Source: a virus. Taken from it: a DNA stretch of 58,693 nt. The DNA lies in the IMG/VR virus record IMGVR_UViG_3300035698_012504, positions 1 to 58,693 of that record. The stretch is one strand, 5' to 3'. The first letter of the stretch is position 1, and each line of letters starts with the position of its first letter. The notes beneath the pieces were generated by a model. The model had not been told where the DNA came from. It made no database searches and saw only the letters and a list, made by a program, of their open reading frames with translations. Below are positions 1 through 58,693 of this stretch, in pieces. The position numbers were made by a program, and so were the translations under genes.

Positions 1-18
1 AGAGGAATCTGTATATAG
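1..18 (+). CDS. 3' end (partial) of a further upstream member of the tandem-array small protein family
   Basis: aga gga atc tgt ata tag = RGICI*, the same tail as the member ending at 808 (GGICI*). AGGAGG and ATG 27 follow. Confidence 0.6.
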   Translation, partial: RGICI

Positions 19-26
19 GAGGATGT

Positions 27-389
27 ATGTTAGGATTAGACCCATATGTTATGGATCGATTAATTCCTATATTAAAAGATAATTTGTTCTTCAAGTATAT
101 AGTAGATAATATGGATTATAAGGAAATGGGGTGGGTTCATAATTCTATAACGTTTAGTTTCTCTACACTAGATGGCACCCTTGACATACTTATGGGAGTT
201 CATGATGAGGCAATAAGAATTGTAATCTATATGACATATTTGGATACTTTTTTAATAAAAGAAAACAATATACATTATGAAATTAGTATAAAATTCGCTG
301 ATGAGCATATGCCTGAAACAGGATTTACAATTGCTACTAATGGGTATATACATATATTAGACATTATAAGAAAAGGGATATCAATATGA
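27..389 (+). CDS. tandem-array small protein family member (120 aa), tail LDIIRKGISI
   Basis: AGGAGG upstream of the ATG. The stop overlaps the next start as ATGA. Family C-terminal tail present. Confidence 0.85.
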   Translation: MLGLDPYVMDRLIPILKDNLFFKYIVDNMDYKEMGWVHNSITFSFSTLDGTLDILMGVHDEAIRIVIYMTYLDTFLIKENNIHYEISIKFADEHMPETGFTIATNGYIHILDIIRKGISI

Positions 390-808
390 TAATGGATATG
401 ATTGATACTGAAGTTAATAATGGATACCTTATTAGGCGTACATTAAATCAAACCTTAACGAAGAGTCAGATATTTAAATGGATAGCAACATATATAGAGG
501 TTGAATCGACTAGAAGTGTAAAAGTATATACTTCATTTAATAATATAGATATTATATTAACCGGCATGAAAGGACTTCATCACATAACAGTGAGTATTAC
601 TGGGAAAACTTATATAGTCGATAGATATAATCACCCTAGATTTGCACCAGATAAGATTAATCCTATTAATATTATTATGGAGTTTTATTATACAAGCCCC
701 CCTCATAAATTATTTGTTGTTAGAGATAGATGGTTTAAATACGATGTGACCCCTTCTCAACATTCAATAAATTTAACTGATATGTTAATGGGAGGAATCT
801 GTATATGA
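386..808 (+). CDS. tandem-array small protein family member (140 aa), tail DMLMGGICI
   Basis: ATGA overlaps at both ends. Acidic N-terminus MIMDMIDTE. Confidence 0.85.
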   Translation: MIMDMIDTEVNNGYLIRRTLNQTLTKSQIFKWIATYIEVESTRSVKVYTSFNNIDIILTGMKGLHHITVSITGKTYIVDRYNHPRFAPDKINPINIIMEFYYTSPPHKLFVVRDRWFKYDVTPSQHSINLTDMLMGGICI

Positions 809-1116
809 TAGTTGATATGTTGACAATCGATTCATCGATGTTTGTATCCACTATGACAGAACACAGCTATAGTCTATACTTAGATAACTTAATTATATCG
901 TTTAGACCAGATAATCCTAGATATCCCCACCACCTCGTATTATCCCTCTGTTCATATGATTATGACGGAATAGATATAGAATTAATCAAATATGCAAACT
1001 TTCACTATGTTTATGAGGTAGATGTATTTGATAATATTACATTTGAACATGTAAATAATATATGTAAATCTATAATATGTACGTTGGATATTATCAGGAG
1101 AGGGATATCAGTATGA
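805..1116 (+). CDS. tandem-array small protein family member (103 aa), tail LDIIRRGISV
   Basis: ATGA overlaps at both ends. GGGAGGA lies 9 nt upstream of the ATG. Confidence 0.85.
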   Translation: MIVDMLTIDSSMFVSTMTEHSYSLYLDNLIISFRPDNPRYPHHLVLSLCSYDYDGIDIELIKYANFHYVYEVDVFDNITFEHVNNICKSIICTLDIIRRGISV

Positions 1117-1535
1117 TGGGTTATGTCGGACCTATGTCAAAACAAGATAGGAAATATTTAAGCTCTTTCCCACATGATCTAAGAACTAATTTTATAGCAA
1201 GTACGCTAATACGATTTGGATTTAAAAGGAAAACAATTGAAGATATGGATAGGACTGTTTTAAATCTATCTAGTAGTTTTTATGTACCTGGATCAACATA
1301 TAGTAGAATTGTATCGATTCGTATTAATGGTAGAATGTGGAACGGATACACATATAGCCCTATACCTGAAGGGTATCATGCTAGAATAAAAATAACACTT
1401 AATGATGATGTCATGTATATAACGAGGCGAGATAGCCCGTATGTATACATATTTAGTGCTCCTCCGTGGCCTAAGAAAGGAAAAGATAAACAAATTCATT
1501 TGTTAAATATACTAAAGTTAGGAATCTGCATATGA
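1113..1535 (+). CDS. tandem-array small protein family member (140 aa), tail LNILKLGICI
   Basis: Start moved from ORF-track 1077 to ATG 1113, which forms ATGA with the upstream stop. AGGAGAGGGA lies upstream. Confidence 0.8.
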   Translation: MMGYVGPMSKQDRKYLSSFPHDLRTNFIASTLIRFGFKRKTIEDMDRTVLNLSSSFYVPGSTYSRIVSIRINGRMWNGYTYSPIPEGYHARIKITLNDDVMYITRRDSPYVYIFSAPPWPKKGKDKQIHLLNILKLGICI

Positions 1536-1759
1536 ATTACCCATCTATGAGGGAACTAAGTAGATATATAATGGATAATATAGCGATTGATGGATATAGA
1601 ATATCTAGCAATAGTAAAAATGGAATAATAGTTAATATGAATGAAACTAAGATCTCTATTTTAGATAGTGAACATTATTGGATTAGACTAGAGGATTATA
1701 ATAATAAACCTAAAAGAGTCTATCTCTTGGATATATTATCCCAAGGAGTAGTGATATGA
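1532..1759 (+). CDS. tandem-array small protein family member (75 aa), tail LDILSQGVVI
   Basis: ATGA overlaps at both ends. Confidence 0.8.
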   Translation: MNYPSMRELSRYIMDNIAIDGYRISSNSKNGIIVNMNETKISILDSEHYWIRLEDYNNKPKRVYLLDILSQGVVI

Positions 1760-2126
1760 AGCTTGCTCTGTTACGTGCTCTATATAATATTAATTTCACT
1801 GAGCACCTAATGGAGAATGGTGGTAATGATGTAATCTTTAAATATACAAAACCAGAAATTGATGATGATAGTAAACCATGTAGAGTATATGTTAGTGTCA
1901 CTGAGCCAAGCTATACTGGATTAGGTGGGATAAAGTGGCATTGGGACCACCAATTGATAGAGTAGTTGTAGAACTATATCGAGATTGGGATCTATTAAGA
2001 TGTTCGTATATGTCTCTTGTAGGTATGAGTAAATTTGGATATATTTATCAGGTTACAGATGTTGATTTTAAAATCACTAAAGATATATTCATTATGGACG
2101 TCCTAAAGAGAGGAATAGTAATATGA
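1756..2126 (+). pseudogene. tandem-array family member interrupted by a frameshift (1756-1965 plus 1935-2126), tail MDVLKRGIVI
   Basis: The 5' part has an ATGA-coupled start but no family tail. The 3' part has the tail and an ATGA junction but no coupled start. The frames differ by -1 and the joined length is about 124 codons. The -1 frame is open from 1905. Confidence 0.6.
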
Positions 2127-2329
2127 TCTTTGATAACGATAATAAGATACCATTTGAACATCAATCAAGAGTATATGAAGTTTATTTAGATGTCTATGAT
2201 ATGTTTCATGGTGGGCACGCAGTTCATCCCCTAATTATAGCAGGACTCCCATTTCATATTAACCCTTCCCACTTCAACTTTGGAAGAATAGCGAATTGGA
2301 TATATCATACAGGAGGAGTTGTAATATGA
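2123..2329 (+). CDS. tandem-array family, MIFDN subfamily member (68 aa), tail ANWIYHTGGVVI
   Basis: N-terminus MIFDNDNKIPFE. His/Pro-rich centre. ATGA overlaps at both ends. Confidence 0.85.
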   Translation: MIFDNDNKIPFEHQSRVYEVYLDVYDMFHGGHAVHPLIIAGLPFHINPSHFNFGRIANWIYHTGGVVI

Positions 2330-2688
2330 GCGTCCAGCAAAGAGAAGAAGAACTATTCGATTTATTACAACGTTCAGGATTTAAGAAAAGAAGTCATCGC
2401 ACATCTATGATGGATTTTAGAGAAGAATCGTTTGATTTTGGTAACTATGTAGTAATTACTCTAAATGAAAATGGGTATATTGATGTGGAGATAGTAGATA
2501 AATTAGATATAGATAAATCGAGATACTACTATGTTAAAAGAATGGATAAAAGTAGTTTTAAAATGAGAATATATGCGAGTACTTATCCCGTGGCACCAGA
2601 ACGTATATTCGAATTTAAAATAGGAATAGATAAATTAGGAAAATTAATAAATACGTTTGATGTATTTAAACAAGGAGCAATATTATGA
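2326..2688 (+). CDS. tandem-array small protein family member (120 aa), tail FDVFKQGAIL
   Basis: Start moved from 2296 to ATG 2326 (ATGA overlap, AGGAGGAG upstream). Confidence 0.8.
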   Translation: MSVQQREEELFDLLQRSGFKKRSHRTSMMDFREESFDFGNYVVITLNENGYIDVEIVDKLDIDKSRYYYVKRMDKSSFKMRIYASTYPVAPERIFEFKIGIDKLGKLINTFDVFKQGAIL

Positions 2689-2906
2689 TATACATAGATA
2701 CTATGGATCGTTATATAATTAAGAATTATGATGAGTATGTTAGTAAAATACATACAGACATACTTACCACAATCCAACATAAACTTAATAAAGGTTATGA
2801 TGAGTGGACACACTATGAATACTTTCTTAGTCGTCATCTTATAAGATCTATTAATAGCTCGAACATATGTAGTTGAATATTTGCAAAACAAGGAGTTGTG
2901 GTATGA
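2685..2906 (+). pseudogene. tandem-array family member with an in-frame TGA at 2874-2876; the family tail IFAKQGVVV* continues in the same frame
   Basis: The ORF 2685-2876 lacks the tail. Ten codons further on in the same frame come QGVVV and the ATGA junction to the next gene (2903). Confidence 0.6.
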
Positions 2907-3361
2907 CTGAAAGAGGTATAATTAATGTATTAGATTCTTTACAATTCAACAACTCTAAAATATCTGGATCTTTTGCTGCCCCTATTAATGGAAGGGGATT
3001 TGCTCATATGAATCCAGGTCCTCCAACAGCACGATTTACATTCAGAGATAAAAATAGAATATCACTATCAACTACAATTTCAAAACCACAGATGATTGAT
3101 GTAGTATCAAGAAGAACCCATTTACTCGGAGGAATATCAAGACGTGGCCTAGTTGTAGAATGTTGGTTATACATACACTCTGATATAAATGATTATTATC
3201 TTTACTTTGTCGTACCATTTAATGAATCGACATTCACTGTTTATTTCACTCATAAATATAATGAGAAGGATAAAGATCATATTGATAGGGTTGGAACATT
3301 GTTTAGTAGATCAAAACCTATATTCATTCTAGATGTATTGAAGCGAGGAGTCGTGATATGA
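2903..3361 (+). CDS. tandem-array small protein family member (152 aa), tail LDVLKRGVVI
   Basis: Start moved from 2873 to ATG 2903 (CAAGGAG upstream, ATGA motif). Confidence 0.8.
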   Translation: MTERGIINVLDSLQFNNSKISGSFAAPINGRGFAHMNPGPPTARFTFRDKNRISLSTTISKPQMIDVVSRRTHLLGGISRRGLVVECWLYIHSDINDYYLYFVVPFNESTFTVYFTHKYNEKDKDHIDRVGTLFSRSKPIFILDVLKRGVVI

Positions 3362-3687
3362 TGTATACAGATGGATCAGATATGCTATATACATTTACAT
3401 TATCTGACGTAATAACTGGTGTAAAGGGTAGATCGTTTGATTTCATTATAAAAATAGATGAATACCCAGACTTTGTTAACAAAGGGCATACAAGATTAAA
3501 AAAAGTATCTCTTTATTTCTCAGTGTTTGGTAAAACATGTACTATTGATTGTATGTTAAACTCTAAATTCCCAAATATATTCTTATTTAATAATCTCCAT
3601 TATATTGTGTTAGTATATAACAATGGAGTTACTATGCCAACTTCAGTTAACACATTTAATATAATATCTCATGGTATCGTAATATGA
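3358..3687 (+). CDS. tandem-array small protein family member (109 aa), tail FNIISHGIVI
   Basis: ATGA overlaps at both ends. N-terminus MMYTDGSD. Confidence 0.85.
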   Translation: MMYTDGSDMLYTFTLSDVITGVKGRSFDFIIKIDEYPDFVNKGHTRLKKVSLYFSVFGKTCTIDCMLNSKFPNIFLFNNLHYIVLVYNNGVTMPTSVNTFNIISHGIVI

Positions 3688-3965
3688 TTGTAGATACTAC
3701 TGATATGAAAGAGCTAGGTATTGGTGTATGTATCTCAGAAGGGTTATGGGTAGATACATTTCACACCAAAGATATAATGCTAACTTTATACCGTTATATA
3801 GATGGAGGATCAATTACATCCATAACTAGAGATCAGGCTGAATTGGTCAGACATCATGGTAGAGTATATACATTTGATTTATTTGATACGCATATTATAT
3901 CATCTGCTCATCATAATGGATTAATTACTCCACTCAACATGATAAAGAGAGGGATTGTAATATGA
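3684..3965 (+). CDS. tandem-array small protein family member (93 aa), tail LNMIKRGIVI
   Basis: ATGA overlaps at both ends. N-terminus MIVDTTDM. Confidence 0.85.
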   Translation: MIVDTTDMKELGIGVCISEGLWVDTFHTKDIMLTLYRYIDGGSITSITRDQAELVRHHGRVYTFDLFDTHIISSAHHNGLITPLNMIKRGIVI

Positions 3966-4189
3966 TATTTGACAACGGCAACGAGTTATTATTTGAAGAT
4001 TGTCTACCAGTGTATGATGTGTATTTTAAAATATCTGATGTTTTTGGTATACCCCTCCGTATTAAATTTCCCCTTCCAAAAAATAAATATGGAAATCCCA
4101 AAGTTTTATATTACCTTCCGACGCTCCCTAGAATACATATCTCAATAATATTTAAGTTGATATATTATAGTAAAGGAATTAATATATGA
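3962..4189 (+). CDS. tandem-array family, MIFDN subfamily member (75 aa), tail LIYYSKGINI
   Basis: N-terminus MIFDNGNELLFEDC. Pro-rich centre. ATGA overlaps at both ends. Confidence 0.85.
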   Translation: MIFDNGNELLFEDCLPVYDVYFKISDVFGIPLRIKFPLPKNKYGNPKVLYYLPTLPRIHISIIFKLIYYSKGINI

Positions 4190-4488
4190 TATATGAAGAT
4201 ACTACAGATGCCCTAATGGGGGTGGAATATAATCCCGCAGAAGAATGTATTAAACTTAGCTATGGTAAGGAATCATTTTCACATGTAGATGTTGCTCTTT
4301 ATAGTGATGGTGGATTCGGATTTAGAATATCTAGATACCATTATATGAATATGTTGTCGTGTGTTACAGTAAAACGATCATACCGACAAAGGTTCGAATA
4401 TATATTTAAGACTGGATGCCATGAGCAATTTAGAAAGAAGCGATATGTTAATCTGATGGATATCTTCAACAGAGGAGTTCCTATATAG
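4186..4488 (+). CDS. tandem-array small protein family member (100 aa), tail MDIFNRGVPI
   Basis: ATGA overlap at the start. N-terminus MIYEDTTD. The TAG stop overlaps the next GTG start (TAGTG). Confidence 0.85.
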   Translation: MIYEDTTDALMGVEYNPAEECIKLSYGKESFSHVDVALYSDGGFGFRISRYHYMNMLSCVTVKRSYRQRFEYIFKTGCHEQFRKKRYVNLMDIFNRGVPI

Positions 4489-4712
4489 TGTATGTAGATG
4501 TAAAAGTTAATATGATGCTTAGTGCCGTAATGTACAAAGATGCTGGAGATTTTCGCGACTTGTGTGTTCATAATTATACTAGACCACTAGCCATTAAACC
4601 AATTAGATATAGTGGATATGGTAGGGATATGGGTTATACAGCATACATTAGAGGTTTTAGATTTAAGGACGTATTTAACCAAGTAATGAAGAGAGGAATA
4701 GTATGGAAATAG
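4488..4712 (+). CDS. tandem-array small protein family member (74 aa), tail FNQVMKRGIVWK
   Basis: GTG start overlaps the upstream TAG. The junction reads ATGG instead of ATGA, so the tail runs 2 codons past the thyX ATG. Confidence 0.7.
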   Translation: MYVDVKVNMMLSAVMYKDAGDFRDLCVHNYTRPLAIKPIRYSGYGRDMGYTAYIRGFRFKDVFNQVMKRGIVWK

Positions 4713-5485
4713 TAGAACCGAAAGTATTTTTAATAGCAGAAACTAAATTAGATAATGAGGGCCTTCTTGAATATCTCAAGGATCTTAACGTATTAGATTA
4801 TAGCTGGAGTGCCCCGTCTGATTCAGAGGCGCTATGTGAGATGATGGGAAGATTGTGTTATAGATCATTCAAGCCTGGTCTTAATCCCAATGTTACAAAA
4901 GTAAGGACCGGTAATGATGTATACTTAAAGAACATTATAAACACTGGGCATGGGTCAGTTTTAGAACATGCTAGTGTAAGTTTTATATTCAAAGACGTAT
5001 CTCGAGTATTCACGCATGAGCTTGTTCGACATAGATCAGGGGTAGCTATATCTCAAGAGTCTCTTAGATTCGTTAGGTTAGATAAGCTTAGTGCGTATGT
5101 CCCGATACAGATAGAAGAGAATGAAGAAGCAATGTCTTTGTTCATGGATACGTTTGATAAACTTGAAGAGGTGCAAAAACAACTCGCTGACATTTACGAT
5201 ATAGAGAACACTGATGACTTTGCTAGGAAGAAAGAATTAACCTCTGCATTCAGGAGAGTTGCCCCTATTGGATTAGCAACTACCATAGGGTGGACATGTA
5301 ATATGCGAGCACTAAGACACATAATCGAATTAAGAACTAGCCCACATGCAGAGATAGAACTTAGAGTAGTATTCGCAAAAGTATTTGATATAGTGAAAGA
5401 TAAATACCCTAATATATTTGGAGATTATAAAGTAGAGATGGTAGATGGTATACCGTGGGTGCATACTACGGAGGAGAAGATCTAA
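4703..5485 (+). CDS. thyX: flavin-dependent thymidylate synthase ThyX
   Basis: ThyX signature RHRSGVAISQESLR plus GHGSVLEH. AGAGAGGAA RBS lies inside the upstream tail codons. Confidence 0.9.
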   Translation: MEIVEPKVFLIAETKLDNEGLLEYLKDLNVLDYSWSAPSDSEALCEMMGRLCYRSFKPGLNPNVTKVRTGNDVYLKNIINTGHGSVLEHASVSFIFKDVSRVFTHELVRHRSGVAISQESLRFVRLDKLSAYVPIQIEENEEAMSLFMDTFDKLEEVQKQLADIYDIENTDDFARKKELTSAFRRVAPIGLATTIGWTCNMRALRHIIELRTSPHAEIELRVVFAKVFDIVKDKYPNIFGDYKVEMVDGIPWVHTTEEKI

Positions 5486-5501
5486 CATAAGGTAGTGAAT
5501 T

Positions 5502-5818
5502 ATGATATATGTTACTGGATGTATAAACTCAACGTTTTCTGAAAAGTTGATACATGAATCATTTAATAACATCTTAATATTATTAGACTTCATAGATGAT
5601 GATGATTATATGAATTATATCCTTGAGTATGGTATTAAGATTTATCCAATTTGTCCCATTCGATTTGAACTCTATTTAATTATAGACACTCCCCTCAGAT
5701 AGATATTCATTTCACACAAAGTCCAAAAATATCTGTAGTGTATACTAGTAAAGGTATACGTGTACCAGTCATTAGCTTTCATTTAATTGATATATTTAAG
5801 AGAGGGATAGCCATATAA
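5502..5818 (+). pseudogene. tandem-array family member interrupted by a frameshift (5502-5702 plus 5669-5818), tail IDIFKRGIAI
   Basis: The N-terminus MIYVTG is in one frame. The -1 frame is open from 5669 and ends with the family tail FKRGIAI* at 5816-5818. Confidence 0.55.
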
Positions 5819-5828
5819 AGGAGATAGT

Positions 5829-6077
5829 ATGCACATAGATGAAGACGGATTATACAATGAAGTTGCTCGTTATATTAGAACAAGGAATGATTTATCATTA
5901 GGACTTACTGTTATGAATATAACAAATGGTAAATTATTAATAGTAGTAGTTAATGACCCATCTAATAGAGGAACGCGGTTTAATCATGTAGATAATCTTA
6001 AAGAAATACTACCCAAAGTAATTCATTATTTCATATTAGTGTATATGGATGTTATGAAGGAAGGAATAAATATCTAA
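5829..6077 (+). CDS. tandem-array small protein family member (82 aa), tail MDVMKEGINI
   Basis: AAAGGAG RBS. The stop overlaps the next start as TAATG. Confidence 0.8.
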   Translation: MHIDEDGLYNEVARYIRTRNDLSLGLTVMNITNGKLLIVVVNDPSNRGTRFNHVDNLKEILPKVIHYFILVYMDVMKEGINI

Positions 6078-6451
6078 TGGATATGTATATGAGAACTCCT
6101 TTAATAAGACCATGTAGAGAAGAATATGATCATAGTTTTAGTACGAGAATATGTCACGCATGGATAAGAACTAAAACTAATTCATTTATTCACTTCCAAG
6201 TATCTGTTTCTCCAACTAACTCTACAGACAAATTCAAGCTGATGATGTTTTTGACAACAGATGATAAAATCAATGAAATAGGGACACGGGCATGGGTAGA
6301 AGAAAAACAAATATTAAGTATAGGAGCATCTAGGATGTTTGAATTATACTATGGGACCAGACTACAAAATCCTCTTATCATTCAGGGAATTTTTAAAAAA
6401 GGGGTATGTATCAATTCGAATGATTTTTTAAACGGAGGAATCGATATATGA
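6077..6451 (+). CDS. tandem-array small protein family member (124 aa), tail DFLNGGIDI
   Basis: TAATG overlap at the start and ATGA overlap at the end. Confidence 0.8.
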   Translation: MDMYMRTPLIRPCREEYDHSFSTRICHAWIRTKTNSFIHFQVSVSPTNSTDKFKLMMFLTTDDKINEIGTRAWVEEKQILSIGASRMFELYYGTRLQNPLIIQGIFKKGVCINSNDFLNGGIDI

Positions 6452-6810
6452 TATTTATATCTCCACCAGAAGATGGATTATATTCAGACTCAATTGTTAG
6501 GATAGAGCTTGTACCACACTCATCTAATCGCAGATATAAATTTATTGCTAATATTCCATCTAAACTAGATGATGTTTTATGTTCAATTTACGTCAGAAAA
6601 AAATCCCCATGGTGCCGAGACGATATAATAATAATATCATTCAAGCATCATAGATGTTATTTTCAAATATCTACTTTTAGTGGGTATGAACCAACTAAAG
6701 TATTTACTAAACCTAAAGTACAAACACTAATAACTAAACAGGGATGCAAATCAGAAGAAACTTATAGGGATATGGGTAGAATGTTTAGATGTGGAGGAAT
6801 CTCAATATGA
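6448..6810 (+). CDS. tandem-array small protein family member (120 aa), tail MFRCGGISI
   Basis: ATGA overlaps at both ends. ACGGAGGA upstream. Confidence 0.85.
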   Translation: MIFISPPEDGLYSDSIVRIELVPHSSNRRYKFIANIPSKLDDVLCSIYVRKKSPWCRDDIIIISFKHHRCYFQISTFSGYEPTKVFTKPKVQTLITKQGCKSEETYRDMGRMFRCGGISI

Positions 6811-7037
6811 TATTCGACAACGGTAATAAATTGTTATTTAAAGATTGCTCGTTAGTATATGACTATCTTAAATTATATAATTACATTCACCTTCACCCTC
6901 ACCTTCACCCTCACCTTCACCTTCACCCTCACCCTCACCCTCACCTTCGCCCTCACTCCCGCCTTCCCCTTCACCCTCACCTTCAACCCGAAAAATTATT
7001 TAACTGGGTGTATAATAAAGGAGGAGTTGTGATATGA
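6807..7037 (+). CDS. MIFDN subfamily member with a (His-Leu/His-Pro)n repeat core (76 aa), tail FNWVYNKGGVVI
   Basis: Start moved from 6789 to ATG 6807 (ATGA overlap). Near-identical paralogue at 8556-8786. Confidence 0.85.
   Translation: MIFDNGNKLLFKDCSLVYDYLKLYNYIHLHPHLHPHLHLHPHPHPHLRPHSRLPLHPHLQPEKLFNWVYNKGGVVI
6888..6983 (+). repeat. in-frame hexanucleotide repeat CACCYT (16 units, degenerating at the 3' end) encoding HLHPHLHP...
   Basis: Read directly: cac ctt cac cct cac ctt cac cct ... inside CDS 6807-7037. Confidence 0.9.
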
Positions 7038-7432
7038 TATTTGATACGACGTGTGAATATAACATGTATCAGTATGCATATGGAATGACTACACGTAAGA
7101 ATACAGTGACTAGAGAACATACTAGAATTACTATCCGTTCTCTTAGAGGTTATTGTTTCACATTCGAAAATCTAAGACATCCTCCGAAAGAATATGAAGG
7201 GCATTTTATATCGAGGGACGTTGAAGAGTTTTTAATAATTTATAAAGTAGATAGGATTACAGATGTTTATTACGATTTTATAAGAATAGGGAAAGTAGTG
7301 AGAGGGAAGAATCATTTAGTACGAAATGGAAAGAGAGAAATAATAATAACAACTGGTGTAAATCATACTACATCTGTTCCCAATGTATGTACAATTATAT
7401 TGGCGCTTTGTAGGAAAGGAACAGTCATATGA
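7034..7432 (+). CDS. tandem-array small protein family member (132 aa), tail ILALCRKGTVI
   Basis: ATGA overlaps at both ends. AAAGGAGGAG upstream. Confidence 0.85.
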   Translation: MIFDTTCEYNMYQYAYGMTTRKNTVTREHTRITIRSLRGYCFTFENLRHPPKEYEGHFISRDVEEFLIIYKVDRITDVYYDFIRIGKVVRGKNHLVRNGKREIIITTGVNHTTSVPNVCTIILALCRKGTVI

Positions 7433-7647
7433 TATTTGATAATGATAATAAAATGTTGATCGGAGATCCTACTAAAGCTTATAATACATATTGTTATATT
7501 AATACTCACACATGGGCAATTCAATATCTTAGTATGCATCTTCATACTAAATATCTTAATCTTACTCTTTTCCCACATTCTCGATTCCATCCTAGATTAG
7601 GAACCACATACAAATGGATAATTGAAAATAAAGGGGTCGTGATATGA
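7429..7647 (+). CDS. MIFDN subfamily member (72 aa), tail KWIIENKGVVI
   Basis: N-terminus MIFDNDNKMLIGD. His-rich centre. ATGA overlaps at both ends. Confidence 0.85.
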   Translation: MIFDNDNKMLIGDPTKAYNTYCYINTHTWAIQYLSMHLHTKYLNLTLFPHSRFHPRLGTTYKWIIENKGVVI

Positions 7648-8006
7648 TATTTGAATCGGTTAACATTGATTTGTTTTGGAGAGATGGATTACATTTGAGA
7701 ACATTAAAACATGGTTATACCCACTTCTTTAGAGAAACTTACGTTGATAAAATATTTATGCATGATACATTTATAGGAGATTTATTACTCGAATGTATCC
7801 TTGTCAACCATATAGATTATATAAGAATACGAATTCCAACATTTCCATATAGATCCATGACATATAAATTTGATATGGGTACCGAGATACTCATTCGATT
7901 TGGATCTGGTAATATATTCTGTACGCAGACAAGTAAAAAAGAAGAAAAAATTAAGTGGTTTCAATTTGGAACTTTAGATATCATGACTAGAGGGGTAGTT
8001 ATATGA
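7644..8006 (+). CDS. tandem-array small protein family member (120 aa), tail LDIMTRGVVI
   Basis: ATGA overlaps at both ends. The N-terminus MIFESV is shared with the member at 9960. Confidence 0.85.
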   Translation: MIFESVNIDLFWRDGLHLRTLKHGYTHFFRETYVDKIFMHDTFIGDLLLECILVNHIDYIRIRIPTFPYRSMTYKFDMGTEILIRFGSGNIFCTQTSKKEEKIKWFQFGTLDIMTRGVVI

Positions 8007-8251
8007 TTTATGTATATGATGCATCAGATTCATTACAAGGTATAAGATTAGATGATATTGAATTTTATATATCATCGGATGCAGTATGTGATATGTGTAA
8101 GAGAACAGATATTATGTGTGATAATCAATGTGCTATTTACTTTAATTCATGGCCATTTACAGAGGTGACCAAAGAGTTTTATGTTCCACCACGACCAACC
8201 ATCCCTCTTATGTATAATTGGGTGAGGAGACAGATAGGAGCTGTTGTATGA
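8003..8251 (+). CDS. tandem-array small protein family member (82 aa), tail YNWVRRQIGAVV
   Basis: ATGA overlaps at both ends. The NW tail resembles the MIFDN subfamily. Confidence 0.8.
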   Translation: MIYVYDASDSLQGIRLDDIEFYISSDAVCDMCKRTDIMCDNQCAIYFNSWPFTEVTKEFYVPPRPTIPLMYNWVRRQIGAVV

Positions 8252-8559
8252 TATATTTTACAAATGACACCCAGGGCGGGATGCAACAACATAATATAGA
8301 TGTCTACGTTAAAGATGTGTTACAGTTTTATAGACAAATCTATGATTTTGAACCTTACTATAATATACTAGATCCTATATTAAAGTATGCCCCAATATGT
8401 AGATATACTAGAGATGCTATATTATTTACACAAGAGGTATCCCCTGGTCTTTTTGGGGTTGTGATTAAAGAAGAACATCAAGAATTTCATGGAGTTAAAG
8501 TTACATTGTCTTTTATATGTGGATGGGTAATGCATCAACAACAAGGAGTAATTATATGA
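8248..8559 (+). CDS. tandem-array small protein family member (103 aa), tail VMHQQQGVII
   Basis: Start moved from 8218 to ATG 8248 (ATGA overlap, TAGGAG upstream). Confidence 0.8.
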   Translation: MIYFTNDTQGGMQQHNIDVYVKDVLQFYRQIYDFEPYYNILDPILKYAPICRYTRDAILFTQEVSPGLFGVVIKEEHQEFHGVKVTLSFICGWVMHQQQGVII

Positions 8560-8786
8560 TGTTTGATAACGGTAATAAATTGTTATTTAAAGATTGCTCG
8601 TTAGTATATGACTATCTTAAATTATATGATTACATTCACCTTCACCTTCACCTTCACCCTCACCTTCACCCTCACCTTCACCTTCTCCCTCACCTTCTCC
8701 CTCACCCCCGCCTTTCCCTTCACCCTCACCTTCAACCCGAAAAATTATTTAACTGGGTGTATAATAGAGGAGGAGTAATAATATAA
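8556..8786 (+). CDS. MIFDN subfamily member with a (His-Leu/His-Pro)n repeat core (76 aa), tail FNWVYNRGGVII
   Basis: Start moved from 8517 to ATG 8556 (ATGA overlap). Near-identical to 6807-7037. Confidence 0.85.
   Translation: MMFDNGNKLLFKDCSLVYDYLKLYDYIHLHLHLHPHLHPHLHLLPHLLPHPRLSLHPHLQPEKLFNWVYNRGGVII
8637..8732 (+). repeat. in-frame hexanucleotide repeat CACCYT (second copy)
   Basis: cac ctt cac ctt cac ctt cac cct ... Same length and register as 6888-6983. Confidence 0.9.
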
Positions 8787-9139
8787 TGTATGTAGATTGT
8801 ATGGATAAGGATATTTATCCAGAAGCCATTTAATTAGGATGTTCAAATACATATGATAAGAGTGGAGATACATGCGATCTAATGTTTTGCAACTTCAGTG
8901 AAAAACATCCATATGAATTTCTTATGAAATTAGGAATATCTGATATAAGAATAAAAATATCATATCCAGTTGGAGAGCGAAGAGTAGTTAATTTAATGAT
9001 ACTTGGACTAAAGAGCGGTGATGGAATATATGTAAAGTTCAGCGCACTGAAGACAATAACAATTATGTCTGAAGATGGGGAACGCAAATGGAATGATTAC
9101 ATGGGTTGGTTTTTACAGCAAGGTATATATATTAAATAG
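8786..9139 (+). pseudogene. tandem-array family member with an in-frame TAA at 8831-8833, tail WFLQQGIYIK
   Basis: The TAATG-coupled start gives MYVDCMDKDIYPEAI*. The same frame then continues without further stops into ORF 8882-9139. Total length is 118 codons, typical of the family. Confidence 0.55.
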
Positions 9140-9182
9140 TGACAGAAGGAATCTATTTCACACAACCAAAAAGGAGAGAAGT

Positions 9183-9692
9183 GTGAAGAATATTCATTGG
9201 CCCAAGGCGTGCATCTATATTTTTCTTTTACTGTTTTTATTACTTGCTAATGGGGAAATTGTAGGCGAGTTGAAAAGACCTATAATAGAATCCCAATTGA
9301 GTGCTGCGATAACAATTCCAGTTGTTATATTAGGTTTAAGTCAGAGCATATTCTTGGGATGGCTCATCGGGGCCATCGTCTGCTCATCTATAGGATTTAT
9401 GAATAATCCAATTGAACGTGTAATTGAAGAATTTGATAAAAAAGGAATACGAGCATATTATACAAATATGATATCTTTTTACGGGCTCATTATATTAACA
9501 CCATATAATTTATTTCTGTACTTTTGGCCAGTAGACGCAACTACTACGTTTATATTTGGAAACATTATGTTTTGGGCTGTATCTAGTATTATAATTTATA
9601 AGAATCTATGGGAGAACGTGAAGATTGACAACTTGGTTAAGGAGTGGTTCTTATGCAAGCCCTATCAGATATGTTTAAAATCTCAAAGCTAG
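9183..9692 (+). CDS. multi-pass membrane protein (169 aa) embedded in the array
   Basis: GTG start 9183 preceded by AAAAGGAGAG. Several hydrophobic segments (IYIFLLLFLLLA, ITIPVVILGLSQSIFLGWLIGAIV, GLIILTPYNLFLYFW, IMFWAVSSIIIY). ORF-track start 9075 rejected. Confidence 0.65.
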   Translation: MKNIHWPKACIYIFLLLFLLLANGEIVGELKRPIIESQLSAAITIPVVILGLSQSIFLGWLIGAIVCSSIGFMNNPIERVIEEFDKKGIRAYYTNMISFYGLIILTPYNLFLYFWPVDATTTFIFGNIMFWAVSSIIIYKNLWENVKIDNLVKEWFLCKPYQICLKSQS

Positions 9693-9949
9693 CAGTCGCT
9701 GTATTCATTCTAATAAATGTACTACATGTATTGATGTTTGTTGTAGCTATACCTATAGTAGTTATGTTGTACACTAAACTTAAGCTTATGGGAACTATCC
9801 CAGAGGATGGGATTATACCACTTATAGTATTATTTGGGGGTGGTGCTACTGTTGGCTTAGCATTTTCGTCTATGAAAAAGAAAATTTTAGAGTGTGTGGT
9901 ACCTGAATCTATGCATAATGAAAATAACCCGATAGTGGATGAACTATAA
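9653..9949 (+). CDS. small membrane protein (98 aa), two predicted TM helices
   Basis: ATG 9653 lies 8 nt after AAGGAG. Hydrophobic stretches LAVAVFILINVLHVLMFVVAIPIVVML and IIPLIVLFGGGATVGLAF. Confidence 0.65.
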   Translation: MQALSDMFKISKLAVAVFILINVLHVLMFVVAIPIVVMLYTKLKLMGTIPEDGIIPLIVLFGGGATVGLAFSSMKKKILECVVPESMHNENNPIVDEL

Positions 9950-9959
9950 GGATAAATCC

Positions 9960-10289
9960 ATGATATTTGAATCTGTTAAATCTATTAGCCCATTTAATAG
10001 TAGTAATATAACTAAATACCCATTTGGAGAATCTTTAGTAACATGTCAAGTAGATTATAATCTTAGAAAGAAGTTTAGGATAGGGATAACTGTAATAAAT
10101 CATAACACATATTATAAAGAAAAGGTAATTGTGATTTCCTATTTCCAAACAGATGGTAAGATTAGAAGTGCTGAAATAGGGCCTATACAAAAATCATCAT
10201 TTAGATCCTATTTTACCACTAAAATTATTACACATGGTGAAATCATTAATGCTTTTCTTAAACTGACGGGTAATGGAATAAGTATATGA
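9960..10289 (+). CDS. tandem-array small protein family member (109 aa), tail FLKLTGNGISI
   Basis: Start moved from 9939 to ATG 9960 (MIFESV, as in member 7644). ATGA overlap at the 3' end. Confidence 0.8.
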   Translation: MIFESVKSISPFNSSNITKYPFGESLVTCQVDYNLRKKFRIGITVINHNTYYKEKVIVISYFQTDGKIRSAEIGPIQKSSFRSYFTTKIITHGEIINAFLKLTGNGISI

Positions 10290-10611
10290 TAGTAGATGGG
10301 TTAATCATGGGATCCAACTCATCAGAAGTTAGACTTCAAAAAATGATAATATCTGGTAGCCTCAAACCAGGACAAGAATATATATCTATTATTGATCTTA
10401 CAAAAAAAGAGTAGTATTTTTCATTAGATTTTATGGTGCGCTGGTCTCAGGGCCATTTGATCCACATCAATCCTATATCTCGGTGAGCAGATACATAGAG
10501 ATCGTAGATGTAGACGGTGGATTTAAATTAAAATATATACGAGAAAAATTTAAAACACTATTGATTGGAAATCTATACATTATGATATCGAAACGAGGGA
10601 TTCTAATATAA
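10286..10611 (+). pseudogene. last array member, split at an A7 tract: 10286-10414 (42 codons) plus the -1 frame 10396-10611 ending in the family tail YIMISKRGILI
   Basis: ATGA-coupled start MIVDGL. The 0-frame stops at TAG 10412. The -1 frame is open from 10396 and carries the tail. The joined length is about 108 codons. Confidence 0.6.
10402..10408 (+). other. A AAA AAA slippery heptamer / homopolymer (candidate -1 frameshift or indel site)
   Basis: The 0-frame reads aca aaa aaa gag tag. Phasing fits X XXY YYZ, with a 0-frame stop 1 codon downstream. Confidence 0.5.
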
Positions 10612-10621
10612 AGGAGAGAAA

Positions 10622-11548
10622 ATGACAGGCCGTAATGTAGATATCGCGGAACTATTATCTAGAGTAAAATCAACACTCTCTACTAATGTAGATGAGACTA
10701 TTGACATTCCTACCATTGCTGAACCAGAACCACCGAGGGCAAAGAAGTCTACAATTTCTAGAATTAAAGATAGTGGGTTATCCATAATATTAAATCCAAA
10801 GAATATATTGGGTCGATATAGAGTTAGACCAAATCATAGATTGTCTGCTTTGGGAGTAGATGCCGAGGATATACCATCTGTTAATAAATTTGAAAGAATA
10901 GATAGTATTTTTAGAAATGATAATGAGCACGATAGAATTGATATTGAGCTACTTCAATTAAAGATGGATCTCGCAGCAGGTACAGTAAAAGCAGTTGAAC
11001 CCAAATCATCAGAGAAGGTGATATATTTATCCCCTACTGTCCCTAGTGAACTTGATAGCTCATTATACTCATATGATGATCAAGAAGATCAATTAATGGA
11101 ATTTTCAAAATACTATTGCGAATGCGCCATTGAGAATGGATGGAAGATATTATTAAATACATCAAGTGCTGATCCAATAATATGGAGAAAACTTAGAGAT
11201 ATGTTTGGAGATAATATAATCCTAGCAGATGGTAATAGTCTGCGTCAAAGTGTAGTAGATAATGGATGTAAAATATTATTCATTGCAGGAGGAAGTACAG
11301 GAGCAGTTAACGATATTGAACGGATATATGATGAATGGAATACATATCAGTGTGGAAGCACAATTATATATCATGCCGTTTCATTTGGCGGAGTATATGA
11401 TGTGAATGGCGAAATAATTTATTCTCTTGGAGGAGAAGGAGTAGAATATATAAGGGACATTACAGATTCTCGTCATAGATCTCCAATGAGTAGAGCTATT
11501 ATGAGTAAGTTTTTTGAATTTGTCACAGAAAGATACTCTAGGTTTTAG
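10622..11548 (+). CDS. hypothetical protein (308 aa)
   Basis: AAAGGAGAG RBS. Long ORF with no recognisable motif. Confidence 0.75.
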   Translation: MTGRNVDIAELLSRVKSTLSTNVDETIDIPTIAEPEPPRAKKSTISRIKDSGLSIILNPKNILGRYRVRPNHRLSALGVDAEDIPSVNKFERIDSIFRNDNEHDRIDIELLQLKMDLAAGTVKAVEPKSSEKVIYLSPTVPSELDSSLYSYDDQEDQLMEFSKYYCECAIENGWKILLNTSSADPIIWRKLRDMFGDNIILADGNSLRQSVVDNGCKILFIAGGSTGAVNDIERIYDEWNTYQCGSTIIYHAVSFGGVYDVNGEIIYSLGGEGVEYIRDITDSRHRSPMSRAIMSKFFEFVTERYSRF

Positions 11549-11560
11549 GAGAGAAACGCA

Positions 11561-12328
11561 ATGAGAAGGAAAGAAGTGTTTGTCATAGGGCTTGGAAATC
11601 CTGGGAACGCGGCCTCAATAGATTCTAGGCATAACGTTGGACAACTTGCCGTCGGTAGAGCACTTGCAATATATGGTGACTTACGTCCTCCAGGATCTGA
11701 GTCTCATAGGGACCGAATACAAAATGAAGATATTAAATTAAAATTGAGAAGAGCACCTATGTCAGTAAAAGATACAAGTATATTAAAATTTGGAGAGAAT
11801 CGAAGATCATATAAATATTACAGATCAACCGTGCTGCTCTATGGAATGACCATCAATTTTATAGAACCGGTTAATGTATATATGAACAGTTCTGGAAGAT
11901 TTATACGTGCGCTTAGATTAGATACAGATGAGTTTCTAGAAAATTTACTTATTATTCATGATGATATAGATTTACCAATTGGACGAGTGAGATTCCGTAC
12001 TGGGGGAGGGGACGGGGGACACAATGGAATAAAGAATATACGAGTAAATTTAGGAGATGATTTCTCTAGATTAAAAGTAGGAGTTGGAAGACCAACAGAT
12101 GATACAGTAGAACAATATCTAACTAGAGAAATGTCACTTAAACATAGGAAGCATATTAATAAGGTAATAGATACTATATTGAAAAAGTGTATGCTCGATT
12201 GGGCATTATATGGAACAGCGCATTGTTCTGTTAAGTACAACAAACTATTTGTTAATGGAAGTGGTAATGTTACTACATGGAAGAAACATCAAAAGGAGCT
12301 TGAAGAACTTGTGCGAAAAGAAGTCTGA
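11561..12328 (+). CDS. pth: peptidyl-tRNA hydrolase (255 aa, with an insertion and a C-terminal extension)
   Basis: Pth motifs VIGLGNPG..SRHNVG and HDDIDLPIGRVRFRTGGGDGGHNGIKNI. Confidence 0.85.
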   Translation: MRRKEVFVIGLGNPGNAASIDSRHNVGQLAVGRALAIYGDLRPPGSESHRDRIQNEDIKLKLRRAPMSVKDTSILKFGENRRSYKYYRSTVLLYGMTINFIEPVNVYMNSSGRFIRALRLDTDEFLENLLIIHDDIDLPIGRVRFRTGGGDGGHNGIKNIRVNLGDDFSRLKVGVGRPTDDTVEQYLTREMSLKHRKHINKVIDTILKKCMLDWALYGTAHCSVKYNKLFVNGSGNVTTWKKHQKELEELVRKEV

Positions 12329-12356
12329 AGACACACCAACTAATGCATTAAAAGAA

Positions 12357-12839
12357 ATGATTGAAAAACGCGGGGAGATATCTGGAATGGCCCAAAAGAG
12401 CTCCAATGTAATAAGAATAATGATGTCTCTATTGGCATCAAGAGCATTGGATGTTTCAAATTCTATGGCAGCCCTTCATGCAGTGAATGATTTGTATGAC
12501 GGCGACACAGAAGAAGCTATGAAAAGTAGACGGAATGAGTATGTGAAACAATATCTATTAGCAGTTAAGTCATTTAAATCATTAGAAAGAAAAATACATG
12601 ACGATGTTGCTCCAACATTTTTTGATAATGTTGCAGTGCTTTTTCCAGATGAAATATTCACGTTGTTCCGAGATGAGATGTTAGTATATAAGGAAAGAGA
12701 ATTAGGGTTACCTGTTGACCCATCAGAAGTCCCATCACTTGATGAAATGAGAGCATTCTTTAATGTATTTCCAGAAGAGTCATTACGAAGTAGTATAAAT
12801 GATAGTTTTAGTCCACTTACTGGATCAGATGAAGATTAA
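12357..12839 (+). CDS. hypothetical protein; start uncertain (12357 or 12387)
   Basis: ORF-track start 12210 would overlap pth by 119 nt. ATG 12387 has GGGGAG upstream. Confidence 0.6.
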   Translation: MIEKRGEISGMAQKSSNVIRIMMSLLASRALDVSNSMAALHAVNDLYDGDTEEAMKSRRNEYVKQYLLAVKSFKSLERKIHDDVAPTFFDNVAVLFPDEIFTLFRDEMLVYKERELGLPVDPSEVPSLDEMRAFFNVFPEESLRSSINDSFSPLTGSDED

Positions 12840-12854
12840 GAAGTAATTATTCGT

Positions 12855-12886
12855 GTCTGGGGCTCTCTAGTTAGAGGGTCCCAGAC
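12855..12886 (+). terminator. stem-loop (14 bp including 2 G-U pairs, 4-nt loop) after a stop codon
   Basis: GTCTGGGGCTCTCT agtt AGAGGGTCCCAGAC. No clear U-tract. Confidence 0.45.
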
Positions 12887-12900
12887 ATAATTAGCAGTAT

Positions 12901-12930
12901 CAACAATAAATATATTATTTTTTATTGTTG
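12901..12930 (+). terminator. perfect 10-bp inverted repeat CAACAATAAA/TTTATTGTTG with a 10-nt T-rich loop
   Basis: Read directly. AT-rich stem, so it may be a terminator or an operator. Confidence 0.35.
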
Positions 12931-12939
12931 AAAATATAA

Positions 12940-12949
12940 TGAGGACAAA
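12940..12949 (+). promoter_or_regulatory. TGAGGACAAA motif, site 1 (47 nt upstream of ATG 12996)
   Basis: Identical 10-mer at 37518, 43814 and 56005. Three of the four sites are in the rare intergenic gaps. Confidence 0.45.
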
Positions 12950-12995
12950 CTATTAGATGTATGATAGTTCGAAGTTACAATGTGAGGAGAGTAAA

Positions 12996-13595
12996 ATGAA
13001 AAGAATCTTAGCAAGTTTTCTTATTGTAATCGCCAGTATATTTATACTATCTGGTTGCAAAACGCCATCAGCGGTCCAAGATGCGAATCAGGTATCGATA
13101 ATGTATCTACATTTAATTCAAGAGGATGTAAATATTACAATTGATGCATTGTCTGAAGCAGCTAAAGAAGAATCTACAAGATATTATGATTTATGGTTAG
13201 AGGGTACTGAGAAATTAATTATCAGCAATTCAATGACTCCACAAGAAGCCATAGATGATTATAAAACAGCATTAGAGAGCGCAGCCACTCAGGTAGATGC
13301 CGCCAGTGACACGTATGACGATCTATCAAGAGAAATAAAGAGCGAAATTCAGAATAAAATAGTTAGAGCACAGAAATTAGCAGAGAAAATAGCAGAATAT
13401 CATCAAAGTGGTAGCATTTCGGCTGAAGATTTTGATGAAATTCTAAATGAAAGTGCAGAATTTGCAATTGAGATGGCAGAAGTAAGAAAAAATAGAGAAA
13501 AAGCCGTTGAATCTGCAAATGATGGCAAAGGTAGTGATTTATTGAATATTATTAAAAATAATGTGCTAAAAGGAATGGTTCCTAAAGAAAAATAG
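12996..13595 (+). CDS. lipoprotein (signal peptide with lipobox LSGC), helical and acidic
   Basis: MKRILASFLIVIASIFILSG|C. GAGGAGAG RBS. ORF-track start 12957 rejected. Confidence 0.75.
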   Translation: MKRILASFLIVIASIFILSGCKTPSAVQDANQVSIMYLHLIQEDVNITIDALSEAAKEESTRYYDLWLEGTEKLIISNSMTPQEAIDDYKTALESAATQVDAASDTYDDLSREIKSEIQNKIVRAQKLAEKIAEYHQSGSISAEDFDEILNESAEFAIEMAEVRKNREKAVESANDGKGSDLLNIIKNNVLKGMVPKEK

Positions 13596-13611
13596 GAAAA
13601 AGGAGTAGAAA

Positions 13612-13911
13612 ATGGATGAAAGTTTAGTTGATTTAATTGCTGAATCTCTTATTGCAGTGGCCAAGGGCGTCGCCGTAGAAGAAAAGAAGGTAGTAGCTGA
13701 TAAGAGCTATCTAAATGCTCCTGAGTGGACTCCACCGGCCTCTGTGGTGAACGTAAAGCTAACAGAAGACCCTTTGTCAAAAGAGGAATACCAGGGATTA
13801 CTAGATAGGGTGGACGTTGCTATCGAACAAGAGACAGCACTGAAGGAAGGTCTATCAATCGCTGCTGAAGTACTAAATAAATTAAAAACAGTACTCCCAT
13901 TATTTATATAA
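13612..13911 (+). CDS. hypothetical protein (99 aa)
   Basis: AAAGGAG RBS. Confidence 0.7.
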   Translation: MDESLVDLIAESLIAVAKGVAVEEKKVVADKSYLNAPEWTPPASVVNVKLTEDPLSKEEYQGLLDRVDVAIEQETALKEGLSIAAEVLNKLKTVLPLFI

Positions 13912-13925
13912 CTGAGGTAAGTAAT

Positions 13926-14189
13926 ATGTATGTATCCGAACAATTCATAAATAATTTACAAGAGAAGGGGCGCTTTGTTAGGGTTGCTAAGAAGCTATTC
14001 AAAAAGAAAAAACCTGAAGCACCACCTCCACCAAAAGGCATTAAAGAAAAACTTCAGCGTAAGTTTGCATCAATGAAAAATAATGCTGCTGAAAAAGCGA
14101 AAAAGAAAAAGAGAAAAAATACTATGCATGCGACAGCTGGAGTCGGAGTAGTTGGGATGGCTGCATTAGGAGCCCAAGACAGGCACTAA
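13926..14189 (+). CDS. MY[IV]SE-family small protein: Lys-rich with a Gly-rich hydrophobic C-terminus (87 aa)
   Basis: N-terminus MYVSEQFINNL is shared with 43963, 49862 and 53000. C-terminus ATAGVGVVGMAALGA. Confidence 0.7.
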   Translation: MYVSEQFINNLQEKGRFVRVAKKLFKKKKPEAPPPPKGIKEKLQRKFASMKNNAAEKAKKKKRKNTMHATAGVGVVGMAALGAQDRH

Positions 14190-14211
14190 AATATTAAGGT
14201 AGGATTTTAAA

Positions 14212-15132
14212 ATGAGTAATGATTATAGAATATTTATTCACGTTGATGGAAATAGTCCTGGAGAATATACATATGGAGATTTATATTTTGAATATAAACC
14301 ATATTATATAGAGCGGACTAATAATGGTAAAACATTATTTGCACAAACCGCATCAGTAGAAGGAAAGTCTGCTTACTTAGATCCAGGCCATCCTGATAGA
14401 TCGTCTATTACAAATTATACAATTGAAGATAGAAGCTCTGTTAAAACCCTACGAGTTAGAGCATCTAGATCAGATGATGGATTGAGGTTGGAAAAACATA
14501 TCACAATACATCCCCCAAAATCCAGCAGTCTCGATAAAGGACAATATCATCGAGGTGCTCATGTAAAAGTATCTATAAATTATGACAATACAAAATATTC
14601 ATTAGTTGGTTGGAAAAAAGATGGAATTTTATGGTTAGAAACAACTGGGGATTCATCTAGTGTATACACTAACGACAATATCAAAATAGAGATGAATAGT
14701 AATATAACATTAGAGGCCTTATTTGTAGAGCAACCGGAAGCGGTGTTAAATAATAATGGGTCAATTACACAGACAGACACCCACTCTACAAGCGGTGTCT
14801 TAAATAAATTAGGTACGTTTGATTCTGGAGGAGTAGTTGTAGATCAACTGATGGCATCAGTGTCATCAAATGTGTTTGATCATCCTGGAACAGTAATTAG
14901 AAGTCCGTTAGTTCTAAACTATCAAGGTCCATATACTGCACTCGAATCATTAAGTATAAAAGAAGAAATAGTTCAAACGATAGGTAGAAAAAATAGTACA
15001 GCTGGTGGACCACTAATTAATAGGGGCGATCTAACTGTACTTGAAACAAGAGAACAATCTTGTAGACTGCTATATCCCGCTAGTGAAAGTGAATTTAGAT
15101 CCTGTATGGGTGACTTATACAATCAACTTTAG
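14212..15132 (+). CDS. hypothetical protein (306 aa)
   Basis: AAGGTAGGA RBS. Long ORF. Confidence 0.75.
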   Translation: MSNDYRIFIHVDGNSPGEYTYGDLYFEYKPYYIERTNNGKTLFAQTASVEGKSAYLDPGHPDRSSITNYTIEDRSSVKTLRVRASRSDDGLRLEKHITIHPPKSSSLDKGQYHRGAHVKVSINYDNTKYSLVGWKKDGILWLETTGDSSSVYTNDNIKIEMNSNITLEALFVEQPEAVLNNNGSITQTDTHSTSGVLNKLGTFDSGGVVVDQLMASVSSNVFDHPGTVIRSPLVLNYQGPYTALESLSIKEEIVQTIGRKNSTAGGPLINRGDLTVLETREQSCRLLYPASESEFRSCMGDLYNQL

Positions 15133-15142
15133 GAGGAATTTA

Positions 15143-16684
15143 ATGAGTTGGGTTTCACATAGACTAATTATGCATAATGACCCTAATACGTCCTTATCGC
15201 TCAATGTCTATCTCGAATCAGGAGTATTTGTTGAGAACGTTGGATACGAAAAGAAAAACTATGTTCCTGTTCGGTTAATGTTTCAAATAGTAGAATTTAA
15301 GAAAGAAACTAATTACTCTAAAATAGAACTTAATTATCCTGAACTAGTAGAATTGAATAGTAAAATTAGTAGGGCGTTGAGAAAACTTGACATCCTCTAC
15401 GATAATAAAGAAAAAATAACTATTGCGAAGTATACAGCGAAAGCTAAAAAACTTTTAACATTCACATTTAAAAGAAATCAAAATAAAGAGGGTGGAATAT
15501 CTATTAAGATAGATGACCAGAATGGTTCATTTGAAATAATGTTATCATTCACTACATTCCTGACTATAACTGAAGCGTTATCATCCATGGTAAGCAACTT
15601 CCCAGTTGTCTCTACAAATATGATGATAATTTCAAATCAAGAAAGAATACTAGAGTCGTTAGATAGGTTAGGATCCATACAACCAATCGCTACACCTCGA
15701 CCCGAACGACAACAAGAAAAAGTAATAGCAACCTCTAGTGCTGATGACTTCGATATAGTTAAAGAAGAGCCTAAAGTTGCAGCATCCTCTGGATTTGATG
15801 TGGAGGGGTTAGACCTCGACGCACTTAAAACTCAAATCACTGACGGGATAACCGATGGGATAGAGGACGAAGTATCTGATGACCGGTTTTTTCGGGTAGT
15901 ACTTAAAAATGATTTAACTAATCTAAAAAGTTGGACGACTTCTGTGCTCTGTACAGGAAAAGACACAGAAGCTATCATGTTTAGTCCATTATATGCATTA
16001 TTACGCAGTTCAATGAGTTTTAAAGATTTTAGTGAGCTTGAATTTAGAAAATCCTTCTTTAGTTATCAAGCAACACTACTAAAAGAAATTAAAGATCGTT
16101 CATTAAAGTATGTTTCGGGGGAATCTAAAGGATTTGGTATAATTCCCAACTATTCATTGAATTTTACAACTTCAGAATCGAAAAAAGTTTTTAGAACTGC
16201 ATTAGAATTATTCACTACCTTAGTAATTTATAGTAAAATAGCAATAGAAATATCTAGAATTAACAACTATGAAGTTAAAAATGATGCAGATGGTTATATC
16301 ATCGCACAATTTATACTAAATTCGACATTATCCCCACTAATAAAATCAATTTCAGAGAATTATAGAGATAAATTCTTAATGGATGCACTAAATCAGTTCA
16401 TTAGCATAAATGAATCAAGTATCATGACTAAAATTAGTACCGAATTTAATCAAATAACTGGTAAAAATTTATCAATTTCTGTCAAAGAATTCGAAATTAT
16501 GGCTGAAAAGCTAATCAATTCAGCTGAAAATAACAAAGATATAGAAGTTTTTCAAGAAAATATAACAAATATCGAAGATGTAAGGGATTTCTTTAATTCT
16601 ATTGAAGAAATAGAAGAAGATGATGTCCCTGAAGAAGAATTTCAAGTAGATACAATGGAAATTTTAAAAATAATGGATGAATAA
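15143..16684 (+). CDS. hypothetical protein (513 aa) with an acidic central linker
   Basis: ATG 15143 lies 5 nt after TAGGAGGA. ORF-track start 15041 overlaps the upstream gene. Confidence 0.75.
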   Translation: MSWVSHRLIMHNDPNTSLSLNVYLESGVFVENVGYEKKNYVPVRLMFQIVEFKKETNYSKIELNYPELVELNSKISRALRKLDILYDNKEKITIAKYTAKAKKLLTFTFKRNQNKEGGISIKIDDQNGSFEIMLSFTTFLTITEALSSMVSNFPVVSTNMMIISNQERILESLDRLGSIQPIATPRPERQQEKVIATSSADDFDIVKEEPKVAASSGFDVEGLDLDALKTQITDGITDGIEDEVSDDRFFRVVLKNDLTNLKSWTTSVLCTGKDTEAIMFSPLYALLRSSMSFKDFSELEFRKSFFSYQATLLKEIKDRSLKYVSGESKGFGIIPNYSLNFTTSESKKVFRTALELFTTLVIYSKIAIEISRINNYEVKNDADGYIIAQFILNSTLSPLIKSISENYRDKFLMDALNQFISINESSIMTKISTEFNQITGKNLSISVKEFEIMAEKLINSAENNKDIEVFQENITNIEDVRDFFNSIEEIEEDDVPEEEFQVDTMEILKIMDE

Positions 16685-16690
16685 TTACAA

Positions 16691-17314
16691 ATGTCTTTCA
16701 AATCGAAAATATTAAACATAAAGTTATCCCCAATGTGTAACAGGTCTCTTGTTTATACTACGTACCCTGCTGGTGTTCCAGTACATTTCTCTGTTAAGTT
16801 TCACAAAACTAACCCAGGGATTCAATTTGACGTTGGGAATAAAAACAAGGTTATAGAATCAGGAGAGGCAGTTGTTCGGATGTTTAGAAATCTGAACAAC
16901 TGTCTGTTCTGTAACATATTCTTAGATCTTGAGACTATACAGACAGGTAAACATGACTATAAAAATAGGTTTTCTTCGGTAAGGAAGCACTATAAAGATA
17001 AAGTCTTTAGATTCATAAATGAAAGATTAGATTTACATAGTAGTAATAATGGAAAAAATAGTTATCATAATAGTATAGGTGTATCGGGATGGAAAATCCA
17101 TGGGCTGGAGGATGACCTACTTTTTTATTTCGTTCAAAGAAACTTTTTCAATAAGATAACTGCAACAAATATAATAAGAACTGCAGGATTACAGTTCTCC
17201 ACGGCTAGAGGATTGAAATCTTTAGAAAATTATAAAGATGACTCTGAAAACTTCTTTAGAAAAGTTAATGAAAGTGATAATATGCAATTTCTTAATGAGG
17301 CTTTCAAAGAATAG
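16691..17314 (+). CDS. hypothetical protein (207 aa)
   Basis: Long ORF packed tightly against its neighbours. Confidence 0.7.
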   Translation: MSFKSKILNIKLSPMCNRSLVYTTYPAGVPVHFSVKFHKTNPGIQFDVGNKNKVIESGEAVVRMFRNLNNCLFCNIFLDLETIQTGKHDYKNRFSSVRKHYKDKVFRFINERLDLHSSNNGKNSYHNSIGVSGWKIHGLEDDLLFYFVQRNFFNKITATNIIRTAGLQFSTARGLKSLENYKDDSENFFRKVNESDNMQFLNEAFKE

Positions 17315-17323
17315 GAGAATATA

Positions 17324-18589
17324 ATGGCAGAAGAACCACTAAATCACCACATATCACCAAACATGGCGCATCACTATTATATTAATAATGTATTTAGTGC
17401 TTTTATACGTGGGATCGCAGATTATTTTAAAACAGAATGGTTTGATGGTAGAAATAAAGATATTGTAATATCTACATATGAAAAAGCAGTAGAACATTTT
17501 AGAAACCGTCAGAACTTTGGAGGAGAGAAATTTTCTCCCAAATATCCATTTATAACATTCAATCCAGAGATTGACTTCGAGCCAGATGACCCTATGGGGA
17601 AATTCTTTCACAATTATCCAATATACAAAGGTTATTCTTCACAAATAGCTGCTAATTTATATAGTCCTTATATTTTTGAAGATGATAATGTGACTATTTC
17701 TGCAGTTATGAATAGATATAAAGGAAACTTTGAAATGATATTGTGGGCTAGTTCTGTATATGAGCTAATAGATTTTAAGGCGTATACATATCAGTTTTTT
17801 GGTGGTATGAATCGCCCAATATATCCTGCTATAATCGAATCATACCTTACTCTACCAGATGAATTTATATATTATACATATGATAACCCATATACAGCAG
17901 AAAAATACAATCTAGATTGGGAAAAATCAACTGGAGAAATAAATCTATTTAAAAACATCAACCAGAACAAGATGGTGTTTCCCTTTGTTCTGAGACCTTG
18001 GATTAAACTAACTGGTGCCAGCGATGGTTCAGAAAAGTATGGTGGTTCTGGAGATGAAATCGGAGATCATAGATTAGTTATTAATATGGAATGGGAAGTA
18101 ACATTACCGACCCATATGATAATGAGAGCAAGGAAGTTTCCAGATAGGTGTCATAAATTTCAGATGGATATACAAGTATCATCAAGATATATTCCACTAG
18201 CAAATGATTCAAGTACCCAGTATCCTGTAGCAGATGAAGTGACCGTTGTTTATGATGACATGATTGATTCGACTGCATCAGCTGAAGAAGCAATGGTATC
18301 AGTTGACCTAATTTATCACGATGCATATCAGTATGTTTGGACACAAGAGGATTACGATCTAGCAAATTCAACTACAGTGGCCGACAAGGATAAAAAGATC
18401 TCTTTAGATATTCCGAGAGAACCAACGGACTGTGTGTATCTAAAAGTGTATGGTAAGTATGGGGAGCTAGTTCGAGACTTCTATTGGAATGTGGTATCAC
18501 AAAACCAATTAGAATTGGTAGCATTTAATTTAAATTCATTAGAAGTAGATGATATATTAATGATTGTATATTATACAGAAAATGATTAG
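17324..18589 (+). CDS. hypothetical protein (421 aa)
   Basis: TAGGAGAA RBS. Long ORF. Confidence 0.75.
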   Translation: MAEEPLNHHISPNMAHHYYINNVFSAFIRGIADYFKTEWFDGRNKDIVISTYEKAVEHFRNRQNFGGEKFSPKYPFITFNPEIDFEPDDPMGKFFHNYPIYKGYSSQIAANLYSPYIFEDDNVTISAVMNRYKGNFEMILWASSVYELIDFKAYTYQFFGGMNRPIYPAIIESYLTLPDEFIYYTYDNPYTAEKYNLDWEKSTGEINLFKNINQNKMVFPFVLRPWIKLTGASDGSEKYGGSGDEIGDHRLVINMEWEVTLPTHMIMRARKFPDRCHKFQMDIQVSSRYIPLANDSSTQYPVADEVTVVYDDMIDSTASAEEAMVSVDLIYHDAYQYVWTQEDYDLANSTTVADKDKKISLDIPREPTDCVYLKVYGKYGELVRDFYWNVVSQNQLELVAFNLNSLEVDDILMIVYYTEND

Positions 18590-18610
18590 GAGAGATTTGG
18601 AGAATAAATA

Positions 18611-19177
18611 ATGTCTAAAAAACTTTCATATGAATATGTAAAGCAATATTTTGAAGAAAATAGTTGCGAATTATTAGAAAGGGAATATGATAATTGTATG
18701 ATTAAAATGAAATATAAATGTTCTTGTGGAAGAATAAGTAAAATAAGTTTTAATAATTTTAAAAGTAAACATAGATGTAGTGATTGTGGTGGGAATGAAA
18801 AACATTCTTATGAATATATAAAACAATATTTTAAAGATAATAATTGTGAATTATTAGAAAAAGAATATATTAATAATAAAACTAACATGAAATATAAATG
18901 TGAATGTGAAATATTACTAGGATATTCTAGAAAAGATATTTTAGAGTATCTTAAGAAGGATCCAAATTTTGATAACTGGGTAAAGAATTCATCCAGCTGG
19001 CACATAGATCATATTATTCCAATAAAAGCATTTGTAGAAAATGAAATAACTAATCCGAAAATAATAAACGCTTTAGATAATTTAAGAATTATACACTGGA
19101 AAGAAAATTTACAAAAAGGTGCTACATTTAATAAGAATGAACTTCAAAGTTATGTGCAATCGAAAGGTATATTATGA
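18611..19177 (+). CDS. HNH homing-endonuclease-like protein, family copy 1 (188 aa, internally shortened)
   Basis: Two N-terminal YEY[VI]KQYF..CELLE..MKYKC.C modules. C-terminal HNH core WHIDHIIPIKAF...NLRIIHWKENLQKG. Confidence 0.75.
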   Translation: MSKKLSYEYVKQYFEENSCELLEREYDNCMIKMKYKCSCGRISKISFNNFKSKHRCSDCGGNEKHSYEYIKQYFKDNNCELLEKEYINNKTNMKYKCECEILLGYSRKDILEYLKKDPNFDNWVKNSSSWHIDHIIPIKAFVENEITNPKIINALDNLRIIHWKENLQKGATFNKNELQSYVQSKGIL

Positions 19178-19704
19178 TAAAATATGTCAAAGGTGATTTG
19201 TTCCTAACAGACTGCAATTCTATTTGCCATGGCGTGTCGTGCGCTGGTGTGATGGGAGTCGGGGTTGCTAAGAGAATGAAAGAAAGATACCCTGCTAATT
19301 TCAAATACTATCATAACCAATATAAATTTAAAAAATTGAAACCAGGTGAAGTATATATCTTTGCAGGATATCCTAGAAAAATTATAAATCTTACAACTCA
19401 AAGTCAATATGGTAGAAAGAGAATTAAGTATGCGACATTGGAAAATATTAAATCTTGTTTTTTGAAACTTAAATTATTACTACCAGAATATAATAAGGTG
19501 ATAGTTAAAAAGGGAAGCGGACCCATACAAAGTATTGCTCTTCCTAGAATAGGATCTGGATATGGCGGACTTAATTGGAAAGATGTTAAAAATCTTATAG
19601 ATACTCATCTCTCTGATACAGTACCCATAGTAGTATTTGAAGATTTTAAATATGGAATGAAGGCAGAAGAAGAAAATGAATTTCTGTCAAAGGAGCTGAA
19701 TTAA
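19174..19704 (+). CDS. macrodomain (ADP-ribose binding/hydrolase) protein
   Basis: VKGDLF...CHGVSCAGVMGVGVAKRMKERYP and IALPRIGSGYGGLNW, the typical macro-domain motifs. ATGA overlap with the upstream HNH. Confidence 0.65.
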   Translation: MIKYVKGDLFLTDCNSICHGVSCAGVMGVGVAKRMKERYPANFKYYHNQYKFKKLKPGEVYIFAGYPRKIINLTTQSQYGRKRIKYATLENIKSCFLKLKLLLPEYNKVIVKKGSGPIQSIALPRIGSGYGGLNWKDVKNLIDTHLSDTVPIVVFEDFKYGMKAEEENEFLSKELN

Positions 19705-19708
19705 AAAA

Positions 19709-20176
19709 ATGGGTGCAAGTAAAAGAATAGTTCAGATTTTAGAGGAAGCATTTAAGGCAGCAGTAGTTGATGCTATTGTATGCGATGAGACTGAAACCAA
19801 AGGTAGTTCTTGGATAAGGATCACCCTAAAAGATAGTGGGCCTTTCTTTATATTATGTAGAGCACTAGGCATTAATGATAACATGCGATCTAAAAAGGGT
19901 GGAATTCTTCATATTTATGTATCTCATAATCCGTGTCAAGAACAAAATAGAGCATATGCAAAAGCTTTTACCAAGATTTTAAATGATCATGATATTACTG
20001 CAACTGTAGAAGATCCAGAATCTGGATCAATTCCAGAAGAAGTAAAGAAGCAGTTAAAGAAAAAAATACAAGAGGCTCAGGAAATACATAAGAGACTCGG
20101 AAAAATAAAAGACGAGGACCTGGAAGATTTTCAAGAGGACGAGTGTTATGAAGATACAGAAGAGGACGATGAATAG
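19709..20176 (+). CDS. hypothetical protein with an acidic C-terminal tail (155 aa)
   Basis: ORF only 4 nt downstream of the macro-domain gene stop. No recognisable motif. Confidence 0.7.
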   Translation: MGASKRIVQILEEAFKAAVVDAIVCDETETKGSSWIRITLKDSGPFFILCRALGINDNMRSKKGGILHIYVSHNPCQEQNRAYAKAFTKILNDHDITATVEDPESGSIPEEVKKQLKKKIQEAQEIHKRLGKIKDEDLEDFQEDECYEDTEEDDE

Positions 20177-20185
20177 AAAGGACGA

Positions 20186-20374
20186 ATGATGGTTACTCAA
20201 AGTGTACAAGAAATTCTTGATGCGATGGAGAAAGTCAAAGACGTAGATTTTAGACCATTAGGTCCGCCACTTGACGCAGAGGAACGTAGGAAGCGTGTAC
20301 TGGATCTATGTGAGAGATGGAAAGATGCGCCATATATTGGTGAAGATGAATTTTTAAAGTTGGAAGGAAGATAA
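20186..20374 (+). CDS. hypothetical protein (62 aa)
   Basis: GAAAGGA RBS. TAATG overlap with the next gene. Confidence 0.6.
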   Translation: MMVTQSVQEILDAMEKVKDVDFRPLGPPLDAEERRKRVLDLCERWKDAPYIGEDEFLKLEGR

Positions 20375-20727
20375 TGAACAGGGAAGAACTCAATAAAATA
20401 TTTGAGGAGACAGTACAAGAATGCCGGGAAATTTTATTTTCTAAGAATATGGAATATAGTAGAGATTCGAATGCTCTTGAAAACTTTGATGTTACATCGG
20501 CTGCGGCTGGTATAACAGAACTTCAGGCTCTGTACGTTTTCCTCAGAAAGCATATAAATAGTATAGAAACATATATAAGAGAAGGTGAAACATATTCAGA
20601 TGAAACTATACAAGGTAGAGTGTACGATTGTATCAATTACCTAATTTTATTCAATGCACTTCTTAAAAGAGAAGAATTAAGAAATAAAACTGAGAAAGTA
20701 GAGAAGGATAAGATATTATTAGAATAA
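20374..20727 (+). CDS. all-helical protein, possibly DUF1599-like (nucleotide-modification-associated domain 1)
   Basis: The KNMEYSRD...NF...LRKHINSIE...DCINYLILF pattern resembles that family. From memory only. Confidence 0.35.
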   Translation: MNREELNKIFEETVQECREILFSKNMEYSRDSNALENFDVTSAAAGITELQALYVFLRKHINSIETYIREGETYSDETIQGRVYDCINYLILFNALLKREELRNKTEKVEKDKILLE

Positions 20728-20746
20728 ATAATATTAATTAAAAATT

Positions 20747-21434
20747 ATGGGTAAAAAATTAACTTATGAATATGTTAAACAATACTTTAAAGATAATAAT
20801 TGTGAATTGTTAGAAGATGAATATATTAATTCTAGGACTAAAATGAAATATAAGTGTTCATGTGGGAATACATCTGAGATTAGATTTAGTGATTTTAAAA
20901 ACGGTCATAGATGTAATAAATGTGGGACTAAAAGGACCCGTGATAAATTAAGTCATAGTTATAAATATATAAAGCAATTATTTAAAGATCAGGGGTGTGA
21001 ATTATTAGAAAAAGATTATGTTGATAATCATACTAATATGAAATATATATGTTCTTGCGGTAACTCTGCAGAAATAACTTTTAACAGATTTCAATATGGA
21101 CATAGATGTATGAGATGTGGAAATGATAAGATATCAGGTCATAATCATCATAATTGGAACCCTGATAGAAATGTTGTTAGGAAGACAAAAGAGATACACA
21201 ACTTAAGTGCGTCATATAAAAATAACTACAGAAAGAAACATAACATCTAAAGACGTGCATATAGATCATATAATTCCGGTAAAAGCATTTGTGGAAAATG
21301 GGATATTTGATTTAGATATAATCAATGATGATAAAAATTTACAGTTGCTTTCCAGTAGGGAAAATTTAAGTAAAAGTGGTAAATATAATCAGGAAGATCT
21401 TGTAATATTTTTAAAGGAAAGGGTATCGGTATAA
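20747..21434 (+). pseudogene. HNH homing-endonuclease family copy 2, split by a frameshift (20747-21250 / 21207-21434) and internally deleted
   Basis: The N-terminal modules and NWNPDR are in one frame. The HNH core VHIDHIIPVKAF...NLQLLSSRENLSKSG is in the +1 frame. The linker present in copies 3 and 4 is missing. Confidence 0.6.
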
Positions 21435-22388
21435 ATGAGAGTTGAGAATACATTATTTGTTGAGAAGTATAGACCTAAATCATTAGATGAAATGATTCTT
21501 AGTGATGATTATAGAAAAATATTTGAAGAGTTTATAAATAAGAAAGAAATTCCAAATCTACTTTTATTTGGTCCGCCGGGCGGCGGAAAAACTACGATTG
21601 CTAGAATTTTAATTCATGAGATAATGCCAGATAATATTGACGTTCTATTTTTAAACGGGAGTGTCACCACTGGAGTGGACGTGCAGAGAGACCTTGTGGA
21701 AGAATTTCTTTCCGTTGCGAGTATAAGCGGATGCAATTATAAAATAGTATTTATAGATGAGGCTGAGATGCTCAGTATAAATGCACAAAAAGCATTGAAG
21801 AGTATCACGGAAGAATTTACGGCGTATGGACGTTTTATATTCACTACAAATGACCCATCAAAAATAATAGACCCGCTACATTCACGATTCCAAGCATTTC
21901 AATTCAATAGTTTGAATAAAGAGTTTGTAAAATATCATGTGTTTACTGTATTATCTGCAGAAGAAATTACATATGATGTAGAGGTAGTAGAAAAAACAAT
22001 AAACACATTTTATCCTGATGTTAGAAAAATTCTAGGGACAATACAATCTAGAATAGTTAATAAAGAATTAATTATAAATAAAGAAGATTTAAATTCCACA
22101 GAATTATTAATTGTAGAAAAAGTTAAAGTCATGGTAGATCGAATCTTGAATGGGAATAGTGCAAGTGAGTCAGCTATACAAAAAATAATTTCTGAAGAAG
22201 ATGTTGATTTCTTTAATTTGTATAGAGAGTTGTTTAAATCACCCGATATTCCTCCGTATATAAAAATTGTTGTAAATAAATATGCAATTTCTCATATGAA
22301 TGCTATGATATCAGAGATGAATTTTATGTCTTTTGTTTATGAAACTATGAAAATCGCGTCTCACGTAAAATCACTGAAAGGGAAGTAG
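21435..22388 (+). CDS. clamp-loader ATPase subunit (RFC small subunit / T4 gp44-like)
   Basis: FVEKYRPKSLDEM, Walker A GPPGGGKTT, DEAE box FIDEAEML, and the SRF motif in LHSRFQAFQF. Confidence 0.9.
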   Translation: MRVENTLFVEKYRPKSLDEMILSDDYRKIFEEFINKKEIPNLLLFGPPGGGKTTIARILIHEIMPDNIDVLFLNGSVTTGVDVQRDLVEEFLSVASISGCNYKIVFIDEAEMLSINAQKALKSITEEFTAYGRFIFTTNDPSKIIDPLHSRFQAFQFNSLNKEFVKYHVFTVLSAEEITYDVEVVEKTINTFYPDVRKILGTIQSRIVNKELIINKEDLNSTELLIVEKVKVMVDRILNGNSASESAIQKIISEEDVDFFNLYRELFKSPDIPPYIKIVVNKYAISHMNAMISEMNFMSFVYETMKIASHVKSLKGK

Positions 22389-23380
22389 TGGTATATAAGA
22401 ATCTGGAAAAGTTAAGGTCTTTTTTAGACAAGAAGACCGGCTTAGCATATTTTAATGGATCGCATAGTGAATTAATTTGTAGATGTCCTTCTTGCGAACC
22501 AGATTCTAAAAGAAGACATGGACATTTATATATTAGTACACACGAACCACTTTTTAACTGTTTTAAATGTAATTATAAGGGGCTTGTAACCAAATTATTA
22601 AGACTTTTGGACGAAAATCCAGAAGATTACCTATATTTAGACAAAATTAAGATAAAAAATAGTGAATTTTCATTAAATCGCCCCATTTTTGAAGTAAAAA
22701 CTTATGATATTCCAGAAGACACTAAGCTATCTAAAATAAAACGGGCGTATTTAAAGACGAGATTAGGGGTTGATTTAGATGAGGCGAAGGTGCCGAATCT
22801 AATAATTGATCTTGAGCGGTTCATAAACATTAACAATCTTAGTATACCTGATTCGGTATTGGGACTATATCCATACTTATGTGAGAACTTTATTGGATTC
22901 TTATGCAATAGAGGTACACTAATAATATTAAGAAATGTAGACTGTAATGCTAAAATATCCCATTTTCGGTTAAAAATAGGAGAAATTGGTATTTTTAGTG
23001 ACTTTTATGGGTTAAAAATAGGACCAAGGCGACCAAATCTTAATAAAATCGTACTTTGTGAAGGAATCTTTGATGTTTTATCGTCGAAGTCAAGGACTGA
23101 ACTTGATAATATACTTGGTGGTACTCATTTCCTTTCTGCGGTATTAGGAAGACATTATTATAATACCTTCACATCTATTTTAGATTATTGCAAATTAACG
23201 ATGGCGGACGTAGTTATTCTTGGGGATAATGATGTCCCAATAAAAGAATACGATTTTATAAGAAATCATCCATCTGTAGTAGGATTTAATCTATATATAA
23301 ATAAAATTGGTCATGATTTTGCAACTAAAAATATAGAACCATTGAAAGTAGTTACTGGAAAACCAAATAGGAGAGTGTAA
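22388..23380 (+). CDS. DNA primase-like protein (zinc ribbon + Toprim)
   Basis: CRCPSC...H.H...CFKC zinc motif. Toprim-like CEGIFDVLS and ILGDNDVP. GTG start overlaps the upstream TAG. Confidence 0.5.
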   Translation: MVYKNLEKLRSFLDKKTGLAYFNGSHSELICRCPSCEPDSKRRHGHLYISTHEPLFNCFKCNYKGLVTKLLRLLDENPEDYLYLDKIKIKNSEFSLNRPIFEVKTYDIPEDTKLSKIKRAYLKTRLGVDLDEAKVPNLIIDLERFININNLSIPDSVLGLYPYLCENFIGFLCNRGTLIILRNVDCNAKISHFRLKIGEIGIFSDFYGLKIGPRRPNLNKIVLCEGIFDVLSSKSRTELDNILGGTHFLSAVLGRHYYNTFTSILDYCKLTMADVVILGDNDVPIKEYDFIRNHPSVVGFNLYINKIGHDFATKNIEPLKVVTGKPNRRV

Positions 23381-23781
23381 TGAGTAGTGGACCAAATCTA
23401 CATAAGATTATAAATGTCTTTACCCAAACGAAAGTTGATGGTAAAGAAGTGGAGTTTGAGAAAACTCCTATCGAACTTGTTAAGTTTGCAAAGGAGAACG
23501 ATGAATTATATAGATTTAAAAAAGATATATGGTTTTGTTGTTACCTCACCAAATATAACAAAGAACCGTCTGTAGTACTTCTATTTACTATGAAACTACC
23601 AGGATCCCTATCTGGATCTAGCAGTTCAAGTGAAATTGTTATGAACCTAGTACATATACTAGAAAACTTTCTAACCCCGATAGATGAATTTCATTTTGAA
23701 AGGAGCATAGATGAGAACAAAAAAGAAAATATTGCTATTTTAAGAATTACTAAGATAATAAGAGAAGATAATATAATTTAA
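23380..23781 (+). CDS. hypothetical protein (133 aa)
   Basis: TAATG overlap with the primase gene. Confidence 0.7.
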   Translation: MSSGPNLHKIINVFTQTKVDGKEVEFEKTPIELVKFAKENDELYRFKKDIWFCCYLTKYNKEPSVVLLFTMKLPGSLSGSSSSSEIVMNLVHILENFLTPIDEFHFERSIDENKKENIAILRITKIIREDNII

Positions 23782-23792
23782 TAGGTAATATA

Positions 23793-24305
23793 ATGGAAAC
23801 AAAAAATATTAATGGCAATCAAACTCCGAACGGTTGGACAGAATGGGGCAAGTATGTTCTCAAAACACTTGAGAGTATTACTAATAGATTAGATGATCTG
23901 CAAAAGGAATTGCAGGAGAATAGACTTGAACTAAATGATTATGGACATAAAGTAAAAGAAGAGATTAAAAAAGAAGTAGAAGGTTTTTATAAGAATTGTG
24001 ATTTAAAATGTGGCGGACTCTCAAAAGATATATTATCAATCACATCAACTGTTACTGAGAAAATAGCAGGAGATATTGAAAAATCAAATATGGTTTTTGA
24101 AGAAAAGATTAATATTACATCTAAAAAAATAGATAAATTTATTGCAGAAACTAATACTTTAGACGACAAGGTCGCTGCCGTCGATAAAGAAGTCACAATA
24201 TTAAAAGTTAAAGCTGGATTTATAGGAGGAATTGCTGCGCTTATAACCTCTGCTTTGGTATCTATTGTGCTCATGCTTTTAAAAGGATACTTCTTTGGAG
24301 GTTAA
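23793..24305 (+). CDS. coiled-coil protein with a C-terminal transmembrane anchor (170 aa)
   Basis: Heptad-rich centre. C-terminus GFIGGIAALITSALVSIVLMLL. Confidence 0.7.
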   Translation: METKNINGNQTPNGWTEWGKYVLKTLESITNRLDDLQKELQENRLELNDYGHKVKEEIKKEVEGFYKNCDLKCGGLSKDILSITSTVTEKIAGDIEKSNMVFEEKINITSKKIDKFIAETNTLDDKVAAVDKEVTILKVKAGFIGGIAALITSALVSIVLMLLKGYFFGG

Positions 24306-24308
24306 TAT

Positions 24309-24476
24309 ATGCTTACCAAAGCCGACACCACCCGAAGTATGATTAAAGATAGGATTGAATTCTTAGTCTCAGGAGAAACTAAGATTGTTAGTATTAGAGA
24401 TACTGTCGCAGGAATAATAGATACTGTAAAAATATTTAACGATTCAGATTTTTTAAAAAATTTATCAGACGAATAA
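24309..24476 (+). CDS. small hypothetical protein (55 aa; below the ORF-track cutoff)
   Basis: ATG 24309 lies 3 nt after the upstream stop. The open frame fills the gap. Confidence 0.4.
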   Translation: MLTKADTTRSMIKDRIEFLVSGETKIVSIRDTVAGIIDTVKIFNDSDFLKNLSDE

Positions 24477-24499
24477 TAAATATTTGGGAGGGTGACACC

Positions 24500-24640
24500 G
24501 TGAAAGATTTTGAGTGTTCGTCTTGTGGTTGGTGGGATATAGCTATGAAATATTCTCCCACTGTTATTAAATGTACCAAATGTGGATGTGTACTCCTAAA
24601 AAAGAAATTACAATATGTAGTTAAAATAAAGTGGCATTAA
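24500..24640 (+). CDS. small zinc-ribbon protein (46 aa; below the ORF-track cutoff)
   Basis: GTG start 7 nt after GGGAGGG. CSSC...CTKCGC motif. Confidence 0.5.
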   Translation: MKDFECSSCGWWDIAMKYSPTVIKCTKCGCVLLKKKLQYVVKIKWH

Positions 24641-24653
24641 AAAGGAAGATAGT

Positions 24654-26315
24654 ATGACGTATAAACCATCATTTAGAAAATACAAAGCCCTTAAAGTTAA
24701 AAAACCAAAAAGAAATATTAGGGCCACTGATAAGCGAGGGCAAGTAACTATAAAAGGAAAATCTATATCAATTACTGAAGTTGAGAAGCTACATCAAAAT
24801 AAAAAGGTAAGGAAACCTAAAACTATATATAGAAATAGAACAAGATCTGATGAACACAGACATTATCCATTAAATATAGTGGTTGTTGCATATAATGAAT
24901 TAGAATATACTATGAAATGTGTAGAATCTATCAGAAAGAATACAAAAGGATCATATGCCCTCTATTTAGTAGACAATGGGTCAGATGATAAAACATATAA
25001 ATACTTTAGGACTGTTAAAAATGCAAATATTATAAGGATTGATAAGAATCGGGGATATGCATATGGATGCAATGAAGCATTGCGTAAGATATTTCGTGGT
25101 GATGTGATTATATTAAATAGCAATATAATTGTTCCAAAAAATTGGACCACCCACCTTTTAAATGTTTTAAATTCTAATGAAAATATAGGTATGGTTGGTC
25201 CAGTGTCCAATGATATTAAAGGGGCACAGAATATAAATGTAGATATTAATTGTTCGCCTCAGGAGATTAATAAATTATCTGATAAGATTCAGATGAGTGC
25301 AGGAACTGCCAAAATTAAAGTAGATAATATTTGTGGACATTGTGTTGTTATACGTGGAGATGTATTTAAACAAATTGGATTATTTGATCCCGTATTTGTA
25401 TGTGATACCTTCGGAAATAATGATTACTGTAAGAGAGTAAAACTAATGGGGAAAGAGATAGTAATTTCAAAGGGATCGTTTGTTTACCATTGCACCAACG
25501 AATCACCTATTAGTATTGATGAAAAAGAATATACAAAACGGTTCGAATTTAACACAGGATTAACTCAAAAGAAATGGAATAATAAAGGAGTTGATCTTGA
25601 TAGTACGTTAATATTAGATATGGATGAATACGAGGACCTTGTATCTATTATAACACCATGCTTCAATAGTCATAACTTTATAGAAGCATGTGTAAATTCT
25701 GTCCTTACCCAAACTCATAAAAATATTGAAATGATAATAGTTGATGATGGATCTAATGCAGAGACAAAAAGAAAACTAAAGATGTGTGTTGATAAAAGCG
25801 AGCGTATTAAGTTAATAACTAATCCTATAAATAAGGGGAGATCGTTCTCTAGGAATAGAGCTATAGAAAATGCTAAAGGAAAATATATCCTCCCTCTTGA
25901 TTCTGATGATCTTATACATAGACAGTGTGTTGCAATATTAGTGAAGCATATGAAAGAAAATGATGATGCGAAAATTTGTTATCCTTTAACAAAGGAATTT
26001 GGAAATTGTAATAAAATATGGTTTTATCCTTATAGAAAAGATTTACTAGTTCAACAAAATTTATTACCATGCACCTCTATGTTCTTAAAGGATGCTTGGA
26101 TAAACTGTGGTGGGTATGATATAAGGGTGGATGGATACGAAGACTGGGACTTTTGGTTGAGAATGTATGATAGTAATACAAGGGCAATTGGTGTACCAGA
26201 ACCAATATTTTTTTATAGAAAACACAATACTAATTCTGCCAATGGTATAGATAGAAAACATGGGCACGATATAGTAACCAAAATTAAATCATTCCACCCT
26301 AAATTATTTGGATAG
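24654..26315 (+). CDS. bifunctional glycosyltransferase with two GT2 domains and a ~70-aa Lys/Arg-rich N-terminal extension
   Basis: Domain 1: VVVAYNE..LVDNGSDD...NRGYAYGCN. Domain 2: IITPCFN..IIVDDGS...LDSDD...YEDWDFW. Confidence 0.8.
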   Translation: MTYKPSFRKYKALKVKKPKRNIRATDKRGQVTIKGKSISITEVEKLHQNKKVRKPKTIYRNRTRSDEHRHYPLNIVVVAYNELEYTMKCVESIRKNTKGSYALYLVDNGSDDKTYKYFRTVKNANIIRIDKNRGYAYGCNEALRKIFRGDVIILNSNIIVPKNWTTHLLNVLNSNENIGMVGPVSNDIKGAQNINVDINCSPQEINKLSDKIQMSAGTAKIKVDNICGHCVVIRGDVFKQIGLFDPVFVCDTFGNNDYCKRVKLMGKEIVISKGSFVYHCTNESPISIDEKEYTKRFEFNTGLTQKKWNNKGVDLDSTLILDMDEYEDLVSIITPCFNSHNFIEACVNSVLTQTHKNIEMIIVDDGSNAETKRKLKMCVDKSERIKLITNPINKGRSFSRNRAIENAKGKYILPLDSDDLIHRQCVAILVKHMKENDDAKICYPLTKEFGNCNKIWFYPYRKDLLVQQNLLPCTSMFLKDAWINCGGYDIRVDGYEDWDFWLRMYDSNTRAIGVPEPIFFYRKHNTNSANGIDRKHGHDIVTKIKSFHPKLFG

Positions 26316-26319
26316 TAAA

Positions 26320-27300
26320 ATGAAAATTTTATTCTGTACATATGAAATGTCTGATTATGGATTAGATCTATTATATGATGGATTGTGTAAATTATTAGGA
26401 CCTGATAAAATATTCGAGTATCCAGTAAAACCATATTATCATGGCACAAGAGACGGAAGGTTTGCAAGATACCCTCAGTTTTTCAAATACCCATTAAAAC
26501 ATTCAAATGCTGATATAGATCGTAAACTAAGAAGAGATTTTTTCGATGTTATATTAGTAGGGTGTAGATCAAAAAATGATTTCACATATCCCGATGCGGT
26601 TAATGTAAATCATGAATATGTAATGATCAAAGAATTAATAAAACTGAAGTCAAAAAAGATACCTACTTTCTTAGTAGATCAAGATGACTTCCCACCAATT
26701 AATAACACTCTCTTTAAAAAAGAGATACCTAATTCTCTTGCTTATTTTAAGCGAGAGTATAGAAAGGATGTACACCATCCTAATAACATACACCCCCTCC
26801 CATTTTCTTTTTCTACAGATTTTATGCCAAACAGTAGATCTAAAATAAAAAATAGGATTTTGTTCTGGGCAGGGGATATAAATACAGATCATAGACGACA
26901 ATATATTGAGAGAATGAAACAAGAACTCAAGTTAGATTACAATAAGAAGTTTCCCCCTAATGAGTTCCATTCAATTTTAAGTAAATCTAGAATGGCTTTA
27001 AATCTTTTTGGATTTGGAAACGATACTGTTAGATATTATGAGATACCAGTATATGGTGCTATGTTATTCTCTATGAAATCAAACAACTTAATTCAACATG
27101 ATTTTATTAACAATAAATCTGCTATTCTTTTTTCGTCCCCTCAAGAAATGGTGGATAAATTTAAATTTTATAGGAAGAAGCATCTTCTTATAGAGAAGAT
27201 ATCAACTGAAGGGTTTAAACATGTTAGAAGATATCATAATAGTAAAACAAGGGCTGAACAGTTTATGAAAATAGTTAGGAATTATAATGGAAAGAAATAA
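26320..27300 (+). CDS. CgeB-like / GT-B-type glycosyltransferase (putative)
   Basis: The C-terminal RYYEIPVYGAMLFS pattern resembles the CgeB/Glyco_trans_1_2 family. ATG 26320 preferred to TTG 26308. Confidence 0.4.
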   Translation: MKILFCTYEMSDYGLDLLYDGLCKLLGPDKIFEYPVKPYYHGTRDGRFARYPQFFKYPLKHSNADIDRKLRRDFFDVILVGCRSKNDFTYPDAVNVNHEYVMIKELIKLKSKKIPTFLVDQDDFPPINNTLFKKEIPNSLAYFKREYRKDVHHPNNIHPLPFSFSTDFMPNSRSKIKNRILFWAGDINTDHRRQYIERMKQELKLDYNKKFPPNEFHSILSKSRMALNLFGFGNDTVRYYEIPVYGAMLFSMKSNNLIQHDFINNKSAILFSSPQEMVDKFKFYRKKHLLIEKISTEGFKHVRRYHNSKTRAEQFMKIVRNYNGKK

Positions 27301-28108
27301 AATATCAGTAGTTATACCTTGTTATAATTATGGGAGATTTATTGTTAGGTGTGTTAACTCAGTATTAATGCAGACATATAAAAATTATGAAATTATTATC
27401 GTGGATGATTACTCAGATGAGAAAACACGAACACTAATAAAACAACAAAGAGCTAAGAACAAAAAAATAATAAAAACTATTTTTAATTCTAAAAATTTAG
27501 GAACAGCTACATCTAGAAATAAAGGAATTGAACGAGCATCTGGTGATTATATTTTGCTATTAGATGCAGATGATTACCTTCTTACAAGATGCTTAGAAAA
27601 ATTAATAGTTGCTCATAAAAAGTATGAAGAAGACATAATATACTCTAAAAATATTAGATTATCTGCTACAGGTACTAGAACTGGTGTGGAGGGACAAAGC
27701 TATTCAATTGAGAGATTAAAAAATTATGAATGTGTTATGTTCGTAACATCATTATTTAAGAAAGAGCATTGGAACGAGGTCGGTAGATTTGATACATCTA
27801 TGGTAGCATGTGAAGATTGGGAATTCTGGATTAATATGGCGAAACATAGTCATTATGGTAAGTTGATAGACGATATACTATGGTGTAGAACAGATCATAA
27901 AACTTCTAAATTTGAAACAACTGATTCACATCGTATGGATGAGGTAGTAAGACAACTCAGAGAAAAACATCATCCTGGTTTTTTAAATGAGCAACGAAAT
28001 TGGAAAAAGAAAAATAGAAGAACTATAAGTACACCTATCAATAAACAACGAAGTTTATTGATCAAAAAATATGAAATAACTTCTAGAAATAAAGAAAGGG
28101 TAAAATAG
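27287..28108 (+). CDS. GT2 family glycosyltransferase
   Basis: VVIPCYN..IIIVDDYSDE...LLDADDYL...CEDWEFW. Confidence 0.8.
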   Translation: MERNKISVVIPCYNYGRFIVRCVNSVLMQTYKNYEIIIVDDYSDEKTRTLIKQQRAKNKKIIKTIFNSKNLGTATSRNKGIERASGDYILLLDADDYLLTRCLEKLIVAHKKYEEDIIYSKNIRLSATGTRTGVEGQSYSIERLKNYECVMFVTSLFKKEHWNEVGRFDTSMVACEDWEFWINMAKHSHYGKLIDDILWCRTDHKTSKFETTDSHRMDEVVRQLREKHHPGFLNEQRNWKKKNRRTISTPINKQRSLLIKKYEITSRNKERVK

Positions 28109-28962
28109 TGTTTGATAAAAAATATTCATCTTTGAAAAAAAGACATCTACAATTAAGAGAACATCTTGGAATAAGAACAGGAGTAGTTAAAAAAATAGAG
28201 AAAAACTCAACTAATACAGTAGGTATTATTATTCCTGCATTTAATCAATTAGCTTATTGTAAGAAATGTATTAACTCTGTGATTCACAATACTAAACAAT
28301 CATATAAATTAATTTTGGTAAATAATGGGTCTACCGATGGGATAGCACATTATTTTGATACAATAGAAGATGCAGAGGTAATACATTCATCTAAGAATCT
28401 AGGGTTTCCTGCAGGAGTTAACCTAGGTATAAAAAGACATCTTGCTCTAGGCTTAGGGCACTGTGTATTATTAAATACTGATACAGTTGTAACTCCTGGA
28501 TGGCTGAAGCGGTTAACTAGCTACTTCCCTTCTGATCCAAAGTTAGGAATGATTGGCCCTAGAACAAATTGTGCTGGATCAAAGCAACAATTACATGGTA
28601 TTGGGGAGTTAAACAAACCTAAAGAAATTAATGATTTTGGAAAACAATTAAGATTAAATCATGCTGGGCAATTAGAAGATATAAATGTTCTTATAGGATT
28701 TTGTGTAGTAATAAGAAAAAATGTATTGAGAGAAGTTGGACTACTTGATGAAAGATTTGGGTTAGGTAACTGTGATGATGACGATTATTGTAAAAGAGTA
28801 AAGATGGCAGGATATGACCTCAAAATGGCTAAGGATGTATATGTTCATCATTATGGAAGTAAAACATTTCAAGCAATGAAAGTAGATCGTGGGACTTTGA
28901 TTAAAGAAAATAGAAAGAAATTTCAAGAGAAGTGGAAAAAAGGAATGAAGAATGAAAAATAG
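28108..28962 (+). CDS. GT2 family glycosyltransferase (rhamnosyltransferase-like)
   Basis: IIIPAFNQ..LVNNGSTDG...NLGFPAGVN..LLNTDTVV...DDDDYC. GTG start overlaps the upstream TAG. Confidence 0.75.
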   Translation: MFDKKYSSLKKRHLQLREHLGIRTGVVKKIEKNSTNTVGIIIPAFNQLAYCKKCINSVIHNTKQSYKLILVNNGSTDGIAHYFDTIEDAEVIHSSKNLGFPAGVNLGIKRHLALGLGHCVLLNTDTVVTPGWLKRLTSYFPSDPKLGMIGPRTNCAGSKQQLHGIGELNKPKEINDFGKQLRLNHAGQLEDINVLIGFCVVIRKNVLREVGLLDERFGLGNCDDDDYCKRVKMAGYDLKMAKDVYVHHYGSKTFQAMKVDRGTLIKENRKKFQEKWKKGMKNEK

Positions 28963-29773
28963 AGCAATAGTAACTGTTACAGGAGGCGAGCCGTCATATA
29001 ATGAGTTAGCAACAATAACCCATTTTTTCATGAAACTTTATGCTAAAAAAGTTAATGCTGATTTTATTGTTTGGAATAATGTAGAGCAGCATAAATTTCC
29101 TCATTATAAAAAATTATTTATAGGGGATTTATTAGAACATTATAATCGGGTATTATATTTAGATACAGATATACTAGTTAAACTAGATTCGCCAGATATA
29201 TTTAATATAGTTCCCCCAGAAAAATTGGGGATGTATAATGAAGGTAGAGAATATAACGATCTTATCTCACAAAAAAGAATAGGGTCCTTTACGCAAGAAT
29301 ACAATAAAGTATTACTGGCGCATGGATTCCCTCCTGCAGACATTAGTAATTGGAGTGGAAAAAGTGAATTTAATACTGGGGTAATCGTTGCATCAAAAAA
29401 ACACATAACTTTATTTAGAGCACCCCTTAAAGAAATGATGGTTAAGGGTCTAAGAGATCAATCATATATTAACATGCGAGTAATATCTAGGAAGGTTCCT
29501 ATGATGGATATAGGGATCGATTTTAATTGTAAGTTCAATCATAAGAAGCCTGCTGAAAAGGCACACTTTATACATTTTATACATGTTATTGGGTATAAAG
29601 CAAGACAAGAAGAATTAGAGAAATTTGTTAAGGTCCAATATGGGGAAAAAAGGGTCCGCGAAATATACTGTGGAAAAATCGGTCAACCCCTAAAGGAAAT
29701 CGCTCCACCAAAAGAAGAAGAAGAGAAAAATATAGAAGAAGGAAATTCATCGGAAGAAAAAGATAATGAATAA
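28952..29773 (+). CDS. nucleotide-diphospho-sugar transferase, GT8-like (putative), with an acidic C-terminal tail
   Basis: VLYLDTDILV DxD motif in a GT-A-like context. Confidence 0.4.
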   Translation: MKNRAIVTVTGGEPSYNELATITHFFMKLYAKKVNADFIVWNNVEQHKFPHYKKLFIGDLLEHYNRVLYLDTDILVKLDSPDIFNIVPPEKLGMYNEGREYNDLISQKRIGSFTQEYNKVLLAHGFPPADISNWSGKSEFNTGVIVASKKHITLFRAPLKEMMVKGLRDQSYINMRVISRKVPMMDIGIDFNCKFNHKKPAEKAHFIHFIHVIGYKARQEELEKFVKVQYGEKRVREIYCGKIGQPLKEIAPPKEEEEKNIEEGNSSEEKDNE

Positions 29774-30293
29774 ACTTTTTTGTATTGGGCTCTCTAGAAC
29801 AGGAACAACCAGTATTCATAAAGCTTTAAATATATTAGGAATAAATAGCTTTCATTTTCCTACTAACAATAGGCAAATAAAATCTCATAAAGCATTATCA
29901 GATATTACAATTTCATATAGATTTGAACAGTTAGATAAAAAATATCCAAATTCTAAGTTTATATTTACGACAAGGGATATAGAAGGTTGGTTAAAATCAT
30001 GTAAATATCACTTCGAAGTAAGATCAAGTATGTCTAATATAAAATCTGGAAAATGGAAAAAAATATTATCAAAAGCAAGGAAGGATATGTATGGGATAGA
30101 TTTTTATAATGAAAAAGTTTGGAGAGATGTATGTATCAGGCATACTGATTATGTTAAAGAATATTTTAAAAATAGAGGCGATGATTTATTAATTATAGAT
30201 ATATGCTCTGGTGAAGGATGGAAAAAAATCTGCCCATTTTTGAATTGTAGCATACCAAATAAGGAGTTTCCGCATGCCTTCAGAACAAAATAA
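29766..30293 (+). CDS. sulfotransferase-family protein (Sulfotransfer_4-like)
   Basis: N-terminal PAPS-loop-like IGLSRTGTTSIHKALNILG. Paralogue at 33584. Confidence 0.55.
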   Translation: MNKLFCIGLSRTGTTSIHKALNILGINSFHFPTNNRQIKSHKALSDITISYRFEQLDKKYPNSKFIFTTRDIEGWLKSCKYHFEVRSSMSNIKSGKWKKILSKARKDMYGIDFYNEKVWRDVCIRHTDYVKEYFKNRGDDLLIIDICSGEGWKKICPFLNCSIPNKEFPHAFRTK

Positions 30294-31056
30294 GAATTTT
30301 GCTATAATCTTTCCCGGAAGGACAGGATGCACGTTTACTATGCACTCTATAAATAAAAATAAAAATGTATCTATTCTATTAGAACCATTGCCAAATAATG
30401 CTAGAGAAATAATAGAGCAATATAATAAGGAATCAAATACTGATTACAAGTTGATAAACATTAAGCGTGCTGTGGAGAGCAACACCGTACCATATGGTAT
30501 GTCTCTTCTTATGAAACTAATAGCCAAGAGTCAAGAAAATATACTGAGAGATTTCTACTCTAGAAAAAGACCCACGACCGAAGTATGTGGAACAAACATT
30601 CAACTAGCAGATGTAATGGACCATGATAAATTTATAAAAATGATGCAAGAATATAATGTACAAATTATAGTATATACTCGTCAAAATATTATTAAACATT
30701 ATGTATCGTGGAGAAATCTTAGAATAAGAATAAAACACGGAAACAAACAAGTTGAACCATATACTGTGGATATAGATCACTTAAAATTATACTTAGCTAA
30801 AGAAAACGTTAATGATAAACATGTTAACTTTGTTAAAAAAATAGGTAACCCGTATATGGTTACTAGTTACGAAGAATTTTTAGAGAACAAGAAAAGAAAT
30901 ATACGAAATATATGTAATTTTGTAGGATTTAAACACTGTGGCGAACTATCTAAAATGACAAAGAAAACTAATGATGATTTAAAAAAATCAATTAAAAATT
31001 ACGAAGAAGTTGCACAAGTATTAAAAAATACTAAATTTGAATGGATGCTAAAATAG
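30274..31056 (+). CDS. sulfotransferase-like protein (Stf0-like, putative)
   Basis: IIFPGRTGCTF P-loop-like motif near the N-terminus. Size is consistent. Confidence 0.35.
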   Translation: MPSEQNKNFAIIFPGRTGCTFTMHSINKNKNVSILLEPLPNNAREIIEQYNKESNTDYKLINIKRAVESNTVPYGMSLLMKLIAKSQENILRDFYSRKRPTTEVCGTNIQLADVMDHDKFIKMMQEYNVQIIVYTRQNIIKHYVSWRNLRIRIKHGNKQVEPYTVDIDHLKLYLAKENVNDKHVNFVKKIGNPYMVTSYEEFLENKKRNIRNICNFVGFKHCGELSKMTKKTNDDLKKSIKNYEEVAQVLKNTKFEWMLK

Positions 31057-31082
31057 AAAGGCTAGGGATAGAGAAATATTAA

Positions 31083-31970
31083 ATGAATATAGAAAAACAT
31101 TTGAGTGAACATACAAAAATAATGTTTGGACCATTCTTTGGAGAGTTTGGATGGGAAGTACTAAAATGGGCACCATTTATAAAATGGTATCGTAATAAGT
31201 ACCAATCTAAAAAAATAGCAGTTTCCACTAGAGGAGACCGATTTGACTTATATTATAATTCAGCTGATTTTATCCACACATTCAAGATAAAAGGAGACTA
31301 TAAACGATTCAAACCCACTGGAGTCGAATGTAATTTACCAGGTGAGATAAGAAAAAATATTATGAATGATATAAGAAATAAATATCCAAATTGGTATATA
31401 TTTAATCCATCATGGAGTATTTCCCCAGGTAAGTCTATCAATAAACATAATTCATTATATCATTTCGAACCTAGGCCATCGAACTCTAAAAAAATATTGG
31501 ATAGACTAGATGGTAAAATTCCAATAGTTATTAGCTCAAGACATAGACTAGATAATAATCTTCGCAATTGGGGAAGGAAGCGTTGGATAAATCTTTTTAG
31601 ATTAATCGAAAAAGAAGACAAGTATGTAGTTTTTGTGGCCGGTAAATCTCCATCATACATCAAATCTTCAAATAATAATTTTTACAACCTAGAAAGTCTT
31701 GTGGATGAACAAACATCAGAGGTAGGATTATCTATAGCAGCAATCAACGCATCTCGACTTGTAGTGTCCTCCCAATCAGGAATAGTATTATTGACAAATA
31801 TATTAAAGACCCCTATTATATTTTGGGGGGATCAAATAAGGAGACATAGTTGTAAGGATAATCCTCTAAATAATAATGTAATTGGAATAGAAGATCTAAA
31901 CTATAATATTCGTCCGAAGGTAATATTAGAAGAGATCTCTAAGTTTTTTAAGGAGTTAACACATGAATAA
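31083..31970 (+). CDS. hypothetical protein in the glycan island (possible glycosyltransferase)
   Basis: Long ORF. The function guess rests on context alone. Confidence 0.3.
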   Translation: MNIEKHLSEHTKIMFGPFFGEFGWEVLKWAPFIKWYRNKYQSKKIAVSTRGDRFDLYYNSADFIHTFKIKGDYKRFKPTGVECNLPGEIRKNIMNDIRNKYPNWYIFNPSWSISPGKSINKHNSLYHFEPRPSNSKKILDRLDGKIPIVISSRHRLDNNLRNWGRKRWINLFRLIEKEDKYVVFVAGKSPSYIKSSNNNFYNLESLVDEQTSEVGLSIAAINASRLVVSSQSGIVLLTNILKTPIIFWGDQIRRHSCKDNPLNNNVIGIEDLNYNIRPKVILEEISKFFKELTHE

Positions 31971-32628
31971 TTTTTCAGTAGTTTCTGTGCCAAGAAGTGG
32001 TTCCCATTTCTTGGCAAAAATGTTAAATAAAAGTCCAAGTTGGACAGTTATCCCAGAGCACGACGATGACTTCGGAAGAGAGATCGGAAAGGGATTTTCT
32101 AAAAAAGAGAAATGGCTTAGAAGGATAAATAAAAGGCTTCAACAAGACTTTTATGGGGAAGTGTCTCCACAACATATATTTCATCTTGATGAAATTAATG
32201 CAAATAAAAAAGTATGTTTGTACCGACACCCATATGATTTTATGCTGTCTACTTTCAATAGAAAAAACCAATATATTACTCAGTTCCCAATGGCATATGG
32301 CCTCTGGTATATCCCATTCTATTTTACAATAGATAGATATATTAGAGAAGGTATATACTCTATGAAATTTGAGAAGATGATTAATAATAAAAAAGTTATA
32401 TTAAATTTGTGTGATTATTTAGGAATAAATGATATCGATTCAGATAAAATTAATATGAATAAAAAAATAAACAGTTCGGAGTCTCATAATCAAAAAAAAC
32501 AGTGGAAATCCTTATCAATGTTAACCCCGATTCAATTTGAAAAATTAAAAGCTATGGATTGGTTTTGTAAGAAGTATTACGGAGACACAATGCAAAAACA
32601 CCATAATAAAAGATTAGAAGTTGAGTAA
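31963..32628 (+). CDS. sulfotransferase-like protein
   Basis: VVSVPRSGSHFLAKML resembles the 5'-PSB loop (P[KR]SG[ST]). Confidence 0.45.
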   Translation: MNNFSVVSVPRSGSHFLAKMLNKSPSWTVIPEHDDDFGREIGKGFSKKEKWLRRINKRLQQDFYGEVSPQHIFHLDEINANKKVCLYRHPYDFMLSTFNRKNQYITQFPMAYGLWYIPFYFTIDRYIREGIYSMKFEKMINNKKVILNLCDYLGINDIDSDKINMNKKINSSESHNQKKQWKSLSMLTPIQFEKLKAMDWFCKKYYGDTMQKHHNKRLEVE

Positions 32629-32629
32629 T

Positions 32630-33085
32630 ATGTTAGATGTAAATATGAAAGATCTTGTAGAAAAAGTAAAGGATGCGTTGTATCGTACCCATTTTGTTTT
32701 TGGACCTTCTGATAAAAGATTACATATTGGTAAAAATGTAAAGGTTTGGAATACTCTTTTCAATGTAGTATCTGGGCATGTTTATATAGGAAATAATTCA
32801 TTTTTTGGACATAATTGTATGGTTCTTACTGGTAGACATAAATGGGTTGATGGTAAACGTGCAAGATTATCTGGTAAAGATGAAATTCCTAAAAAAGGAT
32901 TTGATATAAATATAGGTAAAGGGTGTTGGATTGCATCAGGCGCTATAATTTTAGGAGGGGTTAGTATTGGAGACCACTCAATTGTAGCAGCAGGTTCAGT
33001 AGTTACTAAGGATGTCCCATCCGGAATGGTTGTGGCTGGAAACCCCGCTAGAATTATAAAATCAGTAAATGAGTTGAGTGTATAA
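32630..33085 (+). CDS. hexapeptide-repeat (left-handed beta-helix) acyltransferase
   Basis: IGKGCWIASGAIILGGVSIGDHSIVAAGSVVTKDVPSGMVVAGNPARIIK. Confidence 0.75.
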   Translation: MLDVNMKDLVEKVKDALYRTHFVFGPSDKRLHIGKNVKVWNTLFNVVSGHVYIGNNSFFGHNCMVLTGRHKWVDGKRARLSGKDEIPKKGFDINIGKGCWIASGAIILGGVSIGDHSIVAAGSVVTKDVPSGMVVAGNPARIIKSVNELSV

Positions 33086-33087
33086 AT

Positions 33088-33573
33088 ATGATAAAATTAA
33101 ATGTTGGTTGCGGCACAGATATAAAGGAAGGGTATGTTAATATTGATGTTCGTAAAACTCATCCAAGTGTTAAAATAGCAGATGTATGTAAATTACCATA
33201 TAAAAATGGTACTGTAGATGAGATAGTTGCAAAAGATGTGTTTGAACATATATCGTTTCATGACACTCAGAAGCTTTTGAAACATTGGGTTTCTAAATTG
33301 AAGAAAGGGGGAAAATTATTCATTAAATGTCCTTCGATTAATATGATTGCAAAAACGATTATAAAGAACAATAATAACCTAGAAGAAATGGAGGATATGA
33401 TAAGAAGAATTTTTGGTGGTCAAAATTACCCAGAAAACACTCATTTGACAATAGGCCATCCAAAGTTAATGAGAAAATATTTGAAGGGTTTGGGCATTAA
33501 ACATAAAAACATTAAAATACAAAATGGTGGATTCGGAAACGGTACTAATATGAAAGTTTGGGTTGTAAAATAA
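33088..33573 (+). CDS. class I SAM-dependent methyltransferase
   Basis: LNVGCG motif I, then VDEIVAKDVFEHI and GGKLFI. Confidence 0.7.
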   Translation: MIKLNVGCGTDIKEGYVNIDVRKTHPSVKIADVCKLPYKNGTVDEIVAKDVFEHISFHDTQKLLKHWVSKLKKGGKLFIKCPSINMIAKTIIKNNNNLEEMEDMIRRIFGGQNYPENTHLTIGHPKLMRKYLKGLGIKHKNIKIQNGGFGNGTNMKVWVVK

Positions 33574-33583
33574 GGATATAGTT

Positions 33584-34114
33584 ATGAAAATATTTGGATT
33601 AGGGTTAGCAAAAACAGGGTCAAATAGTTTAAACAATGCTTTAAAAGTATTGGGATATTCTTCTATACATGGTCCAAAAAATTGGAAACAAATAGATGAT
33701 CATGAAGGAGTGACAGATGTCGTAATATTATTTCCATTTGAAGATATTTATAAACGATATCCACATGACAAATATATCTTAATGGTTAGGGATAATGATA
33801 AATGGATAGATTCATTAGAGTACCAATATTTTAAGAATTTGGGAGGACGTCCACAAATTCAGATAGATAGAATGATTGAATTTTATGGAACATATAACTT
33901 TAATCGAACCACATGGATAAATAGAAAGATTAAACATGAACACGATGTGAAAGAATCTTTTAAAGGTAATCCTAATTTTATAACTATGGATATATGTGGG
34001 GGAGTTGATGGATGGGACATTCTTTGTAATTTTTTAGATAAGGATGTTCCGGATATAATATTTCCTCATTCAAATAAAAGAAAAGTAAATAGGAAGAAAA
34101 AACTGACAGCATAG
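33584..34114 (+). CDS. sulfotransferase-family protein (Sulfotransfer_4-like), paralogue of 29766
   Basis: FGLGLAKTGSNSLNNALKVLG. Collinear with 29766-30293 through to ...FPH... Confidence 0.55.
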   Translation: MKIFGLGLAKTGSNSLNNALKVLGYSSIHGPKNWKQIDDHEGVTDVVILFPFEDIYKRYPHDKYILMVRDNDKWIDSLEYQYFKNLGGRPQIQIDRMIEFYGTYNFNRTTWINRKIKHEHDVKESFKGNPNFITMDICGGVDGWDILCNFLDKDVPDIIFPHSNKRKVNRKKKLTA

Positions 34115-34128
34115 GAGTATTAGAGGAT

Positions 34129-34914
34129 ATGAAAATAAACTACTACATAATGTCAGCATTTAATGTATGGTTTGATTATTTCAATTTAGCAATTCCTACA
34201 AATGAATGGACTAAAAGAAGATTAGATATTTTTGAGAAAACTACTTTAAGGTCTATTGGAAATCAGACTAATAAGAACTTTAAATATATTGTTTTCTTTT
34301 ACAAACCTGCATGTGACGAAGATGATATAGTAAGAATAGACGGCTATAGTGATATAACTCCTATCTTTTTAGATGAACCATTTAACTCTAAGATTCATTT
34401 GAAGCCCATACTTGAGAAAGATACAAAAGATGGTGATGTTGTAGTAGTGACAAAAATTGATTCTGATGATATATTATATCCTACGTTTGTTGATGTAGTA
34501 TATGGGTTGGTTGATACTGACTTTCTGGATAGAAATAAAGCATTTTATTGTTTTCCAAAAGGGTATCGTTATAGATTGTATGATTATTCTCTTTGGAAAG
34601 AAAAATGGACAACATGTTCTATTTTTACGATTGTTGAAAGAATAATTGATGGTGAATTACAATCTGCTTTTAGAGGATATGACTATAAGCATACTGAAGT
34701 GTCTAGAATGTTTAAATCTCAAAAACTTCAAAGACCAGTTAAGGGTATTGGAGCTATGTGGTTAAAATATGATAGTGAAGTATCTATGAATGTAAGAAAT
34801 AAAGATAAAATGTTAGCCAATAAGATTAAGCATAAATTTATAAAACTAGTTGATGATGATTTAGCTAGGCGCGTGTGTGATGATTTTAATATTCCTATAG
34901 ATAGTTTAAAATAG
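34129..34914 (+). CDS. putative rhamnosyl-transferase-like glycosyltransferase
   Basis: W..RRLDIFEKTTLRSIGNQTNKNF and TKIDSDDILYPTF. Paralogue at 48960. Confidence 0.4.
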   Translation: MKINYYIMSAFNVWFDYFNLAIPTNEWTKRRLDIFEKTTLRSIGNQTNKNFKYIVFFYKPACDEDDIVRIDGYSDITPIFLDEPFNSKIHLKPILEKDTKDGDVVVVTKIDSDDILYPTFVDVVYGLVDTDFLDRNKAFYCFPKGYRYRLYDYSLWKEKWTTCSIFTIVERIIDGELQSAFRGYDYKHTEVSRMFKSQKLQRPVKGIGAMWLKYDSEVSMNVRNKDKMLANKIKHKFIKLVDDDLARRVCDDFNIPIDSLK

Positions 34915-34924
34915 AGGATTCAAT

Positions 34925-35473
34925 ATGAAACAGAAAATGTCTGGTCGAGGTCGTAAAGATAGTAGAATTGCTTTACGAAAATATATAGAAGTGCTTCCTG
35001 GTGGAGTAATGGTGGAGGTTGGTAGTTGTAAAGGAGAGTCAACTGTACTGTTTGCAAAGAAGTTTAAGTTAGTGTTTGCAATTGACCCATGGGAAGGATT
35101 TTATCAATATGGAGATAAGAAAGATCAATTTCTAGATGCAGGAATGTTAAAAGAGGAAAGAGATTTTGATAAAGCTGTACATGGGGTTAGCAATATAGCT
35201 AAGATATGTTCTAAGAGTAATTTAGTTGTAGATAAGTTTGATGATAAATCTTTGGACTTTGTTTATATAGATGGATGCCACACCTATGAATCAGTTCGTG
35301 AAGATATATCCATTTGGCTTCCAAAAATTAAACCAACTGGTATGATTGGTGGACATGATTATAATCTTAAGGGTTGGCCTTTGGTTGTGAAAGCTATACA
35401 TGAATCTTTTGGAAAACCACCAGATATACGAATGAATGGGGCAAACTGGGCATATAGGAAGGTGGAATTATGA
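34925..35473 (+). CDS. class I SAM-dependent methyltransferase (Methyltransf_24/CmcI-like)
   Basis: MVEVGSCKGEST...AIDPW...YIDGCHTYESV...GGHDY. Confidence 0.55.
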   Translation: MKQKMSGRGRKDSRIALRKYIEVLPGGVMVEVGSCKGESTVLFAKKFKLVFAIDPWEGFYQYGDKKDQFLDAGMLKEERDFDKAVHGVSNIAKICSKSNLVVDKFDDKSLDFVYIDGCHTYESVREDISIWLPKIKPTGMIGGHDYNLKGWPLVVKAIHESFGKPPDIRMNGANWAYRKVEL

Positions 35474-36213
35474 ATGAAGTAGATTTTTTAGAAGAGGTAT
35501 CCCATACATATGTATCCCCAGATGATCCACAATATGAAAAAATGGATGAATTATCTGTTGCAACATTTAAACCATTCCTAAAAAAAGATTATAATGGATT
35601 AATGCTAGGATATTTTAATGGTAGAGATACTGATAAATTGTATCCTCTTTTGAAAAGACTTGATGTGGTAGAAGGGTGTAAAGAGTTTATTGGAAGAGGA
35701 CTTGCTAAAGGATATCCTAATGTGTACTTCTTCAATTCCTTATTCGAAGACTTTGAGCTACCTGAAGACACTAAACCATATGATTGTGTATTTGCTTTAT
35801 ATGTAATGGAACATGTATTAGATGTTGATAAGTTTTTGGATATGATTAGTAGAGTAATATCTAAAGATGGATTACTTTTTATTGTTGTTCCAAATTCTAG
35901 ATCGTTATCTAGACAATTGGCAAAGCATATGGAATTAATTGATGACTTAAAAACATTGACTGAGAATGATCTCAATCATGGCCACCGACGAGTATATGAT
36001 AGAGTTGAATTGAATAGAGATTTAGAGAGAAATGGATTTGAAGTTATTTCACAAGGTGGAATAATGCTGAAGATACTTGCAGATTTTCAAATGAGTAAGA
36101 TGATTGAATTAGGCATTTTAGGTGATGCTCAGTTGGAAGGGTTGTATAAATTGGGACTTGAATATCCAGATCTATGCGGATCTTTGTTTTCCATATGTAA
36201 ACAAAAGGATTAG
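35470..36213 (+). CDS. SAM-dependent methyltransferase-like protein
   Basis: YDCVFALYVMEHV..DKFL..ISKDGLLFIVVPN. Motif I is atypical. ATGA overlap. Confidence 0.5.
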   Translation: MNEVDFLEEVSHTYVSPDDPQYEKMDELSVATFKPFLKKDYNGLMLGYFNGRDTDKLYPLLKRLDVVEGCKEFIGRGLAKGYPNVYFFNSLFEDFELPEDTKPYDCVFALYVMEHVLDVDKFLDMISRVISKDGLLFIVVPNSRSLSRQLAKHMELIDDLKTLTENDLNHGHRRVYDRVELNRDLERNGFEVISQGGIMLKILADFQMSKMIELGILGDAQLEGLYKLGLEYPDLCGSLFSICKQKD

Positions 36214-36215
36214 TT

Positions 36216-37487
36216 ATGACAAACGTTTTAGTATTTCCGTGTGGTAGTGAAATTGGATTAGAGATACATCGCGCACTTCAATATGAAAAAGATATAAGTC
36301 TATATGGGTTATCTAGTGTTGATGATCATGGAAAATATGTTTACGCTAATTATATCGATGGGATACCTTATGTATCAGATGAAGAATTTATACCAAAAAT
36401 AGTAGAAGTTATTAAAAAATATAAAATAGATGTTATTTTTCCTGCACATGATAGTGTCCTTTTAGAATTATCTAATCACGATCTACCATGTGAACTTATA
36501 GGGTCGTCATATAACACAAATTATATATGTAGAAGAAAAAGTGTATCTTATAATACATTCGAATATATGATGAATGTCCCAAAAATGTATAGTAGGGATT
36601 ATGTAAATTATAATGATTTCCCTATATTTTTAAAACCAGATATAGGGCAAGGATCAGTAGGCACGGTTCTAGTTAATAATAGGAAAGAATTGAATGCTGA
36701 ATTATATAAAGACTCATCTCTATTAATATTAGAGTATTTACCTGGAAAAGAATATACTGTAGATTGTTTCTCAGATAAAGATGGGGTATTGAAATTTTGT
36801 GGCTCCAGGGAAAGAAAGAGAATAAAGAATGGTATATCTGTTAACTCTTCTCCAGTACATAACGAAGAGTTTCAAAATATAGCAAAAATTATTCAAGAGA
36901 AATTAAAATTCATAGGGCCTTGGTTCTTTCAATTGAAAGAGAATAAGGATGGGTATTTATCTTTACTTGAGATTGCTTCGAGAATAAGCGGAACAATGGG
37001 ACTGAATAGAAATCTGGGTGTTAATTTTCCATTGTTAAGCATCCACGTTGCCCTTGGGCGGGATATAGATATTATTCCAAACACATATGATATTGAAGTA
37101 GATAGGGCATTGATTAGTAGATACGATATAGATATTGATTATGAAAATGTTTATGTGGATCTTGACGATACGTTAATAATCGATAAGAAAATAAATGAAT
37201 TCCTATTAGCTTTTTTATATCAATGTCAAAACAAAAATAAAAATATTTATTTAATATCAAAACATATTAAAGATCCATATATAACTCTTATGAATAAACA
37301 TATAGATTATAAATTCTTTAAAACAATCATTCATATAGAAACGACTGACAACAAATACAAATATATTAAACCCAATTCTATTTTTATAGATGATTCATTT
37401 GCAGAAAGAAGAGATGTGTATGAAAACTGCAATATTCCCACATTCTCTACAGATGGGGTAGAAGGGTTATTTGATTGGAGAAGATAA
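36216..37487 (+). CDS. ATP-grasp enzyme fused to a C-terminal HAD-like phosphatase domain
   Basis: ATP-grasp pattern FPIFLKPDIGQGSVG...ILEYLPGKEYTVD. HAD motifs VDLDDTLI and FIDDS. Confidence 0.6.
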   Translation: MTNVLVFPCGSEIGLEIHRALQYEKDISLYGLSSVDDHGKYVYANYIDGIPYVSDEEFIPKIVEVIKKYKIDVIFPAHDSVLLELSNHDLPCELIGSSYNTNYICRRKSVSYNTFEYMMNVPKMYSRDYVNYNDFPIFLKPDIGQGSVGTVLVNNRKELNAELYKDSSLLILEYLPGKEYTVDCFSDKDGVLKFCGSRERKRIKNGISVNSSPVHNEEFQNIAKIIQEKLKFIGPWFFQLKENKDGYLSLLEIASRISGTMGLNRNLGVNFPLLSIHVALGRDIDIIPNTYDIEVDRALISRYDIDIDYENVYVDLDDTLIIDKKINEFLLAFLYQCQNKNKNIYLISKHIKDPYITLMNKHIDYKFFKTIIHIETTDNKYKYIKPNSIFIDDSFAERRDVYENCNIPTFSTDGVEGLFDWRR

Positions 37488-37517
37488 TATGAATTATTTA
37501 TATTTGGTCTAAAAGCT

Positions 37518-37527
37518 TGAGGACAAA
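37518..37527 (+). promoter_or_regulatory. TGAGGACAAA motif, site 2 (intergenic, 133 nt upstream of ATG 37660)
   Basis: Identical 10-mer. Flanked by the imperfect inverted repeat AAGCTTGAG / CTCAGCTT. Confidence 0.4.
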
Positions 37528-37659
37528 GTTTTAAACTATAACAATACTCAGCTTAAAAATTTAACAAAAACTGACATTAAAACAATTAACTCAGTTTTTA
37601 ATAATTATAAAAATGAGATGGATTTTTTTGGATATGTTAAAATATAATAGGAGAAGTAA

Positions 37660-38478
37660 ATGAAATCGATTAGCGACAAGTTATTAGAAAATTATTTTAA
37701 TAGTGGTGGTCTAGCTATACCCCAAAAACATTGGTTGAGAAATAAACCAATTGCACATAAAGGTTTATGGACACCAGATAATCCAAGTAATATTCCAGAG
37801 AATAGTCTTCCTGCAGTAGAAAATGCGATTAGACATAAATATGCAGTTGAAGTAGATATACAGTTATCATTAGATGGAGAATTAGTAGTATTTCATGACT
37901 TATTTTTAAATAAACTATGTGGAATAGGTGGGACAATTTCTCAATATACTCTGAAGCAATTAAAAGAATTCAAACTTTCAGAAACAGAATATACAATTCC
38001 AACATTAGAAGAAGTATTAGAACTTACATCTAAAAAAACACCCGTTCTTGTAGACATTAAAGGAGATGTTATGGGGAAGCAAGGAACTGCAAAATTATTG
38101 GCGCACGAGTTAAAAAATTATAAAGGGCATGCTGCCATGCATTCTTTTAACTTTAGTGACTTAAATTACTTCAAACGAGTTGCCCCCAATATTCTTAGGG
38201 GACAAATAATATCTGACTTCAATAAACAAGATGTATCGTTCATTCTTAAATTATTATTAAGAGGAGCAGCCAATTTATTTGAGGCCAAAGGAGATCCTCA
38301 TTTTATTTCATTGGATGTAAGGTCTAAAGTGCAAAGAATCATTAAGTCAGTATGGGCTAATAAAAGAGGCGGAGTAATATTGGCCTGGTTGGTTGATACT
38401 AAAACAATGGAAGCAGTATCAAGGGGATTTGCAGATAACATTATATTTGAAAGAATTAATCCCAAACAACCGTGGTAA
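37660..38478 (+). CDS. glycerophosphodiester phosphodiesterase (GDPD) family protein
   Basis: IAHKG....PENSLPAVENAI..KYAVEVDIQLSLDGELVVFHD, the GDPD catalytic signature. Confidence 0.8.
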   Translation: MKSISDKLLENYFNSGGLAIPQKHWLRNKPIAHKGLWTPDNPSNIPENSLPAVENAIRHKYAVEVDIQLSLDGELVVFHDLFLNKLCGIGGTISQYTLKQLKEFKLSETEYTIPTLEEVLELTSKKTPVLVDIKGDVMGKQGTAKLLAHELKNYKGHAAMHSFNFSDLNYFKRVAPNILRGQIISDFNKQDVSFILKLLLRGAANLFEAKGDPHFISLDVRSKVQRIIKSVWANKRGGVILAWLVDTKTMEAVSRGFADNIIFERINPKQPW

Positions 38479-38495
38479 TAAAAACGAAAGGAACG

Positions 38496-39032
38496 ATGAT
38501 GTCAGTAGATTATAAAATGTTTGTAGCGATGGATGAAAATAATTTAATAGGAAAGAATGGACGCGCTCCATGGAATCTTGGGAAACATACGAAAAGATTC
38601 AAAGGCCTTACTGAAGGTAAAGCAATATTGATGGGAAGAAAAACTTTTGAATGTTTGGGAAATAAGCCCTTGGCAAAACGTGTTAACATAGTCATGTCTC
38701 GTGATCCAAATTACAAAGCACCTCAATATGTATATGTCGTTCACTCCCTAGAGGAAGTGGATGAGTTAGCTGAAAAAAACAATATAGGCGAAATTTTTGT
38801 TATTGGCGGTGCGGAGCTATATAGGTTATATTTTATGAAAGTGTCTAGATTATATATAACTAAAGTAAAAGATAAAATTGAACCAGGAAAAGATAGTGCC
38901 TACTTCGATTGGAATGCTGGAGCAGATGTATATAAGCATAGAATGTGGATAGAACTTAATAAGGATGAGTACGAAAAAGATGAAGAAAATACTCACGATT
39001 TTGAGCTTTTGGAAATGGAACCTTACGAGTAG
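38496..39032 (+). CDS. folA: dihydrofolate reductase
   Basis: IGKNGRAPW...F..LT.GKAILMGRKTFE...PL..RVNIVMSR...VIGGAELY. ATG 38496 follows GAAAGGA. ORF-track start 38472 rejected. Confidence 0.9.
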   Translation: MMSVDYKMFVAMDENNLIGKNGRAPWNLGKHTKRFKGLTEGKAILMGRKTFECLGNKPLAKRVNIVMSRDPNYKAPQYVYVVHSLEEVDELAEKNNIGEIFVIGGAELYRLYFMKVSRLYITKVKDKIEPGKDSAYFDWNAGADVYKHRMWIELNKDEYEKDEENTHDFELLEMEPYE

Positions 39033-39558
39033 AATTCTAAATAAAATTTTATATAGTGTGCTCGATATTATCAAATATGTGTTTATTAACAAACACAAAA
39101 AAATTGATTACTCTCAGCAACGATGGGATAGACACTATCTGAAGATGGCTAATTTTGTTGCAAGTAAGTCTAAAGATAATAGTACTCAAGTTGGTTGTGT
39201 TATTGTCGGCCCCTCGCATGAAGTAAGATCGACTGGGTATAATGGTATGCCTAGAGGCGTAGAAGATTCTATTAGTAAAGTTCCAAAAAGATTTGAGAGA
39301 CCAGAAAAGTATAAATGGTTTGAACATGCTGAACGAAATGCTGTTTATAATGCAGCTCGTTGTGGTACACCCCTCGAAGGATGTATAGCATACATAGAAT
39401 ATTTTCCTTGTACAGACTGTGCCAGATCATTAATTCAATCAGGTATAATTAGAATAGTGGTTACTCATCATCCAGACTTTGAAGAAAGATATGCTGAGGA
39501 AATGAAAACGTCTAAGGTAATGTTATATGAAGCAGGAGTAATTATAGATGTCTATTAG
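38965..39558 (+). CDS. dCMP deaminase (zinc-dependent); start uncertain
   Basis: HAERNA and PCTDCA zinc motifs. The conserved WDRHYLKMA N-terminal helix needs a start upstream of 39130. Candidates are ATG 38965/38980 (overlapping DHFR) or GTG 39058. Confidence 0.85.
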   Translation: MSTKKMKKILTILSFWKWNLTSRILNKILYSVLDIIKYVFINKHKKIDYSQQRWDRHYLKMANFVASKSKDNSTQVGCVIVGPSHEVRSTGYNGMPRGVEDSISKVPKRFERPEKYKWFEHAERNAVYNAARCGTPLEGCIAYIEYFPCTDCARSLIQSGIIRIVVTHHPDFEERYAEEMKTSKVMLYEAGVIIDVY

Positions 39559-40033
39559 TAATCAGTTTTTAAATGAGTTAAGCACCTCTGATTTCAGAGT
39601 TCTACCTGCCACAGAAGAACTAGTCAAAAAAGTATTTGATAATAAAATACATGCTGAAGATTATGTGAATATGTTGAAAGAGGGAGATACTGGAAAGTTT
39701 GTATTCAGTAATAAGAATGATGATTATATAGGACATATAATGGTTAAGGTTAATGAACACAAACACAGAGAATTATCAGTACTATTTATACAAAAGAAAT
39801 ATAGAAGAAGTGGATACGCCCAGTTCCTTATAAATCTATACCCAAAACTTCAAGTGTTATATACAGAGGTAGATAATAAAGAATCTCAACGATTGTATAC
39901 CAAACTCGGGTGGGTGAATAGTGGAATAAAAGGACATTTTGATTCTAAAAATTATGATCATATATGGATCTTATTTTATAAAAAGAAATATATAAAGATA
40001 AAAGAATTAGATGTGTATGAAAAAGGAGTTTAA
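39548..40033 (+). CDS. GNAT-family N-acetyltransferase (putative)
   Basis: LSVLFIQKKYRRSGYAQFLI acetyl-CoA-binding-like motif. Confidence 0.5.
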   Translation: MSISNQFLNELSTSDFRVLPATEELVKKVFDNKIHAEDYVNMLKEGDTGKFVFSNKNDDYIGHIMVKVNEHKHRELSVLFIQKKYRRSGYAQFLINLYPKLQVLYTEVDNKESQRLYTKLGWVNSGIKGHFDSKNYDHIWILFYKKKYIKIKELDVYEKGV

Positions 40034-40554
40034 TGATGAAGCGGGATGTAATTGTTTTGAATAGCAACTATATGCCAATAAATTGTGTCGGTTGGAAAGA
40101 CGCAGTGAATTTGATTTTTAGAGGTATAGTTGAGCCAGTAGGAAACGCGGTATATAATATAAGAACCGTAGCTGAAGACTATCTACTTCCTAAGGTTGTG
40201 AGGTTGGTGAAGTTTGTGAATGTCATTTATAAACATAATTTACCATACTCTAAAAAACACGTATTAGTGAGAGATGGATTTAAGTGTCAGTATTGTGGAA
40301 GAAAGCATAAGAATTTGACTATCGATCATGTTCTGCCAAAGAGTAGAGGAGGCAAAGATGAATTCTTAAATACAGTTGCCGCATGTAGCCAATGTAATAG
40401 CTATAAAGGTGACAAGTTACCAGAAGAGATTAATTTACCTTTGATTAAGAAACCAACAGAACCAACGATAGCAGATTTTATTTTTTTGCGTTTAAAAAAC
40501 GCTGGAACATTAGAAGTACTTAGAGATGTTTTTGAACAAGTCTCAAACTCTTAA
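40033..40554 (+). CDS. HNH endonuclease (McrA-like)
   Basis: CQYCG...LTIDHVLPKSRGG...NTVAACSQCNSYKG. Confidence 0.85.
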   Translation: MMKRDVIVLNSNYMPINCVGWKDAVNLIFRGIVEPVGNAVYNIRTVAEDYLLPKVVRLVKFVNVIYKHNLPYSKKHVLVRDGFKCQYCGRKHKNLTIDHVLPKSRGGKDEFLNTVAACSQCNSYKGDKLPEEINLPLIKKPTEPTIADFIFLRLKNAGTLEVLRDVFEQVSNS

Positions 40555-40572
40555 AGATAACCAGGAGAAAAT

Positions 40573-43500
40573 ATGACAAAAGTTGACATGAGTGATTGGG
40601 TTTTTCCAATCAGGGAAAAGTTTAATTTGACAGAGAATTTTTTAGATCAATATACAAACGAGCAACCTAATTGGGGACCAGTTGGAGCTATTACATATAA
40701 AAGAACGTATAGTCGATATATTGAAAAAGAAGATAGATATGAAGAATTTTGGGAGACTCTCAAACGAGTAGTGGAAGGATGTTATACAATTCAACTAAAT
40801 CATTGTAAAAATTTAAGATTGTATTGGAATGCACATAAAGCACAGAAATCTGCTCAAAAAATGTTTGAGTTGATGTGGAATTTTAAATTTCTTCCTCCAG
40901 GGAGAATGTTGTGGACCCTTGGAGAAGATGTTGTTTGGAAAAAAGGAGTAGCTGTTTTATTAAATTGTGGATTTTGTTCCACTGAAGATCTACATTATGA
41001 TTTTAGTGGACCTTTTTGTTGGTTAATGGACGTTGCTTTATTGGGGGTAGGGTGCGGATTCGATCTAAAAGGGGCAGGAAAAGTTAAAATTCAAGAACCT
41101 AAGGTTGGAGATTATGTTTTTACTATAGATGATAGTAGAGAAGGTTGGAGAGATGCTGTGGAAGTAGTATTAAACTCTTATGTTCATAAATCAAAAATGC
41201 CCAGAGAATTTGATTTTAGTAAAATAAGACCTAACGGAAGTTTTATAAAAACATTTGGAGGCATTGCTCCCGGACCAGGTCCATTAAAATTATGTATAGA
41301 AGAGATAAAACTGGTTCTTAATAAATGTGTAGATAAATATATTACATCTGTAAATATAGTTGATATTTTCAATATAGTTGGGAAATGTGTAGTAAGCGGT
41401 GGACAAAGAAGGTCTAGTGAAATAGCAATAGGAGAATATGATGATATTGATTTTTTGAATATGAAAAATCCTGAGAAATATGAAAAGGAATTAAAGGATT
41501 GGAGATGGAATTCAAACAATTCAGTATTTGCTGAAGTTGGTGCAGATTATACACAATTAACCAAGCACATTATTAATAACGGTGAACCAGGAATAGTGTA
41601 TTTAGATAATATGAGAAAGTATGGGAGGATAAAAGATGGAGAGAAATGGGAAGATGAGGGAGTTTGTGGATTAAATCCCTGTGCTGAAATGTCACTATCA
41701 AAATATGAAATGTGTTTATTGTGTGAAACATTTCCAGCTAATCATGAAAACGAAGAAGAATTTTTAGAAACTCTTAAATATGCTTATCTTTTAGCTAAAA
41801 GTGTTACATTAGTACCATCTCATGATGAACGCACAAATCAAGTTATGCTTAGAAATAGAAGAATTGGGTTATCTATGTCAGGAATAACAGATGCTATTTA
41901 TAAATTTGGTAGACGTAGGTTTCTTAATGAGTTTTGTGATTCTGGATATAATAATATTAGAAAACTGGATAAATTATATTCTAGGTGGTTATGTGTACCG
42001 AAAAGTATAAAAGTAACTACGACAAAACCGAGTGGTTGTAGACCGGGTAGATCGTTAACTTCGACAGATAGAGGGATTTTATCTCTAGATGAATTATTAG
42101 AAGAACATCCTGAAGATTTGGAGTGGAACAACGATCACAGTGATAGTTATGTATACCAGAAAAATAGTAAAAATAAAATATTAAGAACATATAGAAATAG
42201 TACTTCTAAAATAATTAAAATTAAAATGAACTACAATTTAGATTTTGAATGCACCCCGAATCATATGGTGTTTGTTAGTGAACATATGAATGCTAGTAGT
42301 GAAAAAGGAGGATATAAGAGAATAGACGTCAACAAATGGATATGTGCCAATGATGTTCGAGCTGGCGATATTATTCATATTAGTATGAATTCTTATAGAA
42401 AAAATATTTGTTCAAAACTATCCCATTCAGCAATACCAGATACTTTTATTGGTGCTCGTGGAAATATTATAACTCAACCTGAATATATGAATAATGATCT
42501 TGCTTGGATTATAGGATATTTATATGGAGACGGTTGTTTGAGTAGACATAAATTTAGAACTAGATTTATAGATGAGAATAAATATAATCTGGAAAAAGCA
42601 AAAAAAATAATATATGATTTATTTGGATTAGACTCTAATATAAAACCTGCAAGTCAAGATAGAAACGCGTTTGTGCTTGAAATTGGGTCTCGGCATCTTT
42701 GGGACTTTTGGAATATTAATGGAATAACTAAATATGATGAACAGGGCAATATATCGGTAATTCCAAGAATTGTAAGAGAATCATCTAAAGAAAATATTTT
42801 AGCATTTATTTCGGGATTAATTGATTCGGATGGTTGTGTATTTGTTCGTGACGGCGATGTGGGAATATGTATTTCAACCGCCTATGATAATTTTGCAAAA
42901 AATATACAAGAAGTTGGATTTTCTGTTGGATTATGTTTTGGAAGATCTTTGAATACAGAAGGGGAGAACAAACAAGAAATTAAACATATATGGAATTTAA
43001 CATTAAATTCCCACACAGATATTAATTCTCTCCATGTATTATTAAAAACATCCAATAAATTAATAAAAATAAATGACATGCGAAATCCACCACATGATAT
43101 ATCATTTAAGTGTCTGACTGAATCTCAAAATGTTTTAATTTTAGGTAAAGTAGTAAGTGTACATGAATTAGAAGGGTATGAAGAAACGTATGATTTAGAA
43201 GTCGATAAAGATCATTGGTATTATTCCGGAGGTATAAAAAGTCATAATACTGTATCATTATTACCAGGAAGTAATCCGGGTATTCATTTTCCACACTCAG
43301 AATATTATATTCGAAGAATAGAATTTCAAAAAAACTCTCCTTTTATTAAACCACTAGAAATTGCCGGATATAAAAAAGAGCAGTCTTATTATAAAAAAAA
43401 TTCGTGGATTTTTGAATTTCCAATAAGAACTAAAAATTTCTTTAAATCCAAGAGAGATATTACTATATGGGAACAAATGGCTCTTCACGCAGATATACAA

Positions 43501-43803
43501 CACTATTGGTCTGATAATGGTGTATCACAGACTGTAACATTTAACGAAAATGAATCTAATTCGATTAAAGATGTGTTAGAAGTATATGAAGACAAAATAA
43601 AAGCTGTATCATTTTTACCTCTTGATGTGAAATCATATAAACAAATGCCATATGAAGAAATTACAAAAGAAAAATATGAATTATATATATCAACCCTAAA
43701 ACCTTTAAAATTATCGAAGATAAAAATGACTAAAGAAGAAGAGATAGAATCAAAAGAAACGCTAAAATTCTGCGATAATGGTAGTTGTGAAATTAAAAAA
43801 TAG
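40573..43803 (+). CDS. ribonucleotide reductase catalytic subunit (NrdJ-like; class not resolvable by eye) interrupted by an intein
   Basis: Active-site GLNPCAE, YKRTYSR, and TTKPSG|..|TVSLLPG re-joined across the intein. C-terminal Cys pair CDNGSC. Confidence 0.8.
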   Translation: MTKVDMSDWVFPIREKFNLTENFLDQYTNEQPNWGPVGAITYKRTYSRYIEKEDRYEEFWETLKRVVEGCYTIQLNHCKNLRLYWNAHKAQKSAQKMFELMWNFKFLPPGRMLWTLGEDVVWKKGVAVLLNCGFCSTEDLHYDFSGPFCWLMDVALLGVGCGFDLKGAGKVKIQEPKVGDYVFTIDDSREGWRDAVEVVLNSYVHKSKMPREFDFSKIRPNGSFIKTFGGIAPGPGPLKLCIEEIKLVLNKCVDKYITSVNIVDIFNIVGKCVVSGGQRRSSEIAIGEYDDIDFLNMKNPEKYEKELKDWRWNSNNSVFAEVGADYTQLTKHIINNGEPGIVYLDNMRKYGRIKDGEKWEDEGVCGLNPCAEMSLSKYEMCLLCETFPANHENEEEFLETLKYAYLLAKSVTLVPSHDERTNQVMLRNRRIGLSMSGITDAIYKFGRRRFLNEFCDSGYNNIRKLDKLYSRWLCVPKSIKVTTTKPSGCRPGRSLTSTDRGILSLDELLEEHPEDLEWNNDHSDSYVYQKNSKNKILRTYRNSTSKIIKIKMNYNLDFECTPNHMVFVSEHMNASSEKGGYKRIDVNKWICANDVRAGDIIHISMNSYRKNICSKLSHSAIPDTFIGARGNIITQPEYMNNDLAWIIGYLYGDGCLSRHKFRTRFIDENKYNLEKAKKIIYDLFGLDSNIKPASQDRNAFVLEIGSRHLWDFWNINGITKYDEQGNISVIPRIVRESSKENILAFISGLIDSDGCVFVRDGDVGICISTAYDNFAKNIQEVGFSVGLCFGRSLNTEGENKQEIKHIWNLTLNSHTDINSLHVLLKTSNKLIKINDMRNPPHDISFKCLTESQNVLILGKVVSVHELEGYEETYDLEVDKDHWYYSGGIKSHNTVSLLPGSNPGIHFPHSEYYIRRIEFQKNSPFIKPLEIAGYKKEQSYYKKNSWIFEFPIRTKNFFKSKRDITIWEQMALHADIQHYWSDNGVSQTVTFNENESNSIKDVLEVYEDKIKAVSFLPLDVKSYKQMPYEEITKEKYELYISTLKPLKLSKIKMTKEEEIESKETLKFCDNGSCEIKK
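42037..43248 (+). mobile_element. intein (404 aa) with a LAGLIDADG homing-endonuclease domain
   Basis: Starts with Cys (CRPGRSL..) and ends SHN with +1 Thr. Block B TPNH. Two LAGLIDADG motifs, LAWIIGYLYGDGCL and LAFISGLIDSDGCV. In frame, 1212 nt. Confidence 0.85.
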
Positions 43804-43813
43804 TTTTTTTTAG

Positions 43814-43823
43814 TGAGGACAAA
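43814..43823 (+). promoter_or_regulatory. TGAGGACAAA motif, site 3 (intergenic, 52 nt upstream of ATG 43875)
   Basis: Identical 10-mer. The match extends to 13 nt (TGAGGACAAATTA) with site 4. Confidence 0.45.
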
Positions 43824-43874
43824 TTAGTATAAGATAGTACCTCGTGTACAAATTAATTAAAAAGGAGAGAAACC

Positions 43875-43961
43875 ATGAGTGTTTTAGAAATTATCACAGC
43901 GATTATTAACTTTTTGTCAATGATACTGTCAATTCTAGCTGGGTTGGACATATCTATTTAA
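43875..43961 (+). CDS. 28-aa hydrophobic peptide (below the ORF-track cutoff)
   Basis: AAAGGAGAG 5 nt upstream. MSVLEIITAIINFLSMILSILAGLDISI. The stop lies 1 nt before the next ATG. Confidence 0.45.
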   Translation: MSVLEIITAIINFLSMILSILAGLDISI

Positions 43962-43962
43962 T

Positions 43963-44340
43963 ATGAACAGTTCTAAATCCTTTATAGAAGCGAATCTACG
44001 CAAGGTCGCAGCTGCTGAAGATAAGATGGGTGGGTTTAATAAAACTACTCAGTCTGATCAAATTACTATGAATATTAAGACGGCTATCAATCGACAATCT
44101 GATAGATTAAAAGTATGTAGTGGTAGAAGTAATCCTATTGCTAAACTAGAATGTGAGGTCAAGATATATAGACGGCTTGTCGGATTCATAGGAGGCCTAT
44201 CTGGGAAGTGTAATAGAGACGCTAATCCAGATAGATGTAAAGAAAAAGTTTTAAAGTTTAGAGATAATTATCAAGAAACTTTGAAACAACGTGAGTTGAA
44301 ATTAAATACTTTAAAAGAAAAGGCAAGGAAAGGTAACTAA
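43963..44340 (+). CDS. small basic Cys4-domain protein (125 aa), MxxS[EK]xF[IL] family
   Basis: N-terminus MNSSKSFIEANL. C-x11-C-x18-C-x8-C pattern shared with 49862 and 53000. Confidence 0.7.
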   Translation: MNSSKSFIEANLRKVAAAEDKMGGFNKTTQSDQITMNIKTAINRQSDRLKVCSGRSNPIAKLECEVKIYRRLVGFIGGLSGKCNRDANPDRCKEKVLKFRDNYQETLKQRELKLNTLKEKARKGN

Positions 44341-44344
44341 CTTA

Positions 44345-45505
44345 ATGCCAGACCCTAAAAATATTCTCTCATTCAAACCACCTGGTGAGCTTGAAAAGAG
44401 AATAGATGAACAATGTCCAGACGAATTAAATGTTTATATCGATTTTAAAAATATTGCAACAGCTCTATACGTAGAGGACGTTGCAAAAGATATAGTCTTC
44501 AATTCTACAGGAACTAAATTTTTAGATAGCACTATATTTCAAGCAGTATTATATACTATTTCATGGTGGAAGAAGTATTCTAAGGAAAGAGGTCTAAAAT
44601 GTAATCTATATTTTTTCTCCGATTTTGGTAAATCGGCGTATCATAGAGAGATACATACAGGATATAAAGAAAATAGAGCTATCGCTAACCTCAAAGATCC
44701 AGAACTATATGAAGATTTATTTAAGATCAGAATGAAAAATTCTGAATTATCTGAGAAGGTAATTAATAAAATACCAGGATGTCATTTCTTTTATTTAAGC
44801 TATCTAGAATCTGATTTCGTACCATACTATCTGATAACTAGAAAGATAACTAATAAAAATGCTATAAATGTAATTTGTTCTAATGATAAGGATATGTTTC
44901 AAATTTTAGAAGAAGATAATATTGTTCAGATATATACCATGAGAGGCAATAGGCATTTAGTAGATAAAGATAATTGCCTAATTTCATATACGAAGCTCAG
45001 CAAATCGTCTGAGAAGATTCAACAAGATCTAATATATCAAATATCTAAATTGGAAATAGCTGATATACCTATGGTTATGGCACTCGTTGGAGATAAGAGT
45101 GATGACATTCCTGGCGTAAAAGGCATAGGTCCTAAGAATGCTGTTAGAATGATATCTGAATCAGATACAGTTGAAAAAACGATAGGATCTGGGCTTATAG
45201 ATAGAGTAGCAAGCGGAGGAAATGTATTTATAGATACAGACCCAGAGCATGCTACTTCTAAAAAATGGGAAGCAGCTTTAGAATCTAACGAAACTGTTAC
45301 TAAAGCTTATAAAATGATATCATATGAATGCTTATCTCGATGGTTGGAACTTAAAAATTCAATTGAGAAAATAAATTGGATTAAGTACATGGATGATATA
45401 CTGAATAAAAAAGATGACATTAATAAGAATTCATTTATAGACGCATTATCTAAGTTAGATGATATATATCTTGAGTTAGAAGATGTTGAAAATATTTTTA
45501 TATAG
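44345..45505 (+). CDS. 5'-3' exonuclease / flap endonuclease (T4 RNase H-like)
   Basis: H3TH motif LVGDKSDDIPGVKGIGPKNAVRMI. Acidic N-terminal nuclease residues. Confidence 0.8.
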   Translation: MPDPKNILSFKPPGELEKRIDEQCPDELNVYIDFKNIATALYVEDVAKDIVFNSTGTKFLDSTIFQAVLYTISWWKKYSKERGLKCNLYFFSDFGKSAYHREIHTGYKENRAIANLKDPELYEDLFKIRMKNSELSEKVINKIPGCHFFYLSYLESDFVPYYLITRKITNKNAINVICSNDKDMFQILEEDNIVQIYTMRGNRHLVDKDNCLISYTKLSKSSEKIQQDLIYQISKLEIADIPMVMALVGDKSDDIPGVKGIGPKNAVRMISESDTVEKTIGSGLIDRVASGGNVFIDTDPEHATSKKWEAALESNETVTKAYKMISYECLSRWLELKNSIEKINWIKYMDDILNKKDDINKNSFIDALSKLDDIYLELEDVENIFI

Positions 45506-45515
45506 GAGGATTATT

Positions 45516-45842
45516 ATGACTGGAAGAGATCTGTTGAATCAGTTACAAACTCATCCAGAGCTTCTTGACCAAGAAATAGATGGAATCTGGATCAAGCCTA
45601 AGTGTTACGAACGAGAAGGGTATAGAAGTAATACTTGTGTCTGCACAGGATATAAACTTTCTTATAATATTGGGGATCACCCTCTTGCTAGTATTTTCAA
45701 CTTCCGTCCGAGAATAATCGAGTTATTTAATACTCCTATTTTCGCTACACCTAAAACAGAAAACTCTATTGTAATAGGAGTAGATATCATTAGCCCATTG
45801 GACGAACCATCAGACTGGTTTGACGAACAAATAGGAACGTAA
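45516..45842 (+). CDS. hypothetical protein (108 aa)
   Basis: ATG 45516 follows TAGGAGGA. ORF-track start 45483 rejected. Confidence 0.7.
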   Translation: MTGRDLLNQLQTHPELLDQEIDGIWIKPKCYEREGYRSNTCVCTGYKLSYNIGDHPLASIFNFRPRIIELFNTPIFATPKTENSIVIGVDIISPLDEPSDWFDEQIGT

Positions 45843-45844
45843 AA

Positions 45845-46570
45845 ATGCTAACCTGGAATCAAGTTTTAACATATGTAAAAGGTAGATTGGCTCTTCCATC
45901 ATCCTTCATAGAGAAGACAGATGAAGAGATCAAAGATTGGTGTAAGCTCACATCTCTTAAAGAGTTTAGTCAATACTATCCAGATTCAGAACGTACAAGT
46001 GTACTTCCTCATATAGCAGAGTATCAACACGATACTAGAAATAGTTGGTATTATTTCTTCGATGAAGAAAACAGTGAGATTCTGGGGATTAAAGAATGCT
46101 ATTGGCCATGCACTGATAATTTTATCTCAGGCCACCCACCTACAGGAGCAACTAGTTTTGAAGGTATGAAATGGTGGTCTTTGTCTGTATTTAAAGCAAG
46201 ATTTTTTTCACCTTTCTCTGCATGGAGTAAGACATATAGATTTAGAGCTCCTAATATTGTAGAGGTATTAGGAGACGATAGTATAAGTACATTAGCTACT
46301 AATTTTGTTGTTGAATATGAAAGAGTTCATCCCGATGATCTTAGAAAGATCCCAGTATCTCTTCATAGAGTGTTTATGGATCTTTGCCTAGCTGATACAA
46401 TGATTATGATAGGAAGTATTCGCAGAGGATATACTGAGATTAATACCCCATTTGGTCAAATTCCATTAAATGCTGACGCTCTCCTAAGTGAGGGACAAGA
46501 AATGCGAAGAGATTTGATAGAAAAAATGGAAAGAGGTAGTTTGCCAGCCGTTATAATCGATATTGGATAA
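45845..46570 (+). CDS. possible neck / head-completion protein (T4 gp13-like N-terminus)
   Basis: VKGRLALPSSFIEKTDEEIKDWCKLTSLKEFSQYYP resembles the gp13-type pattern RLG.P...VELT..QI......AL..F..Y. From memory only. Confidence 0.3.
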   Translation: MLTWNQVLTYVKGRLALPSSFIEKTDEEIKDWCKLTSLKEFSQYYPDSERTSVLPHIAEYQHDTRNSWYYFFDEENSEILGIKECYWPCTDNFISGHPPTGATSFEGMKWWSLSVFKARFFSPFSAWSKTYRFRAPNIVEVLGDDSISTLATNFVVEYERVHPDDLRKIPVSLHRVFMDLCLADTMIMIGSIRRGYTEINTPFGQIPLNADALLSEGQEMRRDLIEKMERGSLPAVIIDIG

Positions 46571-46573
46571 GTT

Positions 46574-48415
46574 ATGATAAACTGTAAAATATGTGATAAA
46601 GAATTTAAGAATTTAGTTCAACTATCAGGACATATCCGTAGTTTTCATAAAATAAATATTATGATATACTATTTAAAATATATTAATTCTAATAATAAAT
46701 GTCCTATATGTGGCCAGTTATGTAACTTTAAAGGACTTGGCAAAGGATTTACTAAAACTTGTTCGGCGTCGTGCGGCGGAAAACACGGGGTAGAAAAACG
46801 AAAACGAAGCAGTCTTGAACGATATGGTGTTGAATGCACATTGCAAGCTGAAGAGACTAAAATTAAAACTAAAAAAACATTTCAAAAAAGGTATGGTGTA
46901 GATCATGTATCGAGATCTAAAAAAATCAGAGATCGTGCTAAACATACTATGATAGAAAAATATGGTGTAGAATATTCCGGCCAGTCATCAGAGATAAGAA
47001 CTAAAATGAAACAAACTAACCTGAAACGATATGGTGTTGAAAATCCACTACAATCTAAGGAAATAAGAGATAAGATTAAGAAAACTAATTTAGAACTATA
47101 TGGTGTTGAAAATGTTGGTCAGAATAAAGATATTAAATCTAAGATTAAAAAAACTAATTTGAACCGACATGGTGTTGAATGTGTTTTCCAATCTGAAAAA
47201 GTGAAAGAAAAAATTAAAAATACAAATCTAAAAAAATATGGTGTAGAACACGCTTCTAACTCTAAAGAAATTAGAGACAAAATTGAGAAAACTAATTTAA
47301 AGAAATATGGTGTAAAAACAATTCTGCAATTAGATGAAATAATATATAATACTACACAAAAAAGAAGAAGCAAATTTTTCACTAATCTTATTAATTCTGA
47401 TCGACTTAAAAATAAATGCGCTCCAAATTTCACAGAGAATGATTTTCAAGGGGTTGATTTTGAATATTCTTGGAACTGCATTAAATGTGGAAATGATTTT
47501 AACGATAGTGTAGACAATGGCAAAATCCCAAGATGCTCAAATTGTTATCCTAAATTGAATAGTTGTTCCAAAGGTGAGAAAGAGATTTTTGATTTTTGTA
47601 GATCAATCTTAACCGACGATATTGAAATAATAGAGAATGACCGCTCTGTATTAATCGGTAAGGAACTCGACGTCTACATACTATCCAATAACCTTGCTAT
47701 CGAATATAATGGTTTATACTGGCATTCGGATCTTAATGGTAAAAATAAAGATTATCACTTGGATAAAACTTATAAATGTAAAGAAAAAGGAATAAATCTT
47801 TTACATGTCTTCGAAGATGAATGGATTGATAAGCTAGAAATTGTTAAGTCTATAATCAAAAATAAACTAGGGTTAACTAAATATCGGGTATTTGCTCGTA
47901 AATGTACTATTAAAGAAGTTGCAAATGATAATGCCCAATTATTTTTATTTGATAACCACATTCAGGGTTCTATCAAAGGAACACAATATGGACTATATTT
48001 CGAAGACGAATTAGTTTCTATTTTAACCATTGGTAAATCCAGATATAATAAAAAATACGAATATGAAATATTAAGATTTTGTAATAAGATTAATACTAGT
48101 GTTGTTGGTGGGTTCTCTAAATTATTAAAGTATTTTAAAACTAAATATAATCCTAAATCAATTATCACATATTGTGATTTAAGATATGGAACTGGTGAAG
48201 TTTATTTAAAGAATGGATTTAGTTTTACTTCTAAATCTAAGCCTTCTTATTATTATGTTAAGAATGGAGATAGATCCTCTAGAATTAAATTTCAGAAGCA
48301 TAAATTAAAAAATTTATTAGAATCATTTGATTCAAATTTAACTGAGTGGCAGAATATGCAACTCAATGGGTATGATCGTATTTGGGACTGTGGTTGTAAT
48401 GTGTACACATTATAA
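46574..48415 (+). CDS. Hef-like homing endonuclease candidate: C2H2 zinc finger, 8 x 23-aa repeats, and a PD-(D/E)XK/Vsr-like nuclease-like region
   Basis: CKICDKEF..H...FH. Repeats of [KR]YGVE.....[KE]I[RK].K.K.TN. ELDVYILSNNLAIEYNGLYWHS...H.FEDEW. Confidence 0.5.
   Translation: MINCKICDKEFKNLVQLSGHIRSFHKINIMIYYLKYINSNNKCPICGQLCNFKGLGKGFTKTCSASCGGKHGVEKRKRSSLERYGVECTLQAEETKIKTKKTFQKRYGVDHVSRSKKIRDRAKHTMIEKYGVEYSGQSSEIRTKMKQTNLKRYGVENPLQSKEIRDKIKKTNLELYGVENVGQNKDIKSKIKKTNLNRHGVECVFQSEKVKEKIKNTNLKKYGVEHASNSKEIRDKIEKTNLKKYGVKTILQLDEIIYNTTQKRRSKFFTNLINSDRLKNKCAPNFTENDFQGVDFEYSWNCIKCGNDFNDSVDNGKIPRCSNCYPKLNSCSKGEKEIFDFCRSILTDDIEIIENDRSVLIGKELDVYILSNNLAIEYNGLYWHSDLNGKNKDYHLDKTYKCKEKGINLLHVFEDEWIDKLEIVKSIIKNKLGLTKYRVFARKCTIKEVANDNAQLFLFDNHIQGSIKGTQYGLYFEDELVSILTIGKSRYNKKYEYEILRFCNKINTSVVGGFSKLLKYFKTKYNPKSIITYCDLRYGTGEVYLKNGFSFTSKSKPSYYYVKNGDRSSRIKFQKHKLKNLLESFDSNLTEWQNMQLNGYDRIWDCGCNVYTL
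46823..47374 (+). repeat. eight tandem 69-nt (23-codon) coding repeats, YGVExxxQSKEIRDKIKKTNLxx
   Basis: The Tyr codon of YGV recurs at 46823, 46892 ... 47306 with a 69-nt period. The last unit is degenerate. Confidence 0.8.
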
Positions 48416-48421
48416 ATATAT

Positions 48422-48449
48422 GAGAAGTAGCAATGGAGAAGTAGCAATG
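48422..48449 (+). repeat. perfect 14-nt tandem duplication GAGAAGTAGCAATG x2 spanning a start codon
   Basis: Read directly. The junction creates GGAG 8 nt upstream of ATG 48447. Confidence 0.9.
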
Positions 48450-48947
48450 GAAAAGAAAACATATGTAAGTGAACGGAAAATTGAAGAACTTCTAAGTCCA
48501 GAAGTTTTAAAAGAAGGTAGTTATTATGGAGGGGGTACTATCATTCAGGCAGAAGATAGATCAAAAAAAGTAGGTTGGCAGCTGTTGGCTGGTGCTGCTA
48601 CATCGTATATGCTTTTTGATTCAGGATTACCTAAAAAGAAGGGAGAAATGTTAGGGGCAAACATAGCACTTTTTCCAAAGGGTGGGCTCTCAAGTAAGGT
48701 GGTCGCCGATGCAAAAGGAGTTAAAAATATAGATTGTAATGTTAGATGGAATTCTGGTTCCAATCCATATCATAAGTTTACCGTAGAAGTTAAAGGGGCA
48801 ACATATGAAATAGTTGCTGATGCAGATGCAGGGAATGCTATGAAATTTTGGGGGCCAATATTTACTGGGATGTTTCTCACCTTGTTTTGGAGCATTCCAT
48901 TAGCAGCATTTCTATCGTACACTGGAACTATAACAAGAATAAAATAG
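48447..48947 (+). CDS. hypothetical protein with a C-terminal transmembrane helix (166 aa); start 48447 or 48420
   Basis: C-terminus FWGPIFTGMFLTLFWSIPLAAFL. GGAG lies 8 nt upstream of 48447. Confidence 0.6.
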   Translation: MEKKTYVSERKIEELLSPEVLKEGSYYGGGTIIQAEDRSKKVGWQLLAGAATSYMLFDSGLPKKKGEMLGANIALFPKGGLSSKVVADAKGVKNIDCNVRWNSGSNPYHKFTVEVKGATYEIVADADAGNAMKFWGPIFTGMFLTLFWSIPLAAFLSYTGTITRIK

Positions 48948-48959
48948 AAAGATACATAA

Positions 48960-49862
48960 ATGAATCCAGTCTGGTTTGAGAACAATAAAAAATATCAGGA
49001 CGAACTAAAGTCCCTTAGAAAGTTTAGAATAAATCCAAACGATATATGTCATATTGTCATAACCCATTTCAATATTAATCTAAGTAAAAACGTAGGGCAT
49101 ACTGGAAGAGAATATAAACGAAATTGGCAAAAGCCAATTCTTAAACAAGGAATTGGTAAAAAATGGATGCAACAAAGAACAGAATTATTTGATCAAATTT
49201 GTTATCCATCTATGTTAAATCAAACGAATCAGAATTTCGAATGGTTTACTTTTTTTGATAAGGATACAACTGATATAAAATCATACAGAAAATATAATCG
49301 AATGCATCCAATGCTTATACCATATAAGGATCCATTTAGATATCAGACACACATAATACAAAATCTCCTTATTGATCGAGGCATTAAAAAGAAGTGGTTT
49401 ATATTCACAAAGTTAGATAATGATGATGCTCTTAACAAAACATTTATAGATAGACTACAAAACATTTGGCTTCCGTATTGTATAAAACATAATAGAGAAT
49501 TTTCTATGGTTTGTTTTACAAGTGGCGTAATGGCCCTAAAGAGACCCGATGGAAAAAGTAAACTCATGACCAAAGAAGATAGATATGGACCATTCGTAAA
49601 TACAATAGAGAAATTTAATAAAGATTACAAGAAGTTTAAAACATGTTGGCATAGCTATCATACTACTATGCATGACAAAGCTTTTCCAGAGAGTGTAGTT
49701 AGATACACAGATAAGAGTGATCCTATGTGGTTTATATACGATCACGAATTTAATTTGTGTGATAGAGATCCAAGATTAAAGGAAAAGACCGATTATACTG
49801 GGACAGAGAAAGACCTAATAGAAAGGTTTAATATTAATCCTAAATACGTGAGGTTAAAATAA
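48960..49862 (+). CDS. putative rhamnosyl-transferase-like glycosyltransferase, paralogue of 34129
   Basis: WMQQRTELFDQICYPSMLNQTNQNFEW and TKLDNDDALNKTF. Confidence 0.4.
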   Translation: MNPVWFENNKKYQDELKSLRKFRINPNDICHIVITHFNINLSKNVGHTGREYKRNWQKPILKQGIGKKWMQQRTELFDQICYPSMLNQTNQNFEWFTFFDKDTTDIKSYRKYNRMHPMLIPYKDPFRYQTHIIQNLLIDRGIKKKWFIFTKLDNDDALNKTFIDRLQNIWLPYCIKHNREFSMVCFTSGVMALKRPDGKSKLMTKEDRYGPFVNTIEKFNKDYKKFKTCWHSYHTTMHDKAFPESVVRYTDKSDPMWFIYDHEFNLCDRDPRLKEKTDYTGTEKDLIERFNINPKYVRLK

Positions 49863-50158
49863 TGTATATATCTGAGAAGTTTATAGAGAACACAGTAAAT
49901 TCTTATTTTTCTTGGAGGTATGTCGGAACCTCTGTAAGAAAGGCGAAGTCTGTTTGTAATAAATATAAAAGTAATCCCTCAAAGTATAACTCATGTATGG
50001 TAAGAGGATTGAGCCATTATAGACGTACAGTTAAATCCAATGTGAGTAAACATTGTGGTAAAGGAAAAACTCCCCAACATAAAAGAAGCTGTATAAACGT
50101 GGCTAATAAAATCATCTCTAGTTTTACCAATAAAATTGAAAAATATAAAGGTAGATAA
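49862..50158 (+). CDS. MY[IV]SE-family small basic Cys4-domain protein (98 aa)
   Basis: N-terminus MYISEKFIENT. C-x12-C-x19-C-x11-C. TAATG overlap. Confidence 0.7.
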   Translation: MYISEKFIENTVNSYFSWRYVGTSVRKAKSVCNKYKSNPSKYNSCMVRGLSHYRRTVKSNVSKHCGKGKTPQHKRSCINVANKIISSFTNKIEKYKGR

Positions 50159-50159
50159 A

Positions 50160-50720
50160 ATGAACTCTAAGGAAAAAGGTGGACGGTTTGAACGAAAAGT
50201 TGCTAGAGACCTTTCTAAGCTTTGGAGTGATGGGAAGCGGGATGATCTTTTTTGGCGTTCTCAATCTAGCGGTGGAAGACATACTATCAGAGCTAAGAAA
50301 GGGTTAGTTACTGAAGGGCAAGCTGTAGATATAGCATCCACATCTAAAGAGACAGCTATTTTTTCTGAAAAAGTAATTGTAGAGTGTAAACATTACAAAG
50401 AAATTAATTTATGGGACCTCATTACTGGTAGTGAGGAGACAGGGCTTCGGGGATGGTGGAATGGGACTAAAGAGATAGGATTGTCAGAACGTAAACATCC
50501 TATACTTATTGCAAAACAAAATTATAGACCAGAATTGTTTATATGTGAAAGTACTCTCACTTGTAATCTAAAAGAATATATTACTCTTGATATAAAAGCG
50601 ATGTTTTTAGATAAATGGAAAGACACAGTAGATATATATTTATTTGAAGATATCCTTAAGTGTAGTTCAGAAAGTTTTAAAGATATGATTAATATCATAG
50701 GAGAAAATAACAATGCATGA
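50160..50720 (+). CDS. Hjc-like PD-(D/E)XK nuclease (Holliday-junction-resolvase-like)
   Basis: KGGRFERKVARDL ... VDIAS ... VECKHYK, i.e. the KG..FER / D / E.K arrangement. ATG 50160 follows the upstream stop. Confidence 0.5.
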   Translation: MNSKEKGGRFERKVARDLSKLWSDGKRDDLFWRSQSSGGRHTIRAKKGLVTEGQAVDIASTSKETAIFSEKVIVECKHYKEINLWDLITGSEETGLRGWWNGTKEIGLSERKHPILIAKQNYRPELFICESTLTCNLKEYITLDIKAMFLDKWKDTVDIYLFEDILKCSSESFKDMINIIGENNNA

Positions 50721-50859
50721 ATCTAATATGTTTATAGATTATTTAGAAGAGAAATCGGCGGTAATAGTAGGAGTGGGAGGGGCGGCAGTGGCGGCAGGTG
50801 GTGCTGGATATCTAGCATATAGAAGTATGAAAAAGAAACAAGCAGCGAAAAAGAAATAA
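50713..50859 (+). CDS. 48-aa Gly/Ala-rich membrane peptide with a basic tail (below the ORF-track cutoff)
   Basis: ATGCATGA overlap with the upstream stop. SAVIVGVGGAAVAAGGAGYLAY then RSMKKKQAAKKK. Confidence 0.45.
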   Translation: MHESNMFIDYLEEKSAVIVGVGGAAVAAGGAGYLAYRSMKKKQAAKKK

Positions 50860-50870
50860 GGAGTATATTT

Positions 50871-51131
50871 ATGTTTGGGTTTCCAACTACTAGAGTCGGT
50901 AATGGACTTCAAGTTAAGAATGGAATTATTGTTAAAACCGGTAGGTATAATATACTTAATCTTAGAGAAGAAGGGGTTAATGTTGAGTTAGGAGATGTTA
51001 AAATTGAAGACGGGTTTCTTATAATCAATAATATTCCGATTGTTCCCCCGATTCCATTAGCGATATTACCACCAGGTACTATATATGCTCTTCCGTCTGG
51101 TGTAGTGATGGTTAAACTTCCGTCATCATAA
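50871..51131 (+). CDS. hypothetical protein (86 aa)
   Basis: AAGGAG RBS. The competing minus-strand ORF 50909-51430 is rejected. Confidence 0.6.
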   Translation: MFGFPTTRVGNGLQVKNGIIVKTGRYNILNLREEGVNVELGDVKIEDGFLIINNIPIVPPIPLAILPPGTIYALPSGVVMVKLPSS

Positions 51132-51155
51132 TTATTAAAATAGAGGAATATAAAA

Positions 51156-51482
51156 ATGAAAAGATCTATTTCGGATATATTTTTAAATGAAGGATTACAG
51201 ACTTCAAAAGTATCAATAGAGTTAGCAGAATTTGATAACATCTCAAAGGCTGTTAGTAAATTAAAAAAAGTTGCAGATAAATATACAAAGCAAGAAGAGC
51301 AGTTAAATTCTGGTGGGGCTGATGATTTACCAGAATTTGAATTACAAATCAGTAAGCCTATGTTTAAAACTAAATATAAAGGTAATAATGAACTATTAAT
51401 AACTTTAGTTCGGTTAGTAGATATTACCAATCATAAATTAGTTTATGAGGAAAGAGTTATTACGAAAATAAAGGTAATATAG
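51156..51482 (+). CDS. hypothetical protein (108 aa)
   Basis: TAGAGGAA RBS. Confidence 0.6.
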   Translation: MKRSISDIFLNEGLQTSKVSIELAEFDNISKAVSKLKKVADKYTKQEEQLNSGGADDLPEFELQISKPMFKTKYKGNNELLITLVRLVDITNHKLVYEERVITKIKVI

Positions 51483-51493
51483 AAGGGGTAATA

Positions 51494-51940
51494 ATGGCTA
51501 GATTTTTACCATATATTTTACACGATCATTATAGTATGGGACGAGCAAAGCATCACTATGATCTTAGAATTAAATATCCTAATAGATTAAGTGTAGCTTC
51601 TTGGGCACTTCCTAAACATAGAATTCCTGACGTTCATGAAAAAACTTTAGCTATGCAAGGACACGACCATGATATGTGGTGGCTTAAAGCTGACCACTAT
51701 GTAATTCCTAAAGGGGAGTTTGGAGAGGGAATAGTTAAGGTACTACAGAAGGGAATGATTGAGCTTAGGGGATGGGGAAAGTTTCATATTACATTTGTAG
51801 TAGAAGGTCCTATTATGGATGGAAAATTTACTTTAATACGGCCTCCGGCTTTTGTTAGTCAAGATAGAAAAAGAATAAAGAAGAATCCGAGGTCGGGGAA
51901 GTCCTGGTTATTTATAAAAGCAAGACCAGAGAAAGATTAG
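51494..51940 (+). CDS. LigD 3'-phosphoesterase (PE) domain-like protein
   Basis: HHYDLRI, SWALPK, GHDHDMWW and IPKGEFGEGIVKV are collinear with the LigD-PE motifs HYDFRLE, SWAVPKG, EDHPL.Y and IP.G.YGAG.V. Confidence 0.65.
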   Translation: MARFLPYILHDHYSMGRAKHHYDLRIKYPNRLSVASWALPKHRIPDVHEKTLAMQGHDHDMWWLKADHYVIPKGEFGEGIVKVLQKGMIELRGWGKFHITFVVEGPIMDGKFTLIRPPAFVSQDRKRIKKNPRSGKSWLFIKARPEKD

Positions 51941-51941
51941 T

Positions 51942-52190
51942 ATGCATAAACGTATAAGAGAAATTAAAAGAGTTATTCATGGCGCAACTGGAGTTACTAA
52001 ATCCGTTACGGGAATAAGTCTTGCATCTGAAGAAGAAATTAAAAGAAGAAGAAAAATTTGTTCAAACTGTGAATTTGCTTTAAAATATAAACAAAGTACA
52101 ACTAGAGTACATAAATGTAGTGCATGCGGGTGTATTTTGCGCCACAAGACGAGACTGAAGAATGAATCGTGCCCAAAAAATAAGTGGTAG
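51942..52190 (+). CDS. small Cys-rich (zinc-ribbon-like) protein (82 aa)
   Basis: CSNC...CSACGC...C motif. Confidence 0.55.
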   Translation: MHKRIREIKRVIHGATGVTKSVTGISLASEEEIKRRRKICSNCEFALKYKQSTTRVHKCSACGCILRHKTRLKNESCPKNKW

Positions 52191-52199
52191 AGAGAATAT

Positions 52200-53009
52200 A
52201 TGAATAGAAAATATAATCAAAAATATGTTGAAGAATATTTTAAAAAATATGAATGTAAACTAATTGATACCTATAGAAGTACTAAATATCCGATAAAATT
52301 TAGGTGTTCCTGTGGAAATATATCATTTATAAAATTTCTTCATTTTAAAAAGAAACATAAATGTAAAAAATGTAATTATGCAGAAACTAATAAATATAAA
52401 AAACATACTCAGGATTATGTTGAAGGGTATTTTAAAGAAAATGGGTGCGAATTATTAGATAACTACAGGAATGATAAATCTACATTAATTTACATCTGTT
52501 CTTGTGGAAACACTTCAAATATAAGATTTTCAGATTTTAAGAAAGGTCAGAGATGTATGAAATGTGCTATAAAAAAGAGATCGGGAAAGAATCATTATAA
52601 TTGGAATCCAGATAGGCAAAAAATAGAAGTAAGGAGAAAAGTAGACGTAGCATGCAGGTCTCTAATATATTGTACATTAAAAGCAACAGGTCATAAAAAA
52701 ACATGCAAAACAGAAAACATGCTTGGATATTCTAGAGGTGACTTTTTAAATAAACTCAAAAGAGATCCATTATTTGAGAATTGGAAGAATAACTCTTATA
52801 ATTATCATATAGATCATATATTTCCAATAAAATCATTTATAGATGAAAAAATATATGATCCTAAAATAATAAATGCCCTTGATAATTTACGCATATTACC
52901 AAGTCATAGTAATTGGAAAAAGAGTTCAAAATGCGATAAACTTTTGTTTAATAAATATTTAAAAAATACCACCACAGATTATATCGAGGAGGAAATCATA
53001 TGTACATAA
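52200..53009 (+). CDS. HNH homing-endonuclease-like protein, family copy 3 (269 aa, full length)
   Basis: Two zinc-ribbon modules, NWNPDR linker, and HNH core YHIDHIFPIKSF...NLRILPSHSNWKK. Confidence 0.75.
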   Translation: MNRKYNQKYVEEYFKKYECKLIDTYRSTKYPIKFRCSCGNISFIKFLHFKKKHKCKKCNYAETNKYKKHTQDYVEGYFKENGCELLDNYRNDKSTLIYICSCGNTSNIRFSDFKKGQRCMKCAIKKRSGKNHYNWNPDRQKIEVRRKVDVACRSLIYCTLKATGHKKTCKTENMLGYSRGDFLNKLKRDPLFENWKNNSYNYHIDHIFPIKSFIDEKIYDPKIINALDNLRILPSHSNWKKSSKCDKLLFNKYLKNTTTDYIEEEIICT

Positions 53010-53728
53010 GTGAAAGTTTTTTGATGAGCGTAGAATTTAAACGCGCTCTAGGAGATCTTATGGAAGCTCTAGTCGGAGAAGAACTAGATGAGCCAGGATC
53101 CATTCAAGAAATTTATGAGATTAGCATAAATAAAATTGTAACAGATGATACAGTTAGTACAGAAGAAATGATAGATAGATTAAACATCTGTGAAAATTTA
53201 TTTGATACCTTTACCGAACACATTCAAGAACTATTATTAACAGAGACATCTAGAGAGGGGTTAATGAGTAGAATTGATGATAGGCAATCTCAGATAGATG
53301 TTCTAAGTGGTCCTTCTAAAGGTAAGATAAGAGATATTCCTAGGATGGGTACAAAATTTGTTGATACAATGGATCTAGTCATGGCAAAAGTTAATGATAT
53401 AAGTAAAAGAGCAAAAGAAATTCACGGGGATTGGAAACATATTAAAGGTACTGCTGCACTAGTATCTTCTATAGCAGTAATTGGTATTATAGCATTAGTA
53501 ACTAGAAAATTATATAGGAAGCATGTACATGGTGAGTGCCAGAAATATAGTGGTAAGGATTTATATATTTGTAAAATACAAAGATCAAAAGAAATAGAAG
53601 AAGCATTATTATCTCAGATGTCAAAATGCGATAAAACAGATAAGCCTAAATTATGTAAACGTAAAATAGAAGACACAATGAAGAAAATCAGAAAAGATAG
53701 AGATAAATGGGAAAAGAAGTTATTATAA
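53000..53728 (+). CDS. MY[IV]SE-family protein with a central TM helix and a C-terminal Cys4 domain (242 aa)
   Basis: N-terminus MYISESFLMS. TM helix AALVSSIAVIGIIALV. C-x10-C-x18-C-x8-C. Confidence 0.7.
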   Translation: MYISESFLMSVEFKRALGDLMEALVGEELDEPGSIQEIYEISINKIVTDDTVSTEEMIDRLNICENLFDTFTEHIQELLLTETSREGLMSRIDDRQSQIDVLSGPSKGKIRDIPRMGTKFVDTMDLVMAKVNDISKRAKEIHGDWKHIKGTAALVSSIAVIGIIALVTRKLYRKHVHGECQKYSGKDLYICKIQRSKEIEEALLSQMSKCDKTDKPKLCKRKIEDTMKKIRKDRDKWEKKLL

Positions 53729-53729
53729 A

Positions 53730-54476
53730 ATGATTAGACATTTAGTTTCTGTTATAATTCCCTGCTTTAATCATGGTAAATTTTTAGGGGAATGTATAAA
53801 ATCAGTATTAGCACAAAAATATCAAAATTTTGAAATCATTATTATAAATGATGGGTCCACTGATAATACAAGTGATGTAATTTCTAAATGGAAAAAAATA
53901 GATAAAAGAATACGATCAATAAATAATAAAGATACTAAGGGTCCCGCCATATCTAGAAATAAAGCAATTAGACAATCGCGGGGGAAATATATTTTACCAC
54001 TAGATGCGGATGATAAAATAGATGCAAGATTTATTTCAAAATGTTATCCGTTTATAACTCCAATGGGAAGACATGATATAGTATATACCGATGTACAATT
54101 TTTTGGAGCATTTAATGAGATAAAAATAATGGGTAAATATAATTATAAAAATTATGCTGCTAAAAATCAATTTGTAAATACAGCACTATATCATAAAAAA
54201 GATTTTAGGGAAGTAAAAGGATATAATACAACACTGGAAGGGTATGAAGACTGGGAGTTCGGTATAAAACTAGGGGAAGCAGGACACTATGGAATAAGGG
54301 TCCCAGGCCCGTTGTTTTACTATAGGAGGACAAGAGGATCTAGGAACGATCAGGCTCACAAGAAAGAGTTTGAGATATGGAATAAAATATCAGAGTTACA
54401 TCCTCAATTCCAACGGTTTGATAAAAATAAAAAAAGAATTGACAAGTATATAAAAGAGAATGATAGAAGAAAATGA
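53730..54476 (+). CDS. GT2 family glycosyltransferase
   Basis: VIIPCFN..IIIINDGSTD...LPLDADD...YEDWEFG. Confidence 0.8.
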   Translation: MIRHLVSVIIPCFNHGKFLGECIKSVLAQKYQNFEIIIINDGSTDNTSDVISKWKKIDKRIRSINNKDTKGPAISRNKAIRQSRGKYILPLDADDKIDARFISKCYPFITPMGRHDIVYTDVQFFGAFNEIKIMGKYNYKNYAAKNQFVNTALYHKKDFREVKGYNTTLEGYEDWEFGIKLGEAGHYGIRVPGPLFYYRRTRGSRNDQAHKKEFEIWNKISELHPQFQRFDKNKKRIDKYIKENDRRK

Positions 54477-55291
54477 ATAAAAAATATACAATAGAATATA
54501 TACGAAAATATTTAGAGGATAAGGGATGCAAATTATTAGAAGAAATTTATGTTAATCCGCATACTAAAATAAAATGCATTTGTTCTTGCGGAAAAGAAAA
54601 AAATAGTTCTTGGAATACATTACGACGGTCTCCTTATTGTAGAAGTTGTTCTGCTAAAAATAGAAAAGATTTACATAAGTTTAATTATGAGGATATTAAA
54701 AAGATTTTTTTCGATAAGGGTTGTGAACTCCTTGAAAAAGAATATATTAATAATAAAACAAAAATGAAATATAGATGTAGATGTGGGAATATATCATCTA
54801 TAACTCTATCTCATTTTATCAGCAAAAGAAGAAATAATGGAAAAGGTAGTTTGTGTAAACAATGTAGAAAAGAAAGAACAAGCGGTAAAAATAGTAAATC
54901 GTGGAATCCAAATAGGGAAGAAGTCGAAGATAAACTACGGATTCATATATTATGTAAATCTCTTTTATTTTGTACCACGAAGGCAACAGGAAAAAGAAAG
55001 TCTCGAAGTACAGAAAAAACTTTGGGTTATTCTCGACAAGATTTACTAAAACATTTAAAGAAGTGTAAAAATTATAATCTTTGGAAAGAAGATACAACCA
55101 ATTATCATATTGATCATATTATTCCAATAAAATCTTTTGTTGAAAATGGAATAGATGATCCTAAAGTTATAAATTCTTTAGATAACTTACAAATATTATC
55201 AGCTGAGGAAAATCTAAAGAAAAGTGGAGTATATGAAAAACAAGCATTAGAGAATTTTTTAGAAAAGAAAGGTATTATTTTATGCGTATAG
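54473..55291 (+). CDS. HNH homing-endonuclease-like protein, family copy 4 (272 aa, full length)
   Basis: Two zinc-ribbon modules, SWNPNR linker, and YHIDHIIPIKSF...NLQILSAEENLKKSG. ATGA overlap with the GT2 gene. Confidence 0.75.
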   Translation: MNKKYTIEYIRKYLEDKGCKLLEEIYVNPHTKIKCICSCGKEKNSSWNTLRRSPYCRSCSAKNRKDLHKFNYEDIKKIFFDKGCELLEKEYINNKTKMKYRCRCGNISSITLSHFISKRRNNGKGSLCKQCRKERTSGKNSKSWNPNREEVEDKLRIHILCKSLLFCTTKATGKRKSRSTEKTLGYSRQDLLKHLKKCKNYNLWKEDTTNYHIDHIIPIKSFVENGIDDPKVINSLDNLQILSAEENLKKSGVYEKQALENFLEKKGIILCV

Positions 55292-55788
55292 CATTTTCGG
55301 GTTCACATTCGGTTGGGAAAACCACATCTGTATTAGAAAAAGCACATGAGATGAAAATGATACACCCTACTAAATCTGTAGGTATTTTTATGGAGAACGC
55401 TAGACACTCCCCATTTAAAATTAATAAAGATGGAAACTCAAAAAGTCAAATGTGGATATTTTGTTCACAACTACAACATGAATTATTTTTAGAAGCAAAT
55501 TATGATATTGTTATATGTGATAGAACTATCATTGATTCAATAGCATATACTAGAATAAATGGTGGTGGAGATGATGAATTAGCGTTGGCTATGATAGAGA
55601 TGGCCAAACATCATATTGAGTCATATGACAAAATTTATTTTAAAACAATAATAAATAATGATTATTTGGTAGAAGATGGGGTTAGAGATGGAGTAGATAG
55701 GTCATATAGGATGACTGTAGAGCACCATATGGTAAATATTTACGATGAACTATTAAAGTGTAGAGAAGTCAACATAGAGTATATTTAA
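55282..55788 (+). CDS. P-loop NTPase, AAA_28/NadR-kinase-like (possible nucleoside/nucleotide kinase)
   Basis: Walker A GSHSVGKTT at the N-terminus. ICDRTIIDSIAY. Confidence 0.45.
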   Translation: MRIAFSGSHSVGKTTSVLEKAHEMKMIHPTKSVGIFMENARHSPFKINKDGNSKSQMWIFCSQLQHELFLEANYDIVICDRTIIDSIAYTRINGGGDDELALAMIEMAKHHIESYDKIYFKTIINNDYLVEDGVRDGVDRSYRMTVEHHMVNIYDELLKCREVNIEYI

Positions 55789-55789
55789 A

Positions 55790-56155
55790 ATGACACTAAG
55801 ACATCAAGAAGACGTAAGACACATAAAGAGTAGGTTGCGAATCTTAGAAAAAGATAAACACCCACCTATATCTGTTAGTACATTTGACGCTGGCGATATA
55901 ATGGATCAGTTAACATTAATAAATAATAGATTAATGGAAATAGTAGGAATAATGAAAGATCCATCAGTAACATACACATCTACTGGAAAAGGAAATGAAA
56001 AAAATGAGGACAAATTAAAGAAGGGCTCTAGTCCTACGTATATACCTGAGCCAGATATATCAGATATTACTTCACGTACAAACAAAGTTAGTAAACGAAC
56101 AAAGACTGTTGATATTGCATCACAATTAGATAAACTAGGAGAATTAGAAAGGTAA
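55790..56155 (+). CDS. hypothetical protein (121 aa) upstream of the actin-like gene
   Basis: ORF starts 1 nt after the upstream stop. Contains TGAGGACAAA site 4. Confidence 0.65.
   Translation: MTLRHQEDVRHIKSRLRILEKDKHPPISVSTFDAGDIMDQLTLINNRLMEIVGIMKDPSVTYTSTGKGNEKNEDKLKKGSSPTYIPEPDISDITSRTNKVSKRTKTVDIASQLDKLGELER
56005..56014 (+). promoter_or_regulatory. TGAGGACAAA motif, site 4 (inside a CDS, 144 nt upstream of the actin-like gene ATG)
   Basis: Identical 10-mer. 13-nt identity with site 3. Confidence 0.3.
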
Positions 56156-56157
56156 GC

Positions 56158-57222
56158 ATGGATATAAAACATTATTATGGGTATGATTTAGGTACAATGA
56201 ATCAAGTTTCCGCCTGTCAGGCAACTGAAGGTAAAATTACTATAAATACAGTAAGAAATATGTTCTCAGAGATTGATACTGATGTTATAGCAATAGAAGA
56301 ATTAGAAAATACAGATTTAGATTACATAGTTAGTAATGAGGACGATGTGGAAAGAGTCTTTATTATTGGTGAAGATTGTTTTAGATTTTCCCAGATATTT
56401 GGTATTACTCCAAGACGTCCTATGGAAGGAGGCGTCATCTCCAGCAAGGACATAGATGCTATAGATATACTCACTGTGATGGCTAAGAAGCTAGTCAAAA
56501 CGCCTCCTAAGGGACAAAGAGGCTATTGTGTATACTCAGTGCCAGCAGACACAGTAGACGCTGACAATCCTCCTGTGCTGTATCATGAACAGGTGTTCTC
56601 AAAGGTTTTAGATTCTATCGGATATGATGCTAAACCTTTAAATGAAGGAATGGGGATAATTTTTTCAGAGTGTGCAGATACGAACTTTAGCGGAATAGGG
56701 ATCAGTTGTGGATGTGGTTTAATTAATGTAGCGTTTTCTTACAGAGGAATTATGAGTCTAGCATTTGCTATCAAGAGAGGAGGAGACTGGATTGATAAAC
56801 AAGTGTCTGATTCTATTAATGTTCCTGTAAGTAGAGTTACAAGATTAAAAGAGAGTAAATTAGATTTAGATAATCCTATTATATCAAAGAAAAAAGCAGA
56901 GAAACGAGCATTAGAGTGTCTGGTTTTCTTCTATAAAGATATGATAGAATATATATTAAAAACATTTTGTAAAGAATTTGAAAAATCTTCTGATGCTCTC
57001 GAAATAGGAGAAGATATTCCGATCATTGTATCGGGTGGAACATCTTTACCCAATGGGTTTATAGAATGTTTTACAAAAGTTTTCGATGAAAACTATAGAG
57101 ATATATTCCCATATAATGTCTCTGATATAAGAAGAGCAAAAGACCCATTAGCGGCTGTAGCAACAGGAAATTTAATTTATGCCCTCCACTCCAAAAAACA
57201 AAAAGAAAAAAAATCAAAATAA
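56158..57222 (+). CDS. MreB-like actin-fold ATPase
   Basis: Phosphate-1 YGYDLGTMNQV, RRPMEGGVISS (MreB RPM.DGVI), phosphate-2 GIGISCGCGLINVA, adenosine motif IIVSGGTSLPNGF. Confidence 0.7.
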   Translation: MDIKHYYGYDLGTMNQVSACQATEGKITINTVRNMFSEIDTDVIAIEELENTDLDYIVSNEDDVERVFIIGEDCFRFSQIFGITPRRPMEGGVISSKDIDAIDILTVMAKKLVKTPPKGQRGYCVYSVPADTVDADNPPVLYHEQVFSKVLDSIGYDAKPLNEGMGIIFSECADTNFSGIGISCGCGLINVAFSYRGIMSLAFAIKRGGDWIDKQVSDSINVPVSRVTRLKESKLDLDNPIISKKKAEKRALECLVFFYKDMIEYILKTFCKEFEKSSDALEIGEDIPIIVSGGTSLPNGFIECFTKVFDENYRDIFPYNVSDIRRAKDPLAAVATGNLIYALHSKKQKEKKSK

Positions 57223-58075
57223 TTATTATGTATATATTTATCTAGATCCCCGAAAACCTGGAAAATATGTTTATCCTAATTTGGGATTTGGATTATTATA
57301 TGAACCATTTTATGTTGGCGCAGGTCATGGTCGGAGATATAAATCCCATCTATCTGAAGCAAGTCGATGTTTTTCTAAAAGAAACCAATTAAAACTTAAC
57401 AAAATTAGAAAGATTTTTAGGTATGATCTTGAACCTATTATAATTAAATTAAAAATTGAGATGAATAAATTAAATGCATTTAATGAAGAAAAACATATAA
57501 TAAAAAATATAGGCAGATATGATTTAGGAAATGGTCCTCTCACAAATTTAACAGATGGTGGAGAGACACCAATAAATCAAAAATGGTCAAAAGAGAGAAG
57601 AAAAAACCATAGTAAAATTTTTACTGAGTTAAATAAAAACAAAGAATATAAAGAAAAAGTTTCTAGAGGTTTAAAGAATTTTTGGTCTATTGAAGAAAAT
57701 AGAAGTAAAAGAATAAAAGAAATTACTGATTCTCTAAATAGACCTGAAGTAAAGAAAAAGATATCCAAAATACAGACAGAAATTTGGAAAAATAGAAGTG
57801 ATGAAAAGAGATTAGAACACAAAAACAAGATAAAATCTGCATGGAATAATGATGAGTTAAGGAACAAAATATCTGATATTAATAAAGGAAATACATATGG
57901 AACAAAAAATAAATATAAAATAATTGATCCAACTGGAAAAATATATATTGTAGATAACTTATCTAAATTTTGTGAAGAAAATAATTTAAACGTAGTTGGA
58001 ATGAATCATGTGGCATTCGGTCGACAGAAAAGCCATAAAAATGGTTGGAAATGTTCTAAAATAGGAAAGAAATAA
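57179..58075 (+). CDS. GIY-YIG homing endonuclease with NUMOD-like repeats
   Basis: YVYIYLDP...PFYVGAGHGRRYKSH...N..E. Lys-rich repeats (KNHSKIFTELNK, RSKRIKEITDSLN...). C-terminal DNA-binding-like IDPTGKIYIV. Overlaps the upstream gene by 44 nt. Confidence 0.7.
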   Translation: MPSTPKNKKKKNQNNYYVYIYLDPRKPGKYVYPNLGFGLLYEPFYVGAGHGRRYKSHLSEASRCFSKRNQLKLNKIRKIFRYDLEPIIIKLKIEMNKLNAFNEEKHIIKNIGRYDLGNGPLTNLTDGGETPINQKWSKERRKNHSKIFTELNKNKEYKEKVSRGLKNFWSIEENRSKRIKEITDSLNRPEVKKKISKIQTEIWKNRSDEKRLEHKNKIKSAWNNDELRNKISDINKGNTYGTKNKYKIIDPTGKIYIVDNLSKFCEENNLNVVGMNHVAFGRQKSHKNGWKCSKIGKK

Positions 58076-58089
58076 AAGGAGGATGTGTC

Positions 58090-58230
58090 ATGGCACTATT
58101 CGTAGACGGAAATGGAAATGAAGTAGGAATTAACTTTATTGATGGTATGTTTTATGTAAACGGTGGAACTACATACAATAACCTTAGTGAAGTTCAAGAA
58201 TATCTCACAGCAAGAGCAGAACCTGCGTAA
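58090..58230 (+). CDS. small protein (46 aa; below the ORF-track cutoff), paralogue of 58285
   Basis: AAAGGAGGA RBS. Shares G.T[YF]NN[LI][ST]EV.[ET]Y with the next gene. Confidence 0.5.
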   Translation: MALFVDGNGNEVGINFIDGMFYVNGGTTYNNLSEVQEYLTARAEPA

Positions 58231-58284
58231 AGAATATAATTATATAATTATACAAAGTACTTAACATTTAGGAGGAAATACATC

Positions 58285-58497
58285 ATGATGATTATAGCTG
58301 CTAGTACAGGATTAGCATTAAATATAACATGGGCCGATGGCTTATGGCAAGATTGTTATGGAAATACATTTAACAATATTACTGAAGTAGAGACTTATGC
58401 TGCTACATATACCCACGATGGATATATGACACCAGACATTCATGTCTCAAGTTTAGAACTAACTGATATTGTTGGTGATTTTATAGCACATAGTTAA
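58285..58497 (+). CDS. small hypothetical protein (70 aa)
   Basis: TAGGAGGAA RBS. Confidence 0.65.
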   Translation: MMIIAASTGLALNITWADGLWQDCYGNTFNNITEVETYAATYTHDGYMTPDIHVSSLELTDIVGDFIAHS

Positions 58498-58510
58498 TCT
58501 AGTTAAAATA

Positions 58511-58557
58511 AACGACTATTAGCTAGCGCGGCTTGTCTGCGTTAGCTATTAGTTGTT
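58511..58557 (+). terminator. long imperfect hairpin (19 pairs, 1 mismatch, 2 G-U, 9-nt loop) after a stop codon
   Basis: AACGACTATTAGCTAGCGC ggcttgtct GCGTTAGCTATTAGTTGTT, followed by a short T-containing stretch. Confidence 0.5.
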
Positions 58558-58609
58558 TACAGAGAAATAAAGGAAGTGGAAGTAGTGTTGGTTATAATAG
58601 GAGAGAAAA

Positions 58610-58693
58610 ATGGAAGAAGATAAAAAAGGTAAAGTAAATAGACCGTTTGGTGGATGTGATCATGCAGTAGATCCATATATAACTGGATTCTTT
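58610..58693 (+). CDS. 5' end of a gene running off the window (partial)
   Basis: ATG 58610 follows TAGGAGAG. Open to the window end (MEEDKKGKVNRPFGGCDHAVDPYITGFF). Confidence 0.45.
   Translation, partial: MEEDKKGKVNRPFGGCDHAVDPYITGFF

What the first reader, a model, noticed from the sequence alone, without database searches (positions are those of the whole stretch)
55282..57222. Phage-encoded MreB-like actin homologue with an upstream small protein and a P-loop NTPase
56158-57222 carries all the actin-fold motifs in MreB-like form (DLGTMN; RRPMEGGVIS; GIGISCGCGLINVA; IIVSGGTSLPNGF). It is preceded by a 121-aa unknown protein that contains the TGAGGACAAATTA motif 144 nt before the actin ATG, and by a small Walker-A NTPase.

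Established knowledge: plasmid and phage actin-like proteins (ParM, AlfA, Alp7A) segregate DNA with a small adaptor protein. Phage tubulin PhuZ positions replication compartments.

Inference: this may be a phage cytoskeletal module that positions phage DNA or assembly sites, subverts host MreB-dependent wall synthesis, or maintains an extrachromosomal prophage. The small upstream protein would be a candidate adaptor.
Basis: partly seen in the sequence, partly recalled or inferred. Interest (0 to 1): 0.65.

Follow-up and report, generated by a model that had tools for sequence, protein, structure and literature searches.

The report
Phage volactin-type actin with conserved adaptor
A large bacteriophage carries a gene pair, an actin-like filament protein of the family so far studied only in salt-loving archaea (volactin) and a small partner protein, and the same pair recurs in hundreds of huge-phage genomes, which points to an undescribed phage cytoskeleton.

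Summary
The three ORFs and all four quoted actin motifs are real. The 354-aa protein (56158-57222) is not an MreB. It is a full-length member of Pfam PF25216 "Volactin" (209 bits against a cut-off of 35) and about 35% identical to Haloferax volactin. Its predicted fold is closest to BeeR, crenactin and MreB.

Relatives occur on at least 330 IMG/VR viral contigs, many of them 200-618 kb, and in two published huge-phage genomes.

The 121-aa upstream protein (55790-56155) has no detectable homologue when searched alone. It nonetheless belongs to a fast-evolving partner family found upstream of the actin gene in 81 of 88 loci. Two C-terminal peptide motifs define that family: [FY]IP and an amphipathic helix of the form hD-A---L--L. 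The helix motif recurs in the membrane protein encoded directly upstream of volA in haloarchaea.

The Walker-A gene (55282-55788) is a thymidylate-kinase-like protein. It is conserved only in the closest relative and is not part of the module.

Best reading: an ATP-driven filament plus a peptide-docking adaptor, sitting in the replication and recombination block of a large T4-like phage. The cargo is unknown. I found no centromere-like repeats and no description of this family in phages in the literature searched.

The parts
56158..57222 (+). Volactin-family actin-fold ATPase, 354 aa. This is the filament subunit.
56185..56196 (+). Phosphate-1 motif D10-L-G12-T13
   Evidence: D10, G12 and T13 are invariant in 32 homologues.
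56692..56727 (+). Phosphate-2 loop G179-IGISCGCGLI-N190. The family has Ser where MreB has Asp.
   Evidence: G185, G187 and N190 are invariant and S183 is nearly invariant. The loop aligns to MreB DIGGGTTE in the hhalign comparison. Inteins are inserted at this site in some relatives.
57034..57042 (+). Adenosine motif G293-G294-T295
   Evidence: Invariant in 32 homologues.
55790..56155 (+). Partner (candidate adaptor), 121 aa. It has two N-terminal helices, a disordered linker and C-terminal peptide motifs. Its stop codon lies 2 nt before the actin ATG.
   Evidence: The only homologue found when it is searched alone is the identical sequence. No Pfam or PHROG hit. AF2: helices 3-21, 34-56, 91-95 and 109-119; pTM 0.22. 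Partner-family HMM E 4.6e-15. The leave-clade-out HMM finds only this ORF among the window's 389 six-frame ORFs, E 5.8e-4.
56039..56065 (+). Partner motif 1: Y84-IPEPDISD-92, the family signature [FY]IP[STDE]x[IVD]
   Evidence: Alignments. I85, P86, D89, S91 and D92 are invariant within the window clade.
56105..56152 (+). Partner motif 2: C-terminal amphipathic helix T106-VDIASQLDKLGELER-121, family consensus hDDAxxALKALRK
   Evidence: Alignment. Helix 109-119 in the AF2 model. The same motif scores >=5 bits in 66% of haloarchaeal volA-upstream membrane proteins, against 0 of 959 other ORFs and 0 of 280 shuffled tails.
56005..56017 (+). It is coding sequence here, for N72-E73-D74-K75-L76.
   Evidence: Position. 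D74 and K75 are invariant in partner homologues. Two other copies are intergenic.
55282..55788 (+). Neighbouring P-loop gene, AAA_28 / thymidylate-kinase-like. Judged NOT part of the module.
   Evidence: Pfam AAA_28 1.6e-9. phrog_2107 thymidylate kinase 4e-14. A homologue is found only in L008/L169, where it sits next to the RNR gene and has a weak Thymidylate_kin hit. The ~180-aa gene at that position in L004 is unrelated and L006 has none there.
57179..58075 (+). GIY-YIG homing endonuclease. A mobile insertion that overlaps the last 44 nt of the actin gene and breaks the ancestral gene order.
   Evidence: Pfam LEM-3_GIY-YIG 4.7e-11. Relatives have a small ORF, a ~128-aa ORF and a RecA-like gene directly after the actin. 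The window's contig reaches the 128-aa and intein-containing RecA genes only after this insertion.

Best explanation
Genes 55790-56155 and 56158-57222 form a two-gene cytoskeletal module of a large T4-like phage.

**Filament subunit.** The 354-aa protein is a volactin-family actin-fold ATPase. It most likely polymerises, with ATP, into dynamic filaments in the infected cell (inferred).

**Adaptor.** The 121-aa protein is its dedicated partner: an elongated protein with no globular fold. I infer two steps:
- The conserved C-terminal peptides dock on the filament, as the C-terminal helix of ParR docks on ParM. These peptides are the [FY]IP motif and the amphipathic helix hD-A---L--L.
- The N-terminal helices self-associate or hold a cargo.

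**Likely role.** The pair sits in the replication, recombination and nucleotide-metabolism block. In relatives the order is PhoH, partner, actin, a ~128-aa protein, then a RecA/UvsX-like gene. Cellular relatives of the actin are fused to ParB-HTH or HU domains. The most likely cargo or purpose is therefore the organisation of phage DNA replication and recombination inside the cell. This is the weakest step.

**What is shown:** family membership, fold, conservation of the gene pair, the shared motifs, and the phage context.

**What is inferred:** polymerisation, the docking mode, and the cargo.

**Excluded neighbour.** The adjacent Walker-A gene is a nucleotide kinase and is not part of the module.
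For: **Family**
- Pfam Volactin: 209 bits, full length.
- 34-37% identity to haloarchaeal volactins, including Haloferax species.
- Volactin forms dynamic filaments in vivo (PMC10869688).

**Fold**
- AF2 model pLDDT 92.7.
- Foldseek: top hits are MreB, MamK and BeeR.
- Nucleotide-binding motifs are invariant.

**Phage context**
- Window gene content.
- 330 IMG/VR contigs carry relatives.
- Relatives occur in the huge-phage genomes LR745208 and LR756511.
- The locus is syntenic with a 236-kb contig.

**Partner**
- The HMM hits a same-strand ORF upstream of the actin gene in 81 of 88 loci. Six of the seven misses have under 1 kb of upstream DNA.
- The linkage persists although the other neighbours differ between clades.
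- The leave-clade-out test succeeds.
- LR745208 has the partner too.
- Motif 2 is specific to the haloarchaeal volA-upstream protein.
- The partner is predicted to be helical and disordered, with a C-terminal helix.

**Link to DNA**
- The RecA-like and PhoH neighbours.
- ParB-HTH and HU fusions in relatives.
- A Dps-like gene inserted between partner and actin in one viral clade.

**Precedent**
- In the CGP3 prophage the adaptor gene alpA precedes alpC in a co-transcribed operon (PMC4446434).
Against: - No test here shows polymerisation or partner binding. A prediction of the complex could not be run.
- The partner has no recognisable DNA-binding domain, and no repeat array lies nearby.
- Many of the 88 loci come from related huge phages, so part of the synteny may reflect shared ancestry rather than function.
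- The ParB-HTH and HU fusions are in Planctomycetota, not in phages.
- The one characterised family member acts in cell shape, not on DNA.
- The motif-2 matches in haloarchaea are weak per copy, at 5-9 bits.
Confidence: 0.6

Rival explanations
1. Host-shape takeover. The phage actin, tethered by its partner, reshapes or enlarges the infected cell or blocks its division. This would parallel volactin's role in the rod-to-disk transition, or work by interfering with the host MreB-directed wall machinery.
For: The only studied family member is a cell-shape determinant (PMC10869688). The haloarchaeal neighbour that carries the shared helix motif is a 4-TM membrane protein. One Planctomycetota member is fused to a Wzz/BY-kinase envelope protein. 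The window carries many glycosyltransferases.
Against: The protein is not an MreB family member. No MreC, MreD or RodZ-like gene was found among the neighbours scanned. The phage partners have no transmembrane segment. The gene sits among DNA-metabolism genes rather than envelope genes in all window-clade relatives.
Confidence: 0.15
2. ParMRC-like partition system that segregates an extrachromosomal (plasmid-like or pseudolysogenic) phage genome. The 121-aa protein would be the centromere-binding adaptor.
For: An adjacent actin gene and small adaptor gene, as in ParM/ParR and AlpC/AlpA. A C-terminal helix that could dock as ParR's does. ParB-HTH and HU fusions in cellular relatives.
Confidence: 0.1
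3. A non-polymerising actin-fold ATPase, of the Hsp70, EutJ or PilM type (a chaperone or regulatory ATPase). The small protein would be its client or cofactor.
Against: The top structural matches are all filament formers. Sequence family membership is with volactin, which polymerises in vivo and carries the same Ser. There is no substrate-binding domain, and no Hsp70 or EutJ Pfam hit.
Confidence: 0.1

Closest known systems
Volactin (VolA, HVO_2015) of Haloferax volcanii; Pfam PF25216
   Same: Same sequence family, with a full-length Pfam match and about 35% identity. Same motif set, including Ser at phosphate 2. In both cases a conserved gene directly upstream on the same strand carries the hD-A---L--L helix motif.
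   Different: This one is encoded by a phage, not an archaeal chromosome. Its partner is a small soluble protein with an extra [FY]IP motif, not a 4-TM membrane protein. Its neighbours are DNA-metabolism genes. Its role in cell shape is untested.
AlpC/AlpA of the Corynebacterium glutamicum prophage CGP3
   Same: A phage-encoded actin-like protein with a co-transcribed adaptor gene placed upstream of it. It is needed for efficient phage DNA replication (PMC4446434).
   Different: AlpA binds a DNA consensus sequence in its own promoter; no DNA-binding domain or repeat was found here. Sequence relatedness was not tested. The window protein has no PHROG family.
ParMRC, Alp7AR and AlfAB plasmid partition systems
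   Same: An actin-fold filament plus a small adaptor encoded next to it. Docking through a C-terminal helix is plausible.
MreB
   Different: 16-18% identity. No hit to the Pfam MreB_Mbl model or the NCBIfam MreB models. No mreCD or rodZ context.
BeeR and crenactin
   Different: 16-18% identity, and a different sequence family.
PhuZ tubulin spindle of Chimalliviridae jumbo phages
   Same: A cytoskeletal polymer encoded by large phages that organises the infected cell (PMC7950403).
   Different: PhuZ has the tubulin fold and a different lineage of phages carries it. No nucleus-shell gene was looked for or seen in the window.

Membership tests
Volactin family (Pfam PF25216) | Match to the family HMM above the gathering score, over the full length | tested here: met
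   209.3 bits against a cut-off of 35; profile positions 3-321 of 321.
Volactin family (Pfam PF25216) | Full-length similarity to the founding haloarchaeal proteins | tested here: met
   34-37% identity over residues 8-342 to Haloferax, Halorubrum and other Halobacteria; tblastn E about 1e-66.
Volactin family (Pfam PF25216) | Dynamic polymerisation in vivo | not testable with these tools
   Shown only for H. volcanii VolA (PMC10869688).
Volactin family (Pfam PF25216) | Role in disk-shape morphogenesis | not testable with these tools
   The host is unknown and no phenotype data exist.
MreB | Match to the MreB family models (Pfam PF06723; NCBIfam MreB models) | tested here: not met
   No PF06723 hit at E<=0.1. 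The only NCBIfam hit is FtsA at 16.7 bits.
MreB | Actin fold with MreB-like subdomain layout | tested here: met
MreB | Genetic association with mreC, mreD or rodZ | tested here: not met
   The neighbours are endonucleases, a glycosyltransferase and a kinase-like gene. In relatives they are PhoH and RecA-like genes.
ParMRC-type (type II) partition | Actin-fold NTPase with an adjacent small adaptor gene | tested here: met
   The partner gene ends 2 nt before the actin start and is conserved in 81 of 88 loci.
ParMRC-type (type II) partition | The adaptor has a DNA-binding (RHH or HTH) domain | tested here: inconclusive
   No Pfam or PHROG domain in the window's partner or in eight longer partners. 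AF2 shows only helices, at low confidence.
ParMRC-type (type II) partition | A centromere of repeated sites next to the operon | tested here: not met
   No repeat family with more than 2 copies and no significant tandem array in 51000-58693.
Known phage actin-like families in PHROGs or BFVD | Sequence or structural match to a catalogued viral protein family | tested here: not met
   No PHROG hit at E<=0.01. The best BFVD match has TM 0.6 at 10-13% identity, and the named matches among the best few are Hsp70 homologues.

The most novel reading that the evidence does not exclude
Volactin-type actins with a peptide-docking adaptor form a third, widespread cytoskeletal system of huge phages, alongside the PhuZ tubulin and the ParM/Alp-type actins. 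Their adaptor helix (hD-A---L--L) would be an ancient, portable filament-binding peptide shared with haloarchaea and Planctomycetota. In haloarchaea it sits on the membrane protein encoded upstream of volA, which would then be the so-far unknown anchor of volactin filament tips.
Probability: 0.4. Interest if true: 0.8.

Novelty: new variant of a known kind. Interest (0 to 1): 0.66.

Why it matters
**Gap in the literature.** Phage-built cytoskeletons are so far known mainly from the PhuZ tubulin of nucleus-forming jumbo phages and from one prophage actin, AlpC. The two broad jumbo-phage reviews I could search (2021 and 2026) do not mention actin-like proteins. No paper in the library mentions PF25216, and none of the 14 volactin papers listed is about phages, judging by title and abstract opening.

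**What this finding adds.**
- A well-defined actin family on hundreds of viral contigs.
- A partner that ordinary sequence searches cannot detect.

**Experiments it makes possible.**
- Do huge phages outside Chimalliviridae organise the infected cell with filaments?
- What do those filaments carry?
- Is the neighbour of volA, which carries the same helix motif, one of the volactin-binding factors that the Haloferax study left unidentified?

Tried and rejected
**Searches that found nothing**
- Near-identical or related DNA in 50,697 phage records.
- The 121-aa protein searched alone against 5.8 billion proteins: only itself.
- Pfam, PHROG and NCBIfam on the partner and on longer partners: no credible domain.
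- Partner-actin fusion proteins among 272 family members.
- The partner's N-terminal domain inside extended actins.
- Pfam and PHROG annotation of the other genes conserved around the actin in the main viral clade.
- Centromere-like repeats.
- tRNAs in the window.

**Readings I rejected**
- MreB membership.
- The Walker-A protein as a module component.
- TGAGGACAAATTA as a binding site for the module. It is coding sequence here. The tool's shuffle test gives 3 hits against 0.21 expected, but that does not correct for the motif having been picked after the fact. By my estimate, tens of exact 13-mer pairs are expected by chance in 58.7 kb.
- An archaeal host, which the best binned hits hinted at (Thermoplasmatales MAG contigs). 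The window has a bacterial-type Pth, a PolI-type 5'-3' exonuclease and a T4-type clamp loader, and the flanking recombinase is RecA-like. The host remains undetermined.

**Caveats on two analyses**
- The NJ tree is midpoint-rooted and has no outgroup, so I draw no conclusion from it about the direction of gene transfer.
- A prediction of the actin-partner complex was not possible with the tools allowed.
Full report
**1. What is in the sequence**

The stretch 55282-57222 holds three tightly packed + strand ORFs:
- 55282-55788: 168 aa, with Walker A GSHSVGKT.
- 55790-56155: 121 aa.
- 56158-57222: 354 aa.

The 13-mer TGAGGACAAATTA is at 56005-56017, inside the 121-aa gene, where it encodes N72-E-D-K-L76. 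The gene on each side is a homing endonuclease:
- An HNH type at 54473-55291.
- A GIY-YIG type at 57179-58075, which overlaps the last 44 nt of the actin gene.

**2. The window is part of a large phage**

All long ORFs are on one strand and G+C is about 0.31. Recognisable genes:
- ThyX
- a bacterial-type peptidyl-tRNA hydrolase
- a T4-type clamp loader
- a primase
- about ten glycosyltransferases
- an ATP-grasp enzyme
- a class II ribonucleotide reductase split by an intein
- a 5'-3' exonuclease
- several homing endonucleases

The clamp loader's best matches are the Ralstonia jumbo phage RsoM2USA and T4-like cyanophages, at 33-36% identity. No related DNA exists in 50,697 phage records. The same protein lies on contigs of up to 80 kb. 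The closest relative's locus, on a 236-kb IMG/VR contig, is syntenic with the window. Its order is PDDEXK, LigD_N, RNR with intein, AAA_28, partner, actin, RecA-like. The host is unknown. The gene content points to a bacterium.

**3. The 354-aa protein**

*Family*
- It matches Pfam PF25216 "Volactin" over the whole profile: 209 bits against a gathering score of 35, E 1.3e-61.
- It does not match MreB_Mbl at E<=0.1. FtsA scores only 18.5 bits, below that family's cut-off.
- NCBIfam gives no MreB hit and PHROGs gives none.
- A sequence search of the PDB gives only FtsA, at E 0.11.
- A scan of 185,579 species genomes shows 34-37% identity over the full length to the chromosomal volactins of Haloferax, Halorubrum and many other Halobacteria.

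*Structure*
- An AlphaFold2 model built on 32 homologues is confident, with pLDDT 92.7 and pTM 0.91.
- Foldseek against the PDB ranks MreB, MamK and BeeR first, at TM 0.6-0.7 and 16-18% identity.
- The protein therefore sits with the filament-forming actins. The margin over Hsp70 is small, so the fold alone does not prove polymerisation.

*Motifs*
- The nucleotide-binding motifs are invariant across the family.
- The family carries Ser where MreB has the phosphate-2 Asp.
- Volactin itself forms dynamic filaments in vivo (PMC10869688).
It is wrong as a family assignment.

**4. Distribution**
- The exhaustive profile search finds 489 cluster representatives (50% identity clusters) at E<=1e-30.
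- The IMG/VR scan finds 330 viral contigs with a relative. About a quarter of the 80 loci kept lie on contigs of 200-618 kb.
- In the annotated phage collection, only two unannotated huge-phage genomes carry it: LR745208 (485 kb) and LR756511 (595 kb).
- BFVD holds no close structural relative.
- Cellular members fall into a tight haloarchaeal clade and a Planctomycetota group with long N-terminal extensions.
- NCBI already names one Planctomycetota member "disk-shape morphogenesis protein volactin".

**5. The 121-aa protein is a conserved partner**

Searched alone, it finds nothing but itself among 5.8 billion proteins, and it has no Pfam or PHROG family.

*Evidence from gene order*
- In the loci of actin homologues at 45-50% identity, a 113-135-aa ORF sits in the same place. 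It shares the motifs EDKxK and [FY]IP[DE]xD(T/I)SD.
- Across more distant loci, the ORF upstream of the actin gene is 170-280 aa. It ends in an acidic stretch, then [FY]IP[STDE]x[IV], about 20 variable residues, and a helix hDDAxxALKALRK with a basic tail.

*Statistical tests*
- An HMM of this C-terminal module hits a same-strand upstream ORF in 81 of 88 loci. Six of the seven misses have less than 1 kb of upstream DNA.
- In about two thirds of the loci the partner gene is directly adjacent. In the rest, one gene lies between them. In one viral clade that gene is ferritin/Dps-like.
- An HMM built from 27 partners of distant clades only, applied to all 389 six-frame ORFs of the window, returns exactly one: 55790-56155, at E 5.8e-4.
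- The published huge phage LR745208 has the partner too.
- The linkage holds while the other neighbours change between clades. This argues for function rather than inherited gene order alone.

*Predicted shape*

AlphaFold2, run on the single sequence at low confidence, predicts two N-terminal helices, a disordered linker that holds the EDK and YIPEPD motifs, and a C-terminal helix at residues 109-119.

*The DNA motif*

**6. The helix motif reaches beyond phages**
- In 56 haloarchaeal loci, a roughly 300-aa protein with four hydrophobic segments is encoded directly upstream of volA. In about 50 of them it is on the same strand with a gap of 28-290 nt.
- Its tail carries two copies of the motif, sGVDDAVxGLxxLxGG and sTDDQTAALxELRxxQ.
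- An 18-residue HMM made only from viral partners scores >=5 bits in 66% of these proteins. It does so in 0 of 959 other ORFs from the same loci and in 0 of 280 tail-shuffled controls.
- In one Planctomycetota locus, the gene upstream of a plain volactin ends in KMEDALAKLKRMQGG. I judged this by eye, in a single locus.
- The Haloferax study saw filaments touching the membrane only by their tips, and it left volactin-binding factors unidentified.
- The shared helix is therefore a candidate filament-docking peptide. This is inference.

**7. The Walker-A gene is a neighbour, not a component**
- It matches AAA_28 and the PHROG thymidylate-kinase family.
- A homologue is present only in the closest relative. 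There it lies next to the RNR gene and has a weak Thymidylate_kin hit.
- The gene at that position in L004 is unrelated, and L006 has none there.

**8. Ancestral gene order**
- Relatives in the window clade share the order PIN-PhoH, a ~180-aa gene (absent in L006), partner, actin, a ~57-aa gene, a ~128-aa gene, then a RecA/UvsX-like gene.
- An identical contig that runs past the window's end carries the 128-aa homologue and an intein-containing RecA-like gene. They follow an inserted block made of the GIY-YIG endonuclease and four small ORFs.
- The module therefore belongs to the replication and recombination region.

**9. Hints about the cargo**
- Among the N-terminally extended Planctomycetota members, at least seven carry a ParB-type HTH, one carries HU, and one is fused to a Wzz/BY-kinase.
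- These fusions tie the family to DNA and, less often, to the envelope.
- They are in cellular relatives, not in phages.
- No iteron array lies near the window's genes.

**10. Verdict**

- Best explanation: an ATP-driven volactin-type filament with a peptide-docking adaptor, which probably serves the spatial organisation of phage DNA replication and recombination (0.6).
- Rivals: host-shape takeover (0.15), ParMRC-like partition (0.1), and a non-polymerising ATPase (0.1).

I found no description of this family in phages in the searchable literature. That library is incomplete, so priority cannot be asserted.

Noticed in passing
P0131, P0128 (relatives); list: Some volactin-family genes are split by inteins that carry HNH or LAGLIDADG endonucleases. 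The insertion is at the phosphate-2 loop, profile positions about 180-196. About 20 of the best 150 cluster representatives are 700-800 aa long with two matched stretches.
   Followed up: partly
P0157, P0161, P0166, P0169, P0170, P0171, P0181, P0266, P0177; L168:4860-8676: Planctomycetota carry volactin domains fused to a ParB-type HTH, to HU, to a zinc ribbon or to a Wzz/BY-kinase. In L168 a plain volactin and a ParB-HTH-volactin lie side by side on a chromosomal contig.
   Followed up: partly
L093-L167, e.g. L111:2965-3864 (Haloferax denitrificans): In haloarchaea, a roughly 300-aa protein with four hydrophobic segments is encoded directly upstream of volA. Its tail carries two copies of the helix motif found in the phage partners. 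The volactin paper does not discuss this gene.
   Followed up: partly
L045:3286-3936, L056:3320-3940 and 19 further IMG/VR loci: In one viral clade a ferritin/Dps-like gene (phrog_3636, 'DNA binding protein') sits between the partner and the actin.
   Followed up: partly
window 6789-7037 and 8517-8786: Two paralogous small ORFs contain His-rich (HL/HP)n repeats, encoded by TTCACC arrays of about 16.7 copies. Function unknown.
   Followed up: partly
window 52200-53009 and 54473-55291: Two paralogous HNH-type endonuclease ORFs, 39% identical. Between them lie a 242-aa ORF and a family-2 glycosyltransferase.
   Followed up: partly
window 58090-58230 and 58285-58497: Two paralogous mini-proteins of 46 and 70 aa share the motif T(Y/F)NN(L/I)(S/T)EV. 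They lie within the block inserted between the actin gene and the ancestral downstream genes.
   Followed up: partly
window 43814-43826 and 12940-12952: TGAGGACAAA(T/C)TA also occurs in two intergenic spots. One is just after the RNR stop codon. The other follows a hairpin and lies 4 nt before ATG 12957. It could be a promoter or ribosome-binding-site element, or chance.
   Followed up: partly
window 40573-43803; L001:11484-13139 (just beyond the window's 3' end): Both the class II RNR and the RecA/UvsX-like gene are interrupted by LAGLIDADG inteins. Free-standing HNH and GIY-YIG endonucleases are unusually dense in the last 12 kb of the window.
   Followed up: partly
window 24654-35000, 48960-49862, 53730-54476: A cluster of about ten glycosyltransferases, followed by a methyltransferase, an ATP-grasp enzyme and a glycerophosphodiester phosphodiesterase. 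Possibly DNA or surface glycan modification.
   Followed up: no
L066 and L079 (IMGVR_UViG_3300025141_000016, 297 kb): One viral contig carries the partner-actin locus twice, about 160 kb apart. This could be a duplication, a terminal repeat or an assembly concatemer.
   Followed up: no
L088 (Thermoplasmatales MAG contig, 54.5 kb), L089, L090: The best hits binned as cellular are contigs assigned to Thermoplasmatota MAGs, and they carry the phage-type partner. They may be misbinned viral contigs or archaeal viruses.
   Followed up: no
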